Assembly: GCA_036397015.1 (NCBI GenBank)
Contig: DASWJT010000098.1
Location: 529-64,528 of the forward strand
Length of the DNA stretch: 64,000 bases
Reading direction: 5' to 3'
Source of the DNA: Thermoanaerobaculia bacterium
GTDB taxonomy: Bacteria; Acidobacteriota; Thermoanaerobaculia; Multivoradales; JAGPDF01
Shown here: one piece after another, positions 1 to 64,000 of the stretch
Layout of the letters: the number at the start of each line of letters is the position of its first letter
How positions within the stretch are numbered: the first letter of the stretch is position 1
Notes under the pieces: generated by a model
Seen by the model: only the letters and a program-made list of their open reading frames with translations
Databases searched by the model: none
Told to the model about the DNA's origin: nothing
Program-made: the position numbers and the translations under genes

Positions 1-170
1 CCTCCTCCCACGTTCTCGGAGCCCTAGCCACGGAGCCACGGGCCCCGCTCCGGACCTCCTGATGGATTTCTGCGTTTCAGTAAAGCCGACCGGGGCACGC
101 CCTTGCTGTGGAGTGCTTCACACGAGACGCCGGGCGGAAGTGACGGCCGGGTATCGGTGGCGAGGCGGGC

Positions 171-257
171 TGGTGCCGGAGGAGGGAGTCGAACCCACAT
201 GACCGCGAGGGTCGGGGGATTTTGAGTCCCCTGCGTCTGCCATTCCGCCACTCCGGC
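171..257 (-). tRNA. tRNA-Leu (anticodon CAA), 87 nt, class II with long variable arm, CCA encoded
   Basis: The reverse complement reads GCCGGAG-TG-GCGGAATGGCAGACGC...GGGGA-CTCAAAA-TCCCC...GGGTTCGACTCCC...CTCCGGC-A-CCA. This gives a 7-bp acceptor stem, CAA centred in a 7-nt anticodon loop and a GTTCGA T-loop. Confidence 0.9.
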
Positions 258-365
258 CGGAAGGGCCGGCATCGTACGGGGCGCCTCCCGGCGAGTCAAC
301 GGTGGACGGCGGGGGAGCCGGCGGCGGCAAATCTGGGCGAGCCGTTCGATCCAGTTTTCCGAAGC

Positions 366-394
366 TTGACGAAAGACGCCGTCTGGGCTATCAT
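366..394 (+). promoter_or_regulatory. sigma70-like promoter for carD (TTGACG, 17-nt spacer, TATCAT)
   Basis: TTGACG at 366-371 and TATCAT at 389-394 with an exact 17-nt spacer. A 10-bp interrupted stem-loop (399-426) and an AAGGAG Shine-Dalgarno follow, then the GTG start at 459. Confidence 0.5.
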
Positions 395-458
395 TCAGCA
401 CGGTTGCGGCCGTCGCAACCTCCGTGTTTCCCGCACTTAAGCAAGGAGAAATCGGCAC

Positions 459-980
459 GTGACGTTCAAGATCGGCCAGAAGGTCGTCTACCCGAACCAT
501 GGGGTCACGGTCGTGGAGGCCATCGCCACCAACACGATCGACGGAACCGAGCGGACTTGCTACCACTTGCGTCTGCTCTCGAGCAATTCCAAGGTGATGG
601 TTCCCAAGGACAATCTCGATCTCGTCGGCCTGCGCCCGCTGTGCGAGGCCAAGGAGATCAAGAACGTCCTCTCGATCCTGGAGAGCGCGGCGATCGACGC
701 GCAGAAGGACTGGAAGGGACGTTACAAGCAGAACGTCGAACGGATGAAGACGGGGCGCATCACCGAGGTCGCCGAAGTGCTCCGCACGCTGCGCTACGTC
801 AGCCAGCGCAAGAGCCTCTCCTTCCGCGAGAAGAAGATGTACGAGCGTGCCCGCCACTTCATCATCAGCGAGCTCGCCCACGTCAAGGGGATGACCGAGC
901 GCGACGCCGAGGCGCAGATCGAGCGCGCGCTCTCTTCGAGCATCGCCAAGCGCGCCAAGGCGAGCCAGCTCGCCAGCTGA
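459..980 (+). CDS. carD: CarD/CdnL-family RNA-polymerase-binding transcription regulator (173 aa)
   Basis: The N-terminus FKIGQKVVYPNHGVTVVEAI matches the CarD_CdnL_TRCF Tudor-like domain, followed by a helical C-terminal domain. It has a GTG start with an AAGGAG SD, and third codon positions are GC-rich. Confidence 0.9.
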   Translation: MTFKIGQKVVYPNHGVTVVEAIATNTIDGTERTCYHLRLLSSNSKVMVPKDNLDLVGLRPLCEAKEIKNVLSILESAAIDAQKDWKGRYKQNVERMKTGRITEVAEVLRTLRYVSQRKSLSFREKKMYERARHFIISELAHVKGMTERDAEAQIERALSSSIAKRAKASQLAS

Positions 981-1015
981 GCGGCGGTCACCGCGGCGGC
1001 AGACGGATTCTGGCC

Positions 1016-1053
1016 GGCCGCGCCGAGCGATTCGGCGCGGCCGTTCTCTTTTT
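1016..1053 (+). terminator. Rho-independent terminator after carD
   Basis: An 11-bp GC stem (GGCCGCGCCGA / TCGGCGCGGCC) with a 5-nt loop is followed by GTTCTCTTTTT. Confidence 0.75.
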
Positions 1054-1068
1054 AGGGGGAGCGACGGA

Positions 1069-1650
1069 TTGAAGCGCGAGAACGGACTCTTCCTGCTCGT
1101 CGGCCTGCTCGCGGGCTTCCTCGTCGGCTATCTGGCGCACGAGGCGATCACGCCCCTCCAACCGACGCGTCTCGCGCCGGGAGCGGCCGCGGCGGATCCC
1201 CACGCCGCCCTCGAGGCGCCGCCCGACGGCGGCCAGATGGCCGACCTCGACCGTCTGCGCGAGATCCTGGAGCGCGACCCACAGAACCGGGAGGCGCTGC
1301 TCACCCTCGCCAACATGAACTTCGACATCGGCGCCTGGGCGCGCGCCCAGGAGCTCTACGAGCGCTATCTCGCTCTCGATGCCCGCAACGCCGACGTCCT
1401 GACCGACCTCGGCATCTGCCTGCGCTCCCAAGGCGAGCTCGACGCGGCGCTCGCCCGCTTCCGGGAGGCGCGGGCGATCGCGCCCGATCACTGGCAGGCG
1501 CTCTACAACGAAGTGGTCGTGCACGCCTTCGACCGTCGAGACTTCGCGACCGCCGAGGCGCTCCTCGCCGAGCTCAGGTCGCTCGCCGGGGCGAGCCCCG
1601 AGGTCGAGCGGCTGGTCGCCGAGGTCGAGCGCCGCAAGTTGGCGCCATAG
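1069..1650 (+). CDS. membrane-anchored TPR-repeat protein (193 aa)
   Basis: There is an N-terminal TM helix (LFLLVGLLAGFLVGYL). TPR-like repeats follow (ALLTLANMNFDIGAWARAQELYERYLALDARNADVLTDLG...). The start is TTG after a GGGGGA SD. Confidence 0.75.
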   Translation: MKRENGLFLLVGLLAGFLVGYLAHEAITPLQPTRLAPGAAAADPHAALEAPPDGGQMADLDRLREILERDPQNREALLTLANMNFDIGAWARAQELYERYLALDARNADVLTDLGICLRSQGELDAALARFREARAIAPDHWQALYNEVVVHAFDRRDFATAEALLAELRSLAGASPEVERLVAEVERRKLAP

Positions 1651-1670
1651 GCGGCGCCGCCGAGCCCGCG

Positions 1671-4088
1671 GTGGACCTCGTCGGCGTCGCCGCACCCATC
1701 CCCTTCGCCGGTCCGCTCGCCTACGCCGTGCCCCCCGGCCTGGCGCCCTGGCTGCGCCCCGGGCAGAGAGTGCGCGTGCGTCTCGGCAAGCGCCGCGCCG
1801 TCGGCGTCGTCTGGCCGGATCCGGTGGAGATCCCCGCAGGCGTCGAGGTGCGGCCCATCGAGGCCCTGCTCGATCTCGAGCCGGTGCTCACGGCCGAGCT
1901 GATCGAGCTCGCGCGCTTCGTCGCCGATTACTACCTCACGCCCCTCGGCGAGGTCGTCGCCGCCATGCTGCCCGCCGACCTCCCGCCGTGGGGCGATCGC
2001 AGCCTGTCGCTGACGCCCGCAGGCGCTCTCGCCGAGCCGCGCGACGCCTTGGATCGCGAGCTGCGCGATCTCTTCCTGGCGCACGGGAGACGGCGGGCGA
2101 GCGAGCTGGCGGCGGCGATCGCCCATGCCGATCTGCCGGCGCGGCTCGAGCGCTGGCTCGGGCAGGGCCGACTCTTCGACTTCGGCGCCGAGGCGGTCGG
2201 TCGCCGCTACGCGACGGCGCTGGCCCTGGCCACCGCCGACCGCGACGCGCTGCACGAGCGTTGCGGCCGGTCGCCGCTCGGCCGCTCGGTGGTGGATTAC
2301 CTCTTCGCGCTGGGGCGTCCGGCGACGCGCGACGAAATCGTCGCGGCGACCGGAGCGGGCGCGGCCGTGCTGAGCCGTCTCCAGCGCCGCCAGGTCCTGC
2401 GCAGCTTCCGCCAGGTGGAGCGCACCGGCGTCGATCGACATCTGCTGGCGTCGCCGGCGCAAGCGGCCGAGACGCTCACCCTGCGTCCCGAGCAGGCGGC
2501 GGCGTGGGCGGGCGTGCGCGAGGCGCTCGCCGCCGGCGAGTTCGCCCGCATCCTGCTGCACGGCGTCACCGGATCCGGCAAGACCGAGATCTACCTGCGC
2601 GCCGTGGGCGAAGCGCTCGCCCGCGACCGCTCTTCGATCGTGATGGTGCCGGAGATCGCTCTCGTTCCGGCGCTCGCTCGATTGGCGCGCGACCGCTTCG
2701 GCGCGAGCGTCGCGGTGCTGCACTCCGCGCTCTCGACGAGCGAGCGGATCGGCGAGTGGGAGCGCATCCGGCGGGGCGAGGCACGAATCGTCGTCGGTCC
2801 CCGGTCGGCGCTCTTCGCGCCGCTGCCGCGCCTCGGTCTGGTGGTGGTCGACGAAGAGCAGGACAGCGCCTACAAGCAGGAGGTGGCGCCGCGCTATCAC
2901 GGCCGCGATCTGGCGCTGGTGCGCTGCCGCTCCGCCTCGGCGGTGGCGCTCCTGGTGTCGGCGACTCCCAGCCTCGAGGCGCGTCACGCGGCGGCGCGCC
3001 CCGAGTGGAAGCGGTTCGTCCTGCGCCAGCGCGTCGGCTCCGGGCGTCTGCCGGAGGGCATTCTCGTCGACCTCCGGCAGGAGCCGCGGGTGGCGCGGGT
3101 GGGCGAAGTCGTCTTCTCGCAGCGCCTGCTCGCCGAGCTCGCCGAGACCCTGGCCGCCGGAGGGCAGGCGATTCTCCTCCGCAACCGCCGGGGTTATGCG
3201 CCGATGCTGCTCTGCCGCGCCTGCGGCGAGGATTTTCGATGTCCCGACTGCGGGCTGCCGCGCACGCTGCACCGCCGCGCGGGCCGTCTCGTCTGCCACT
3301 GGTGCGGCTCGACCGTCCCGGCGCCCGCGTCCTGCCCGAGCTGCCGGTCCGCGGCGCTCGATCCCGTCGGCGCGGGCACGGAGCGGGTCGAGGAGGAGCT
3401 CGTCGAGCGCTTCCCGGGTGCCGTCGTCGACGTGCTGGACCGCGACGCGACGCGACGCGTCGGCGGCGCGGCCGCCATCCTCGAGCGCTTCCGATCGGGA
3501 GCGACACAAGTGCTCGTCGGCACCCAGATGCTGTCGAAGGGCCACCACTTCCCGGGCGTCGTCCTGACCGCCGTGCTCTCGGCCGACGCCTATCTCGGCT
3601 TCCCGGACTTCCGCGCCGTCGAGCGCACCTACGCGCTGCTCACCCAGCTCGCGGGGCGCGCCGGCCGCGGCGAGAGCCCGGGACGCGTCGTACTGCAGAC
3701 CTACCACCCGGACCACTATGCGATTCGCGCCGCGCTCGACCACGACGACGCGGCGTTCGCCGAACAGGAGCTGCGCTTCCGGCGGCTCTTCGACTACCCG
3801 CCGTTCAGCCGCATGGCGCTCGTCTGGGTCAAGGATCGCGACCGCGAGCGGGCGGCCCGGCGGATTCGCGAGCTGGGCGAAGCGCTGCGCCGGCAGCCCG
3901 CCGCGGGGGGGCTGCGGATCACCGGGCCGGCGCCGGCGCCCCTCGAGCGCTTGAAAGGGGAGTGGCGCTTCCAGCTCGCGGTGCGCGGTCCGGTGGGGCG
4001 CGACGTGCGTGCGGCGCTCGCCGCGGCGCTCGCTCCCCGGCAGGAGGCCGGAGTGGTCGTCGACGTCGATCCCTACCAGCTGCTGTGA
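1671..4088 (+). CDS. priA: primosomal protein N' / replication restart helicase PriA (805 aa)
   Basis: Walker A is GVTGSGKTE and the DEEQ box is VVDEEQD. The four-pair Cys zinc module CRACG..CPDCG..CHWCG..CPSC is typical of PriA. Confidence 0.95.
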   Translation: MDLVGVAAPIPFAGPLAYAVPPGLAPWLRPGQRVRVRLGKRRAVGVVWPDPVEIPAGVEVRPIEALLDLEPVLTAELIELARFVADYYLTPLGEVVAAMLPADLPPWGDRSLSLTPAGALAEPRDALDRELRDLFLAHGRRRASELAAAIAHADLPARLERWLGQGRLFDFGAEAVGRRYATALALATADRDALHERCGRSPLGRSVVDYLFALGRPATRDEIVAATGAGAAVLSRLQRRQVLRSFRQVERTGVDRHLLASPAQAAETLTLRPEQAAAWAGVREALAAGEFARILLHGVTGSGKTEIYLRAVGEALARDRSSIVMVPEIALVPALARLARDRFGASVAVLHSALSTSERIGEWERIRRGEARIVVGPRSALFAPLPRLGLVVVDEEQDSAYKQEVAPRYHGRDLALVRCRSASAVALLVSATPSLEARHAAARPEWKRFVLRQRVGSGRLPEGILVDLRQEPRVARVGEVVFSQRLLAELAETLAAGGQAILLRNRRGYAPMLLCRACGEDFRCPDCGLPRTLHRRAGRLVCHWCGSTVPAPASCPSCRSAALDPVGAGTERVEEELVERFPGAVVDVLDRDATRRVGGAAAILERFRSGATQVLVGTQMLSKGHHFPGVVLTAVLSADAYLGFPDFRAVERTYALLTQLAGRAGRGESPGRVVLQTYHPDHYAIRAALDHDDAAFAEQELRFRRLFDYPPFSRMALVWVKDRDRERAARRIRELGEALRRQPAAGGLRITGPAPAPLERLKGEWRFQLAVRGPVGRDVRAALAAALAPRQEAGVVVDVDPYQLL

Positions 4089-4093
4089 GCGGT

Positions 4094-4122
4094 TTGACGC
4101 TGTTTTCGGGCCCCTGCTAAGT
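4094..4122 (+). promoter_or_regulatory. sigma70-like promoter immediately upstream of accA (TTGACG, 17 nt, CTAAGT)
   Basis: TTGACG lies at 4094-4099 and CTAAGT at 4117-4122. Only 10 nt (tcttcgcccc, no SD) separate the -10 box from the ATG at 4133. Confidence 0.4.
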
Positions 4123-4132
4123 TCTTCGCCCC

Positions 4133-5086
4133 ATGTCGGCGGCCGATGCCCAGTTCGAGGAGCCTCTGGTCGAGCTCCGCCGCAAGATCGAGGAGCTCGA
4201 GGGCTTCCCGGAGGCCGCCGGCCGCGGCCGGGAGCTCGAGGCGCTGCGCAAGGAGCTGGCCGAGGAGACGGCGCGCGTCTTCGCGAATCTCTCCCGCTGG
4301 CAAAAGACGCTGGTCGCCCGCCACTCCGAGCGCCCGTACACTCTCGACTACGTCCGGGCGCTGATGGAGGACTGGGTCGAAGTGCACGGCGACCGCGCCT
4401 TCGCCGACGATCCGGCAATCGTCACCGGCTACGCGACCTTCCGCCGCCGTTCCGTCTGCGTCGTCGGCCACCAGAAGGGGCGCGGCACGAAAGAGCGCAT
4501 CGAGCGCAACTTCGGGCAGCCGCTGCCCGAGGGGTATCGCAAGGCGCTGCGCGTGATGCGCACCGCCGAGCGCTTCGGTCTGCCGATCTTGAGCTTCGTC
4601 GACACGCCGGGCGCCTACCCCGGGATCGGCGCCGAGGAGCGCGGCCAGGCCGAGGCGATTGCCCGCAACCTGATCGAGATGGCGAGCCTGCGCGTGCCGA
4701 TCGTCGTCACGGTGACTGGCGAGGGCGGGAGCGGCGGTGCGCTCGCGCTCGGCGTCGGCGACCGCGTCCTGATCCTCGAGTACGCGGTCTACTCGGTGAT
4801 TTCGCCCGAGGGCTGCGCGGCGATCTTGTGGAAGGACCAGGAGCGCAAGAGCCAGGCGGCCGAGGCGATGAAACTGACGGCTCCCGATCTGCTGGAGCTG
4901 GGCGTCGTCGACGAGCTCGTCCCGGAGCCGGTCGGCGGCGCCCACGTCGCCCCCGAGGAGGCGGCGCGACGCGTCGGCGACCGCATCGAGGCGACCCTCG
5001 ACGGGCTCTCCCGCCTGCCCATCGAGCGGCTGCTCGAAGCGCGCTACCGCAAGTTCCGCGCCCTCGGCGTCTTCGAAGAGAGCTGA
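4133..5086 (+). CDS. accA: acetyl-CoA carboxylase carboxyltransferase alpha subunit (317 aa)
   Basis: The full-length AccA pattern is present: [16 protein letters not shown] at the N-terminus, [18 protein letters not shown], and SGGALA. Confidence 0.95.
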
Positions 5087-5094
5087 TTCCGGCG

Positions 5095-6798
5095 GTGGCC
5101 GAGCGCTGGACCGCCGTCTCGGTGCCGCCGGCGGCAGCGGCGCTGCGCGCCGCGGGGTTCGCCTCGCCCCTCGCGGAGCTGCTCGCTCAGCGGGGGGCGG
5201 CCGGGCCGGAAGCGGCGCGCCGATTCCTCGCTCCGTCGCGCGCGCAGCTCAGCCCGGCGCTGATGATCGAGGGTCTCGCCGCGGCGGGGGAACGTCTCGC
5301 GGCGGTGAGCGCGCAGAGGGAGCGGATCCTGGTGGTCGGCGACTACGACGTCGACGGGGTGGCCGCGACGGCGGTCATGGCCACGACCCTGACCCGCCTC
5401 GGCGCCGAGGTCCACACCCTGCTGCCGCGGCGCGACGGGGAGGGCTACGGGCTGCAGCCGCCGCACGTGCGGCACGCGGCGGCGGCGGGCGCGGGGCTGC
5501 TCGTCGCCGTCGACAGCGGCACCACCGCCTACGCCGCCTGGGAGGAGGCGCGCCGGCTGGGAATCGAGCTCGTCATCGTGGATCATCACCTCGCGGCCGA
5601 CGCCCCGACGGAGGAGGGGAGCGGACCGGCGCCGCTCCTCGTCAATCCGCGCTCCGGTGCGGCGCCCGCGGCCGCTCGCGAGCTGACCGCGGCGGGCCTC
5701 ACGGCGCGCCTCGCCGCGGTGCTGTTCGAGGGCGCGGGTCGAGACGTGCCGTGGGATTCGCTTCTCCGCATGGCCTGCCTGGGCACCATCGCCGACGTGG
5801 CACCGCTCGTCGACGACAACCGCATCCTCGCCGCGGCGGGGCTGGCGGCACTCCCCGCGACGCCCTCTCCCGGGCTGCAGGCGCTGATGCGCGCGGCGGC
5901 AGTGCGTCCGCCGCTGGCCGCCGCCGACGTCGCCTTCCGGCTGGCGCCGCGGCTGAACGCCGCCGGCAGGCTCGGCGCCGCGGACGAGGCTCTGGAGATC
6001 CTCTTGACGCGCGACGAGCGCCGCGCCGCCGAGCTCGCCGCGCACCTCGAGCGGCGCAACGGCGAGCGCCAGGCGATCGAGGCGCGCATTCTCGGCGACG
6101 CCCGCCGCGCCCTCGAGCGTCGCGCCGAGTTGCCGCCGGTCGTCGTGCTCTCGAGCCCGGAGTGGCACGCCGGCGTGGTCGGCGTTGCAGCGGCGAGGCT
6201 GGCGCGCGAGCTGAACCGGCCGACCCTCCTCCTCGCCGAGCGCGATGGCCTGGCGACGGGCTCCGGCCGCAGTGTGGCCGGCTTGGCGCTGCACCAGCTG
6301 GTCGCCCCTTTCGCCGCGCGGCTCGAGCGCTTCGGGGGGCACGCGCAGGCGGTGGGCCTGACGATCCGTCTCGATCACCTGCCCGAGGTTCGCGCCGACC
6401 TCGAGGCCGCGGCCGCGGCGTGGAGCGAGCGGCTCGCCGTGCGCGAGGTGAGCTACGACCTCGAGCTGCCGCTGGCCGCCGTGACGCAGGAGCTGGTGGC
6501 GGCGCTCGCCGCCCTCGGTCCGTTCGGCGCCGGCAATCCGGAGCCCGTCTTCCGCTTCGGACCGTGCGTGCTACGGGACGATCCACGCCGCTTCGGCAAC
6601 GGTCACGTGCGGCTCGAGCTCGGCGACGCGGGCGGCCGCGGCGAGGGCCGGCGCGCGATCTGGTGGCGCGGCGGCGACGGCGCCGAGCGCCTCCGCGAGC
6701 GCCGCCTCGAGCTCCTCGCCGCGGTCGAGACCGACCGTTTCGACGGCGTCCGCCTGCGCTTGCTCGCTGTGCGCGGGGTCGATCCGGCGAGCGACTAG
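5095..6798 (+). CDS. recJ: single-stranded-DNA-specific exonuclease RecJ (~567 aa; start uncertain)
   Basis: DHH-family motifs are present: [23 protein letters not shown]1-like region and OB-like C-terminus follow. The first in-frame start after the accA stop is GTG 5095. Confidence 0.9.
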
Positions 6799-6807
6799 AA
6801 TCCCCGG

Positions 6808-8766
6808 GTGCGACGCGCCGCCACCACGCCTGGCATGAGACGGCTGCGTCTCGTCCTGTTGGCGGCCATCGGAGCCGTTCTCGGCGGCGTTACCGGTCTC
6901 TTCCTGCTCGGCCGCGCCAGCCGGCCCCCGGCGGAGGCGGTGCCTGCCGAGCCGTCTCGGGCCCGAGCGGAAGCGGCGGCCGAAGACGTCGCCGTGCTCA
7001 GCGAGGGCTTCGACTACGAGCAGCAGGTCGCCGGCAAGCCCGTCTTTCGACTGCAGGGCGCCCGCTTCACCACCGATCGGTCGGGCACGGTGACACTCGA
7101 CGACGTGCTCCTCGTGCTCTATCGCGAGGATCGACCGTACGAGGTGCGCAGCCGGAGCGCGACCTACGATCCGGAGAGCAAGAACGCCGAGCTCGTCGGC
7201 GACGTCAAAGTCTCGGGCGGCGAGGGCTGGGAGCTCTCCGGGAACCGTCTCGATCTCGTCGGCGAGACGAACACGATCGTCTCGCGCGGCGGGCGCATCA
7301 ATTTCCGGCGCGGCGAGGAGCTGGCGGGAAGCGCCCGGCGCCTGCGCTATCGCATGGACGAGCAGGTCCTGGTGCTCGAAGGCCAGGTGGAGGTCGCCGG
7401 CGAGCGTCAGGGCGACGGGAGGGCGCTCGGCCTGAAGGCGGCGAAGATGACCTGGCAGCGCGACGGGTCGACGGTCAGCGCGGAGGGCGGAGTGCTCCTC
7501 ACCGCGGACGCCGATCGCGTCGAGGCGCACCGCATCGATGCCCGCCTGCGCTCCGGGGGAGCGGAGCTCGAGACCGCCACGGCGGTGGGCGCGGTCCGCG
7601 GGCAGCTGCAGACGCCAGAGGAGGGTCGCCTCGCCTTCGTCTCGCAGCGCGCGCAAGTGGATTTCGACGAGACGTCGGGAGCGCCCTCGAGCGTGCTCCT
7701 CGCCGGCGAGAGCGCGGCGAAGCCGGCGGAGCTGCTGTGGACGCCGGCCGCCGGGACGAAGAGGCGGCTCGTCGCGCCGGTGGTCCAGGCGGCGCTCACG
7801 GCTGGCCGTCCCACCGAGGCGGCGGCCACGGGGGGCGTGATGCTGCGCGAGGCGACGGCCGACGGCGGCGAGCGCCGCGCGACGGCCGAACAGGTCACGG
7901 CGGCGTTCGCTCCCGACGGCGAGCTCGCGTCGGCGCAGCTGCTGCGCCGCGTGCGTCTCGTCGACGGCGACTGGACGGTGACCGGCGACGAGGCGACGCT
8001 CGCGCCGGGCGGCGTGCGCGGCGAGGTGCGCGGGCGGCCGGCGCACGCGGTCGGCGAGCGTGGCGAGATGACCGCTCCGACGATGCGGTTCGATCGCGGC
8101 GCCTCCCGCCTCGACGCCGGCACGGGGGTGCGCGTGACCTTCCGGCCGGAGGCGAGCCCGGTCGCTCGCGGCGGTGCCCCCGGCGCCGCTCTGCCCGTCG
8201 CCGTCGAAGCTCGGGAAGCGACCTTTTTCGACGCCCCGCGCCGCTCCGAGATGCGCGGCGACGTCCGCGTGGCGCAGGGCGACAGCCTGCTCTTCGCCGA
8301 CCGGCTGGACGGCGACGAGGAGAAGTCGGTCGCGATCGCCATCGGCCACGTCCGCACGCAGTGGACCGACCGGCCGCCGGAAGGCGCCGAGACCGCCCCC
8401 GTGGTGACCGTGATCACCGCCGAGCGATTCGAGTATCGGCGTCAGGCGGGCGAGGCTCACTACTCCGGCGAGGTGGTCGTGCGCCAGGAGCGGCGGGAGA
8501 TCTTCGGCGACGAGCTCGTCGTCGAGCTCGACGACGAGGGCAAGGCCCGCCGTCTGCTCGCCACCGGCTCTGTGCGCATCGAGGATCGCGCCTCGGGCCG
8601 CTCGGTGAGCGGCACGAGCGCCGACTACGACCTCGCGGCGGGCCAGGCGATCGTGCTCGGCGAGCCCGTCGTCCTGCGCGACGAAACGGGCACGGTGCTG
8701 CGCGGGCGCCGCGCGCTGTTCGACGAGCGCACCGGCACCTCGCGGCTGCTGAGCGACGAATCGTGA
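6808..8766 (+). CDS. membrane-anchored LptC-like plus multiple OstA/LptA-like beta-jellyroll modules in one 652-aa polypeptide
   Basis: There is an N-terminal TM helix ([22 protein letters not shown]). An LptC-like segment follows, then repeated OstA_N-like strands (e.g. [25 protein letters not shown]...[12 protein letters not shown]...SADYDL). It sits directly upstream of lptB and is coupled to it by a GTGA overlap. Confidence 0.75.
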
Positions 8767-9497
8767 CGCGCCCTCCGCAGCGGCTGCTGGCGCGCGAGCT
8801 GCGCAAGGTCTATCGCGGCAGAGCCGTCGTCGACGGGGTGTCGATCGAGGTTCATCCCGGCGAGGTGGTGGGGCTGCTCGGCCCCAACGGCGCCGGCAAG
8901 ACGACGACGTTCTACATGGTGGTGGGCCTGACGCTCCCCGATGCTGGCAGCGTCTACCTCGGTGACGAGGAGATCACGCCGCTGCCGATGTACCAGCGGG
9001 CGCAGCGCGGCATCAGCTATCTGCCGCAGGAGCCCTCGGTCTTCCGCCGTCTGTCGGTGACCGACAACCTGCGCGCCATCTTCGAGACCCTGGATCTCGC
9101 GCACGCCGAACAGGAGCGCCGCGTCGACCGGCTGATCGAGGAGTTCAAGCTGCAGCGCGTGCGCGACAGCAAGGGCTACATGCTCTCGGGCGGCGAGCGG
9201 CGGCGAGTCGAGATCGCCCGGGCGCTGGCGATCAGCCCGGCGTACATCCTCCTCGACGAGCCGTTTGCCGGGATCGATCCCATCGCCGTGCTCGACATCC
9301 AAGGTATCATCAACCACTTGAAGCAGATGGGAATCGGAGTGCTGATCACCGACCACAACGTCCGCGAGACCCTGAGAATCACCGATCGCGCCTACATCAT
9401 CAACAACGGCGCGATCCTGCGCGCCGGCTCGCCACTCGAGCTGTCGACCGACGCGCAGGTGCGGAAGATCTACCTCGGCGAAGCATTCAATCTCTAG
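8763..9497 (+). CDS. lptB: LPS export ABC transporter ATP-binding protein LptB (244 aa)
   Basis: Walker A is GPNGAGKTT, the ABC signature is [13 protein letters not shown] and Walker B is ILLDEPFAG. The gene occupies the conserved lptA-lptB-rpoN position. Confidence 0.95.
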
Positions 9498-9517
9498 CGG
9501 CGACGCTGGAACAGGCC

Positions 9518-10984
9518 ATGGCGCTCGAACAGAAGCTCTCCCTCAAGCTCTCCCAGCGACTGGTGATGACGCCGTCGCTGCAGCAGGCGATCAAGCTCCT
9601 GCAGATGACGCGCATGGAGCTGGAGACCGTCGTCGCCCAGGAGCTCGAGGGAAATCCGGTGCTCGAGGAGCTCGAGGCCTCCGCGGACGAAGAAGAGGTT
9701 CAGGAGCCCGCGGCCGGCAACGGTGCCGAAGCCCCCGGCGAGCTGATGTCGCCGGCCGAGCGAGCGCAGGCGGAGGTGACGAGCTTCGAGCAGTGGATCT
9801 CCGAGGACTGGGGGGGCGACGGCGGGCAGGGGGAGTGGGAGGAGCGCGAGGCGCCCCCGATCGAGAATACGCTGACCCGCGAGCCGGACCTCTACGATCA
9901 CCTCCTGTCGCAGATCCATCTCTCCGATTTCGCCCCGCGCGAGCGCGAGATCGCCGAGGTCGTCGTCGGTAACCTGGATCCCGACGGATTCCTGGTCGCC
10001 TCGCTCGCGGAAATCCGCGAGGCGGGCAGCGGTGGGGGAGAGGAGAACGAATGGAGCGAGGAAGAGGTGCGCGAGGCGCTCGCCAAGGTGCGCCGGCTCG
10101 ATCCGCCGGGCATCGCCTGCTGCAACCTGCGGGAGAGTCTCCTCTTGCAGCTCGACTGCAAGGGAGAGCCGGAGGGCTCGCTCGTGCGCCGCGTGCTCGG
10201 CGAGCACTGGGACCTTTTCCTGCGCCGCCACTACCCGGCGATCGCCAAGTCGCTCGGCATCCCACTCGCCGACCTCGAGCCGGTCATCGAGAGCATCCGC
10301 TGCCTCGAGATCCGCCCCGGCCGCGCCTTCTCGAACGAGCGGACGCTCTACATCGAGCCGGACGTCTACGTCGTCAAGGTCGGTGACGACTACGTCGTGC
10401 AGATCAACGACGACGGCCTGCCGCGCCTGCGCGTCAGCCGCGCCTACCGGCGCATGCTGCAGAAGATGCGTGCCGAGAATCGCCAGGCCGAAGCGCAGTC
10501 GTTCCTCACCGACAAGATGCGCTCGGCGCTGTGGCTGATCAAGAGCCTCGACCAGCGGCAGCGCACGATCTACAAGGTCGCGGAGTCGATCGTCAAGCAG
10601 CAGCGCGACTTCCTCGACCGTGGCATCGACGAGCTGCGTCCGATGGTGCTGCGCGACGTCGCCGACGACATCGGCATGCACGAGTCGACGGTGTCGCGCG
10701 TCGTCTCCAACAAGTACATCCATACACCGCGCGGCCTGTTTCCGCTCAAGTTCTTCTTCCACAGCGGGATCGACCGCGATTACGGCGAGGACATCTCGTC
10801 GCTGACGGTGAAGAAGAAGATCCGCGTGCTGATCGAGAACGAGGACCATCGCCATCCGTTGTCGGACAACGAACTGATGCGGATCCTCAAGCGCGAGGGG
10901 ATCCAGATCGCGCGCCGCACGGTGGCGAAGTACCGCGACGAGCTCAACCTGTCTTCCTCGGCGGATCGCAAGCGGATCTTCTGA
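9518..10984 (+). CDS. rpoN: RNA polymerase sigma-54 factor (488 aa)
   Basis: Region I reads LKLSQRLVMTPSLQQAIKLLQ and the C-terminal RpoN box is ARRTVAKYR. Confidence 0.97.
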   Translation: MALEQKLSLKLSQRLVMTPSLQQAIKLLQMTRMELETVVAQELEGNPVLEELEASADEEEVQEPAAGNGAEAPGELMSPAERAQAEVTSFEQWISEDWGGDGGQGEWEEREAPPIENTLTREPDLYDHLLSQIHLSDFAPREREIAEVVVGNLDPDGFLVASLAEIREAGSGGGEENEWSEEEVREALAKVRRLDPPGIACCNLRESLLLQLDCKGEPEGSLVRRVLGEHWDLFLRRHYPAIAKSLGIPLADLEPVIESIRCLEIRPGRAFSNERTLYIEPDVYVVKVGDDYVVQINDDGLPRLRVSRAYRRMLQKMRAENRQAEAQSFLTDKMRSALWLIKSLDQRQRTIYKVAESIVKQQRDFLDRGIDELRPMVLRDVADDIGMHESTVSRVVSNKYIHTPRGLFPLKFFFHSGIDRDYGEDISSLTVKKKIRVLIENEDHRHPLSDNELMRILKREGIQIARRTVAKYRDELNLSSSADRKRIF

Positions 10985-11003
10985 GCGCCGGAGAGAGAAT
11001 CCC

Positions 11004-11564
11004 ATGCAGATCGAATTCGCCGCCCGTCACGTCGCTCTCGACGACCCGCTGCGCAGCCTGACGGAGGAGCGCCTGGGCCGCGCCGTCCGCTTTCTGCGCG
11101 AGCCGATCGAGGTGCGTGTCGCCCTCGACGGCACCGCTGGCGACAAGCGACTGGTAGGTGCGGAGGTCCACGTCGTTCACCGACACGGCGACTTGCACGC
11201 ACGCTGCGAGGATGTCGATCCGCGCGAAGCAATGACCAGGGCGCTGACCGCGATCGAAGTACAGGCCAAGCGGGCGCGCGAGCGCGCCGTCGACAAGCGC
11301 CGGCGCGCCAGCCGCGATGCCGCCAGCTCGCGGCAGTGGCCGGTGGACGTGCTGGCGCGCGAGAGCCTGCGCAGCGGCGGCACGCCGCGCATCGTGCGTT
11401 CCTCGAGATTCACCATCGAGCCGATGACGCTCAACCAGGCCGCGATGCGGCTCGATTCCTCGCGAAACGAGTTCGTGGTCTTCCTCGACGCCGAGCGCGA
11501 CAAGGTGAGCGTTCTCTACAAGCGCAAGGACGACGACTACGGATTGATCGCGCCCGAGGGCTGA
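11004..11564 (+). CDS. hpf: ribosome hibernation promoting factor, long form (186 aa)
   Basis: There is a sigma54-modulation/RaiA N-terminal domain plus the C-terminal dimerisation domain (VVFLDAERDKVSVLYKRKDDDYGLI). It lies immediately after rpoN. Confidence 0.9.
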   Translation: MQIEFAARHVALDDPLRSLTEERLGRAVRFLREPIEVRVALDGTAGDKRLVGAEVHVVHRHGDLHARCEDVDPREAMTRALTAIEVQAKRARERAVDKRRRASRDAASSRQWPVDVLARESLRSGGTPRIVRSSRFTIEPMTLNQAAMRLDSSRNEFVVFLDAERDKVSVLYKRKDDDYGLIAPEG

Positions 11565-11656
11565 GCGGTGGCGCGGATCGTCTCTTCGGGCGGGGGAATG
11601 GCGCGCGGCAGAGGCGGCGCAGCGCAGCGGCCGCGCGTGTCCGTAGCGAAGGCGGG

Positions 11657-12622
11657 ATGGCGATGAGCGGCGAGCCTGCGGTCGAGGTTCGTGAGCTGTT
11701 GGGCGAGGAGCTCTCCGATCTGCGCTTGGCCGTGATCAGCGGCAAGCAGCACCTCGACAACGCCATCTCGCATCCGCGCGTGCAGAAGCCTGGACTGGCC
11801 TTTGCCGGCTACTACGAATACATCAAGCCGGGCCGCGTGCAGATCGTTGGCGAGAGCGAGCTGGCCTATCTCGATACCGTCGCGCCGGACGAGCGGCGGC
11901 TGCGCTTTCGACACATCGCGGCGCTGCCGATTCCGGTGATCGTGGTGACCAAGGGTCTGACGCCGCCGGAAGACCTGCTCGAGGAGTGCCGTCGTCGCGA
12001 AGTCCCCGTGCTGTCGAGCACTGCCCTGTCGTCCGAGGTCATCAAGCGCATCGGCTTCTTCCTCGAGGACCATCTCGTGCCCTCGACGCGGGTGCACGGC
12101 ACGCTGCTCGAGATCTACGGCATCGGCGTCCTGCTGCTCGGGGCGAGCGGTGTCGGCAAGAGCGAGGCCGCCCTCGACTTGGTGACGCGTGGCCACAGCC
12201 TGGTGGCCGACGACCGTGTCACCGTCAAGCGCTATCCGAGCGGGGAGCTCCTCGGTTTCTCCGAGGCGACGATCAAGCACCACATGGAGCTGCGCGGCCT
12301 CGGCATCGTCAACGTCAAGGATCTGTTCGGCCTAGCGGCAGTCCGCGAGCGCAAGCCGATCGATCTGGTGGTCGAGCTCGAGGCCTGGCAGGAGGGCAAG
12401 GAGTACGAGCGGCTCGGCCTCGACGAGACCGTCTACTCCATCCTCGACACGCCGTGCCCGTATATCCGCATGCCGGTCGCGCCGGGCCGCAACGTCGCCG
12501 TGCTGGTCGAGATCGGCGCCCGCAACCACGTCTTGAAGCTGCAGGGCACGCATTCGGCGCGCGATTTCGCCCGCAAGCTGGAGGAGCAGCTTGAACGCAA
12601 CCGGCAAGGCCGCGCGCGCTAG
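11657..12622 (+). CDS. hprK: HPr kinase/phosphorylase (321 aa)
   Basis: The P-loop is GASGVGKSE and the HprK signature region is LVADDRV...GLG. ATG 11657 is taken as the start because the upstream part of the long ORF is Arg/Ala-rich out-of-context sequence. Confidence 0.9.
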   Translation: MAMSGEPAVEVRELLGEELSDLRLAVISGKQHLDNAISHPRVQKPGLAFAGYYEYIKPGRVQIVGESELAYLDTVAPDERRLRFRHIAALPIPVIVVTKGLTPPEDLLEECRRREVPVLSSTALSSEVIKRIGFFLEDHLVPSTRVHGTLLEIYGIGVLLLGASGVGKSEAALDLVTRGHSLVADDRVTVKRYPSGELLGFSEATIKHHMELRGLGIVNVKDLFGLAAVRERKPIDLVVELEAWQEGKEYERLGLDETVYSILDTPCPYIRMPVAPGRNVAVLVEIGARNHVLKLQGTHSARDFARKLEEQLERNRQGRAR

Positions 12623-13484
12623 GCTGGTCCTCGTCACCGGGCTGGCGGGCTCCGGCAAGACGACGGTCGCCAACTGCCTCGAGGATCTCGGCTACTTCGT
12701 GGCCGACAACCTGCCGCTGGCGCTGCTCGAGCAGTTCCTCGCCGACCCGGTCGCCCACGCCGGCGGTCGCGAGCGCATCGCGGTGGTCGCCGACCTGCGC
12801 TGCGGCGCTTTCGACCGCGAAGGCCCGCGGCTGTGGCGAGGCCTCGATCGCCGTCGCCTGGCGCCGACAATGGTGTTCCTCGAATCGTCGAACGAGGCGC
12901 TGGTCCGACGCTACTCGGAGAGCCGCCGCCCGCATCCGCTCGGCGCCGAGGTGCCGGTCGGCACGGCCGTCGATCGCGAGCGCGAAATGCTCGCCGACCT
13001 GCGCGGCATGGCCGACGTCGTGCTCGATACCAGCGACTTCTCGGCGCACGAGATGCGCAGCCTCGTCTACCGCGAATTCGGCCGCGAGGCAGGGCACGAG
13101 CCGGAGATGACCGTGTCGGTGGTCAGCTTCGGATTCAAGCACGGCCCGCCGCACGGCGCCGACCTCGTCTTCGACGTCCGCTTCCTGGCCAACCCGCACT
13201 ACGTGGACGAGCTGCGCGAGCGAACGGGGCTCGAGGCTCCCGTCATCGAGTACCTCGCGGCGCAGGCCGATTTCGGCGAGCTCGTGCGCCGCCTGGAGGA
13301 GATGGTCGCCTTCCTGCTCCCGCGCTACCGGCAGGAGAATCGCTCCTACGTCACGCTCGCCATCGGCTGCACCGGCGGCCGGCACCGGTCGGTCGTGGTC
13401 GCCGAGCGCCTCGCCGCGGGCCTGCGCCAGCGCGGTTGGGAGGTGGGGGTGCGGCACCGCGAGCTGGAGCGCCGTCCGACGTGA
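12591..13484 (+). CDS. rapZ: RNase adapter / nucleotide-binding protein RapZ (YvcJ family; ~297 aa, start uncertain)
   Basis: Walker A is GLAGSGKTT and the conserved C-terminal motif is IGCTGGRHRSV. The TTG start overlaps the end of hprK. Confidence 0.9.
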   Translation: MNATGKAARARLVLVTGLAGSGKTTVANCLEDLGYFVADNLPLALLEQFLADPVAHAGGRERIAVVADLRCGAFDREGPRLWRGLDRRRLAPTMVFLESSNEALVRRYSESRRPHPLGAEVPVGTAVDREREMLADLRGMADVVLDTSDFSAHEMRSLVYREFGREAGHEPEMTVSVVSFGFKHGPPHGADLVFDVRFLANPHYVDELRERTGLEAPVIEYLAAQADFGELVRRLEEMVAFLLPRYRQENRSYVTLAIGCTGGRHRSVVVAERLAAGLRQRGWEVGVRHRELERRPT

Positions 13485-13912
13485 TCGGCGTCCTCGTCGT
13501 CACGCACGGCCGGCTGGCGGAGGAGCTGCTCGCCGCCGCCGAGCACATCACCGGGCGGCTCGAGCGATTTCGCGCCCTGGCTCTCGATTGGAGCGAGGGT
13601 CTCGAAGCGGCGAACGAGAAGATCCGCGCCGAGATCGGCGCCCTCGACGACGGCGACGGCGTGCTGCTGCTCACCGACATGTTCGGCGACACACCCTCGA
13701 ACGCGGCCCTCGCCTGCTGCGAGGAGGGTCGAGTCGAGATCGTCTCGGGGGTCAATCTGCCGATGATGGTGCGCCTCGCCTGCACTCGCCAGGGCTCGGC
13801 GACCCTGCCCGAGGTGGCGCGCTGGCTCGAGATCAAGGGTCGGCAGAGCATCCGGCGCGTCTCGGGCGGCGAGCGAGGTCCGCAGGCGGTGGGGGAGCCG
13901 AGTGGTGACTGA
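13481..13912 (+). CDS. PTS EIIA component, mannose/fructose (EIIA-Man) family (143 aa)
   Basis: The N-terminus IGVLVVTHGRLAEEL carries the phosphorylatable His, followed by LLLTDMFGDTPSN. It joins rapZ through a GTGA overlap. Confidence 0.85.
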   Translation: MIGVLVVTHGRLAEELLAAAEHITGRLERFRALALDWSEGLEAANEKIRAEIGALDDGDGVLLLTDMFGDTPSNAALACCEEGRVEIVSGVNLPMMVRLACTRQGSATLPEVARWLEIKGRQSIRRVSGGERGPQAVGEPSGD

Positions 13913-14177
13913 GACGCCGCTCGAGGTGGTCAATCGGCTCGGGCTGCACGCTCGCGCCGCAGCCAAGCTGGTCCAGCTCGCCGCCGGTTTCGAGAGCCGA
14001 GTGACGCTGCTCTCCGTCGACGGCGAGGAGATCGACGCCAAGAGCATCCTCGGCATCCTGCTGCTGGCGGCGGGACAGGGGACGCGATTGACCCTGCGTT
14101 GCGACGGCCCGGACGAGGAGCGCGCCGGCGCCGCCATCGGCGCCCTGTTCGCCGAGCGCTTCGGCGAGGGAGAATGA
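13902..14177 (+). CDS. ptsH: phosphocarrier protein HPr (91 aa)
   Basis: The His-15 region is NRLGLHARAAAKL and the Ser-46 region is IDAKSILGILLL, so both phosphorylation sites are present. Confidence 0.93.
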   Translation: MVTETPLEVVNRLGLHARAAAKLVQLAAGFESRVTLLSVDGEEIDAKSILGILLLAAGQGTRLTLRCDGPDEERAGAAIGALFAERFGEGE

Positions 14178-14181
14178 GGCC

Positions 14182-15948
14182 GTGAGCAACCGCGGGCCAG
14201 CCGTCACGTTGACCGGCATCGGTGTCTCGGAAGGCATCGCGATCGGTCGCGCGGTCGTGCTCGCGCGCCGCGACGTCGAGGTCTTCCGCATCCCGATCGC
14301 AGAGGAGGGCATCGCCGGCGAGCTGGCGCGCCTGCGCAGCGCGCGGGAGGAGACCCTGCGCGAGATCGAGCGCAACCGGGGCAGGGCGGGCAGTCTCTAC
14401 GGCGAGGAGCTGTCGACGATCTTCGAGGCGCATGCGCTGCTTCTCGCCGACACCACCTTCCTCGACGAGATCGAGCGCCGCATCGCCCGCGATCGCGTCA
14501 ACGCCGAGTGGGCGGTCCACGAAGTGGCGGTCGACCTCATGCGCCGCTTCGCGGCCATCGACGACGACTACTTGCGGGAGCGCGGTCAGGACCTCGAGGA
14601 CGTCTCGCGCGAGCTCCTGCGCAAGCTGCAGGGGATCTCCCACCACGAGGTGAGCGAGATCGCGGGCGATGTCGTGCTGGTGGCCTACGACGTCGTGCCT
14701 TCGGAGGCCATCCGGCTGGCGCGCGCCAACGTCGTCGGGTTCGTCACCGAGGCGGGTTCGCGCGCCTCGCACACCTCGATCATCGCCCGCTCGCTGGGGG
14801 TCCCCGCCGTCGCGGCGGTCGTCGGCGCCACCGACGCCATCACCGACGAGGATCCAGTGGTCGTCGACGGCAAAACCGGCGAGGTCGTGCTGCATCCGAC
14901 CGCGGAGATCCTCGCCAGTTACGAGCGGGTGCGCAGCGGGCTGCGACGCATCAAGGCGCAGCCGGAGGCGGGCGCGCGGCTGGGCGAGCCGGCGCGCACG
15001 CGCGACGGGGTCGAGATCGAGCTGCTCGCCAACATCGACCTCCCCGAGGAGCTGACGCTCTACGCGGGCAGCGGCGGGCGCGGCATCGGTCTCTATCGCA
15101 GCGAGTTCCTCTACATGGAAACCGATCCGCGACTGCCGACCGAGGAGGATCACTTTCGCATGTACCGGCGGTTGCTGGACGCGGCGGCGCCCCATCCGGC
15201 GACGATTCGTACCTACGATCTCGGCGGGCGCAAGCTGGCGCGCGAGATGATGGAGAGTCTCGAGGACAATCCGGTGCTCGGCCTGCGCGGTATCCGTCTG
15301 ACGCTGGCGCGGCCGCAGATCTTCCACACCCAATTGCGTGGGCTGCTGCGCGCGGGGGCCGGACGCGACCTCTGGATCATGGCCCCGATGGTGAGCCGGA
15401 TGGAGGAGGTGCGTGCGCTGCGCGCGGCACTGGCGGGCGTGGCCGAAGCGCTCGCCGGCGAAGGGGTGCCGCACGCCCAGGACTGTAAGGTGGGGATCAT
15501 GATCGAAGTTCCGGCGGCGGCGATCGCCGCCGACCTGCTCGCCCGCGAGGTCGATTTCTTCGCCATCGGCACCAACGACCTCATCCAGTACTCGCTGGCC
15601 GTCGATCGCAACAATCAGCACGTCGCCGAGCTCTACGAGCCGCTGCACCCGGCGATTCTCCGCATGCTACGCTCGGTCGCGATCGAGGGTCGCAAGGCGG
15701 GGATCCCGGTCAGCCTGTGTGGGGAGATGGGGGGAGATGCGCGCTTGACTCCGCTGCTCGTCGGCCTGGGTCTGCGCCGACTTTCCGCGCATCCGCGCTC
15801 GCTGCCGCGTCTGCGTCGCGTCATCGCCGAGCTGGACGCCGAACGTCTCGTCGAGCTCGCGGATCGCTGCTGCGACCTCGCCACCGCCGGCGACGTCGAG
15901 TCTCTGCTGCGCAGCGAAGAGGAGCCGTCGCAGGTGCTGAGCGTCTGA
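14182..15948 (+). CDS. ptsI: phosphoenolpyruvate-protein phosphotransferase, Enzyme I (588 aa)
   Basis: The phospho-His motif is GSRASHTSIIARSLGVP. The PEP-utiliser TIM barrel is marked by GLYRSEFLY and FFAIGTNDLIQY. Confidence 0.95.
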   Translation: MSNRGPAVTLTGIGVSEGIAIGRAVVLARRDVEVFRIPIAEEGIAGELARLRSAREETLREIERNRGRAGSLYGEELSTIFEAHALLLADTTFLDEIERRIARDRVNAEWAVHEVAVDLMRRFAAIDDDYLRERGQDLEDVSRELLRKLQGISHHEVSEIAGDVVLVAYDVVPSEAIRLARANVVGFVTEAGSRASHTSIIARSLGVPAVAAVVGATDAITDEDPVVVDGKTGEVVLHPTAEILASYERVRSGLRRIKAQPEAGARLGEPARTRDGVEIELLANIDLPEELTLYAGSGGRGIGLYRSEFLYMETDPRLPTEEDHFRMYRRLLDAAAPHPATIRTYDLGGRKLAREMMESLEDNPVLGLRGIRLTLARPQIFHTQLRGLLRAGAGRDLWIMAPMVSRMEEVRALRAALAGVAEALAGEGVPHAQDCKVGIMIEVPAAAIAADLLAREVDFFAIGTNDLIQYSLAVDRNNQHVAELYEPLHPAILRMLRSVAIEGRKAGIPVSLCGEMGGDARLTPLLVGLGLRRLSAHPRSLPRLRRVIAELDAERLVELADRCCDLATAGDVESLLRSEEEPSQVLSV

Positions 15949-15962
15949 GGAGAGATCGAAGG

Positions 15963-16316
15963 ATGCAGTTTCCGGTTCGCCGCGTCGACAAGCCCTGGGG
16001 CTACGAGCTCGTCTTCGCCGTCACCGACCGTTACGTCGGCAAGGTGCTGCACATCGAGGCCGGACAGGCGCTCTCGCTGCAGTACCACGAACGCAAGGAC
16101 GAGACTTTCTTCGTCACCCGGGGCGAGATCGACCTGACGGTGGAGGAGAACGGAACGCTCGTCGAGCACCGATTGCGCGTCGGCGATTCGTACCACGTCG
16201 TGCCGCCGACGCGGCACCGCATGACCGCCGGCGCCGCGGGCTGCGAGCTCTTCGAGGTCTCGACCCCCGAGCTCGCCGACGTCGTGCGCCTGGAGGACCG
16301 CTATGGCCGCGCCTGA
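15963..16316 (+). CDS. cupin-domain protein, mannose-6-phosphate-isomerase type II C-terminal-like (117 aa)
   Basis: The cupin motifs are KPWGYE...LSLQYHERKDETFFV...G...VPPTRHR. Confidence 0.75.
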   Translation: MQFPVRRVDKPWGYELVFAVTDRYVGKVLHIEAGQALSLQYHERKDETFFVTRGEIDLTVEENGTLVEHRLRVGDSYHVVPPTRHRMTAGAAGCELFEVSTPELADVVRLEDRYGRA

Positions 16317-17145
16317 TCGCGCGGCGCGAGCCGCTTGGGCGCGCCGACTCCTGGTCGGCCTGGCCATCGCCGCGGCCGCCTGCGCCACGGCGCCCAAGAA
16401 GGCCGGCGAGGGCGCGCCGCTGCCGCCGCAGATGGTCGTGCCGCCGTCGCCGGCGGAGCCCGCGGCGCCCCCTGCCGAGGCGCCCGACGACGAGCGCGCC
16501 GACGGCACGCCCCAGGGACCTTCCGCCGCCGAGCCGACGCTGATCGTGATCGATCCGGTGGCGCCCGAGGAGCTGCGGGCGCCGAGCTTGGCGCAGGCCG
16601 CGGCGCGGGAGCGCGCGCGCCGCCAGGCCGAGCCCGGGCCGGTGCTCGTCGTCACCGATCAGAATCTCGCGCAGCATGCGGCGGGGGGCGTTCTCACCAT
16701 CGCCCATTCGACACCGGAAGAAGAGGCGCAGATCGCGGCCGAGGCGGAGAACAGCGCCGAGCGCGAGAGCGATTGGCGCGAGCGCGGCCTCGAGATCCGC
16801 AAGCGCTGGCGCGAGGCGGTGGATCTCATCCCCGAGCTCGAGTCCAAGGTCGCGGAGCTGCGCCAGCAGTTCTACTCGACCGACGACCCCGCGATCCGCG
16901 ACGGCCGCATCAAGCCGGAGTGGGACAAGGCGATCGCCGACCTCGAGCAGGCGCGATTCCGCGCCGAGCGCGGGAGCGAGGAGGTCGCAGCGTTCCTCGA
17001 CGAGGGCCGGCGCGCCGGCGCGCTACCCGGATGGCTGCGCGAGGGGGCCGAGCTGGAGCCCGAGCCGGTGGTCGAGCAGGTCGAGGGCTTCGCCGACCAC
17101 GAGCCGCGCGAGCCCGAGATCTACGAGCCGCCGCCGTTGCGATGA
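16303..17145 (+). CDS. hypothetical lipoprotein, Pro/Ala/Glu-rich with a coiled-coil C-terminal half (280 aa)
   Basis: The signal peptide ends in a lipobox-like LAIAAAAC. Third codon positions are GC-rich. No recognisable domain was found. Confidence 0.6.
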   Translation: MAAPDRAARAAWARRLLVGLAIAAAACATAPKKAGEGAPLPPQMVVPPSPAEPAAPPAEAPDDERADGTPQGPSAAEPTLIVIDPVAPEELRAPSLAQAAARERARRQAEPGPVLVVTDQNLAQHAAGGVLTIAHSTPEEEAQIAAEAENSAERESDWRERGLEIRKRWREAVDLIPELESKVAELRQQFYSTDDPAIRDGRIKPEWDKAIADLEQARFRAERGSEEVAAFLDEGRRAGALPGWLREGAELEPEPVVEQVEGFADHEPREPEIYEPPPLR

Positions 17146-18635
17146 CGACGCGGGACGGGCCGCGCGCGCCCGCCTCCGGCCGGCGTTTCTTCGTCGAGAC
17201 CTGGGGCTGCCAGATGAACGAGCTCGACAGCCAGCGCATGGCCGGCCAGCTCATGGCGCAAGGCATGCTGCCGGCGGGCGAGGCCGCCGCGGCCGACCTC
17301 ATCCTCCTCAACTCCTGCAGCGTGCGCGAGAAGGCGGTGCACAAAGTCTATTCGCGGCTGGGGGAGTATCGGCGACTCAAGCAGGAGCGGCCCGATCTCC
17401 GCATCGGCCTCTGCGGCTGCGTCGCTCAGCAGGAGGGCGAGCGGGCACTGGCGCGCGTCGCCGACCTCGACTTCGTGCTCGGTCCGGCGCGGGTGGGGGA
17501 GCTGGCGGAGCTGCTGCCGCGCCTGGCCGGCGGCGAGCGGGTCGTCGCCACCGGTTTTCCGGAGGATCGCGTCTACGAGCTCGACGACGTCGCCCGCTTC
17601 GGCGAGTTCAAGGGCATGGTGACGGCGATCGAGGGTTGCGACCAACGCTGCACGTTTTGCATCGTGCCGTCCACCCGCGGACCCGAGCGCTGCCGACCGA
17701 TGGCGCAGATCGTCGCCGAGGTGGAGCACCTGCTGGCGCTCGGCTTCGTCGAGATCGAGCTCCTCGGCCAGACCGTGAACCACTGGCGGGAGCCGGGCGG
17801 GGAGGCCGACTTCGCCGACCTGCTCGATGCCGTGGCGCCCCTGGAGGGACTCCGCCGGCTGCGCTTCGTCACTTCGTATCCGCGCGACTTCACGGTGCGC
17901 ATGGTCGAGCGCTTCGCGCGCCACGAGAACATCTGCGACTACTTTCATCTCCCGGTACAGTCGGGGAGCGATGCTGTCCTGCGCCGCATGGGCCGCGGCT
18001 ATACCGTCGCTTCCTATCTCGACCTGGTCGACACCGTGCGCCGGGCGCGCCACTCGATCGCTCTCTCGACGGACCTCATCGTCGGCTTTCCGGGCGAGCG
18101 CGAAGAGGACTTCGAGCGCACGCTCGAGCTCCTCGAGCAAGTTCGTTTCGCGGCACTGTTCGCCTTCTGCTTCTCGCCCCGGCCGGGGACGGCGGCAACC
18201 CGGCTCGACGGACAGGTCCCCGGCCCGGTCGCCGAGGAGCGCCTGCAGCGCCTCCTTGCGGCGCAGGCGCGCATCCAGGCGGAGATCAACGAGAGCCTCG
18301 TCGGGCGCGAGCTCGACGTGCTCGTGACGGGGACGGGCAAGGGACCCGACAGCCTCGTCGGCCGGACCGGGTGCAACCGTATCGTCCATCTCGACCTCGG
18401 AACGGACGGCGGAGATAGCGGCCGAAAGATTCAGCCAGTGGTCCGTGGTCGGATCGTTCGGGCCCAGGTCACGCGCGCGATGCCGCATAGCCTGCGCGGC
18501 CGTCTCGTCGCGCCGCCCGACTTCGAGGCGAACGAGCCCCGAAGGGTCGGCCTCGCCGGGTCGGCGAGCAGCCGAGCAAGCCGTTCCGATCGAAACCGGT
18601 CGACGGGTCAGCGCCTTTTCCCGATCGTGGAGTGA
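17142..18635 (+). CDS. miaB: tRNA-i6A37 methylthiotransferase MiaB (497 aa)
   Basis: The N-terminal cluster motif is ETWGCQMN, the radical-SAM motif is CDQRCTFC, and a TRAM-like C-terminus is present. It joins the upstream gene through an ATGA overlap. A ~45-aa low-complexity C-terminal tail is present. Confidence 0.93.
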   Translation: MTTRDGPRAPASGRRFFVETWGCQMNELDSQRMAGQLMAQGMLPAGEAAAADLILLNSCSVREKAVHKVYSRLGEYRRLKQERPDLRIGLCGCVAQQEGERALARVADLDFVLGPARVGELAELLPRLAGGERVVATGFPEDRVYELDDVARFGEFKGMVTAIEGCDQRCTFCIVPSTRGPERCRPMAQIVAEVEHLLALGFVEIELLGQTVNHWREPGGEADFADLLDAVAPLEGLRRLRFVTSYPRDFTVRMVERFARHENICDYFHLPVQSGSDAVLRRMGRGYTVASYLDLVDTVRRARHSIALSTDLIVGFPGEREEDFERTLELLEQVRFAALFAFCFSPRPGTAATRLDGQVPGPVAEERLQRLLAAQARIQAEINESLVGRELDVLVTGTGKGPDSLVGRTGCNRIVHLDLGTDGGDSGRKIQPVVRGRIVRAQVTRAMPHSLRGRLVAPPDFEANEPRRVGLAGSASSRASRSDRNRSTGQRLFPIVE

Positions 18636-18700
18636 AGCTTTAGCTGGGCCCCGGGGGGGCGGAAACGCCTGTCTGGACGAACGTCCCGATCTCGTTTCTA

Positions 18701-18728
18701 ACGTCCGATAAGAAAGATTATGTTAAGT
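18701..18728 (+). other. dif: candidate dif site (XerC/XerD chromosome dimer resolution): ACGTCCGATAA-GAAAGA-TTATGTTAAGT
   Basis: The right arm matches the E. coli XerD arm TTATGTTAAAT at 10/11 and the B. subtilis arm TTATGTAAACT at 9/11. The left arm matches the B. subtilis XerC arm ACTTCCTAGAA at 8/11 and keeps the inner ATAA. The 11-6-11 geometry is correct. It is an AT-rich island in the convergent miaB/parB gap, where gene orientation flips. Confidence 0.6.
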
Positions 18729-18741
18729 ATGCATCTGGAGC

Positions 18742-18758
18742 CCGCCCAGCACGGGCGG
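18742..18758. terminator. short GC hairpin between dif-like site and parB stop (possible parB/miaB terminator)
   Basis: CCGCCC-agcac-GGGCGG lies in a convergent intergenic gap. On the minus strand it is followed by the AT-rich tract. Confidence 0.35.
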
Positions 18759-18798
18759 CCTTCGCTCACCCTCTTGACACGCTCCGTGTTGGAGGTCC

Positions 18799-19686
18799 CT
18801 ACTCCTTCGCGCCCTTCAGCTCGTCCAGGATCTGCTCGAGTGCCCGGATGAGATCCATCTTTTCGACCGTGCTCTGCCGGAAGGTCAGATTGAGCGCGAA
18901 ACGGCGGTCGGGCGCGCGGAACTTGAAGACGTAGGGCTTTCGCCGGTCGCCGCCGCCGCCCTTCTGACGGGCCGCACGCCGCAGGTCGTCCCGCGAGAGC
19001 CTCTGGCCGGAGGCCTTGTCGAGCAATTTCCGCATCGTCTCGACATCCCTCGCCTTGGCGATCTCCAGCAATGCGGACTTGGCATGGATGCCCATCGCTT
19101 CGGCCATCCGCCGCAGCTCGAGCGGGATCTCGAGCAGAGCCAGCGATTCGGTAATCGAACTGCGCGCTTTGCCCACCGAGGCAGCGATCTGCTCGTGCGT
19201 GTAGGCGTGCCGCTCGCCGAGGGCCCGGTAGCCCTCGGCCTCCTCGAAGGGCGTGAGGTCCTTGCGCTGGAGATTCTCGATGAGAGTGATCTCCAGCGCC
19301 TCCTCCTCGGAGACCTGGAGCTCGATGACGGGGACCTCGTAGAGGCCGACCTCCAGGGCTGCGCGGTAGCGGCGCTCGCCGGCGACGATCCGATAGCGAG
19401 GCCCGGCTCCAGCCTCGTTTCCAACCGGCCGGAGTCCTGCGGGGCTGGTGTCCGCTCGCACCAGGATCGGCTCGAGAATGCCCTTTTCGCGGATCGATTG
19501 CACGAGGTCGTCCAGATCGCCGACGTCGCCGCGCGGTTGGGTGGGATCGGGTTGAAGCGCCGAGAGCGGCACCATCTTGCCCACGGGCGCCTCGTGCCGA
19601 ACCGCGAGCTCGTCGACGAAGTGGGCGGAGTGCCGCATCTTCACTCGCAGCGGCAGGCCGCGCTTGCCGGAGGATGGTTCAGACAC
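18799..19686 (-). CDS. parB: ParB/Spo0J-family partition protein (295 aa)
   Basis: The ParB N-terminal domain has the arginine patch GERRYRAA. An HTH region follows (YTHEQIAASVGKARSSITESL). It overlaps the end of parA by 8 nt. Confidence 0.9.
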   Translation of the reverse strand: MSEPSSGKRGLPLRVKMRHSAHFVDELAVRHEAPVGKMVPLSALQPDPTQPRGDVGDLDDLVQSIREKGILEPILVRADTSPAGLRPVGNEAGAGPRYRIVAGERRYRAALEVGLYEVPVIELQVSEEEALEITLIENLQRKDLTPFEEAEGYRALGERHAYTHEQIAASVGKARSSITESLALLEIPLELRRMAEAMGIHAKSALLEIAKARDVETMRKLLDKASGQRLSRDDLRRAARQKGGGGDRRKPYVFKFRAPDRRFALNLTFRQSTVEKMDLIRALEQILDELKGAKE

Positions 19687-20437
19687 GGCTCAGGATCTCC
19701 TCCGAGAGCTTGTAATACTCGTAGGCCCCGCTCGATCTCGGCGCGAAGGAGAAGATCGCCTCCTTGTACGCCGGGCTCTCCTCGAGCCGGACGCTCTTGG
19801 TGATCACGGTCTCGAAGAGGCGGTCGCCGAAGACCCTCTGGATCTGCTCGACGATGTCCTTGGCCAGGAGCGTGCGCTTGTCGAAGAGCGTGATCACCGC
19901 TCCCAGGATTTGCAGCTGCGGATTCGCTCGCGACTTCACCTTCTCCACCGTCTCGAGCAGATCGTCCGTCCCCTCGAGGGCGAAGTACGACGACTGGATC
20001 GGCACCAGGACGTGCGAAGCGGCGACGAGCGCGTTGACCGTGATGATGCCGAGCGTCGGCGGCGTATCGAGGAGGATGTAATCGTACTCCTCTCCCACCG
20101 GCGCCAGCGCATCTTTCAGGCGGTAGTGGCTGTCGAGCTCGCCGATGAGCTTGGCCTCGAGCTTGGCGAGGGTGATCGACGACGCCGCCACCGCGAGGTT
20201 CGCGACCTTGGCGGCGGGCTGGATGACCTCTCGCAGCGAGCAGGCCGGCTCGACGAGCGCGTCGTAGATGGTGCGCTCGAGGGAGTGCACGTCGAGAAAA
20301 GACATCGTCGCGTTCGCCTGAGGATCGAGATCAACGAGCAGAGTGCGAAGACCTTTGGAAGCGAACGCAGCGGCGAGGTTGATGGCGGTCGTCGTCTTAC
20401 CGACACCGCCCTTCTGATTGGTGATCGCCAGGATCAT
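19679..20437 (-). CDS. parA: ParA/Soj-family partition ATPase (252 aa)
   Basis: The deviant Walker A is NQKGGVGKTTT. DLDPQAN and LLDTPP motifs are also present. Confidence 0.93.
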   Translation of the reverse strand: MILAITNQKGGVGKTTTAINLAAAFASKGLRTLLVDLDPQANATMSFLDVHSLERTIYDALVEPACSLREVIQPAAKVANLAVAASSITLAKLEAKLIGELDSHYRLKDALAPVGEEYDYILLDTPPTLGIITVNALVAASHVLVPIQSSYFALEGTDDLLETVEKVKSRANPQLQILGAVITLFDKRTLLAKDIVEQIQRVFGDRLFETVITKSVRLEESPAYKEAIFSFAPRSSGAYEYYKLSEEILSRV

Positions 20438-20449
20438 GAGGAGGCGGCG

Positions 20450-20478
20450 AGTCTACGGAAGCGACCGGGGGTGGTCAA
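20450..20478 (-). promoter_or_regulatory. sigma70-like promoter for parAB (TTGACC, 17 nt, TAGACT on the minus strand)
   Basis: The minus-sense sequence reads TTGACC-acccccggtcgcttccg-TAGACT-cgccgcctcctc-ATG. The -10 box ends 12 nt before the start codon and no SD is present. Confidence 0.45.
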
Positions 20479-20530
20479 GCGCACGTGCCTGTTCAGCGCG
20501 CTCTGGTCGGCGCGCCGACAATCTCTCTAA

Positions 20531-20558
20531 ACAATTGATAATAAAGATCTTAATATCC
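20531..20558 (+). repeat. AT-rich partial dif-like repeat (ACAATTGATAA-TAAAGA-TCTTAATATCC)
   Basis: It is in the same orientation as the 18701 site. GATAATAAAGATC matches GATAAGAAAGATT at 11/13, covering the inner XerC arm plus central region. The XerD-arm equivalent is degenerate and about 3 nt shorter. It also contains the palindromes CAATTG and AAGATCTT. Confidence 0.4.
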
Positions 20559-20569
20559 TATGGCGCAAT

Positions 20570-21043
20570 TCACATCGAGTACTTTCCGAGATCTTCGGGG
20601 CCCGCTCTCTCCAACCATTCGCGGATCCTCTCCTCGTCGGTCTCTCGCGTTGCACGAGAGTTTTCGAGAGCCGCGTCGAGGACCTTCCGCGCCGTCCAGA
20701 TCGGCGCGTGCGCGCGCAGCGCGATCGCGATCGCGTCACTCGGCCGCGAATCGATCACGAGCTCCCCCGACGGAGTCGAGACGATGAGACGCGCGTGAAA
20801 CGTCCCCGCTTCGAGAGCGTGGACTTCCACGCGAAGGAGCCGTCCACCGAGCGCTTCGAGGGTCGCGCGCAAGAGGTCGTGGGTGAGCGGCCGCGGAGGC
20901 TCGATGCCCTCGACGGCGAGCGCGATGGCGTTGGCCTCGAAGGCGCCGATCCAGATCGGCAGGAAAACGTCGCCGTCGACCTCGCGCAGGATGAGCACGG
21001 GCGACTCCGTGTTGGGATCGAGAATGAGGCCACGGAGCCTCAT
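20570..21043 (-). CDS. bifunctional nuclease (BFN/DUF151) domain protein (157 aa; alternative start 21127)
   Basis: The sequence is typical of the BFN family: LILDPNTESPVLILREVDGDVFLPIWIGAFEANAIA...HDLL...ARLIV...IDSRPSDAIAIALR. The upstream part of the long ORF is Arg-rich junk. Confidence 0.8.
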   Translation of the reverse strand: MRLRGLILDPNTESPVLILREVDGDVFLPIWIGAFEANAIALAVEGIEPPRPLTHDLLRATLEALGGRLLRVEVHALEAGTFHARLIVSTPSGELVIDSRPSDAIAIALRAHAPIWTARKVLDAALENSRATRETDEERIREWLERAGPEDLGKYSM

Positions 21044-21156
21044 CTCGACGAAATCTTCCGGAGGTCCGGCGCGCTCGCTCACTCCTCGATTGTCGGTCCC
21101 AGGCGATGGCAGGTCAAGGGAGCGCATCGCCGGAGCGGGAGAACGCGCAGTCACTC

Positions 21157-21576
21157 TCACTCCCCCATCCAGATGGCGGCGAGGTCGTCGTCCTCGGCCA
21201 CCCGCACCATGGCGAGTCGCACGCCGGCGGGCAGCGCGGACGAAACGCGATCCCGGATCCAGAGCGCGAGATTCTCGCTGGTCGGGATCTGCCCGCCGGG
21301 AGCGAACTCGGCGATGGCGTGGTTGAGATGCTGATGATCCACCCGCTCGAGCACGCGCTCGCGAACGATCGCGTCGAGGACGCCGAGATCGACGACGAAG
21401 CCGGTCGGGGCGTCGATCTCCCCCACCACCGTCACGGTCAGCCGGTAGTTGTGGCCGTGGCCGGGAGCGATCCAGCACTTGCCGAAGCGAGCGCGATTCT
21501 CGTCGTCGGACCAGTCGGGGCGCACGTAGCGATGCGCGGCCGAGAATCGGTAACTGCGTTCGAGCCGGATCGGCAT
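21157..21576 (-). CDS. queD: 6-carboxy-5,6,7,8-tetrahydropterin synthase QueD (139 aa)
   Basis: The PTPS fold motifs are FSAAHR and GHGHNY, with a GFVVDLG pattern. A GAGGAG SD is present. Confidence 0.9.
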   Translation of the reverse strand: MPIRLERSYRFSAAHRYVRPDWSDDENRARFGKCWIAPGHGHNYRLTVTVVGEIDAPTGFVVDLGVLDAIVRERVLERVDHQHLNHAIAEFAPGGQIPTSENLALWIRDRVSSALPAGVRLAMVRVAEDDDLAAIWMGE

Positions 21577-21739
21577 GACGACGCTCCTCGGTGAAGCCGG
21601 ACGCGCCGGCCGCGGAACTGCACGGCGTCGGCGTTACGTAATTCGAGCGTAAGTGAAGCGACAGCGGCTGCCGTGCCGCGAAGCCCTCTCGTTCGCCCTC
21701 TCCCGCACCGCCTCTTCGCACTCCGTAGAATGCCGAGTC

Positions 21740-24127
21740 GTGTTGCGCCGACTCGACCGCTACGTCCTCTCCGAGCTGGTCGGACCGCTCTCTCTCGGAC
21801 TGCTCGTCTACACGTTCATTCTATTGCTGCAAACCTTCTTCCGGCTGGCCGAGATGATCATCAAGCGCGGCCTGCCGGCGGGCACCGTCGGCCAGCTGCT
21901 GCTCTTCAGTCTGCCCAACATCGTCGTCCTGACGCTGCCGATGTCCTTCCTGCTCGCCGTGCTCGTCGGCGTCGGGCGCCTGGCGTCGGACAGCGAGCTC
22001 GTCGCTCTGCGCGCTTCGGGGGTCAGCCTCTATCGCATCCTGCGCCCGGTGCTGTTGTTCGGCGTTCTCCTCGCCGGCTTCAACACGTTTCTCATGCTCG
22101 AGCTCTTGCCGCGGGGCAACACCGCCTATATGCGCCTCTTCCTCGACATCGCGACGCGGACGATCGGATCGCAGTTCGAGCCGCGCGTCTTCTACAACGA
22201 GTTCCAGGGCAAGATCCTCTACATCTTCGACATTCCTCCGGGCGCCGACGACTGGCGTGGCATTTTCCTCGCCGATTCGGTGCCGAGCCCGGACCGCCCG
22301 CACGAGGTGCTGGTCGCGGAGCGCGGCCGGCTCGAGCTCTCCGCCGACGGCGAGCAGGTCTCCATCCGTCTCGAAAACGCGGTCCAGCACACGCTCGACA
22401 TCAATCGCCCCGACCGCTACGAAACGCGACGCTCGGAGCGCATGCGGGTTCTGCTGCGCGACCGGTTCGCGACCGAGGAGCGCGCCAAGGCCTTCTCCCG
22501 CAAGTCGGTGCGCTCGATGACCTGGGGCGAGGCGAGCGTGGCGGCCGTCGATCCGGCGAGCACGCCGCAGGGCCGTGCCGAGGCCCGCGTTCAGCTGCAC
22601 AAGTTCTTCGCCATCCCGGTGGCGTGCGTCGTCTTCGCGCTGCTGGCGCTGCCGCTCGCCTTCAACAACCGGCGGGGCGGCAAGTCGTCGGGTTTCGCCT
22701 TCTCGATCGGGATCGTCGTCGCCTACTACCTGATGCTGAGCCAGGGCGAGAAGGCGGCCATCGCCGGCGAGCTCTCGCCGGCAGCCTCGATGTGGCTGCC
22801 GAACGTGGTGCTCGGCGCCTGCGGGTTGGTGCTCATCGCGGCACGCAATCGCGATCGCTCCCTGCTTCCGGGCTGGCTGCGGCACAGCGCCCCCGTCCGC
22901 CGGCTGCTGGCGCGGTTGCGCGGCACCGCATCGCGCGCGGGAAGGCGCTCTCGTCGGCGCGGCGAGGGCGGTCGAGTCGGCGCCGGCCGCGGCGCCCGGC
23001 GGGCGCGCTTCCTGCTGCGGCTGCCGCGCCTGCGCATCCGCTTTCCCAATCTCATCGACCGTTACGTGTTGCGAATGTACTTCTTCGTTTTCCTTCTCGT
23101 CATCGCTTCCGCGGTCTCGTTGCTGGTCATCACCGACTTCACCGAGAACGTCGACGAGATGATGAGGAACCGCCCTCCGGGAGCAGTGATCGCGCGCTAC
23201 TACCGCTACCAGTCGCTGCAGCTCGCCTACGACATTGCGCCCATCGCCGTACTGGTCACGACCCTGGTCACCTTCTCGCTGCTCTCGCGCTCCAACGAGG
23301 TCACGGCGTGCCGGGCCCTCGGCATCAGCCTCTACCGCCTGGCGCTGCCGGCCTTCGTCGGCGCGGCGGCGACCGCCGGCCTCTTCGCGCTGCTGCAGGC
23401 CCAGGTCCTCCCCGCCTCCAACCTCAAGGTGGCGGAGGCGCGGGCGGTGATCCGCGGCGAGGCGGTGCATCGCTTCGCCCGCAGCGCCGATCGCCAGTGG
23501 CAGATGGGCGGCGGCCGCTTCATGTACAACTTTCTCCATTTCGACGCGACGCGCGATGCGTTGCAGCGGCTGCAGGTCTTCGAGTTCGAGCACACGGGGC
23601 GGCTGGTCGCGCGGCTCTATGCCGAGGAGGGGCGGCATCGCGTCGACGGCTGGGTGCTCGCTCGCGGCTGGACGCGCACCTTCGACGGCCGCGAGCAGCG
23701 CGGCTACCGGCCGTTCGCCTCCGAGGTCGAGGTCGATCTCGAGGAATCGCCCGATTTCTTCGCCGAAGAGCCCCGGCGCCCCGAGCAGATGACCTACGGT
23801 GAGCTCGCCGACTTCACGGCCGAGCTGCGCGCCAGCGGCAGGCCGCAACCGAAGTACGAGGTCGCCCTCCACAACAAGCTGGCGTTCCCGGTGGGCTCGA
23901 TCGTCATGGCCCTGGTGGGTTTCCCCTTCGCCTTCCGCCTCGAGCGGCGCGGCGCGCTCTACGGCCTCGGCGTGTCGATCGCGCTCGGCCTCGTCTTCAT
24001 CCTCGTCTTCGCTCTCTTCACCACGCTGGGCGAGGTCGCGGCCCTGCCCCCGGCGGTCGCGGTGTGGAGCCCGAGCATCCTCTTCTCGCTCTTCGCCGCC
24101 TACCTCTTCCTCGGCGTGCGCAGCTGA
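21740..24127 (+). CDS. fused LptF-LptG-type LPS export permease (two YjgP/YjgQ modules, 795 aa)
   Basis: Module 1 starts VLRRLDRYVLSELVGPLSLGLLVY. Module 2 starts NLIDRYVLRMYFFVFLLVIAS at about nt 23048. The modules are joined by an Arg-rich linker with no stop and no in-frame ATG/GTG just before module 2. Confidence 0.8.
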   Translation: MLRRLDRYVLSELVGPLSLGLLVYTFILLLQTFFRLAEMIIKRGLPAGTVGQLLLFSLPNIVVLTLPMSFLLAVLVGVGRLASDSELVALRASGVSLYRILRPVLLFGVLLAGFNTFLMLELLPRGNTAYMRLFLDIATRTIGSQFEPRVFYNEFQGKILYIFDIPPGADDWRGIFLADSVPSPDRPHEVLVAERGRLELSADGEQVSIRLENAVQHTLDINRPDRYETRRSERMRVLLRDRFATEERAKAFSRKSVRSMTWGEASVAAVDPASTPQGRAEARVQLHKFFAIPVACVVFALLALPLAFNNRRGGKSSGFAFSIGIVVAYYLMLSQGEKAAIAGELSPAASMWLPNVVLGACGLVLIAARNRDRSLLPGWLRHSAPVRRLLARLRGTASRAGRRSRRRGEGGRVGAGRGARRARFLLRLPRLRIRFPNLIDRYVLRMYFFVFLLVIASAVSLLVITDFTENVDEMMRNRPPGAVIARYYRYQSLQLAYDIAPIAVLVTTLVTFSLLSRSNEVTACRALGISLYRLALPAFVGAAATAGLFALLQAQVLPASNLKVAEARAVIRGEAVHRFARSADRQWQMGGGRFMYNFLHFDATRDALQRLQVFEFEHTGRLVARLYAEEGRHRVDGWVLARGWTRTFDGREQRGYRPFASEVEVDLEESPDFFAEEPRRPEQMTYGELADFTAELRASGRPQPKYEVALHNKLAFPVGSIVMALVGFPFAFRLERRGALYGLGVSIALGLVFILVFALFTTLGEVAALPPAVAVWSPSILFSLFAAYLFLGVRS

Positions 24128-25899
24128 GCGCGCGGTCGCTTCGGCTGGGCGCTCTCGGCGAGCCGTTGGCGCGCCCTCTCGCGGCGCCGCTCGCAGTGCG
24201 CCGCGATCCGCTCCGCCGTGCCGGTGACGAGGATGTCCTCGGCGCGGGCGCCCGCCTTGCGCGCCACGCCGACGCCGTACTCGACGTCGGCGAGCCCTTG
24301 CGGCGAGTGGGCGTCGGGATGGATCGAAGTGCGGCAGCCCCGCCGTAGCCAGCCGTGCAGGAAACGCCAGTCGAGATCCAGGCGATGCGGCGAGGCGTTG
24401 ACCTCGACCACCACGCCGTTGGCCTCCGCCGCGTCGAGCACCGCGTCGAGGTCGATCTCGTAGCCCTCGCGGGCGAGCAGGAGGCGCCCCGTGGGATGGC
24501 CGAGGAAGGTGACGCAGGGGTGCTCGAGGGCGCGCACGAGGCGCGCGGTCTGCTCGGCACGCGGCAGCTTGAAGCGGCTGTGGATCGAGGCGACGACGAA
24601 GTCGAAGCCGAGCAGGAGCTCGTCGTCGAAATCGAGAGCACCGTCGGCGAGGACGTCGACCTCGCTGCCCTTGAACAGGCACGGGCGCTCGCCACGCGCG
24701 TTCCACTCGTCGATCGCCGCCCATTGCTCGCGGACCCGAGCCGGCGTCAGGCCGCCGGCGTAGGCGGCGCTCTGCGAATGATCGGCGATGCCGAGGAACT
24801 CCCAACCGAGCCGGCCCGCCGCTCGCGCCATCTCCTCGAGCGACGCGGTCCCGTCGCTCCACGTGGTGTGCACGTGCAAGGTGCCGCGCAGATCGCCGAG
24901 CTCGACGAGACGCGGCAGCTCCCCTTTCGCCGCTAGCTCGATCTCGTCGAGGCCCTCCCGCATCTCGGGCGGGATCCAGTGCAGACCGAGCCATCGGAAG
25001 AGCTCGCGCTCGTCGCCGACGACGAGTCGCTCCTCGCCACGGAAAAGGCCGTACTCGTTGATCGTGATGCCTTCCCGGCGGGCGCGCGTGCGCAGCGCGA
25101 CGTTGTGCTCCTTGCTGCCCGTGAAGTGATGAAGCGCGGCAGCGAACTCGTCGTCGTTCACCATGCGCAGATCGGCGAGCATGCCGCCGCCCAGCCGCAC
25201 CTGCACCTTCGTCTCACCGCGGCTCTCGATCGCCTGTGCGCCGGGCTCCGCGCCGAAGTGCTCACTCACCGCCTCGCGGTCGGCAGCGTCCACCGCGGCG
25301 ACGAAGTCGAGGTCGCCGATGGTCTCGCGCCAGCGACGCAGGCTGCCGGCGACCTCGGTGCGAATCACCGCCCGATGCGCCCGCAGGTGGGCGAGCATGG
25401 CGGCCGCGAGCGGGCGCGCGGTCGAGAGCAGATGGCGCTCGCTGTATTTGCCGAGGTGGGCGAGGCTGTCGAGGATTTTCTCCTGCGACTTGGCTCCGAA
25501 GCCGGCGAGCTCGGCCACCCGGCCGGCGCGGCAGGCGCGCTCGAGATCGGCCGGCGATCCGACGCCGAGCTCCTGGTGCAGCAGGCGGATGCGCTTCGGG
25601 CCGAGACCGGCGACGCGGAAGAGGTCGAGCACGCCGGGCGGGTACTTGCTCCGCAGCTCGTCGTGGAGAGTGAGGCGGCCGGTGTGCACGACCTCGGCGA
25701 CCGACTGCACGAGGCCGGGCCCGACGCCCGCGAGCTCGGCCAGGCGCCCCTGCTCGAGGAGCTCTTGCGGCTCCTCGGCGAGCCCTTCGAAGGTACGCGC
25801 GGCGTTCTCGTAGGCGCGGACGCGGAAGACGTTGGCGCCCTCGAGCTCGAGCAGCGCCGCCGTCTCGCGCAGAATGCGGACGAGCGCCTCGCGGGTCAT
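24100..25899 (-). CDS. polX: DNA polymerase X family protein with C-terminal PHP phosphoesterase domain (599 aa)
   Basis: The N-terminus has HhH/Pol-beta-like motifs (ELEGANVFRVRAYENAAR, GVGPG, GDLD). The PHP domain is marked by LHVHTTWSDG and IADHS. Its 3' end overlaps the convergent lptFG 3' end by 28 nt. Confidence 0.93.
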   Translation of the reverse strand: MTREALVRILRETAALLELEGANVFRVRAYENAARTFEGLAEEPQELLEQGRLAELAGVGPGLVQSVAEVVHTGRLTLHDELRSKYPPGVLDLFRVAGLGPKRIRLLHQELGVGSPADLERACRAGRVAELAGFGAKSQEKILDSLAHLGKYSERHLLSTARPLAAAMLAHLRAHRAVIRTEVAGSLRRWRETIGDLDFVAAVDAADREAVSEHFGAEPGAQAIESRGETKVQVRLGGGMLADLRMVNDDEFAAALHHFTGSKEHNVALRTRARREGITINEYGLFRGEERLVVGDERELFRWLGLHWIPPEMREGLDEIELAAKGELPRLVELGDLRGTLHVHTTWSDGTASLEEMARAAGRLGWEFLGIADHSQSAAYAGGLTPARVREQWAAIDEWNARGERPCLFKGSEVDVLADGALDFDDELLLGFDFVVASIHSRFKLPRAEQTARLVRALEHPCVTFLGHPTGRLLLAREGYEIDLDAVLDAAEANGVVVEVNASPHRLDLDWRFLHGWLRRGCRTSIHPDAHSPQGLADVEYGVGVARKAGARAEDILVTGTAERIAAHCERRRERARQRLAESAQPKRPRAQLRTPRKR

Positions 25900-25939
25900 G
25901 CTCGCCGGCCGGAAGTCTCGCGGGCTCCCGGGGCCCGAA

Positions 25940-27118
<1,179 letters not shown>

Positions 27119-27207
27119 GGAGTAGGTCCTCGCTGCGAATCGCCGGACCTGCGCACAGGCCGACCGGATCGCGGCATCCTAGCAGACCGGTGCCGGTCGC
27201 CCGCCAC

Positions 27208-27807
27208 TCACCGCCGCGCTCCCGGCCGGCTCTCGAGGATGCCGAAGAAGAGCGTCGAGAGCGCTCCCAGCGTCGCCAGAGCGACGGCGCTGCGCCGCGA
27301 TTCCAGTCCGCCCGTGAACTGCGCGATCATGCCGCCGCCGCGCCGCGTGCCCGGAATCGAGCCGGCGATCTCGGCGCCGCTCAAGCCGTGCGCGAGGACG
27401 CGCGGCAGCTCGAACGAGCCGCTCGAGCCGAGCGCCTCGCCGGGCGGGCCGAGCACCGCCGTCCAGCTGCGCAGCACGAAGCGTCCGCCTTCGCCGACCG
27501 CGAGCTCCTCGATGCAGGCTTCCGAGGCGACGTAGAAGCGGTAAGTCTCGCCGAGCCGGTCGGCGAGCGACTGCGCCGCCGCACGCGCCGCGGCGATGGC
27601 TTCGCGGTCCGAGCCCGCGATGCCGCCGAGCGGCCGCTCGCGCTCCTGGCCGACGATCGCCACCGCCGCCGGACGCCCGAGCGCGTCGTGGAAGAAGCGC
27701 CGAAATCCCTCGCGCACGCCGAGCAGCTCGTCGGCCGCCGTGCCGGCGACCGCGACTTCGACACCGCGCTGGTATCCTCCGAGAAAGCCACTCAGGGTCT
27801 GGGTCAT
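27208..27807 (-). CDS. DUF84 / YjjX-like inosine-xanthosine triphosphatase family protein (~199 aa; alternative start 27840)
   Basis: The sequence VAVAGTAADELLGV...FYVASEACI...SGSFELP...GGGMIAQFTGG...R resembles the non-canonical NTPase family. Assignment is by pattern only. Confidence 0.6.
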   Translation of the reverse strand: MTQTLSGFLGGYQRGVEVAVAGTAADELLGVREGFRRFFHDALGRPAAVAIVGQERERPLGGIAGSDREAIAAARAAAQSLADRLGETYRFYVASEACIEELAVGEGGRFVLRSWTAVLGPPGEALGSSGSFELPRVLAHGLSGAEIAGSIPGTRRGGGMIAQFTGGLESRRSAVALATLGALSTLFFGILESRPGARR

Positions 27808-28609
27808 GGAGATCGCGAGCCGCCGGAACGAGACGCTCAAGGGTATCCGTCGGTTGCGCCGCCGGCAAGGCGATCACGCGTTGCTCGAAGGGCCTCACCT
27901 GCTGCGCGAGGCGGTGGCGGCGGGCCTCCGGCTCGAGAGCGTCCTGCTGTCGGACGAGCTCGCGGCCACGGCCGAAGGCCAGGCGCTCGCCCGCCTCTCC
28001 CCGCGCCCGCCGCTCCTCGTCGCCGCTGGCATCCTCGCCGAGCTCTGCGACGCCGACGCCCCGCGCGGCGTGCTCGCCGTGGCGCGGCTGCCGCGTGGCG
28101 GAGCCGAGACGCTGACGCCCCGCGCCGCCGGCGTGTCGCTCTATGTCGACGGCGTGCAGGACCCGGGCAACCTCGGCGCCTTGGCGCGCGTCGCCGAGGC
28201 CTTCGGGGCCGACTGCCTGGCGCTCGGCCCCGGCTCCTGCCATCCCAACCACCCGCGCGCGCTGCGCGCCTCGGCCGGAAGCCTGCTGCGATTGCCGGCG
28301 GCGGTGCGCGTGGAGCCCGCCGCGCTCGACGAGCGCTGGCACGAGCTCGGCCGTTCACCGCGGTGGGTCGGCCTGGTCGCCCACGGCGGTGCGCCGCTTC
28401 CCGCGCGGCCGCCGACGGAGGCCCTGATCCTGGCGCTCGGCGCCGAGCGCGGCGGGCTCTCGGCGGCGGTCGAGGAGCGCCTCGACGAGGGCTGGACGAT
28501 CCCGCTCGCGGCGCCCGTCGAGTCGCTCAACGTCGCGGTCGCCGCCGGGATTGCGCTCTTCGCGCTCGCCGCGCCGCTCAGCCGGCCGAGTCGCGAATCG
28601 CCGCGCTGA
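27806..28609 (+). CDS. TrmH/SpoU-family RNA 2'-O-methyltransferase (267 aa)
   Basis: The N-terminal substrate-binding-like region is NETLKGIRRL...LLEGPHLLREA. The SpoU motifs are VQDPGNLGALARVAEAFG, LGAERGGLS and IPLAAPVESLNVAVA. Confidence 0.88.
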   Translation: MEIASRRNETLKGIRRLRRRQGDHALLEGPHLLREAVAAGLRLESVLLSDELAATAEGQALARLSPRPPLLVAAGILAELCDADAPRGVLAVARLPRGGAETLTPRAAGVSLYVDGVQDPGNLGALARVAEAFGADCLALGPGSCHPNHPRALRASAGSLLRLPAAVRVEPAALDERWHELGRSPRWVGLVAHGGAPLPARPPTEALILALGAERGGLSAAVEERLDEGWTIPLAAPVESLNVAVAAGIALFALAAPLSRPSRESPR

Positions 28610-29560
28610 GCGCGGGCACGATCTCGTGGAGGTCGCCGACGACGCCGTAGCGCGCGACCTTGAAGATCGGCGCGCTGGGGTCTTTGTTGACCGCCACCAC
28701 GCACCCCGCGGCCTTCATGCCGACCAGGTGCTGAATCGCTCCCGAAATGCCCAGCGCCAGATAGAGCTTCGGGGCCACAGTCTGCCCCGAGGAGCCGATC
28801 TGGCGGTCGCGCGGTAGCCAGCCGCTGTCGATGACCGGCCGGCTGGCCCCGAGCTCGGCCTTGAGGAGCTTGGCGAGCTCCTCGACCGGCGCCAGCTTGT
28901 CGGCGCCGCCGATGCCGCGGCCGACGGCGACGATGATCTCCGCCTTGCCGAGATCGACCGTCTCCGCGCCGGCCTGCTCCACGCCGAGGATCTCGCGATC
29001 GGCCGCGATCGCCGCGAGATCGACCGCGAGAGGCGAGACCGGCGCCGCGCCCTTCTCCCGTTCATCGGCCGGGAAGGCGCCGGACTGCAGCGTGACGAGC
29101 GCCGTCGCCGCGCCGCGCACGCGGACGCGGGCGTGCATCTTGCCGGCCAGGATCGGCCGCTTCCACTCGAGCCCGCCGCCGGCGACCGACGCGAAGCCGA
29201 TGACCTCGGGCACGTGCGCCGCGCCGGCGGCCTGCGCCAGCCGCGGCACGTACTCGCACGACTGATAAGTGTGGGCGAAGAGAACGAACGACGGCGTCTC
29301 GGCCGCGATGCCGGCGGCGAGGGCCATCGCATAGGCGCCGGGAGTGTAGTCGGCGAGCTGCGGCGCGTCGACGGTGCGGACCGCGGCCAGCGCCGATCCG
29401 GCCAGCTCGCCGGCGAGCGCCTCGACCCCCGTACCGAGCACGATCGCCTCGGCGGCGGCACCGACCTCCCGCGCCAGGCGCTGCCCGGCGGCGATCGCCT
29501 CCCACGTCCCGCGATGCATCTTGCCCTCGCGATGCTGCGCGACGATCCAGACCTTGCCCC

Positions 29561-29564
<4 letters not shown>
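28578..29564 (-). CDS. etfA: electron transfer flavoprotein alpha subunit (328 aa)
   Basis: The C-terminal FAD-binding signature is PKLYLALGISGAIQHLVGM. It joins etfB through an ATGA overlap. Confidence 0.93.
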
Positions 29565-30358
<794 letters not shown>

Positions 30359-30480
30359 GCTCGCGACTCCTCCCCGAAGAATGGAACGCAACGTGTCGAC
30401 GGCTGCGGGCGAGGTGCGAGCGTGCCGCGCGTCGCCATGGACACCTCCGCTCGGCGCATGCTACCTTTCCGCGGCCCGGA

Positions 30481-31236
30481 ATGCCCTACCCCACGATGCC
30501 CTCGCCCACCTTCGCAGCGCTCTCGACCGTCGCCGTCGCCCAGGCGGGCGGAATCATGGACGCGTTCGGCCAGGCCGGGCCGATGGCCAAGCTCGTGCTC
30601 GCCGTCCTCGCCGGTTTCTCGGTGATCTCCTGGGCGGTGATGATCTGGAAGTGGCTCCACCTCAAGCGGGCGCGCCGCCAGAGTCGCCAGTTCCTCGACA
30701 TCTTCCGCGCCAGCAAACGCTTCAGCGAAGTGAGCGCCGCGCTGGCGAGAGTCTCGCTCTCCCCTCTCGTCGGGGTCTTCCAGGCCGGCTACGCCGAGAT
30801 CGACGGTCAGATCCGCGCCGTCCCCCAGGAGCCCGGCGCCTCCGCCTCGAAGTACCGCATCCGCTCGCTCGCCGGCGTCGAGCGCTCGCTGCGGCGGGCG
30901 ATCGCCGGCGAAACTCATCTGCTGGCACGCGGCGCCACGTTCCTCGCCACGACCGCGGCGGCGACTCCGTTCATCGGCCTGTTCGGCACCGTCTGGGGCA
31001 TCATGCAGGCGTTCGAGGACATCGGCCGCACCGGCTCGACCTCGCTCGTCGCCGTAGCGCCCGGCATCGCCGAGGCCCTGGTCAACACCGCCGCCGGCCT
31101 CGCCGCCGCGATCCCGGCGCTCGTCGGCTACAACTACTTCGCCAACCAGCTGCGCAGCCAGCGCACGCAGATGGAGGACTTCGCCCTCGAATTCCTCAAT
31201 CTCGCCGAGCGCAATTTCACCGGATGGCCTTCCTGA
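30481..31236 (+). CDS. tolQ: Tol-Pal system protein TolQ (MotA/TolQ/ExbB channel; 251 aa, alternative start 30556)
   Basis: It has three TM segments, including GLFGTVWGIMQAF and the APGIAEALVNTAAGL motif. It is the first gene of a tolQRAB-pal-cpoB cluster. Confidence 0.9.
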   Translation: MPYPTMPSPTFAALSTVAVAQAGGIMDAFGQAGPMAKLVLAVLAGFSVISWAVMIWKWLHLKRARRQSRQFLDIFRASKRFSEVSAALARVSLSPLVGVFQAGYAEIDGQIRAVPQEPGASASKYRIRSLAGVERSLRRAIAGETHLLARGATFLATTAAATPFIGLFGTVWGIMQAFEDIGRTGSTSLVAVAPGIAEALVNTAAGLAAAIPALVGYNYFANQLRSQRTQMEDFALEFLNLAERNFTGWPS

Positions 31237-31658
31237 TCGGCGGCGCGGGCGAGGACGAAGAGGTCCTCGCCGACATCAACGTCACGCCGCTCGTCGACGT
31301 GATGCTGGTGCTGCTCATCATCTTCATGATCTCGGCGCCGATGTTGCATCAGGGGATCGAGGTGGCACTCCCCCGCTCCGCGGCCCCCGCCATCCCGACG
31401 CGCACGAACGATCCGCTCGTGCTCTCGATCAATCGCGACGGCCTCGTCTACGTGCGCGACAAGCCGGTGCACCCCACCCGGCTGATCGAGGTGCTGACGC
31501 CCATGCTGCGCGGACGCGGCGAAGAGACCGTCTTCCTCAAGGGCGACCGCGACGTTGCCTACGGCAAGGTGATCGAGGTGCTCGACCTGCTGCACAAGGG
31601 CGGGATCTCGAAGGTCGGCATGGTCACTGACCGTCCGGACGAGCGCCGGAGCCGATGA
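31224..31658 (+). CDS. tolR: Tol-Pal system protein TolR (ExbD/TolR family, 144 aa)
   Basis: The TM segment ADINVTPLVDVMLVLLIIF carries the conserved Asp. Confidence 0.9.
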   Translation: MAFLIGGAGEDEEVLADINVTPLVDVMLVLLIIFMISAPMLHQGIEVALPRSAAPAIPTRTNDPLVLSINRDGLVYVRDKPVHPTRLIEVLTPMLRGRGEETVFLKGDRDVAYGKVIEVLDLLHKGGISKVGMVTDRPDERRSR

Positions 31659-32386
31659 TCGAGAGCGTCTCGGCGCTGCTCGAGCGGCGCGCCGCGGCGC
31701 CGCTCGACGGCTCGTTCCGACGGGCTGTCGCCGCTGCCGCCGTCCTCCACCTGCTCACCGTGCTCGCCGCCTGGGCCCTCCCGCGCTGGCTCGAGCCGGC
31801 TCCTCCGCCGCTCGAGTACGTCGCTGTCACGATCGTGCCGGCAGCGCGGCTGGGCGTCGAGCCGCCCAAGCCCCCCTCGCCGAAGCCGGCGCCGGAGCCG
31901 AAGAAAATCGAGCCGGAGCCGGCGCCGAAGAGCGAGTCGGCGCCGGTGCTGCCGGTGGCCACGCCGAAGAAAGAGGAGCCCAAGCCGGCACCGCGCGCCG
32001 CCGAGCCGCAGCGAGAGTCCGCCGCTGCGGCCGCCACGCCGGAGGAGCAAGGCATTGCGGGCGGCGCACTCTCCGGCCTGGCGCTCGGCGCACCGGTTGC
32101 GCGCCTCGACAACCCCGACTTCACCTACGGCTACTACGTCGATCAGATGCTGGCGCTGATCTCCCGCAACTGGGTGCGGCCGCCTGTCGGCGGCGGCATC
32201 GAGGTCTGGGTCCACTACCGCATCGAGCGCGACGGGAAAGTGACCGGGATCGAAATCATCCGCTCCTCGGGAATCAACAGCTTCGACCTCGCCGCGCTGC
32301 GTGCCGTGCAGTCCTCTTCGCCGCTTCCGCCCCTGCCGCGCGCCTATCGCGAGAGCTCGCTCGGCGTGAACCTCATCGTCCGTTGA
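31655..32386 (+). CDS. tolA: TolA/TonB-like energy transducer (243 aa)
   Basis: It has an N-terminal TM helix, a Pro/Lys/Glu-rich spacer (PKPPSPKPAPEPKKIEPEP) and a TonB_C-like domain. It joins tolR through an ATGA overlap. Confidence 0.8.
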   Translation: MIESVSALLERRAAAPLDGSFRRAVAAAAVLHLLTVLAAWALPRWLEPAPPPLEYVAVTIVPAARLGVEPPKPPSPKPAPEPKKIEPEPAPKSESAPVLPVATPKKEEPKPAPRAAEPQRESAAAAATPEEQGIAGGALSGLALGAPVARLDNPDFTYGYYVDQMLALISRNWVRPPVGGGIEVWVHYRIERDGKVTGIEIIRSSGINSFDLAALRAVQSSSPLPPLPRAYRESSLGVNLIVR

Positions 32387-32400
32387 AGGAGACGCCGTCC

Positions 32401-33753
32401 ATGAGACGCCACCTCGCCGCCACGCTGCTCGCCACGCTCGGCGTGGCCGGTCTCGACGCGCAGAGCCCGCCGGCGGAGACGACGGCACCCCCACCGCCCG
32501 CCCCGCAGGGCATCACCGTTGTGCTCGACCGCGGCAGCCAAGTCGCCATCGTCGGCCTCGCCTTCCCCGCCACGCCGGGCCTCTCCGTGCTGCCGGGCAG
32601 CGCCGCCAACGCCGGGCGCGAGCTCGAGCGCACGCTGCGCAACGACCTCGAGCGCAGCGGCATCTTCGACGTGCTCGGCCCCGAGGAGCTCTCCGTGCTG
32701 ACGCTCTCCGGCGACCTCGAGCGCGACGCCGAGCAGTACCGCTCGCTCGGCGCCTCGATGCTGCTGCAGAACGAGATCAAGCTCGAGGGCGACCGCCTGG
32801 TGCTGGAAGGCCGGCTCGTCGACCTCGCCAGCCGCCAGACGATCGTCGGCAAGCGCTACCGCGGCACCTTCGACCTGGCGCGGCGCATCGCGCACACCTT
32901 CGCCGACGAGATCGTCCTCTTCCTCACCTCCAAGCGCGGCATCGCCCTGACGTCGATCGCCTTCTACTCCGATCGCGACGGCTTCAAGGAGATCTTCGTC
33001 ATGGACTACGACGGCTACGACCAGCGGCGGCTGACGGCCCACAAGTCGATCTCGATGAGCCCGTCGTGGAGCGGCCAGGGCGACGCCGTCGCCTACGTGT
33101 CGTTCTTCGCCGAGCGCGGCCCCGCGGTCTACCTCGCCGACGTGGCGAGCGGGCGCAAGAACCCGGTCGTCACCGACGGCACGCTCAACGCCTCGCCGTC
33201 CTTCTCGCCCGACGGCCGGCGCATCGCATTCGCGCGCGCCCTGGGCGCCAACATCGAGATCTTCGTCTGCAGCCGCGACGGCTCGGACGTGCGGCGGCTG
33301 ACCAACTCCGGCGGCATCGACACCAATCCGGCGTGGAGCCCGTCGGGACGCGAGATCGCTTTCACCTCGAGCCGCTCCGGATCGCCGCAGCTCTACGCCA
33401 TGGAGGCGGAGGGCTCGAACTTGCGCCGCGTCACCTTCGCGGGCGAGTACAACGACGGCGCGAGCTGGAGCCCCGACGGCACGCGCCTCGCCTACGCCAC
33501 CCGCAGCGAGCGCAACCGCTTCGACCTTGCCCTCGTCGACCTCGTCTCGCTCGCCGCGCGCCGGCTGACCTCCGGCGGCGGCTCGAACGAGGCGCCGAGC
33601 TTCTCGCCCGACGGGCGCCGCCTCGCCTTCACCTCGACGCGCGCCGGCGGCACCCAGATCTTCGCCTTGAACGTCGCCGACGGCGGCGACGTCGAGCAGC
33701 TCACCAGCGCGGGGAGCAACTGGGCGCCGGACTGGTCCGGATACCTGAAGTAG
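32401..33753 (+). CDS. tolB: Tol-Pal system beta-propeller protein TolB (450 aa)
   Basis: A signal peptide and TolB N-domain are followed by repeated PD40 blades (SPSWS, SFSPDG, NPAWSPSG, SWSPDG, PSFSPDG). An AAGGAG SD precedes ATG 32401. Confidence 0.93.
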   Translation: MRRHLAATLLATLGVAGLDAQSPPAETTAPPPPAPQGITVVLDRGSQVAIVGLAFPATPGLSVLPGSAANAGRELERTLRNDLERSGIFDVLGPEELSVLTLSGDLERDAEQYRSLGASMLLQNEIKLEGDRLVLEGRLVDLASRQTIVGKRYRGTFDLARRIAHTFADEIVLFLTSKRGIALTSIAFYSDRDGFKEIFVMDYDGYDQRRLTAHKSISMSPSWSGQGDAVAYVSFFAERGPAVYLADVASGRKNPVVTDGTLNASPSFSPDGRRIAFARALGANIEIFVCSRDGSDVRRLTNSGGIDTNPAWSPSGREIAFTSSRSGSPQLYAMEAEGSNLRRVTFAGEYNDGASWSPDGTRLAYATRSERNRFDLALVDLVSLAARRLTSGGGSNEAPSFSPDGRRLAFTSTRAGGTQIFALNVADGGDVEQLTSAGSNWAPDWSGYLK

Positions 33754-33848
33754 TCCCGGTCCGGCCATTGCTTGCCCAGCTCGCGTCTGCTAGCTTCGCC
33801 GCGGCCCCGGTCGACGACCGGGGCGAGCAACAGGCCAAGGAGAGCCCC

Positions 33849-34424
33849 ATGACGCGCTATCGGACGACGCTCGCGATCGCCACCCTCGCCCTCGCTTTGC
33901 TGACGCCGGCCTGCCGGAAGAAGAAGCCCGAGGCGCCGCCGCCGATTCCGCCGCCCGCGGTCCAGCCGGGGCAGCCGACTACCGACGTGACGCCGCGCAC
34001 GCAGGGCGAGGCGGTGGACCGGACTCCCGATCCGCTGGCTGGCGACATCGTCGCGGTCAACGAGTACGTGACGCGCAACGGGCTGCTCGGCGACGTCTTC
34101 TTCGCGTTCGACAAGGCCGACCTGAGCGAGGAATCGCGTTCGCGCCTGTCGCGCAACGCCGACTGGCTGCGCGCCCATCCCGAGTTCCAGGTGCGCATCG
34201 AGGGGCACTGCGACGAGCGCGGCACCAACGAGTACAACCTGGCACTCGGCGAGCGTCGCGCCGCAGCCGCTCGCGACTATCTCGCCTCCCTCGGCGTCGG
34301 CGCGGGCAGCCTGACTACGCTCAGCTACGGCGAGGAGCGGCCGCAGTGCACCGAATCGAGCGAGGGCTGCTGGGCGCGCAACCGCCGGGCGCACTTCCTC
34401 ATCACCGGCCGAGCCGCGCGCTGA
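33849..34424 (+). CDS. pal: peptidoglycan-associated lipoprotein Pal (OmpA-like, 191 aa)
   Basis: The lipobox is LLTPAC. The OmpA_C motifs are VFFAFDKADL, EGHCDERGTNEYNLALGERRA and NRRAHF. Confidence 0.93.
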   Translation: MTRYRTTLAIATLALALLTPACRKKKPEAPPPIPPPAVQPGQPTTDVTPRTQGEAVDRTPDPLAGDIVAVNEYVTRNGLLGDVFFAFDKADLSEESRSRLSRNADWLRAHPEFQVRIEGHCDERGTNEYNLALGERRAAAARDYLASLGVGAGSLTTLSYGEERPQCTESSEGCWARNRRAHFLITGRAAR

Positions 34425-34438
34425 GCCCGCAGCTCCGC

Positions 34439-35257
34439 ATGACGTCGTCGTTTGCGCAGCGCGCCGCGGCCGCCCTCGTGGCGGCCGCCCTCTCCGGTTG
34501 TGTCTCGTCGAGCGACATCGACTCCCTGAGCGGTCAGCTCGCCGAGCTCCAGCGCCAGGTCTCCTACCTCCAGCTGCAGGGCTCGAGCAAGCAAGAGGTG
34601 GCCGAGCTGCAGGCGACCATCCAGCAGCAGACCGAGAGGCTGCTCAAGACCGAGGCCGACATGCGCGTCGACCTGGGCAGCCTCACCGGCCAGATCGGTC
34701 AGCTGCAAGGGCAGCTCGAGGACACCAACTACCGCCTGTCGCAGCTCTCGCAACAGATCGCGGCGGCGAGCCTGGATCTGAAGGCCGTGCGCAGCGCCAC
34801 CGCGCCGCAGCTCGAGGCGGGCAGCCCGACGCCCGGCGGACAGGCGCCGGCGGCCGGAGCGGCCGATCCCGAGAGCCTCTACCAGACCGCTTACAGCGAT
34901 TATCTGCGCGGCGCCTACGATCTGGCGCTGCTCGGCTTCCGCCAGTACCTCGACAGCTTCCCGGAGACCGACCTCGCCGACAACGCCGTCTACTGGATCG
35001 GCGAGTGCTACTACCGCCAGCAGAGGTATCGCGAAGCGATCCTCGAGTACGAACGCGTGCTGCAGAACTGGCCGCGCAGCGACAAGACTGCCAGCGCCCT
35101 GCTCAAGAAGGGGTACGCGCAGATCGAATCGGGCAACCGCGGCGACGGCGTCGCCGGGCTCGAGCGCGTGATCCAGACCTTCCCCAACTCCGACGAGGCC
35201 AACCTGGCGCGCCAGAAGCTGCAGGGCCTCGGAGTTGATTCTCGCCGCCAGCGCTAG
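34439..35257 (+). CDS. cpoB: Tol-Pal system protein CpoB/YbgF (272 aa)
   Basis: A lipoprotein-like signal (AALSGC) and an N-terminal coiled coil are followed by a C-terminal TPR domain (YWIGECYYRQQRYREAI...LKKGYAQ). Confidence 0.85.
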   Translation: MTSSFAQRAAAALVAAALSGCVSSSDIDSLSGQLAELQRQVSYLQLQGSSKQEVAELQATIQQQTERLLKTEADMRVDLGSLTGQIGQLQGQLEDTNYRLSQLSQQIAAASLDLKAVRSATAPQLEAGSPTPGGQAPAAGAADPESLYQTAYSDYLRGAYDLALLGFRQYLDSFPETDLADNAVYWIGECYYRQQRYREAILEYERVLQNWPRSDKTASALLKKGYAQIESGNRGDGVAGLERVIQTFPNSDEANLARQKLQGLGVDSRRQR

Positions 35258-35323
35258 TAGAGTCGCGCCGTTCCCAGCGCTCCCGCGCGCGCTCAAACTC
35301 CCCCGAGAGAAGGCTCACGAACC

Positions 35324-35587
35324 ATGGCCAACAAGAAGTCCGCGCGCAAGCGCGCCGTGAAGTCCCTGGAGCTCAAGCAGAAGAATCGCGCCGCGCGCTC
35401 GCGCATGCGCTCCGCCGTCAAGGCCGCCCGCCAGTCGATCGCCCAGGGCGGAGAGGCGACTGCGGCCGCGGTGGCGCGCGCCGTCGCCGTGATCGACGCC
35501 ACGGCCCAGAAGGGCGTCGTCCACCGCAACACCGCCGCCCGCTCGAAGTCCCGCCTGATGCGCGCGGCCAACGCGGCGAAGGGCTGA
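35324..35587 (+). CDS. rpsT: 30S ribosomal protein S20 (87 aa)
   Basis: The N-terminus reads MANKKSARKRAVKSLELKQKNRAARSRMRS, a classic S20 N-terminus. Confidence 0.95.
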   Translation: MANKKSARKRAVKSLELKQKNRAARSRMRSAVKAARQSIAQGGEATAAAVARAVAVIDATAQKGVVHRNTAARSKSRLMRAANAAKG

Positions 35588-35620
35588 GCCCGTCGCGCCG
35601 CGGCGCGGCCTCCGCCGTCT

Positions 35621-36139
35621 CTAGAAGCCTTCCAGCAGGTCGGCCACCATGGTCTCGGCGAACTTCTTCGCCGTCGCCTCGATCGCCGGCGTCTCGCGGT
35701 CGAGAAAGCCGAGCTCCGAAGCCTCGAGCCGATAGCTGTCGCGGAACTGGTAGCGGTCGCTCTGCCAGAGCACGACCTCGTCGGCGACCTTCACCAGCTT
35801 GACCGCGGCGGTGATCGAGATCTCGTATTCGGTCGCCCGGCGGTCGCTGTCGAAGGTCACCGGCCGGACCTCGAACCCGGTTACCGTGCCGCTCAGGGTC
35901 GCGTCGCTGCCCTCGCCCGAAGCGGCGATGGTGAAACGCTGCCGCGTCACCAGCTCGTCGGTCAGGGCGCGGGTGAGGATCTGGTCGACGTTGACTCGCG
36001 CGGTCGCGTTCTCCAGCGGCTGGAGGAAGACGACTTTCACGTCGGGCGGGATGTTCGATGCCCGGCCGACCAGCGCATAGCCGCAAGCCGTCGCCAGCAT
36101 GGCGGCGACCAGCACGAGAGTTGCTGCCCAGGGGCGCAT
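35621..36139 (-). CDS. lptE: LPS-assembly lipoprotein LptE-like (172 aa)
   Basis: The lipobox is MLATAC. The size fits LptE and the position immediately downstream of leuS is canonical. It is coupled to leuS by an ATGA overlap. Confidence 0.7.
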   Translation of the reverse strand: MRPWAATLVLVAAMLATACGYALVGRASNIPPDVKVVFLQPLENATARVNVDQILTRALTDELVTRQRFTIAASGEGSDATLSGTVTGFEVRPVTFDSDRRATEYEISITAAVKLVKVADEVVLWQSDRYQFRDSYRLEASELGFLDRETPAIEATAKKFAETMVADLLEGF

Positions 36140-38616
36140 CAGGCGCTCTCCTTTCGCGTCACCACGTTGACCAACCTCCCCGGCACGACGACCGTGCGCG
36201 CCACCTCGCGCCCGCCCACGTGCTCGCGCACCTTCGGGCTGGCGAGCGCCTGGGCGCGGACGTCGCCCTCGTCGGCGTCGGCGTCGACTTCGACGCGGTC
36301 GCGCAGCTTGCCGTCGACCTGGACGACGAGCGTGACGCGCTCGCGCCGGAGCTTGCTCTCGTCCGCCTCCGGCCAGTCGCTCTCGAGCAGCGTCGTCACG
36401 TGTCCGCGCCGCTCCCAGAGCTCCTCGGTCAGGTGCGGCGCAATCGGGTGCAGCAGCTGCACCATGGCGTCGAGCGCGGCCTCGCAACAGAGGCGCGAGG
36501 CCGTCTTCTCGTCGACCGCGCGCGTCAGGGCGTTGAGCAGCTCCATCAGCGCCGCCACCGCGGTGTGGAACTTGAAGCGCTCGAAATCGCGCGTCACGCG
36601 CTGGATGGTGGCGTGCGTCAGGCGCTCGAGCTCGGCGTCGGAGGGCGCCGTCGGCGGGCAATCCCCCACCCGCTCGGCGACGCGCCACAGCCGCTGCAGG
36701 AAGCGATGGGCGCCGTTGACGGCCTCGTCGTTCCACTCCACCTCTTCCTCCGCAGGCCCCAGGAAGAGGGTGTAGACGCGCTCGGTGTCGGCGCCCATTT
36801 CGTCGATGAGTTCATCGGGCGAGACGGTGTTGCCCTTCGACTTCGACATCTTCTCGATGCGGCCGGTCTGCTCGGCGAAGCGGGTGATCATGCCCTGGTT
36901 GAAGAGGTTGGCGAACGGCTCCTCGAAATCGACGAGGCCGAATTCGCGCAGCACCCGGCAGACGAAGCGGGCGTAGAGCAGGTGCAGGATGGCGTGCTCG
37001 ATGCCGCCGATGTACTGGTCGACCGGCGCCCAGCGATTGGCGAGCTCGGAATCGAAGATGCGGCCCGAGTCGCGCGCCGACAGGTAGCGCAGGTAGTACC
37101 AGGAGCTGTCGACGAAGGTATCCATGGTGTCGGTCTCGCGCCGCGCCGCGCTGCCGCAGCGCGGACAACGGGCGGCGACGAAGCCGGCGTGACGGGCGAG
37201 CGGATTGCCCTCGCGGCCGGTGAACTCGACGTCGACCGGCAGCTCGACCGGCAGCTCGGAGTCGGGCACCGGCACGATGCCGCAGCCGTCGCAGTAGACG
37301 ACCGGGATCGGCGTCCCCCAGTAGCGCTGGCGCGAGATCAGCCAGTCGCGCAGGCGATAGGTCACCTTGCCGCGGCCGGTGCCCTCCGCCTCGAGCCAGG
37401 CGACGAACTTTCGCACCGTCTCGGCGTCCGGCGGCAGGCCGTCGAAGCGGCCGGTGCCGCGGATCGTGCCGGCGTGCGGAATCGCCGTCGTCATCGTCGC
37501 GGCGTCCGGGGCGTCGCTCTGCGGCACGTAGACGAGCCGCACCGCCAGGCCCTGTCGGCGCGCGAATTCGAGATCGCGCTGGTCGTGCGCCGGGACGCCC
37601 ATGATCGCCCCGGTGCCGTAGTCGGGCAGCACGTAGTCGGCGAGCCAGATCGGGATCGGCTCGCCGGTCGCCGGATTGAGCGCCGCGGCGCCGGTGTCGC
37701 GGCCCTCCTTGGCTCCGCTCTCGCCCTCGCGCTCGAGGCGCGACTTGCGTCGCACGTGCTCGATCCAGGCCGTCGTCTCGTCGCGGCGCGGGCTGCCGGC
37801 GAGGAGCTCGGCGACGAGCGGATGCTCGGGCGCGAGCACCAGGAAGGTGGCGCCGTGCAGCGTGTCCGGCCGCGTCGTGAAGACGGTGATCCGGCGCTGT
37901 GCGCCCACCACCTCGAAGTCGATCTCGGCGCCGTCCGAGCGCCCGATCCAGTTGCGCTGCATGAGCTTGACGCGCTCCGGCCAGCCGTCGAGCCGGTCGA
38001 GGCCGGTGAGCAGGCTCTCGGCGTGGTCGGTGATGCGCAGGAACCATTGCTCGAGGTCCTTCGGCTCCACTGTCGTGCCGCAGCGCTCGCAGGCGCCTTC
38101 GATCACCTGCTCGTTGGCGAGCACCGTCTGGCAGCTCGGGCACCAGTTGACCGGGGCCCGCTTCTTGTAGGCGAGCCCTCTCTCCAGCATGCGCAGGAAG
38201 AGCCACTGGTTCCACCGGTAGTACTCGGGTAGACAGGAGGCGATCTCCTTCGACCAGTCGTAGAGGATGCCCCAGCGCCGAAACTGCCTCTTCATCACGC
38301 GGATGTTCTCGAGCGTCCACTCGCGCGGGTGCACGCCGCGCTGGATCGCCGCGTTCTCGGCCGGCAGGCCGAAGGCGTCCCAGCCCATCGGATTGAGCGC
38401 GCGCTTGCCGCGCATGCGCAGGTAGCGGTAGAGGGCGTCGCCGAGGATGTAGTTGCGCCCGTGCCCGACGTGCAGGCGGTCGCCCGACGGGTAGGGGAAC
38501 ATCATCAGCATGTAGTACTTCTGCTTGGCTGACCGGAGATCGACCTCGGCCACGCGCGCCCGCTCCCAGCGGTCCTGCCACTTGGGCTCGATCGCCTTTG
38601 GATCGTAGTGGCTCAT
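36139..38616 (-). CDS. leuS: leucine-tRNA ligase (825 aa)
   Basis: The N-terminus is [17 protein letters not shown], the HIGH motif is HVGH and the KMSKS motif is KMSKSKGN. The upstream part of the 1162-aa ORF belongs to the adjacent gene in another frame or is junk. Confidence 0.97.
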
Positions 38617-39632
38617 CTGCCCCCTCCCGCCGCGCCCCCGCCACGCTGCGATGGAATCACCAGCTCGGCGAGAACCGGCGCGCGGAAGGTGAGGCTCTTC
38701 CACGCCGCCAGCTCCCCGCCGTCCAGGACCCGCAGCTCGTAGCGGCCGTTCGGCAGCCCGAGAAAGCGCGCCTCGCCACCGACGATCGGCTGGCGGCGCC
38801 GGACGCCCGTGCCGACGAGCGTCGCCTCGCCGCGGCGCCCGGCGGCGAAGCGCAAGACGAGCGCCGCCGCCGACCGCACGGTGTCGTTCGCCCGCACGCG
38901 CACACCGGCCGGCGCCGCCGGCGCGAGGTCGATCGCCGCCGTCCCGTCCCGGCGCTCGAGCAGCCGGCCCGGCGCCGGCGCCACCTCGAGCGATTCCGCC
39001 GCCAGCCGCAGGTAGGTCGCGGGCACGAAGTGCTGGCTGGCGAGCGGGTCGCTGTAGACCCAGCCGCGATCCGGATAGCGCACCTCGATCCAGCGGTGAA
39101 AGCCCGGCCGCACGTCGGCGGTGCCGGGTGCGCTGGCGTAGACGTAGCCGGGCACTTCGCGCGCTTCGATGCCTACCGCCGCGAGCAGGGCCACCGCCAG
39201 CCGTGCCGTGCCCGCGCAATAGGCCGAGCGACGGCGCAGCACCGACTCGGCGTCCTGCGGCAGGCTGCGATCGAGGTCGTAGTCGATCTCCTGCCGCACC
39301 CAGGTGAGGATGCGCGTGACCGCGTCGTAGACGGTGCGCGCGCCGCGCACCTGCCGCCGCGCGATCTGCTCGACCTCGCCGCCGCCAGTCACCGGCGGGA
39401 GCGCGAGAGACGCGCTGCTCGCCAGCGGCGAGAGGTCGACACGGATCTCCACGCCGCCTTCGCCGTAAGCGACCTCGTAGCCCACGTTCGCGTACTCGGC
39501 GACCGCGGCCGCGGTCGGCGGCAGCACGCGCGTCTGGTCGCCGCCGGAGACGACGACGCCGGGCGCGGCAGTCGCCTCGCCGGCCCCGGCGGCGGCGAGC
39601 GCGAGCGCCAGAACGATCCGCCGACACCTCAC
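38613..39632 (-). CDS. secreted transglutaminase-like cysteine protease-fold protein with C-terminal beta-sandwich (339 aa)
   Basis: A signal peptide ([15 protein letters not shown]) is present. The Cys-His-Asp triad context is [22 protein letters not shown]. The C-terminus is CarboxypepD_reg-like ([17 protein letters not shown]). It has 4-nt overlaps with nusB (GTGA) and leuS (ATGA). Confidence 0.75.
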
Positions 39633-40096
39633 CGGCCGGCGGCCCCCGCCGCGCTGTGCGCCCGCATCAACCCGTCGAGCAGTCCGTTGACGAAGCGCCC
39701 GGAATGCTCGGAGCCGAAGCGCTTGGCGAGCTCCACCGCCTCGTCGACGACGACGAGCGGCGGCACGTCGGGGGCGTGGAGGAGCTCCCAGGCGGCGAGG
39801 CGCAGGATGTTGCGGTCGACCGCCGGCATGCGCTCCAGCCGCCAATGCTCGGTCTGGCCGCGGATGCAGGCGTCGATCTCGTCGCGGCAGGCGGCGACCG
39901 CCGCGGTCATCTCCCGCGCCTGCACGAGCGCCGGCTCGACCTCGGCGCCCGAAGCGCGCGGAGCGTCGCCTTCCCCCTCCTCGTCGCGCCGCGAGTCGAG
40001 ATAGTCGCGAGCGTCGAACGCGGCGAGCACCTCGGCGAGCGGCGCGCCGCCGAGATCGAGCTGGTAGAGCATCTGCACGGCCATCTCGCGCGCCAT
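39629..40096 (-). CDS. nusB: transcription antitermination factor NusB (155 aa)
   Basis: The N-terminus is [26 protein letters not shown] and [22 protein letters not shown] are also present. Confidence 0.93.
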
Positions 40097-40118
40097 GCGG
40101 CGCTTGCCGACCAGGTGG

Positions 40119-40610
40119 TCAGCGCGCGCCACGCGGCGCTCCCGGCGGCGGCAGCGCGAGAGCCAGGGCGAGCGCCGCGTCCACCGCCTCTTCGCCTTTG
40201 TTGCCGGCGTCGCCCCCCGCCCGCGCCCGCGCCTGCTCGAAGTCGTCGCAGGTGAGAACGCCGAAGCCGACCGGCACGGCGTGGCGCAGCGCGACGTCCA
40301 TGCAGCCGCGGCTGCACTCGCCGGCGATGAAGTCGAAGTGGGGGGTCGCGCCGCGCACCACGGCGGCGAGCGCGACGAGCGCGTCGTAGCGGCCGCGCCG
40401 AGCCAAACGCTCGAGCGCGACCGGGATCTCCCAGGCGCCGGCGACACGCACGATGTCGCGGTCGTCGGCGGCGACGCCGGCGCGGTCGAGCGCGGCGACG
40501 GCGCCGGCGAGCAGCGCATCGACGATCTCCTGGTTGAAGCGCGCAGCGACGACGCCGACGCGCAGCCCGACGGCGGAGAGAGCTGCGGCCGAGAGGCGTA
40601 GATGACTCAT
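40119..40610 (-). CDS. ribH: 6,7-dimethyl-8-ribityllumazine synthase (163 aa)
   Basis: The motifs are LRVGVVAARFN, VAGAWEIP, TPHFDFIA and FGVLTCD. It forms the classic ribH-nusB pair. Confidence 0.93.
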   Translation of the reverse strand: MSHLRLSAAALSAVGLRVGVVAARFNQEIVDALLAGAVAALDRAGVAADDRDIVRVAGAWEIPVALERLARRGRYDALVALAAVVRGATPHFDFIAGECSRGCMDVALRHAVPVGFGVLTCDDFEQARARAGGDAGNKGEEAVDAALALALALPPPGAPRGAR

Positions 40611-40676
40611 CTTCAAAGAGTTCCGACGACGACACACTCTAGCGGCGGCGCCGGAAAGGTGTCAATCGCGCGGCGG

Positions 40677-41405
40677 TCAGCCGTCGCCGAGCAGGCGGCG
40701 CAGCCAGAGGCCGTAAGCGGGCGCGAGGAGCGTCTTGAGCGCGGCGTCGGCGAGGACGCCGGCGAACGCCCAGGCGAGCCAGCGACGGTCGGCGCTGTCG
40801 AGGGCACGCGAGCGGCCGACGAGCAGCGGCCGGGCGAGGATCGATCCCAGAGCGACGAAGGCGACGACGCGCACCAGCGCCCAGGGGACCCACGCCGCCA
40901 GTGCGCCGAGGCACGGCAGGCCGCTCGACAGGGCGAAGGCGCCGACGAAGTAGTTCATGTAGGCGAGCAGCGCGGCGCCGAGGACCAGCCCGAGGTACCC
41001 CCCGCTGGCGAGCGAGAGCAGGGCGAAGGCGCCGAGGTGGAGGGCGTGCTCGGGCAGGAAGCGCGCCGGCTCGACCTCCTTGCCGATCCCGGTCTCGATC
41101 CACCGGAACATCTCGAGGCGATATGGCTCGGCGTTCCAGATGCCGCGCCCGGCAGCGCGCGGTGCCGCCTGCGTCAGCGCGATCGTGCTCACGCTGAGCA
41201 GCAACGCCCACAGCAGGCCGAAAGCGAACGCTCGCCCCCTGCGGTCGACGCGCACCGCGGCGGAGAACGCCGGCCAGAGCGGCAGCGGCGCGACCAGCGG
41301 CGCGAGCCAGCGACCGCCCGGCACGAGCGCGACGAGCGGCACGAGTGGCGTCAGCGCCAGCCAGCGCGCGGAGCGGTCCGCCGTCGCGGCCGCCTCTCCG
41401 CTCAC
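40677..41405 (-). CDS. hypothetical polytopic membrane protein (242 aa)
   Basis: It has 5-6 hydrophobic helices and GC-rich third codon positions. The GTG start overlaps the SDR stop (GTGA). No family was recognised. Confidence 0.6.
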   Translation of the reverse strand: MSGEAAATADRSARWLALTPLVPLVALVPGGRWLAPLVAPLPLWPAFSAAVRVDRRGRAFAFGLLWALLLSVSTIALTQAAPRAAGRGIWNAEPYRLEMFRWIETGIGKEVEPARFLPEHALHLGAFALLSLASGGYLGLVLGAALLAYMNYFVGAFALSSGLPCLGALAAWVPWALVRVVAFVALGSILARPLLVGRSRALDSADRRWLAWAFAGVLADAALKTLLAPAYGLWLRRLLGDG

Positions 41406-42118
41406 AAGTTGCCGCCCGGCGGCTGCAGGCGAATCTCCTCGATCCCGGCGCGGTCGCGGCTCTCCAGCGCCCAGACGAGGGCGCGCGCGACCTCCTCGGC
41501 CGGGATCATGCGCGAACGATCCCAGTCGCCCTCGACCGCGTCCCACAACGGCGTCTCGGTGGCACCGGGCGTCAGGGCGACGATCCGCACGCCGCTGCCG
41601 GCGAGCTCCTCGCGCAGCGCCTCGACCAGCCCGAGCGTCCCCCATTTGCTCGCGCAGTAGGCCGACCAGCCCGGGAAGCCGCGCCGCGCGGCGACGCTCA
41701 GGATCGGCACCAGCGTTCCTCTCCCCCGCTCGAGCATCGCCGGCAGGAAGGCGCGGAAGAGGAACGCCGTGCCGAGGAGGTTGGTCTCCACGCTCTCGCG
41801 GAGCGCCGCGGGCGCGAGCTCGTGCAGCTTGCCGACGCGGGCGACGCCGGCCGCGGCGACGACGGTCTCGACCTCGCCGAGCTCGGCTTCGATGCGTCGC
41901 GCCGTCGCCTCGACGGCGCGCTCGTCACCAACGTCGGTGGCGTACGCCGTGCCGCCCGTCTCGGCGGCGAGCGCGGCGAGCGGCGCCTCCCGGCGCCCGA
42001 GCAGGGCGACCGCGTCGCCGCGCGCCGCGAGAGCGCGCGCGATCGCCGCGCCGATCCCCGAGCCGGCGCCGCTCACTACCGCGACCGGGCGGGGCGACGG
42101 GCTCATTTGCTGGGCCAT
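41402..42118 (-). CDS. SDR-family short-chain dehydrogenase/reductase (238 aa)
   Basis: The cofactor motif is VSGAGSGIGAA and the catalytic motif is YCASK. The start is placed at ATG 42118 because the 21 upstream codons (GFRGSRVQIPA) are the translated tRNA-Pro gene. Confidence 0.88.
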   Translation of the reverse strand: MAQQMSPSPRPVAVVSGAGSGIGAAIARALAARGDAVALLGRREAPLAALAAETGGTAYATDVGDERAVEATARRIEAELGEVETVVAAAGVARVGKLHELAPAALRESVETNLLGTAFLFRAFLPAMLERGRGTLVPILSVAARRGFPGWSAYCASKWGTLGLVEALREELAGSGVRIVALTPGATETPLWDAVEGDWDRSRMIPAEEVARALVWALESRDRAGIEEIRLQPPGGNL

Positions 42119-42136
42119 GCGGAGGGCGAGGAAGAT

Positions 42137-42213
42137 TGGTCGGGACGCCGGGATTTGAACCCGGGACCCCCTGAACCCCATTCAGGTACGCTACCAGGCT
42201 GCGCCACGTCCCG
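42137..42213 (-). tRNA. tRNA-Pro (anticodon GGG), 77 nt, CCA encoded
   Basis: The reverse complement reads CGGGACG-TG-GCGCAGCCTGGTAGCGT...CCTGA-ATGGGGT-TCAGG...CCGGGTTCAAATCCCGG-CGTCCCG-A-CCA. Confidence 0.9.
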
Positions 42214-42227
42214 ACCGGAAATGCGAG

Positions 42228-42674
42228 CTAACGACGGGCCTGCAGGAGGTCGAGGATCGCCCGCGCCTCGTCGAGCGCGTCGGCGAGCCCTCGCCGCAGG
42301 GTTTCTATCCGCTCGTCGTCGCGAGTGTCAAGCGCGTCGGTGCCCGATCGCTCGCTCGCGACCTCGCTCTCGGCGGCCGGCTCCTCGTCGCCCGCTTCGA
42401 AGAGCGGTGCCGCCTTGCGCTTGCCGCCGCGCGCCGGCGCCACGGGCTCGCTCTCGAGTTTCTTCTTGGCGCCGGCGATCGTGTAGCCCTCGTCGTAGAG
42501 CAGCGTCTTGATGCGCCCCAGGACGGCGACCTCCTCGGCGGTGAAGACGCGATTGCCGGCCGCGCCCGTTTCCTCGCCGCGCAGCAACGGGAACTCCGTC
42601 AGCCAGTAGCGCAGCACGTACGGCTGCAAGTCGAGCTGCTTGCAGACCTCGCCGAGTCGTAGGCCTTTCTTCAT
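42228..42674 (-). CDS. MerR-family transcriptional regulator (148 aa)
   Basis: The N-terminal HTH is LRLGEVCKQLDLQPYVLRYWLTEF, followed by FTAEEVAVLGRIKTLLYDEGYTIAGAKKKL. Confidence 0.85.
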   Translation of the reverse strand: MKKGLRLGEVCKQLDLQPYVLRYWLTEFPLLRGEETGAAGNRVFTAEEVAVLGRIKTLLYDEGYTIAGAKKKLESEPVAPARGGKRKAAPLFEAGDEEPAAESEVASERSGTDALDTRDDERIETLRRGLADALDEARAILDLLQARR

Positions 42675-42689
42675 CGTCGCGCCGCGATC

Positions 42690-44018
42690 CTAAGCCGAGG
42701 CGGCATCCGCGGTCGAGCGGCGCCGCACGACGAGCCGGATCGGAACGCCGGCGAGACCGAGCGCCTCGCGCAGCCGGTTCTCGAGGTAGCGCCGGTAGGA
42801 ATGCGCGATCGGGAGGGCGCGGTTGGCGAAGAGCATGAAGGTGGGCGGGGCGACGGCGACCTGCGTGGCGTAGAAGAGCTTCCACGGCCGGTCGCCGAGA
42901 GCGGGCGGCCGGTGCGCCGCCACGGCGCGCTCGAGCAGCCGGTTGAGCTCGCCGGTCGAGAGCTCCGTGCGCAGCGCGCGCCGCACGGCGGCGACGTGCT
43001 GGAAGAGCTTCTCGACGCCGCGCCCGGTCACCGCCGAGAGGTTCAGGCGCGGTGGATCGGCGAGCAGCTCGGCGAGGCGGGGCCACGAGCGTTCGAGCCG
43101 CTCGCGGCCGGCGTCGTCGAGCAAGTCCCATTTGTTGACTGCCACGACGGCAGCGCGGCCGGCGTCCCAGATGGCGCCGGCCACCGCCAGGTCGCCGGCG
43201 GTCACCCCTTGCGGCGCCTCGATCACCAGGACCGCGACGTCGGCGCGCTCGATCTGGCGCCGGGCGAGCATGACGGCGAGCTCTTCGGGCGCGCCGGAGA
43301 CCTTGGCGCGCCGCCGGATCCCGGCCGTGTCGATGAGGAGGAAGCGACCCTCCTCGCGCTCGATGAGCGTGTCGACGGGGTCGCGGGTCGTGCCCGGCTC
43401 CGGCGCGACCAGCACCCGCGCCTCGCCGAGGATGCGGTTGACGAGCGAGCTCTTGCCGACGTTGGGTCGGCCGACGATCGCCACCGGCGCCACTTCGCGC
43501 TCGTCGGCCTCGGCCGGCGCCGCCGGCGGCAGCAGCGCCAGAATGCGATCCACGAGCTCGCCCAGGCCCTCGCCGTGCTCGGCGGAAACCAGCATCGGCT
43601 CGCCGAGGCCGAAGCCCCAGAGCTCGCCGACGCCCTCGCGCGCGACGCGCACGTCGGCCTTGTTGGCGACCAGCACGATCTGCTTCGCCCGCCGCCGAAT
43701 GGCATCGAGCACGCGCTCGTCGGCGGCGGTGCGGCCGGCGGCGCCGTCGACGACGAAGAGCACGACGTCGCTCGCCTCCACCGCTATCAGCACCTGCTCG
43801 TTGAGCTCCGTGCCCTCGCCGGGTACGAGCCCGCCGGTGTCGATGCACTGCACGGGTCGTCCGGGGGCGAGGTCGGCGACGACGACGATGCGATCGCGCG
43901 TCACGCCGGGCTGGTCGTGCACGATCGACCGCCGCTGGCGGACGAGACGGTTGAAGAGGGTCGACTTGCCGACGTTGGGGCGGCCGACGACGGCGACCGC
44001 CGGCGTCACCGCGCTCAC
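42690..44018 (-). CDS. der: ribosome-associated GTPase Der/EngA (442 aa)
   Basis: It has two G domains (GRPNVGKSTLFNRL and GRPNVGKSSLVNRI, each with DTGG/DTAG and NKxD) plus a KH-like C-terminus. The GTG start overlaps the upstream stop (GTGA). Confidence 0.95.
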   Translation of the reverse strand: MSAVTPAVAVVGRPNVGKSTLFNRLVRQRRSIVHDQPGVTRDRIVVVADLAPGRPVQCIDTGGLVPGEGTELNEQVLIAVEASDVVLFVVDGAAGRTAADERVLDAIRRRAKQIVLVANKADVRVAREGVGELWGFGLGEPMLVSAEHGEGLGELVDRILALLPPAAPAEADEREVAPVAIVGRPNVGKSSLVNRILGEARVLVAPEPGTTRDPVDTLIEREEGRFLLIDTAGIRRRAKVSGAPEELAVMLARRQIERADVAVLVIEAPQGVTAGDLAVAGAIWDAGRAAVVAVNKWDLLDDAGRERLERSWPRLAELLADPPRLNLSAVTGRGVEKLFQHVAAVRRALRTELSTGELNRLLERAVAAHRPPALGDRPWKLFYATQVAVAPPTFMLFANRALPIAHSYRRYLENRLREALGLAGVPIRLVVRRRSTADAASA

Positions 44019-44488
44019 GACCCGGCGCTGGAGGTGCGCAGCAGCCGGGAGAGGACCCGCCACTTCCCCGCCTCGCGGATCAGGCTGTAGGTGAGCCGGT
44101 TCTCCTGCGCCAGGGACTCGGAGACCAGCTGCTCGGCCCCCAGGGTGACGACGCGCAGGTCCCAGATCTCGAGCGTGTTCACCGCCACCGAGGTGTGGCC
44201 GGCGCGCTCGATCGACTCGATCGTCAGGCTGCGCAGCTCCGGACGCAGTGCCCGGCCCTCGTCGGCCAGCTCGCGAATCGAGATCTCGAGCCGCTGCCGC
44301 TCGCGTCCGGTGGCCACCGTCGCGATCCGTTCGGCGTCGCCGGCGCGATACGCCTCCGCCATCGCCTCGGCGTACGCCGCGAGCACCTGCTCGATCGCGA
44401 GCCGCTCGTCGGCGCCCACCTCGCGACCCGCGCCGCAGCTCGCGAGCGCCAGGACCGCCAGCGGCAAAGCGAAGCGACGCAACCACAT
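44015..44488 (-). CDS. hypothetical lipoprotein, possibly NTF2/SnoaL-like fold (157 aa)
   Basis: The signal peptide ends in the lipobox LALASC. It is translationally coupled to der. The fold guess rests only on the alpha+beta pattern. Confidence 0.55.
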   Translation of the reverse strand: MWLRRFALPLAVLALASCGAGREVGADERLAIEQVLAAYAEAMAEAYRAGDAERIATVATGRERQRLEISIRELADEGRALRPELRSLTIESIERAGHTSVAVNTLEIWDLRVVTLGAEQLVSESLAQENRLTYSLIREAGKWRVLSRLLRTSSAGS

Positions 44489-44558
44489 GGAGAGCGACAG
44501 CGTAACACGCGGAGGCGCGCGTTCGGTTGACACCCCACCGGGCGTTGCCTAGGATCGT

Positions 44559-44652
<94 letters not shown>

Positions 44653-44842
44653 GCCCGTGGATCGATCGCCGGGCCCTCCTCCGCGGCGCCTCGCAAAGCG
44701 GTCGATTCACCCGGCAGCAGCCTGGCCGCCGCGCCCTCGGCCCCGCTCGGCGCGAGCGCGGCGCCCGCCCGCGCGGGTGGCGACGCGCGACTCCTCGCCG
44801 CGGACACTTGCCGTGAGGAGCCCTCCCCGGAAGGAGGCCCGC

Positions 44843-45760
44843 ATGCTGCGCATCCACAAGATCCTCTTCCCCACCGACTTCTCCCCCGCCAGCCGCGCCG
44901 CGCTCGATCACGCCCTGTTGTGGACCGAGCTCGGCGACGCCGAGCTCGTGCTGCTCCACGTGCTGTCGCCGCGCACGGCCGACCCCTTCAACCCCGCGCA
45001 CCACTTCCCTGCTCCCGAGGAGTTCGAGGCGCGACTGCATCAGCTCGCCGACAGCGAGATGGCTCTGTTCGTGCCCAAGACCGAGAAGCCCCTGCGCATC
45101 CGGCAGGTGGTGCGGCGCGCACCTGCGGTCGAGCGCGGCATCCTCGACTTCGCCGAGAGCGACGACGTCGATCTCATCGTCCTCGGCACGCACGGGCGGC
45201 GCGGCCCGGCGCACCTGCTCATCGGCAGCACCGCCGCGGAGCTGCTGCGCCGCAGCGAGCGCGCCGTGCTCGTCGTGCCGTCACGCTCGCAGCGCAAGGC
45301 CGGGCGGCTCCGCCGCATCCTGGCACCGACCGATTTCTCCGCCTCGGCGCGGCACGCCATCGCCCACGCCCGCGAGCTCGCCGCCTCGACCGGCGCCACG
45401 CTCGAGCTCTTCCACGTGCTGCCCAGCCTCGAGGTGCCGCTGCCGATGAATCCTGGCAGCTTCGGAGGCGGCATCGTCGCGGAGCTCGAGCCGGCGGCGC
45501 GCGCGGCGCTCGCCGAGCTCGCCGCCGCGGCGGGCGCCGAGGTCAAGGTCGAGACCGAGGTCTGGCAGGGGCCGGCAGCGGCGACGATCCTCAACCGCGC
45601 CGCCGAGACCGAGGCCGACCTGATCGTGCTCGCCACCCACGGCCACAGCGGGCTCGATCGCCTGCTGCTCGGCAGCGTCACCGAGAAGGTCGCCCGCCTG
45701 TCGTCGTGTCCGGTGCTGGTGCTGCCGGCCCACGGCTGGTCGCTCCTGCCCGAGGCCTGA
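44843..45760 (+). CDS. tandem universal stress protein (two UspA domains, 305 aa)
   Basis: It contains two copies of the Usp pattern (ILFPTDFS...DLIVLGTHGRRG...GSTAAELLRRSERAVLVV and ILAPTDFS...DLIVLATHGHSG...GSVTEKVARLSSCPVLVL). An AAGGAGG SD is present. Confidence 0.9.
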   Translation: MLRIHKILFPTDFSPASRAALDHALLWTELGDAELVLLHVLSPRTADPFNPAHHFPAPEEFEARLHQLADSEMALFVPKTEKPLRIRQVVRRAPAVERGILDFAESDDVDLIVLGTHGRRGPAHLLIGSTAAELLRRSERAVLVVPSRSQRKAGRLRRILAPTDFSASARHAIAHARELAASTGATLELFHVLPSLEVPLPMNPGSFGGGIVAELEPAARAALAELAAAAGAEVKVETEVWQGPAAATILNRAAETEADLIVLATHGHSGLDRLLLGSVTEKVARLSSCPVLVLPAHGWSLLPEA

Positions 45761-45766
45761 GCGGCC

Positions 45767-47026
<1,260 letters not shown>

Positions 47027-47028
47027 CC

Positions 47029-47050
47029 GCCGACCCTAAGTTAGGGCGGC
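47029..47050. promoter_or_regulatory. 22-bp near-perfect palindrome abutting the symporter start codon
   Basis: GCCGACCCTAA-g-TTAGGGCGGC begins 3 nt from the ATG (47024-47026, minus strand). The 1-nt centre argues for a dimeric-protein operator rather than an RNA hairpin. Confidence 0.3.
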
Positions 47051-47106
47051 TCCACTCGCAAGCTGCCTCGGGCCCGCGCGGCCAGAGCGCCGATTCGCAC
47101 GCTGTG

Positions 47107-47619
47107 CTAGGGGAGGTCTTCCTGGTCGCGTCGCTGCTTCTCCGCCTCGTCCAACCATCCCCGCCGCAGCACTTTCGAATCGACGCTCGAGAGGTACGGC
47201 TTGAGGTCGAGCACCGGAGTCCCGTCGAGGATGTCGAGGCCGCGCACGCGCAGGATGTTGCCCTCGCGGCCGAGGAGCTCGACGACGGTGAGGCCGAGCG
47301 GATTCGGGCGGCGCGGCGAGCGCGTGGCGAAGACGCCGTGCTCTTTGCCGTCGGTGGGATTGCGGCCGACGAGCTCGAAGCCCTCGGCACGGTGGAAGAC
47401 CCAGAGAACGTAGAGGTGCGAGAAGCCCTCGATGTCGCGCAGCCCGTCGGCGAGCTCGAGCCGCAGCTCGATGGTCCCCTCGGCGGCGTGACGGGCGCCG
47501 AGGCCCTTGGGCACGTCCGCCGTCGACCGATACGGCGAGCGCACGACGCCGATCGGGCGGAGCTCGATCGCCGCCGGCGTCGTGGCCACTCGGTCGTTGG
47601 ATCGTCGCCAGTTCGTCAT
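47107..47619 (-). CDS. trmO: tRNA (t6A37-N6)-methyltransferase TrmO/TsaA family (170 aa)
   Basis: The UPF0066 pattern is IGVVRSPY...GFSHLYVLWVFH...FATRSPRRPNPLGLTVV...GLDILDGTPVLDLKPY. Confidence 0.88.
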   Translation of the reverse strand: MTNWRRSNDRVATTPAAIELRPIGVVRSPYRSTADVPKGLGARHAAEGTIELRLELADGLRDIEGFSHLYVLWVFHRAEGFELVGRNPTDGKEHGVFATRSPRRPNPLGLTVVELLGREGNILRVRGLDILDGTPVLDLKPYLSSVDSKVLRRGWLDEAEKQRRDQEDLP

Positions 47620-47672
47620 TTGATCCTCGCTGCCGCAGCCGATAGACTAGCCCGGCCCGTGCCGGAGGAGAT

Positions 47673-48695
47673 TTGAGCTCAAAGCAGACCGTCTCGACCG
47701 AAGCCTCGCTGCGCCACCTCGTCGCCCCATTCGCCCGCCCGATCAAGCGGCGGGCATTGGCTCAGCTGCTCGACACCATCTTGCCGTTCGTGGCGCTCTG
47801 GACGCTCATGGCGCAGAGCGTGTACCGCGACTGGGGCTACCTGTGGACCGTGCTGCTGGCGGTGCCCGCAGCCGGCCTCTACGTCCGCCTCTTCATCATC
47901 CAGCACGACTGCGGGCACGGCTCGTTCTTCGCCGACCGCAAGCTCGACCACGCCGTCGGCGCCGCGATCGGCGTCGCCACGCTCTTCCCCTTCGGCTACT
48001 GGAAGAAGACGCACGCCATCCACCACGCGACGTCGGGCAACCTCGACCGCCGCGAGCTCGGCGACGTCGCCACCCTGACGGTGCGCGAGTACCGGGCGCG
48101 GCCGTGGCGCAAGCGGTTCGGCTACCGGCTCTACCGCAGCGCGCCGGTGCTCTTTCTCGTCGGACCGATCTTCCAGTTCCTGATCAAGCACCGCTTCCCC
48201 TTCGACATCCCGTTGTCGTGGAAGAAGGAGTGGGCCAGCGTGCTGTGGAACAACCTCTGGATCGTCGTCGTCGGCTGGGGTCTGTCGCGGCTCGTCGGCT
48301 GGCAGACGGTGCTGCTCGTGCACGTGCCGATCGTGGTCATCGCCGGCGCCGCCGGCATCTGGCTGTTCTACGTCCAGCACCAGTTCGAGCACGCTTACTG
48401 GGAGCGCCAGGAGAGCTGGGATCCGGACGAGGCGGCGGTCCAGGGCAGCTCGTTCTACGACCTCCCCCGCTGGCTGCACTGGTGGACCGGCAACATCGGC
48501 TATCACCACATCCATCACCTGGCGAGCAAGGTGCCGAACTACCGCCTGCGCGAGTGCTTCGAGTCGAGCGCTCTCCTGCAGAGAGCGCCGCGCCTGCGCT
48601 TCTGGGAGAGCTTCCACTGCGCGCGCCTCAAGCTCTGGGACGAAGAGGCCAAGCGTCTGGTGCCATTCTCCCGGCTGCGCGCCCTGACGACTTGA
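47673..48695 (+). CDS. membrane fatty-acid desaturase (340 aa)
   Basis: The three His boxes are HDCGH, HAIHH and HHIHH, with TM helices in between. The start is TTG after a GGAGGAG SD. Confidence 0.9.
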   Translation: MSSKQTVSTEASLRHLVAPFARPIKRRALAQLLDTILPFVALWTLMAQSVYRDWGYLWTVLLAVPAAGLYVRLFIIQHDCGHGSFFADRKLDHAVGAAIGVATLFPFGYWKKTHAIHHATSGNLDRRELGDVATLTVREYRARPWRKRFGYRLYRSAPVLFLVGPIFQFLIKHRFPFDIPLSWKKEWASVLWNNLWIVVVGWGLSRLVGWQTVLLVHVPIVVIAGAAGIWLFYVQHQFEHAYWERQESWDPDEAAVQGSSFYDLPRWLHWWTGNIGYHHIHHLASKVPNYRLRECFESSALLQRAPRLRFWESFHCARLKLWDEEAKRLVPFSRLRALTT

Positions 48696-48723
48696 GTCGG
48701 GCCTTCGCCCCGGCGCGGCCCTC

Positions 48724-49467
48724 TCAGCCGGGTCGCTGCGGCAGAGCGTAGAGCAGCACCGCGAAGTAGTGGCAGGCGCTGCCGGCGAGCACGAACAGGT
48801 GCCAGACGAAGTGCCCGTAGCGCAGGCGTTCCCAGGCGAAGAAGGCGAGACCGGCGGTATAGGCGACGCCGCCGGCGACGAGCAGGGCCACTCCGCCCGG
48901 CGCCAGCGCGCGCACCAGCGGCCCGAAGGCGAAGACGACCGACCACCCCATTGCCACGTAGAGCGCGACCGAGACGATCGGCGCGCGACCCAGGGCGACG
49001 CTCTTGAAGACGACGCCGGCGACTGCCGCCGTCCACACCACGCCGAAGAGCGCCCAGCCCCACGGTCCGCGCAGCGGTCCGAGAGTGAACGGCGTGTAGG
49101 TGCCGGCGATCAAGAGATAGATCGCCGAGTGGTCGAGGACGCGGAAGATCCGCTTCGTGCGCGGATCGGGGAGAGCGTGGTAGAGCGTCGAGACGGTGTA
49201 GAGGAGCACCAGCGTGGCGCCGAACACCGCCGACGAAGTCACCGCCCAGGCGTCGCCGCGCCGCGCCGAGACCGCCACCAGCCCGGCCAGTCCGGCGATC
49301 GCCAGCACCGCGCCGACGCCGTGGCTCACCGTGTGGGCGATCTCCTCCCCCACGCTCCACCCCCGCCCCGCCGTTCGTCCTCGCACGCGGCGCACGATAG
49401 CGCGGTCCGGCTCCAGCGCGGCGCGCGCCTGTCGTCGACTCTTGACAAACGCCGAACGGAAGCGCAC
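48724..49467 (-). CDS. hemolysin-III / PAQR-family channel protein (up to 247 aa; start uncertain)
   Basis: It has seven TM helices with the motifs EEIAHTVSHGVG, STLYH, LDHSAIYLLIAGTYTP and HLFVLAGSACHY. Confidence 0.88.
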   Translation of the reverse strand: MRFRSAFVKSRRQARAALEPDRAIVRRVRGRTAGRGWSVGEEIAHTVSHGVGAVLAIAGLAGLVAVSARRGDAWAVTSSAVFGATLVLLYTVSTLYHALPDPRTKRIFRVLDHSAIYLLIAGTYTPFTLGPLRGPWGWALFGVVWTAAVAGVVFKSVALGRAPIVSVALYVAMGWSVVFAFGPLVRALAPGGVALLVAGGVAYTAGLAFFAWERLRYGHFVWHLFVLAGSACHYFAVLLYALPQRPG

Positions 49468-49715
49468 CCTAAGACAGCATCACGACGGGCTCGTCCATGA
49501 GTCCGGGCAACCTGGGAGCGGACGCCCAAGGTGCCGAGCCGCGGACGCGCGGCGATGTGGTCGCAGCGGCGACGCTGCGGCAACCAAGCGCCCGGTGGGG
49601 CCCGCCCTCGGAGAATCGAATCGTCGGGGGTCGGGCCCCTTGTCTTGGTGGGCCGCTCTCTCCCCGACCTCGCCGCTAGAATGCAGAGGGGGGAGACTCG
49701 ACTCCGGAGGACGAC

Positions 49716-50039
49716 ATGGCCAGCAAGAACGCCAGCTTCGAAACCACGCTCGCCGCGCTCGGCAAGAAAGCCGACGAGGCGCGCGACAAGCTCGCCGAGA
49801 TGACCGACGAAGGCGCCAAGGCGGCGGCCAAGCAGCTGCAGAAGGCGTCGAAGGCCACCAACGCCAAGCTCAAGCAGCTGCAGCAGGATTGGCAGAAGCT
49901 CGAGCCGAAGAAGAAGGCGCAGATCATCGCCGGCGTGCTCGGCGCCATCGCCGCCGTCGCCGTCCCCGTCGTCGTGGCGAAGAAGAGGAAGGCGGCGAAG
50001 AAGAGAGCCGCGAGCGCCGCTGCACCGGCCGAGGGCTGA
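49716..50039 (+). CDS. small Lys/Ala-rich tail-anchored protein, paralog 1 (107 aa)
   Basis: A GGAGGA SD and a TAGAAT -10 box (49677-49682) are present. An amphipathic K/A/Q/E N-terminal part is followed by the W-x-K-x(3)-KKKA motif. Next comes a single TM helix (IIAGVLGAIAAVAVPVVVA) and a basic tail. It is clearly homologous to 56581-57024. Confidence 0.75.
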   Translation: MASKNASFETTLAALGKKADEARDKLAEMTDEGAKAAAKQLQKASKATNAKLKQLQQDWQKLEPKKKAQIIAGVLGAIAAVAVPVVVAKKRKAAKKRAASAAAPAEG

Positions 50040-50045
50040 GCGCCT

Positions 50046-50073
50046 CGCCCCGCCGGCACCTCACGGCGGGGCG
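50046..50073. terminator. 10-bp GC hairpin between convergent genes (bidirectional terminator candidate)
   Basis: CGCCCCGCCG-gcacctca-CGGCGGGGCG is followed by TCCGTTTCG. It spans the stop codon of the convergent peptidase gene. Confidence 0.5.
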
Positions 50074-50978
50074 TCCGTTTCGCTCCCCTCCTCCGCCTCC
50101 CACGACCGGCGCAGCTCGGCGTCGCGTGCGCGCCGGCGCCGGAAGGCGGCGAGGGCGAGCAGCGCGACGCCCGCCCACAGCACCACCGAGCTCGAGATCA
50201 CGGGCACCCATCGATCCCAGAGCGTGCGCCGTTGCCAGTACGCGCGCTCGAACTCGGCGAGGCTCTCGCCGGTGACGCCTCGGAACGCGGCCGCGAAGCG
50301 CTCGCCGCCGGCCAGCCGGGCGAGGATCGCCGCCGGCGCCGCCCGACCGTGCCGCTGCAGCAGCTCCCGCATCAGGTCCCCCGCCAGCGCGTACGCCGAC
50401 TGCGCCTCGGCTTCGCCGCCGGCGAAGGCGGTGTCGAGCCGCGCGAGCGGCAGGCGGTCGTCGGTGAGCACCGCCAGCGCGACGCGCGCCCGGTCGCCGA
50501 GCTCCCACGGCCGCGCCGCGGCCATCGCCAGCCCCTCGTCGAACCATCTCGGCACGTCCCGGCCGCCGGCGGCGCGCGCCACGACCACGTGCGCCACCTC
50601 GTGCCGCAGCAGCGGCACCAGGCCGCGGTCGGGATAGCGACCGACGCGCCTCGGCAGGAGCACTACGAGCCCGCGCCGGCTCTCCGCATAGCCGCTGATC
50701 CAGGGCGCGACGCGCCGCGCCGCGTCGGAGCCCTCCGGCGCCAGCACGACCACGACGGGCGGCCCGAATGTGGCGAGACCCGCGAGCTCGCGCAGGCTCG
50801 TCCAGCTCGCCGCGGGGATGGCGTCGATCTCGCGCGCGGCGGCGGCGAGCTCCGCCGGCGCCTGGACGATCAGGCGCGGCGTCTCGACGCCCTCGCCACG
50901 CGCCACGAGGGCGAAGGGGACGAGGAGCGTCGCGCGCCGCGCCAGTCGCGACGCAACGGAGCGGGGCACCGGGCGCAC
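50061..50978 (-). CDS. peptidase-MA-like zinc metalloprotease with C-terminal membrane anchor (305 aa)
   Basis: The HExxH motif (HEVAH) is followed about 20 aa later by WFDEGLA, giving the third-ligand Glu. A C-terminal TM helix (VVLWAGVALLALAAF) is present. Confidence 0.7.
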   Translation of the reverse strand: MRPVPRSVASRLARRATLLVPFALVARGEGVETPRLIVQAPAELAAAAREIDAIPAASWTSLRELAGLATFGPPVVVVLAPEGSDAARRVAPWISGYAESRRGLVVLLPRRVGRYPDRGLVPLLRHEVAHVVVARAAGGRDVPRWFDEGLAMAAARPWELGDRARVALAVLTDDRLPLARLDTAFAGGEAEAQSAYALAGDLMRELLQRHGRAAPAAILARLAGGERFAAAFRGVTGESLAEFERAYWQRRTLWDRWVPVISSSVVLWAGVALLALAAFRRRRARDAELRRSWEAEEGSETDAPP

Positions 50979-51018
50979 TCGTCCTCGAGCCTAGAGGATC
51001 GTGCGGGGCTCGTGCGCT

Positions 51019-51894
51019 TCAGGCGGCGCCGGCGCGTCCGGCGGGCACGTACCAGACCGGGCACGGCGCTTGGTGCAGCAGGGCGCGCGAGACGTCCGGC
51101 GAGAGCCAGCGCCGCAGGAACGACTTGGTGTGCTCCCCCATGACGATGCAGCCGGCACCGAGCCGGCGGGCGGCGCCGTCGATCGCCGCCGCCGGATCGC
51201 CCTCGGCGACGTGCAGCCGCGCCTTGCCGACGAGCGCCTCGGGGAGTCGCGCCCGCATCGCGGTCTCGATGTCGTCGGGTTGCGGCTCGCCGCGCCGCTT
51301 CGGCTCGGCGACGTGCAGCAGGTGCAGCTCGACCGGGGCGCGCGCCGCGAGCTCGCAGGCGAGCTCCTCGGCGCCGCGCGACCCGGCGGCGAGGTCGGTC
51401 GGCACGAGCGCCACGTGCGGGCTCCCCGGCGACAGGAAATCTGGCGGGCCCGACGCCACGTCGCGCTCGTGCAGCACCAGCAGCGAGCGCTCCGAATGCT
51501 CGAGGAGCTGCTCGGTCACCGAGGTGTGCTCCTGGTGAGAATCGCCGTGAGTGGCGAGAATCACCAGATCGGCGCCGACCAGGTCTCCCACCGCCATCAC
51601 CGTCTGCGAGGGCAGGCCGCGGGTGATCCGTGCCTCGTGCTCGACGCCCCCGGGCAGCCGCGCCAGCAGCGCGCGCACTCTCGCTTCGACGTCGTCCTCG
51701 GTGGGCGCCTCGCCGCGTCCGCCCTGCCACATCCAGCCGACGGCGGCGCCGACAGGGAGCGTCGCGAGATTGTGGTGGACGACGAGGCGAGCGGCGAAGA
51801 GGCGGCAGAGCTGGGCGGCGAGATCGACCTGGCGCGCGCTGGCGGCCGAGAGATCGACCGGGCAGAGAACGGTGCGGATCGCGACCATGGGCAC
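51019..51894 (-). CDS. tandem universal stress protein (291 aa)
   Basis: It has two Usp-like halves (VLCPVDLS...DLVILATHGDS and ALVPTDL...GCIVMGEH...VSRALLHQAPCPVWYVP). Confidence 0.85.
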   Translation of the reverse strand: MPMVAIRTVLCPVDLSAASARQVDLAAQLCRLFAARLVVHHNLATLPVGAAVGWMWQGGRGEAPTEDDVEARVRALLARLPGGVEHEARITRGLPSQTVMAVGDLVGADLVILATHGDSHQEHTSVTEQLLEHSERSLLVLHERDVASGPPDFLSPGSPHVALVPTDLAAGSRGAEELACELAARAPVELHLLHVAEPKRRGEPQPDDIETAMRARLPEALVGKARLHVAEGDPAAAIDGAARRLGAGCIVMGEHTKSFLRRWLSPDVSRALLHQAPCPVWYVPAGRAGAA

Positions 51895-52064
51895 CTCCAG
51901 GGGGTCGGAGCTCCGGATCGACCTGACGCTTCGATTTTAGGCTACATCCTCGCCGCGCCGCCGGCGCCGCGTCGCGGGGCGGGACGCCGGCCGGCCGCCG
52001 ACCATCGCATAGGCTTGTTTCGCCGGTGCGCCGGCGCCACGCTCCATCCTCCGGGAGAACCGCG

Positions 52065-53881
52065 TTGACCCACGACAAGATCGCGGTCGTCGACTTCGGC
52101 GGCCAGTACGCGCACCTCATCGCCACCAAGATCCGCCGCGCCGGCGTGCTCGCCGAGATCCGCCAGCCCGAGGACTCGATCGAAGCCTTCGCCGCCTATC
52201 GCGGCATCGTGATCTCCGGCAGCCCGTCGCTCTCCTCGCACGGCGAGGACTCCGACTACACCCGCGCCATCTACGATCTCGACGTTCCCATCCTCGGCTT
52301 CTGCTTCGGCCACCAGGAGATCGCCAAGCAGTACGGCGGCCAGGTGATCCACGGCGGCCGCGAGTGGGGCCACGCCGCGCTCGAGATCCGCCGTCCGCAC
52401 CCGCTCTTCTCCGGCCTCGCCGCGGTCGAGCCGGTGTGGATGAGTCACTACGACTCGGTCACCGCGGTCGGCCCCGGCTTCGAGGAGCTCGGCTTCACGC
52501 GCCTCGGCGCCGAGACCCCGGAGCACCGCTTCGCCGCCATCGGCTCCGATGCGCTCCGCCGCTACGGCTTCCAGTTCCACCCCGAGGTCGACGACACGCC
52601 ACGCGGCGGCGAGATGATCGCCAACTTCGTGCTCGGCATCTGCGGCTGCCGGCCGACCTGGTCGATGGACCGCTTCCTCGACGAGGAGATCGAACGCTCG
52701 CGGGCGCGCATCGGTGAGGGCGCGGTTTTCCTGCTCGCCTCGGGGGGCGTCGATTCGACCGTCGCCGCCAAGCTGCTGTCGCTCGCTCTCGGCCCCGAGC
52801 GCGTGCACCTGCTGCACATCGACAACGGCCTGATGCGCAAGGACGAGAGTCGCGACGTGCTGGCCGCGCTCGCGGCGCTCGGCCTGGGCGCGCGGCTCGA
52901 GTTCGTCGACGCCAGCGCGGAGTTCCTCGCCGCGCTCGCCGGCGTCGTCGAGCCCGAGCGCAAGCGGCGGATCATCGGCGACACTTTCGTCGCCGTCTTC
53001 GAGCGCGAGGCGCGCCGGCTCGGCATCGAGTCGCACCTGCTCGCCCAGGGCACCATCTACCCCGACACCATCGAGACCGGCGGCACGAAGCGCGCCGACA
53101 CCATCAAGACCCACCACAACCGCGTGCCGGTGATCGCGGCGATGATCGCGGCCGGCCGCGTGGTCGAGCCGCTCGCCGAGCTCTACAAGGTCGAGGTGCG
53201 CGAGCTCGGCGAGCGCCTCGGCGTGCCGCGCGAGCTCGTCTGGCGCCACCCCTTCCCCGGACCGGGCCTCGGCGTGCGGCTCCTCTGCTCGACGGGCGAG
53301 AGCGACCGCTCGCACTTCGACGAGATCGAGCCCGCGGTGGCCGCCGTCGCCGCCCGCACCGGCATCGCGGCGCGCGCCCTGCCCATCCGCTCGGTCGGCG
53401 TCAAGGCCGACCTGCGCGCCTACGAGCACCCGGTGATGCTCTTCGGCGAGGCGCCGTGGGAGCGCCTGCTGCTCGCCGCCGGCGCCCACTACGAGGAGGC
53501 GCCGCACGTCAATCGCGCCCTCTGGTGGCAGGGCGAAGGGGCGCCGGAGCGCTTCGCGACGCGCGCCGCGACAGTCACCCGCGACCGCCTCGACCTGCTG
53601 CGCGAGGCGGACGCGATCGTCATGGACGGCCTGCGGCGGCACGGTCTCTACGACGAGATCTGGCAGTGCCCCACCGTGCTCGTGCCGATGAGCCTCGACG
53701 GGCGCGGCGACGAGCTCGTCGTCGTGCGCCCGGTGCGCTCGGAGCGGGCGATGACGGCGACCCCGGGCGAGCTGCCCGCGGCGCTGCGCGGCGAGCTCAC
53801 CTCGCGTCTCCTCGCCCTCGCCGGCGTCGCCGGCTGGGCGCTCGACCTCACCACCAAGCCGCCCGGCACGATCGAGTGGGA

Positions 53882-53885
<4 letters not shown>
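52065..53885 (+). CDS. guaA: glutamine-hydrolysing GMP synthase with ~95-aa insertion in the C-terminal region (606 aa from TTG 52065; alternative GTG 52026)
   Basis: The GATase motif is GFCFGHQ, the PP-loop is SGGVDS, and HHN and the canonical end KPPGTIEWE are present. A GGGAGA SD lies 6 nt before the TTG. Confidence 0.92.
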
Positions 53886-55774
<1,889 letters not shown>

Positions 55775-55851
55775 CCGGGGAGCGCGGTTCGCGCCGGCGG
55801 ACAGTCTGCCGTACGATTCCCACTCTCTTCCAACTCCCCCAGGGGGCCGTC

Positions 55852-56493
55852 ATGCGCTCGACTCACAGCTCGCTTCTTCTCCTCCTCGGCTTCGGCGCCG
55901 TCGCCGCCGCGGCCGCCGTGCCGCCGGCCGCCGAGCAGATCGCGGCCGCGCTGCAGGCGGCGCCGGAAGACCGCCGCGACGGAGCGCGCGTGCTCGGCTA
56001 CGGCGCGGACGGCGCCGTGGCCGAGCTGCGCGCGGGCTCGAACGACCTCGTCTGCCTCGCCGACAAACCGGGCGACGAGGCGTTCAGCGTCGCCTGCTAC
56101 CACGCCTCGCTCGAGCCGTACATGCGGCGCGGCCGTGAGCTCGAGGCAGCCGGCGTCTCGGGCGAGGAGCGCATGAAGCGGCGCTGGCAGGAGGCCGACG
56201 CCGGCACGCTGGCGATGCCCGAGAAGCCCGCCACGCTCTACGTGCTGCACGGCTCGGGCTTCGACGCCGCCAGCGGCAAAGTTCTCGACCCCTACCTCCG
56301 CTGGGTGGTCTACACGCCGTGGGCGACGCCGGAGTCGACCGGCCTGCCGCTCGCCCCGCAGGCGCCCGGCGCGCCGTGGCTGATGTTCCCCGGCACGGCG
56401 GGCGCGCACATCATGATCACGCCGGCGAAGCCGGAGGCAAAGAGCGAAGCGAAGCCCGCCGAGCCGCTCGAGAAGGGCGCCGCCGAGGGCTGA
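55852..56493 (+). CDS. hypothetical secreted protein (213 aa)
   Basis: It has a cleavable-looking signal peptide (SLLLLLGFGAVAAAAAV), GC-rich third positions and a Cys pair (LVCLADKPGDEAFSVACYH). No family was recognised. Confidence 0.6.
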   Translation: MRSTHSSLLLLLGFGAVAAAAAVPPAAEQIAAALQAAPEDRRDGARVLGYGADGAVAELRAGSNDLVCLADKPGDEAFSVACYHASLEPYMRRGRELEAAGVSGEERMKRRWQEADAGTLAMPEKPATLYVLHGSGFDAASGKVLDPYLRWVVYTPWATPESTGLPLAPQAPGAPWLMFPGTAGAHIMITPAKPEAKSEAKPAEPLEKGAAEG

Positions 56494-56580
56494 CCTTCGC
56501 CTGCGGCGCGCCGCGGTGACGGGCCCGAGTAAGATGGGGCACGCTCGAGGTGGAGCCTCGAACTCTCCGCGGAGGACGCG

Positions 56581-57024
56581 ATGACGAACGAGAAGAGCGC
56601 AGCGAAGCCCCGCAAGAAGGCGACGCCGGGACCGATCGAGAGCGCCCTCGGCGCGGCCGGCAAGCGCGCCGACCAGGCGAAAGCCGAGCTCGAGAGGGCG
56701 GCCGAGAGGAAGCTCGCCGAGCTCGAGAAGCGCGCCACGAGAGAGGTGACCAGAGTGAAGAAGACGGCAGCGAAGAAGGTCGACGAGCTGAAGCGAGCGG
56801 CGACGAAGAAGGTCGCCGAGGTCAAGAAGGCAGCCGGCAAGAAGGCGGCGCAGGTCAAGCGCATCGCCGCCCGGAAGCTCGACGAGGCGAAGGAGGGCTG
56901 GCGGAAGATGGACGCCAAGAAGAAGGCGGCCGTCGTCGCCGGCGGCGTCGCCGCGGTCGCCGCGGCGGTGGCCGTGCCCCTCGCCGTCAAGAAGGCGGGC
57001 GGCAAGAAGAAGAAGAAAAAGTAG
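56581..57024 (+). CDS. small Lys/Ala-rich tail-anchored protein, paralog 2 (147 aa)
   Basis: The architecture matches 49716-50039: a GxAGKRAD..AKAEL N-terminus, 11-residue K/A repeats, WRKMDAKKKA, a TM helix (VVAGGVAAVAAAVAVPLAV) and a poly-Lys tail (KKAGGKKKKKK). Confidence 0.75.
   Translation: MTNEKSAAKPRKKATPGPIESALGAAGKRADQAKAELERAAERKLAELEKRATREVTRVKKTAAKKVDELKRAATKKVAEVKKAAGKKAAQVKRIAARKLDEAKEGWRKMDAKKKAAVVAGGVAAVAAAVAVPLAVKKAGGKKKKKK
56755..56886 (+). repeat. four degenerate tandem 33-nt (11-codon) repeats inside paralog 2
   Basis: The repeat units are VKKTAAKKVDE / LKRAATKKVAE / VKKAAGKKAAQ / VKRIAARKLDE, with aag-aag...gtc periodicity visible in the DNA. Confidence 0.7.
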
Positions 57025-57072
57025 GAGCCGTCTCCGGCGCCGCGCGGCCTCGGCCGGCGGCGCCGGCCCGCC

Positions 57073-57663
57073 TCAGAAGCGCGCGGCGAGGCCCAGCCTG
57101 GCGAAGAGCGGATCCACCTCCAGCGCCTGGAAGCCCTCGAGATCGGCGTCGGCGTCGAGGTAGCGCACCGCGGCGGTGAGCGCCAGCCGGCGGCCGAGCG
57201 CGATGTCCATGCCGACCGTGGCGCCGAAGGCCTCCTCGGCGTCGGTTTCGATCTCGGTGCCGTCCTCGAGCTTGAGGTCGCCCCAGCGCACCCACGCCAC
57301 CGTCGGGCCGAGCCAGAGGTCGACGAACGACGACGGGACGAGGTGGAACTCGAGCGTGAAAGCGATCGGCTCGAAGTCGATCTCGCCGATGGTGCCGCCG
57401 GCGAACTCGACGTCCTGCGTCGCGTTGACGTAGCTCAGCTCGAAGCCGACGAGCTCGCTCCAGCGGCCGGCCATGCCGAACTCGTAGCCCAGCTCCTCCG
57501 TCGCCTCCAGACTGTCGACGACGCCGCCGAAGTCCTGATCCGACTCCGACAGCGGCGAGACGTACGAGATCGCCGCGAAGAGCTTGCCGCGGTAAGGCGG
57601 CGCCTCCGCGAGCGCCGGCGCGGCAAGCAGGGCACACGAGACCACCGGGAAGATGACCCTCAT
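57073..57663 (-). CDS. OmpW-family outer-membrane beta-barrel protein (196 aa; alternative start 57675)
   Basis: A signal peptide (VSCALLAAPALA) is followed by alternating beta-strand patterns. The C-terminal signature is RLGLAARF, ending in Phe. Confidence 0.8.
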   Translation of the reverse strand: MRVIFPVVSCALLAAPALAEAPPYRGKLFAAISYVSPLSESDQDFGGVVDSLEATEELGYEFGMAGRWSELVGFELSYVNATQDVEFAGGTIGEIDFEPIAFTLEFHLVPSSFVDLWLGPTVAWVRWGDLKLEDGTEIETDAEEAFGATVGMDIALGRRLALTAAVRYLDADADLEGFQALEVDPLFARLGLAARF

Positions 57664-57758
57664 TCCTCGTCCCATCGTTCGTTTTCCTCTCCGGGCGCTC
57701 GCTCTCTCCGCGCGCTCGACTGCCGTGCGGCGGCGGCGCCTGCTCGGGGCCTTGCAAG

Positions 57759-58526
57759 ATGCGCGCAAGGCCGCTCGCGGCGAGCGCCTCCACCGCCGCC
57801 CGGGCTACACTCCGCGGCGTGCCCCGCTGGCTCGCCTCGCTGCTCGGCGCGCTGCTCCCGGAGCCGGAGCGCAGCGCGCTCGCGCGCCGCCACGGCGGCG
57901 ACGCGCCGCGCGCCTCGATGCTCCTCGGCGCGGCGCAGTTCGTGCTCGGCGCGCGGCTCGTCCACGACGACGTGATGAGCTTCCTGCGCCGCGGCGCCGA
58001 GGCGATGACGACCGAGTTCATGCGCCTCGCCGAGACGCGGCAGGTCACCTCCGAGGAGGCGCTCGGCCTGACCTGGGGCGGCTCGGTCGTCTGGCTCCAC
58101 TGGCTGCTGCGCCCGACGTCGTGGCTGCTGCTCAGCATCCCCGCCGTCGGACTGTTGCGTGCCGCGGCATACCTCGGGCCCCGCGAGGCGATCGCCGAGC
58201 CGTCGGTGTGGGCGGCGGCACGACTGCTGCGGCTCGGCCGGCGCCTCGTCGGCGCGGCGAGCGAGCGCGCCGAGTTCGGCGACGCCGCGGCGCTCGACGA
58301 GGTCGTCGCCGAGGGCGCCGCGATCCTCCTCGTCCACGCCGCGCGGCCACGGCCGGAGTGGAACGACGCGGTGACGATCGAGTGCGGCGGGCGCTACTTC
58401 CGCGTCGCGCGCCACGACGAGGTCCACCTGCACGGCGTGCGCCGTCACCGCTACCGGCTGGTCGAGGCCGGCGAGCACGACGTCATCCGCCGCCTGCTCA
58501 GCTATCGGCCTCCCCCGCCGGCATGA
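57759..58526 (+). CDS. hypothetical protein with one or two TM segments (255 aa; alternative GTG start 57819)
   Basis: Third codon positions are strongly GC-biased throughout, arguing for real coding. A hydrophobic segment (WLHWLLRPTSWLLLSIPAVGLL) is present. No recognisable domain was found. Confidence 0.5.
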   Translation: MRARPLAASASTAARATLRGVPRWLASLLGALLPEPERSALARRHGGDAPRASMLLGAAQFVLGARLVHDDVMSFLRRGAEAMTTEFMRLAETRQVTSEEALGLTWGGSVVWLHWLLRPTSWLLLSIPAVGLLRAAAYLGPREAIAEPSVWAAARLLRLGRRLVGAASERAEFGDAAALDEVVAEGAAILLVHAARPRPEWNDAVTIECGGRYFRVARHDEVHLHGVRRHRYRLVEAGEHDVIRRLLSYRPPPPA

Positions 58527-58536
58527 GGCGGCCGCC

Positions 58537-59460
58537 TCAGGGGCGCGCGGCGAGGAACGGCTCGACGGCGGCGACGAACTCCCGCGGGCACTCCTCCTGC
58601 GGCGAGTGGCCGCAGGCGGGCAGCTCGGCGAAGGCGGCATCGCGCAACTTCGCGGCCACCTCGCGGCCTGCGGCGGCGGAGATGACCTCGTCTTCGCCGC
58701 CCCAGACGAGGAGCACCGGCGGCGCGAGCGCGGCGAGGTCCACCTCGTCGGGCGGCGTTCCGGTCGGCGCCGTCAAGCCGTAAAAGGCGTCCTCGACGCC
58801 CTCGACGCGCAGCCGCTCGAGGTAGGCGCCGACCAGCTCGTCGGTGACCTTCGAGTCGTCGGCGTACGACTCTTCGAGGCCGGCGCGCACCCGCCGCGCG
58901 GTGAGCCCGACGGTGCGCACGTAGAGCCCCGCCAGAGTGCGATTGGCGAAGCGCTTGCGCCGGCGCAGCGTGCCGTAGGCGGGCATCGCCGAGTCGACGA
59001 GCACGAGCGAGCGCACCCGCTCGGGATGGCGCGCGGCGAGGAAGATCGAGATCGCGCCGCCATAGGAGTGGCCGGCGAGATCGAAGCGGTCGAGGCCGAG
59101 CGCGTCGGCGACGCCGAGCACCAGGCGCTCCTGGCCGGCGAGCGTGTACGCCGCGCGCTCGTGCGGCCGCTCCGTCCATCCGAAGCCGTTGAGATCGATG
59201 GCGACGACGCGCCGAGTCTTCGCGAGCTCGGGGATCACCGGCTCCCAGATGCGCGTCGAGGCGCCGAAGCCGTGCAGCAGGACGAGCGGCTCCCCCGCTC
59301 CGCGATCGACGACGTGCACACTCCGGCCGTCCACCGCCACCAGGCTCGCCGGCGGCAGCGCCGCCGCCACCTCCGCGTACGGCCGCATCGTCAGGCAGCC
59401 GCCGGACGCCAGGCCGGCGAGCGCCGGGAACGCCGCGAGCGCGAGACGGATGCCCCTCAT
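58537..59460 (-). CDS. alpha/beta-fold hydrolase, lipoprotein-like signal (307 aa)
   Basis: The motifs are HGFG, the nucleophile elbow GHSYGG and the C-terminal His context ACGHSPQEE. The signal sequence contains Cys (LASGGC). Confidence 0.88.
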   Translation of the reverse strand: MRGIRLALAAFPALAGLASGGCLTMRPYAEVAAALPPASLVAVDGRSVHVVDRGAGEPLVLLHGFGASTRIWEPVIPELAKTRRVVAIDLNGFGWTERPHERAAYTLAGQERLVLGVADALGLDRFDLAGHSYGGAISIFLAARHPERVRSLVLVDSAMPAYGTLRRRKRFANRTLAGLYVRTVGLTARRVRAGLEESYADDSKVTDELVGAYLERLRVEGVEDAFYGLTAPTGTPPDEVDLAALAPPVLLVWGGEDEVISAAAGREVAAKLRDAAFAELPACGHSPQEECPREFVAAVEPFLAARP

Positions 59461-60407
59461 TCGATCGGAATCCTGTCGGCATTGGCCGCCAGCCAGGTGG
59501 CGAAGCTCAGGAGCTCGGGGTCGAGCTCGCGCGCCAGAGCGACGTCCCGGCTGTCGAGAAAGGCGTCGGCGTGGATCGCCTGGAACTGGAACATGTTGCC
59601 CATGTCGTCGGCGCCCGGGAAGTCGAAGGCGCGGTAGACGTCGAACGGCACGTCGAAGAAGCGGACCTCGCGGCCGAGCGCCCGCGCGAACGCCGCCGCC
59701 ATCTGCTCGCCGGTCAAAACCTCGCCGGCGATGCCGAAGTGCCGGCCGATCGCCTCCTCGCCGCGGCGGAAGATGCCGAGCGCGCATTTGCCGATGTCCT
59801 CGGCCGCGATGCCCGGCAGCGCGACGCCGCCGAGCGGCAGGGCGAGCACCAGATTGCCCCCCTCGCCGGCGCGCGGCCCGGCTCCGAAGTAGATGAAGTT
59901 GTCCCAGTAGAAGGCGGCCAAGAGGTAACTGGTGGGCGCCCCCTCGGCGGCGAAGACCTCGTCGGCCTCGCCCTTGGCGTCGAAGTGCGGCACGTTGTAG
60001 CGCTCCTTGAGCACCGGCATGCGTGGGTCGTCGAGCGGGATCGCCCGGCGCGTGTCCTCGAGCGTCGACCAGACGACGTGGCGGAGGCCGGCCGCTTTCG
60101 TCGCCCGCGCCATGGCGGTCGCCTGCGCGTACTCGCGCTCGGGCGACATGTGCTCCCAGAAGTTGGTGACGCAGAAAGCGCCGTGGGCGCCGGCGAACGC
60201 CTGCTCGAGGGTCGTAGCATCGTCGAGATCGGCGGCGACGACCTCGGCGCCGGCCTCAGCCAGGGCCCGCGCCTTGTCGGCCTCGGGGTTGCGGGTGATC
60301 GCCCGCGCGGTGAAGTCGCCGCCCGCGTCGGCGAGGATCGCGCGCACCAGTCCGCCGCCCTGCGCGCCGGTGGCGCCGACGACGGCGAGGATCTTCTTGT
60401 CGGTCAT
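59457..60407 (-). CDS. NmrA-family NAD(P)-binding protein (316 aa)
   Basis: The N-terminus is KILAVVGATGAQGG, and the NmrA-like pattern is VPHFDAKGE. It joins the hydrolase gene through an ATGA overlap. Confidence 0.88.
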   Translation of the reverse strand: MTDKKILAVVGATGAQGGGLVRAILADAGGDFTARAITRNPEADKARALAEAGAEVVAADLDDATTLEQAFAGAHGAFCVTNFWEHMSPEREYAQATAMARATKAAGLRHVVWSTLEDTRRAIPLDDPRMPVLKERYNVPHFDAKGEADEVFAAEGAPTSYLLAAFYWDNFIYFGAGPRAGEGGNLVLALPLGGVALPGIAAEDIGKCALGIFRRGEEAIGRHFGIAGEVLTGEQMAAAFARALGREVRFFDVPFDVYRAFDFPGADDMGNMFQFQAIHADAFLDSRDVALARELDPELLSFATWLAANADRIPIE

Positions 60408-60511
60408 CTCGTGCTGCCTCCTTCGGGCCCTAACGCTACCGCGTACCGCTCGGGTCGGCGAGACGCCCGGGTGCTCTACCTCCCCGCAGGCGGCGATGCG
60501 AGAATCGGGCC

Positions 60512-61552
60512 GTGCCTCCGCATCGTCCCCCGCTGCTCCGCGCCGCTGCCGCGGTGCTCTTCGCGCTGGCGGCGCTCGCGACCTGCGCCCGCGAGCCGCC
60601 CGCCTCGGCGACGCGGCGGCTGGTCGACCGCTCCTCGCGCCTCGCTGCGCAGCAGCGCGCTCGCGTCGAGCGCTACCTGCGCTTCGTGCGCGCGGAGCGC
60701 GGCATCGACTGCCGCGTCGTCCTGGCGGGAGAGGGCGACCGCGGCGCACCGGAGGACGAGGCCGAGCGCTGGTTCCGAAAGCTGGCGGTGGGGAGCGACG
60801 ACGACGGGCGCGGCCTGCTGCTCTGGCTCGACGCCGGGAGGCGGCTCGCCCGCATCGAGGTCGCCTACGCGCTCGAGGGCGTCGTGCCCGACCTCTCGGC
60901 CGCCTGGATCCTCGAAGCGTACGTCGGGCCGCACGCGCGCGGCGACGAGCTCGCCGCCGGCATCGAGGCGGCGATCGAGGGGCTCGTCGACCGCGTCGCG
61001 CCGCGCCGCGCGGAGCTCGCCGAGGCGGCGGCGAGCGCCGGCAGCGGCGGCGCCGGCGCGCGCAGCGACCTCGCGGCCGAGCCCGCGGCTCCGGCTGCCG
61101 AGCTCGACCTCGCGCCGCGGCCCGACCCGCGCTCGACGCGCGAGCTCGAGCTCGCGATGCTGCGCGCCGGCCGCTACGAACAGGAGGCCGCAATCTACGA
61201 CGAGGCCTGGCGGCGCGCCCGGCGCGGCCGCTGGACCCCGGCGCGCCTGCGCGAGATCGCGCGCCGTTTCGACCGGCCGTACGAGATCGCGACCGAGGGC
61301 GATCACGCGGTCGCCTACTACCCCGCCGCCCGCGACCTCGGCCCTACGCTCCTCCGCCGCGAGGCCGCCGGCTGGATCATCGACGCCAGCGCCGGCGCGC
61401 GGCTCGTCGTCTACGACTATTCCAACGAGCGCTGGTACTTGGTCGACGAGCCGTCCCCCTATGTCGCATTGCTTCGCGGCGTCTACCGGCTGGAGCGCGG
61501 CCGCCTCGGCGACGGCCGGCCGGCGTGGTGGATCGCGCCTGCGGGAGGCTGA
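60512..61552 (+). CDS. TPM-domain (TLP18.3/Psb32-like phosphatase fold) lipoprotein with an unassigned C-terminal domain (346 aa)
   Basis: The signal/lipobox is ALAALATC. The TPM pattern is GIDCRVVL...GRGLLLWLDAGRRLARIEVAYALEG. About 130 C-terminal residues have no recognisable family. Confidence 0.65.
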   Translation: MPPHRPPLLRAAAAVLFALAALATCAREPPASATRRLVDRSSRLAAQQRARVERYLRFVRAERGIDCRVVLAGEGDRGAPEDEAERWFRKLAVGSDDDGRGLLLWLDAGRRLARIEVAYALEGVVPDLSAAWILEAYVGPHARGDELAAGIEAAIEGLVDRVAPRRAELAEAAASAGSGGAGARSDLAAEPAAPAAELDLAPRPDPRSTRELELAMLRAGRYEQEAAIYDEAWRRARRGRWTPARLREIARRFDRPYEIATEGDHAVAYYPAARDLGPTLLRREAAGWIIDASAGARLVVYDYSNERWYLVDEPSPYVALLRGVYRLERGRLGDGRPAWWIAPAGG

Positions 61553-61621
61553 GGCAGGGATCCGCTCCCCTCCCGCCGGCGACGACAAGGGTCGGCATCG
61601 GCAGGGAAGAGAGCCTCACCG

Positions 61622-61640
61622 TATACTTTTGTCATATACT
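61622..61640 (+). promoter_or_regulatory. AT-rich promoter/operator of brnTA: direct repeat TATACT-N7-TATACT
   Basis: The sequence gTATACTtttgtcaTATACTcc is the only AT-rich patch for kilobases. The second TATACT ends 6 nt before the GTG start at 61647 and no SD is present. Confidence 0.45.
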
Positions 61641-61646
61641 CCACGC

Positions 61647-61979
61647 GTGCGGAGAGGCTGGCGTCCGTTCACCGAGGTCGAGGGATTCGAGTGGGACGAA
61701 CACAACGCGGCGAAGATTCGTCAACGCCACGGCGTGCTGCCCTCCGAGTGCGAGGAGGTCCTCACGGGCAGCCCGCGCGTTGTGCCCGATCGGGACCACT
61801 CGGCCGACGAGGCGAGGCACGTCGCCTTCGGTGCAACCACCACGGGGCGCCGCCTGGCGATCGTCTTCACCATCCGCGGCAGACGCCTCCGGGTGATCAC
61901 GGCTCGTGACCAGAGCCGCAAGGAGCGAAGGGAGCTCGAGCATGCCAAAGAAGCTCAAGAAGATTCCCCGCTTTCGTGA
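61647..61979 (+). CDS. brnT: BrnT-family (DUF497) type II toxin (110 aa)
   Basis: The sequence FEWDEHNAAKIRQRHGV...EVL...AFGATTTGRRLAIVFTIRGRRLRVITARDQSRKER matches the BrnT ribonuclease toxin pattern. Confidence 0.85.
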   Translation: MRRGWRPFTEVEGFEWDEHNAAKIRQRHGVLPSECEEVLTGSPRVVPDRDHSADEARHVAFGATTTGRRLAIVFTIRGRRLRVITARDQSRKERRELEHAKEAQEDSPLS

Positions 61980-62337
61980 CGAGGAGCAGGAGCGCGACTT
62001 TTGGTCGACACACGACCTGAGCGACTACTACGACCTCTCGCAGGCGCAGCGGGTGGCGTTTCCGAAGCTCGAGCGGTCGACCGAGACGATCTCCCTGCGC
62101 CTCCCGGCGGGCCTGCTCGACGATCTCAAGGTCCTCGCCAACCGGATGGACGTTCCCTACCAGTCGCTGCTCAAGATTTTTCTCGCCGAGCGCGTCGACC
62201 GCGAGCTCCGCCGCGGCCGCTCGCCCGACGAGCTGGCGTCGATGGTGCGCGAGCCCGAGCCGCCGTACGGTGGCGCTCCGGTCGGGACCCACCGGCCGAA
62301 GCGCTCGCCGCGCCGCAAGCCGTCCCCACGGCGCTGA
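61942..62337 (+). CDS. brnA: BrnA-family antitoxin (CopG/RHH-like, 131 aa)
   Basis: The pattern is PRFRDEEQERDFWSTHDLSDYYD...ISLRLPAGLLDDLKVLANRMDVPYQSLLKIFLAERV. It overlaps the brnT 3' end by 38 nt. A Pro/Arg-rich C-terminal tail is present. Confidence 0.85.
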   Translation: MPKKLKKIPRFRDEEQERDFWSTHDLSDYYDLSQAQRVAFPKLERSTETISLRLPAGLLDDLKVLANRMDVPYQSLLKIFLAERVDRELRRGRSPDELASMVREPEPPYGGAPVGTHRPKRSPRRKPSPRR

Positions 62338-62352
62338 GCCGACCGGCCGCGC

Positions 62353-64000
62353 TCAGCGCAGCTCGCCGAGCCAGAGCTCCTCGCGCCCCGGTTCGAAGCG
62401 GTTCCAGACCAGCTCGCCGTTCGGCCGCACGCTCCAGTTGAACGAGAGCGAGACATAGCCCTCGAGCTCGGCGAGTCGCTCCTCCCGTCCGGTCGTCAGC
62501 TCCCGGCGCCAGGCCACGGGGCCCGGGAAGCGCAGCAGGTAGATCCACGCGCCGTCGGTCGAGAGCTGCGGATACAGACCGTCGGTGACCCCCGCGCAAG
62601 AGAGCTCGACCGCGTCGCAGATGTGGATGCGATCGTCCGCGCTCGCGCCCAGCAGTCGGCGGCCGTCGGCGAACCACTCCAAAGCCCAGAGCGCGACCGG
62701 CAGCGTTCGCTCGGCTCCCGTCGCCCGGGAGCGGATGCGGGTCTCGACGAAGCGGCCGGCGTCGCGCACCAGGTAGGCGATCTCCCGATCGCCGGGCGAG
62801 AGAGCCGCGAACTGGTGCGTCGGCCAGGTCCACTCCGGCAAGACGACCTCGTCCACGCCGGTCGCGAGCTCGATCCGGCGCAAGTCCCACTCCGGGTCCT
62901 CCCGGTAGTAGTAGAGCGCCCGATCGTCGCTCGACCAGCGCGGATGGGTGTTGAGCTCGCCGTCGCCGCGCGTGATCTGCTCGACCCTGCCCGAGTCGAG
63001 CTCGAGAACGAAAAGATGATGCGCGCGCGGAACCCGCGCGAAGAAGGCCACGCGATCCCCGGCGTGCGACAGCCGCGGCAGGAAGATCGCGTCGCGGCGC
63101 TCGAGCGCCCGCTGCCCGCGCCCGCTCGCCGGATCGGTGCGCTCGATGCTGTGGAGGTTCCGCTGGTTCGTGTAGACGAGCCGGCGGCCGTCGCGCGCGA
63201 CGCGGGGATGGGAATCCTCGCCCGCGCCGCGCGTGATCGGCTGCGCCGCGCCGCCGGACGCGGAGACCCGCCAGAGCGTGCGCGGCCCGTCGTGGTCGGC
63301 GGCGAAGACGATGCCGCGTCCGTCCGGCGTCCAGTCGAGGCCGCCGCCGAAGAAGCCCAGGTCGGTCAGGCGTACGGGCGTGCCGCCGCCCGCGGGAATG
63401 CGCCAGAGGTCGCCCAGAGGCCGGCGCGGATGCGGCCAGAAGTAGGCGATCGTCTCGCCGTCGGGCGAGAACGCCGCCTCGGCGAGGTACCCGAAGTTGA
63501 TGGGTTCGACGCCGGCGATCGGCTGAGCCTCCCGGCCGTCGCCGCCCGCCGTCCACAGCCGCCGCTCGGAGACGAAGACGAGCCGCCGGCCGTCGGCCGA
63601 GAGCCGCGGCTTCGTGCCGTGCTCGATCAGCCGTCGCGGCGTGCCGCCGAGGGGAGGGATCTCCCAGATCCCCCCACCCTCCAGGGCGAAGAGAATGCGG
63701 TCGCCGGCCGGCGACCAGTCGGCGGTCGTGACGGCCTCCTGGCCGCGGGTCAGCTGCAGAACATCGCCGCCGGCGAGGCTGCGGATCCAGAGCTGAGGGA
63801 CGCCGGCGCCGTCCTCGCGCACGAACGCCAGCGAGTTGCCGTCGGGAGCGAACGTCGCCCGGCGCTCGGCGGCGGAGGTCTGCGAGACGAGGCGGAACTC
63901 GTAGTTCGGTTCGCTCTGCGGCCGCGTGGCCACGAAAACGCCGACTGCGAGCGCCGTGGCGGCGAGGAGCGCCGCGAGGGCGAGCCGGAGCGCCGGTCGC
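62353..64000 (-). CDS. membrane-anchored TolB-like (PD40/WD40-like) tandem beta-propeller protein, 5' end outside the window
   Basis: PD40-type blades repeat many times (FAPDGNSLAF, DWSPAGDRILF, LSADGRRLVF, FSPDGETIAY, DWTPDGRGIVF, VARDGRRLVY, SHAGDRVAF, WSSDDRALYY, LSPGDREIAY, STDGAWIY). Upstream of the GTG at 63933 the frame stays open to nt 64000 and encodes a TM helix (LRLALAALLAATALAVGVFVA). Confidence 0.8.
   Translation of the reverse strand, partial: RPALRLALAALLAATALAVGVFVATRPQSEPNYEFRLVSQTSAAERRATFAPDGNSLAFVREDGAGVPQLWIRSLAGGDVLQLTRGQEAVTTADWSPAGDRILFALEGGGIWEIPPLGGTPRRLIEHGTKPRLSADGRRLVFVSERRLWTAGGDGREAQPIAGVEPINFGYLAEAAFSPDGETIAYFWPHPRRPLGDLWRIPAGGGTPVRLTDLGFFGGGLDWTPDGRGIVFAADHDGPRTLWRVSASGGAAQPITRGAGEDSHPRVARDGRRLVYTNQRNLHSIERTDPASGRGQRALERRDAIFLPRLSHAGDRVAFFARVPRAHHLFVLELDSGRVEQITRGDGELNTHPRWSSDDRALYYYREDPEWDLRRIELATGVDEVVLPEWTWPTHQFAALSPGDREIAYLVRDAGRFVETRIRSRATGAERTLPVALWALEWFADGRRLLGASADDRIHICDAVELSCAGVTDGLYPQLSTDGAWIYLLRFPGPVAWRRELTTGREERLAELEGYVSLSFNWSVRPNGELVWNRFEPGREELWLGELR

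Follow-up and report, generated by a model that had tools for sequence, protein, structure and literature searches.

Introduction

Chromosomal parABS loci are origin-proximal in nearly all studied bacteria. Because parS lies near the origin in almost every species examined, ParABS is viewed as a device for origin segregation and SMC loading. In the chromosomal systems (Soj/Spo0J-parS; Bacillus, Thermus, Caulobacter, Myxococcus), a short Soj-type ParA and a ParB are encoded by overlapping genes; the ParB combines a GERRxRA motif for CTP binding with an HTH and a C-terminal domain, and a 16-bp palindrome lies within parB or close to it. The parAB locus analysed in this work, located in a 64-kb stretch of Thermoanaerobaculia (Acidobacteriota) DNA (the window), shares all of these features. 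By contrast, it differs from the known systems in the palindrome (consensus TGTCGGCGCGCCGACA vs. TGTTNCACGTGAAACA), in the recognition helix of ParB (..VTEsLsL.. vs. ..VANxLRLL..), in its upstream neighbour (a BFN-domain gene vs. rsmG, gidB) and in its location (at dif vs. near oriC).

The original prediction proposed that this parAB pair was either a cassette mobilised or captured by Xer recombination between two dif-like sites, or a partition system functionally linked to the terminus. The sequence strings it quoted and its parB and parA coordinates were all correct. The explanation that best accounts for the data, and in which we have high confidence, is a terminus dif site beside an ancestral parAB with a candidate variant parS, an A/T-phased second element (site 2) that is not of the Xer type, and one inversion.

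Results

A dif site at a switch of strand polarity

The dif site (ACGTCCGATAAGAAAGATTATGTTAAGT; 18701-18728, plus strand) is located in the convergent intergenic gap between miaB and parB. It is composed of a XerC arm (ACGTCCGATAA), a centre (GAAAGA) and a XerD arm (TTATGTTAAGT), and it shares this XerD arm, the 11-6-11 layout and the inner arms GATAA/TTATG with the XerCD/dif sites of E. coli (GGTGCGCATAATGTATATTATGTTAAAT), actinobacteria and proteobacteria. Scored on a position weight matrix built from the sites of 44 relatives (whose own scores were 24.8-41.6 bits), it reached 34.7 bits and was the sole positive match in the window, the next best score being -3.7 bits. The dif core, GATAAN6TTATG, was present in exact form and only once in the window (0.05 expected by chance). 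Among relatives, the 28-mer is a sharply bounded conserved island with diverging flanks. It is unique in the 64-kb window and, as in known XerCD/dif sites, is located in a convergent intergenic gap at a switch of strand polarity; there was no essential difference from these sites, and dif orientation with respect to the neighbouring genes varies among the acidobacterial relatives. The dif call was therefore borne out by sequence and conservation, by the single occurrence within the 64 kb and by the location at the polarity switch, and 18701-18728 is, judged from these features, a genuine dimer-resolution site on which XerCD is expected to act. Neither xer nor ftsK genes were present in the window. 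A further partial XerC arm (ACGTCCCGAT, 18681-18690) had also been noted upstream; the string exists, but it is not kept even in the nearest relatives and was dismissed as a chance match for this reason.

At dif, the orientation of the genes, the composition of the strands and the direction of a G-rich polar heptamer all reverse in a terminus-like manner. The miaB gene (tRNA methylthiotransferase; 17142..18635, plus strand; Pfam UPF0004/Radical_SAM/TRAM; called as 497 aa in the same-species contig L001) is the last of a run of 17 plus-strand genes converging on dif, and in relatives 413 of the 524 genes within 10 kb are oriented toward dif. Coding-strand GC skew was +0.011 in the plus-strand genes left of dif (n = 17), compared to -0.045 in the plus-strand genes (n = 19) and +0.005 in the minus-strand genes (n = 28) right of it (Mann-Whitney p = 2e-4 and 6.5e-5 for the strand-controlled contrasts). 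This gene-strand-controlled test superseded the raw GC skew of the 10-kb flanks around dif, which was weak (left greater than right in 26 of 35 loci). GC3 skew was uninformative, as it was dominated by codon usage.

The heptamers GCGGGGG and GGGGGAG, scanned over the whole window (1..64000), are aimed at dif from both sides, a polarity resembling that of KOPS or Chi. GCGGGGG was found 7 times on the top strand and never on the bottom strand to the left of dif, and 0 and 16 times, respectively, to the right (23:0 toward dif). The corresponding counts of GGGGGAG were 9/0 and 1/13 (22:1 toward dif), and in 34 relatives they were 93/17 and 15/102 (195:32 toward dif), although in the relatives the orientation of the motif is in part confounded with that of the genes, and shared phylogeny makes the loci non-independent. 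The strand switch of both heptamers falls at 17.5-20.7 kb; some copies are located within genes of the opposite strand. Of the KOPS motifs of E. coli and Bacillus, GGGNAGGG showed a modest bias and GAGAAGGG, with one copy on each strand of the window, was too infrequent for a verdict, while GAAGAAG showed no polarity directed at dif. The polar-motif test was uninformative in the lower-GC classes Blastocatellia and Terriglobia because the motif is too rare there.

The usual position of chromosomal parABS would favour placing this locus near the origin, in which case the dif-like 28-mer would have another Xer-type or regulatory role. However, genes converge on the 28-mer instead of diverging from it, both the G-rich strand and the polar heptamers are aimed at it from either side, and at about 18-22 kb the cumulative GC skew reaches a maximum and not a minimum. 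Moreover, intergenic gaps are just 133-163 bp, and none of 80 acidobacterial genomes had a dnaA-like ORF less than 10 kb from parB. We consider an origin-proximal location highly improbable. A DnaA motif scan of all 166 loci found nothing, and the position of parB in four Mb-size contigs (2-27% from the contig end) was uninformative because contig starts are arbitrary. With the polarity observed, the region most probably represents the terminus of replication in a Thermoanaerobaculia chromosome.

An ancestral partition operon beside dif

The parB gene (18799..19686, minus strand; Pfam ParB_N/HTH_ParB) is of the chromosomal Spo0J type (TIGR00180 131 bits, cutoff 58). Its product has 1VZ0, 7BNK and 6T1F (Spo0J/ParB) as the best PDB matches, carries a GERRYRA CTP motif and an HTH, and is without a close plasmid relative. 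The parA gene (19679..20437, minus strand; Soj type, 252 aa) overlaps the parB start by 8 nt and encodes the Walker A sequence KGGVGKT (Pfam AAA_31 5e-58, CbiA, MipZ). The locus thus has the deviant Walker A of ParA and the CTP motif and HTH of ParB that define chromosomal ParABS, and lacks the origin-proximal position. A promoter scan revealed a sigma-70-like promoter of parA (TTGACC-N17-TAGACT; 20450..20478, minus strand) with identical hexamers and spacing in more than 25 relatives, confirming that parAB has its own promoter, from which both genes would be transcribed toward dif. An intrinsic terminator scan of 18.4-21.2 kb gave none. Upstream of parA is a BFN-domain (DUF151) gene (20570..21085, minus strand; Pfam BFN_dom 8e-40), which the database gene call extends to 21154.

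We compared this arrangement with 80 acidobacterial loci, all of them selected by ParB. The BFN gene was the invariant upstream neighbour of parA, and the BFN-parA-parB block was present with constant internal order in 80/80 genomes; the order miaB-BFN-parA-parB recurred in Thermoanaerobaculia, Vicinamibacteria, Blastocatellia, Terriglobia and others. In about 45 of the 80 genomes, dif was at most 3 kb downstream of parB, mostly at 20-350 bp. This adjacency was found in at least three classes and in both dif orientations, whereas dif was not adjacent to parB in the Blastocatellia and Terriglobia loci. From these gene orders, the ancestral order is miaB-BFN-parA-parB-dif-PTPS.

In the window, gene order and dif orientation reveal a lineage-specific inversion of approximately 2.4 kb (~18690..21156) that comprises BFN, the candidate parS, parA, parB and dif; its basis is the comparison of the window and loci L004 and L006 with L009, L014, L030 and L031. 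The adjacency of dif and parB was kept through this inversion and, since dif was included in it, the genes still point toward dif. A search for breakpoint or flanking repeats around the operon gave nothing convincing. We conclude from the comparison that BFN-parA-parB is the native partition operon of the chromosome, inherited vertically and located beside dif by ancestry.

A candidate variant parS linked to an altered ParB helix

The original prediction had noted no canonical parS nearby. Canonical parS (TGTTNCACGTGAAACA) was indeed absent from the window at up to 3 mismatches, and across 86 loci there were only 6 two-mismatch matches, in 5 loci, but a non-canonical 16-bp palindrome (GGTCGGCGCGCCGACA on the plus strand) exists at 20505..20520. 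It agrees with the phylum consensus TGTCGGCGCGCCGACA at 15 of 16 positions (one mismatch) and is the only copy in the 64 kb at up to 2 mismatches. The consensus was present as 73 exact copies in 57 of the 80 ParB loci (0 expected). In Thermoanaerobaculia, the palindrome lies just upstream of the parA promoter (here ~26 nt upstream of the -35 hexamer), and in other classes it is often inside parB, or there are 2-4 copies around parAB. In a dif-seeded metagenome sample, it was confined to contigs with acidobacterial parAB.

The recognition helix of ParB is altered (GKARSSITESLALL): TE replaces AN and the Arg is absent. This alteration was kept in all 86 orthologues, and the variant palindrome, in or next to parAB, co-occurs with it. 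The co-occurrence suggests that the palindrome is probably a variant parS bound by ParB, although it might also be a ParB operator. As the re-specified parS of the phylum, it would serve for ParB nucleation and for autoregulation. Noc/NBS is a precedent: in this ParB-family protein, a few recognition-helix changes conferred specificity for a new 16-bp palindrome. However, Noc is a ParB paralogue, whereas the protein re-specified here is the ParB orthologue paired with ParA, and the changed residues differ, Noc retaining AN and R. A search of the available literature on the palindrome, on acidobacterial parS and on parAB beside dif found nothing relevant; this kind of candidate ParB site has probably not been described before.

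Site 2 is not a second Xer site

Site 2 (ACAATTGATAATAAAGATCTTAATATCC at 20531-20558) lies in an A/T-phased element that abuts the palindrome on its upstream side (20521..20558, minus strand, reading TATCAATTGTTTA). In elements such as CTX-phi, TLC-phi, VGJ-phi and the gonococcal genetic island (IMEX), Xer recombination inserts mobile cargo. The likeness of this locus to them is superficial, with dif on one side and AT-rich sequence on the other. If XerCD had integrated or captured parAB, one good and one crippled dif would be expected at its flanks, and parAB could potentially be excised as a 1.8-kb circle. The two islands flanking parAB are exceptional, dif and site 2 being the two most AT-rich 24-mers of the 64 kb (19/24 and 21/24 A+T), and they have the same orientation. 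The predicted 11/13 match between them (GATAA[G/T]AAAGAT[T/C]) is real. Their best ungapped local score was 10, compared to 6.8-7.3 for composition-preserving shuffles, which is marginally significant (p about 0.03-0.05). Nevertheless, a likeness of site 2 to dif beyond chance could not be confirmed: two AT-rich islands in a genome of 72% G+C can look alike through composition alone, and the pair did not rank in the top 20 families of direct repeats in this region.

The claim that site 2 is a crippled dif failed on the profile, where it scored -10.8 bits (equalled by 17% of shuffles), and in the relatives, none of 18 showing any similarity between dif and site 2. Its centre, TAAAG(A/G), did not co-vary with the dif centre (GAAAGA here; GATAGA in L004 and L006). 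Instead, the conserved positions of site 2 form a separate consensus whose register is set by the palindrome, with TAA, AtT and TTA at -32, -21 and -10 from it (25 loci). Site 2 is, by all these measures, not a Xer site. The minus strand (TATCAATTGTTTA) fits the IHF-type consensus WATCAANNNNTTR, with an IHF-like match in only about 10 of 25 relatives; this helically phased element is probably a site of DNA bending or of binding by a protein of the IHF/HU type. A second promoter was considered unlikely, as the match to the -10 hexamer is 3/6 and the promoter scan did not flag it.

Gene content and gene order also stand against a captured cassette. The window contained housekeeping genes only, and no integrase, phage or replication gene. 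The rearranged unit is BFN-parA-parB-dif, not the segment between the two AT-rich sites, and the BFN-parA junction, including the palindrome and the promoter, is kept phylum-wide. Unlike IMEX cargo, the genes here form a housekeeping operon that is inherited vertically and shows no presence/absence polymorphism among the ParB-seeded loci. An empty site was expected where parAB is absent; parAB was in every ParB-seeded acidobacterial locus, but some contigs from the dif-seeded sample, without ParB (e.g. L108, of a distant lineage), have miaB-BFN near dif but lack parAB, so that parAB may conceivably have entered between BFN and dif long ago. In summary, two Xer-type sites, patchy presence and mobile cargo were all missing, which largely refutes the proposed Xer-captured cassette; we give it hardly any credence. 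In the ancestral-operon explanation, nothing at the locus would have been inserted by Xer recombination.

Discussion

The alternative proposal, of a ParAB pair functionally linked to the terminus, stands in part: the position is conserved in at least three classes, and the link observed is positional. Two readings of it carry, in our judgement, the same limited weight. In the first, which we put forward tentatively, the re-specified parS (TGTCGGCGCGCCGACA) would be the sole centromere in Thermoanaerobaculia, Vicinamibacteria and allied Acidobacteriota; located at the terminus, the partition complex might mark and move the terminus and dif region, or couple with FtsK/XerCD, in place of acting on the origin. 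If ParB does mark the terminus, a functional analogy may be MatP/matS, the organiser of the enterobacterial Ter macrodomain, which is likewise a sequence-specific DNA-binding system around dif; its protein family is unrelated, and the acidobacterial system is known here from its sequence. In this first reading, parS is 0.4-2 kb from dif, a distance within ParB spreading, and the recognition helix of ParB is rewired.

In the second reading, equally tentative, the adjacency is a frozen accident: ParABS would be conventional, with a functional centromere (further parS) close to the origin, and the palindrome would be an autoregulatory operator only. The single, slightly imperfect palindrome in 64 kb, its position just upstream of the promoter in Thermoanaerobaculia and the separation of dif from parB in Blastocatellia and Terriglobia are consistent with it, and selection for replication co-orientation together with low rearrangement near dif would suffice to keep the two adjacent. 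Against it are the tightness of the adjacency (usually <350 bp) across classes, in both dif orientations and through an inversion, the copies inside parB or clustered around parAB in other classes, which resemble true centromere clusters, and the lack of dnaA-like ORFs near parB (0/80 genomes).

For annotation, if the palindrome is the centromere, searches with canonical parS will wrongly report Acidobacteriota as lacking one. The locus also raises the questions of what role a ParB-parS complex has at a terminus, of how the DNA specificity of ParB is rewritten, two normally conserved helix positions having changed together with the palindrome core, and of which polar motif orients FtsK or acts like Chi in Acidobacteriota. 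Origin-centred ParABS would have a natural counter-example in a whole, environmentally dominant phylum whose parAB operon and apparent centromere adjoin dif and, if true, a sole centromere at the terminus would invert the textbook role of this system.

Results

The window (G+C 72%) carries miaB (17142-18635, plus strand), a 163-bp gap, parB (18799-19686) and parA (19679-20437), both on the minus strand, a further 133-bp gap and a BFN-domain (DUF151) gene (BFN; 20570-21085, minus strand), followed by PTPS, a fused lptF-lptG gene and polX. Close protein matches place the organism in the Thermoanaerobaculia, phylum Acidobacteriota. Every string quoted in the original prediction was present at its coordinates. 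Moreover, the two elements flanking parAB, site 1 (18701-18728) and site 2 (20531-20558), are the top two 24-mers for A+T across the 64 kb, and the unusual flanks are therefore a real observation. Housekeeping genes populate the window (carD, priA, accA, recJ, lptABC, rpoN, PTS genes, metK, tol-pal, leuS, nusB, der and guaA), in which no integrase, Xer, FtsK, phage or replication genes were found.

Judged by its sequence (ACGTCCGATAA-GAAAGA-TTATGTTAAGT), site 1 is a genuine dif. Its core, GATAAN6TTATG, occurs once in the window (chance expectation 0.05). From 44 dif-like sites that adjoin parB elsewhere, a position weight matrix was built; site 1, which was kept out of the training set, scored 34.7 bits (training sites 24.8-41.6) and the runner-up 28-mer across the 64 kb scored -3.7. 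In relatives, the 28-mer is a conserved island with sharp edges in unconserved intergenic DNA. These features, together with the polarity switch described below, bear out the earlier dif call. Two other contigs show unusual dif arrangements. A 2.9-kb metagenome contig (L133) has identical inverted dif 28-mers 1.6 kb apart (1054-1074, plus; 2665-2685, minus), which could reflect a palindrome created in assembly or a true duplication of the site. In a 7.05-Mb contig (L003, approximately 10950-11030) the direct repeat GCAGGCNCAAACAGTC lies on both sides of the dif core and may be the scar of a past Xer-mediated integration or excision.

All 17 genes left of dif are on the plus strand, and 28 of the 47 on its right are on the minus strand. 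GC skew was measured per coding strand, controlling for gene strand. It was +0.011 left and -0.045 right of dif in plus-strand genes and +0.005 in minus-strand genes on the right (strand-controlled differences, Mann-Whitney p = 2e-4 and 6.5e-5); by this measure, therefore, the leading role falls to the top strand left of dif and to the bottom strand right of it. Two G-rich heptamers, both from a de novo k-mer search, are directed toward dif from either side with near-absolute polarity: GCGGGGG (7 top/0 bottom left, 0/16 right) and GGGGGAG (9/0 left, 1/13 right), for example at 309, 3903 and 5190 (top strand) and 26770, 31370 and 38635 (bottom strand). On the right, several copies sit within plus-strand genes; the polarity is therefore not a mere coding-strand effect. 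In 34 loci of relatives, the top/bottom counts of GGGGGAG were 93/17 left of dif and 15/102 right of it, and 413 of the 524 genes within 10 kb were directed toward dif. Both heptamers are candidate FtsK-orienting (KOPS) or Chi-like motifs for the clade. Convergence of the genes, of the G-rich strand and of a KOPS/Chi-like motif marks a terminus rather than an origin, and we infer that dif lies opposite oriC. A search of 80 genomes found no dnaA-like ORF less than 10 kb from parB. The fused lptF-lptG gene (824 aa, 21653-24127) is the sole gene within 10 kb directed away from dif in the window and most relatives. The most negative coding-strand GC skew of the window belongs to the tolQ-tolR-tolA-tolB-pal-cpoB cluster (30481-35257), which lies on what is presumably the lagging strand.

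Site 2 had been proposed as a second, dif-like repeat. Aligned to site 1 without gaps, it reached a best score of 10 (shuffles approximately 7; p ~0.03-0.05), it scored -10.8 bits on the dif matrix, a value reached by 17% of its shuffled versions, and the equivalent region in 18 relatives had no similarity to the dif of the same genome. Site 2 has a conserved pattern of its own, in which TAA, AtT and TTA occupy positions near -32, -21 and -10 relative to a fixed anchor (the palindrome described below), a spacing that amounts to helical phasing. Read on the parA strand it fits the IHF-type consensus TATCAATTGTTTA, as do about 10 of 25 loci. Its centre, TAAAG(A/G), is constant while that of dif varies (GAAAGA in the window, GATAGA in L004 and L006), the opposite of the homology requirement of Xer sites. 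On these grounds site 2 is not dif-like.

miaB-BFN-parA-parB is a recurrent gene order, shared by Thermoanaerobaculia, Vicinamibacteria, Blastocatellia, Terriglobia and others. In approximately 45 of 80 genomes parB has a dif downstream of it at no more than 3 kb, usually 20-350 bp, and in either orientation; these include all Thermoanaerobaculia with contigs reaching past parB, Vicinamibacterales and one Aminicenantes contig. One inversion, which covers BFN-parS-parA-parB-dif and lies between miaB and PTPS, separates the window, L004 and L006 from L009, L014, L030 and L031. The moved unit takes in BFN and dif; the segment between the two AT-rich islands is a different one. The proposal that parAB is a cassette integrated by Xer recombination (an IMEX) is rejected on this synteny, the inverted unit, the non-dif-like site 2 and the lack of mobile genes in the window.

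BFN also adjoins dif in 7 of about 60 dif-seeded loci without parAB, far above chance (L159 9037-9650, L127 321-940, L089, L092, L161, L128 and L108; most apparently non-acidobacterial), as rho-BFN-dif-plsC, vWA-BFN-TPR-dif or miaB-BFN-...-dif. This hints at a wider BFN-terminus association. In some relatives, 1-5 kb is inserted among parB, dif and PTPS (L016 5490-9440, L031 6800-13200, L015, L081, L082 and L030). These inserts may represent true dif-associated islands, and real IMEXs of the phylum would be expected there if anywhere.

Directly adjoining site 2, a 16-bp element (20505-20520; GGTCGGCGCGCCGACA) matches the perfect palindrome TGTCGGCGCGCCGACA at 15 of 16 positions. Practically all Thermoanaerobaculia loci have the palindrome upstream of a conserved parA promoter, TTGACC-N17-TA(G/C)ACT. 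Exact copies of TGTCGGCNNGCCGACA numbered 73, in 57 of 80 ParB-seeded acidobacterial loci (1.25 Mb; expected 0), with 2-4 copies in some. In an independent dif-seeded metagenome sample, the palindrome occurred only in the 11 contigs with acidobacterial parAB. In Vicinamibacteria and Blastocatellia it lies inside parB, encoding C-R-(L/R)-A-D, at about +517 of the gene (L054-L082; e.g. L056 10517-10532); in Thermoanaerobaculia this motif has been lost (TVQALG instead) and the palindrome sits ahead of parA. It is perfect in nearly all taxa other than the window's species, where (window, L001 and L002) the outermost A is C on the parA strand. Canonical parS, originally noted as missing nearby, was found neither in the window nor in the loci of relatives.

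With its GERRYRA motif, a TIGR00180 score above the cutoff and 1VZ0, 7BNK and 6T1F as best PDB matches, ParB is a standard chromosomal Spo0J type apart from one altered helix; no close plasmid relative was found. G(K/R)(S/A)R..(V/I)TE.L.L is present in 86/86 orthologues, whereas canonical ParB and Noc have ..VANxLRLL in place of (V/I)TE.L.L. Judging by ParB-parS structures, the two altered helix positions probably serve base recognition.

Discussion

The sequence comparisons indicate a ParABS that is inherited vertically, adjoins the terminus and has a candidate variant parS. We infer that the palindrome is the re-specified parS of the phylum. Of the original observation, the strings, the AT-rich flanks and dif stand; the dif-likeness of site 2 and the IMEX do not. 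A terminus-linked ParAB had also been suggested, and here the conserved position (dif within 3 kb of parB) supports it as a positional link. In the literature searched, we found no occurrence of the palindrome sequence and no report of parAB beside dif.

ParB typically spreads well beyond the 0.4-2 kb that separate the parS-like palindrome from dif, which leads to two readings. In one, the partition complex would exert its effect at the terminus or work together with FtsK/XerCD. In the other, parAB and dif would be neighbours for historical reasons, and more palindromes would lie near oriC. The terminus-adjacent ParABS is worth experimental follow-up.
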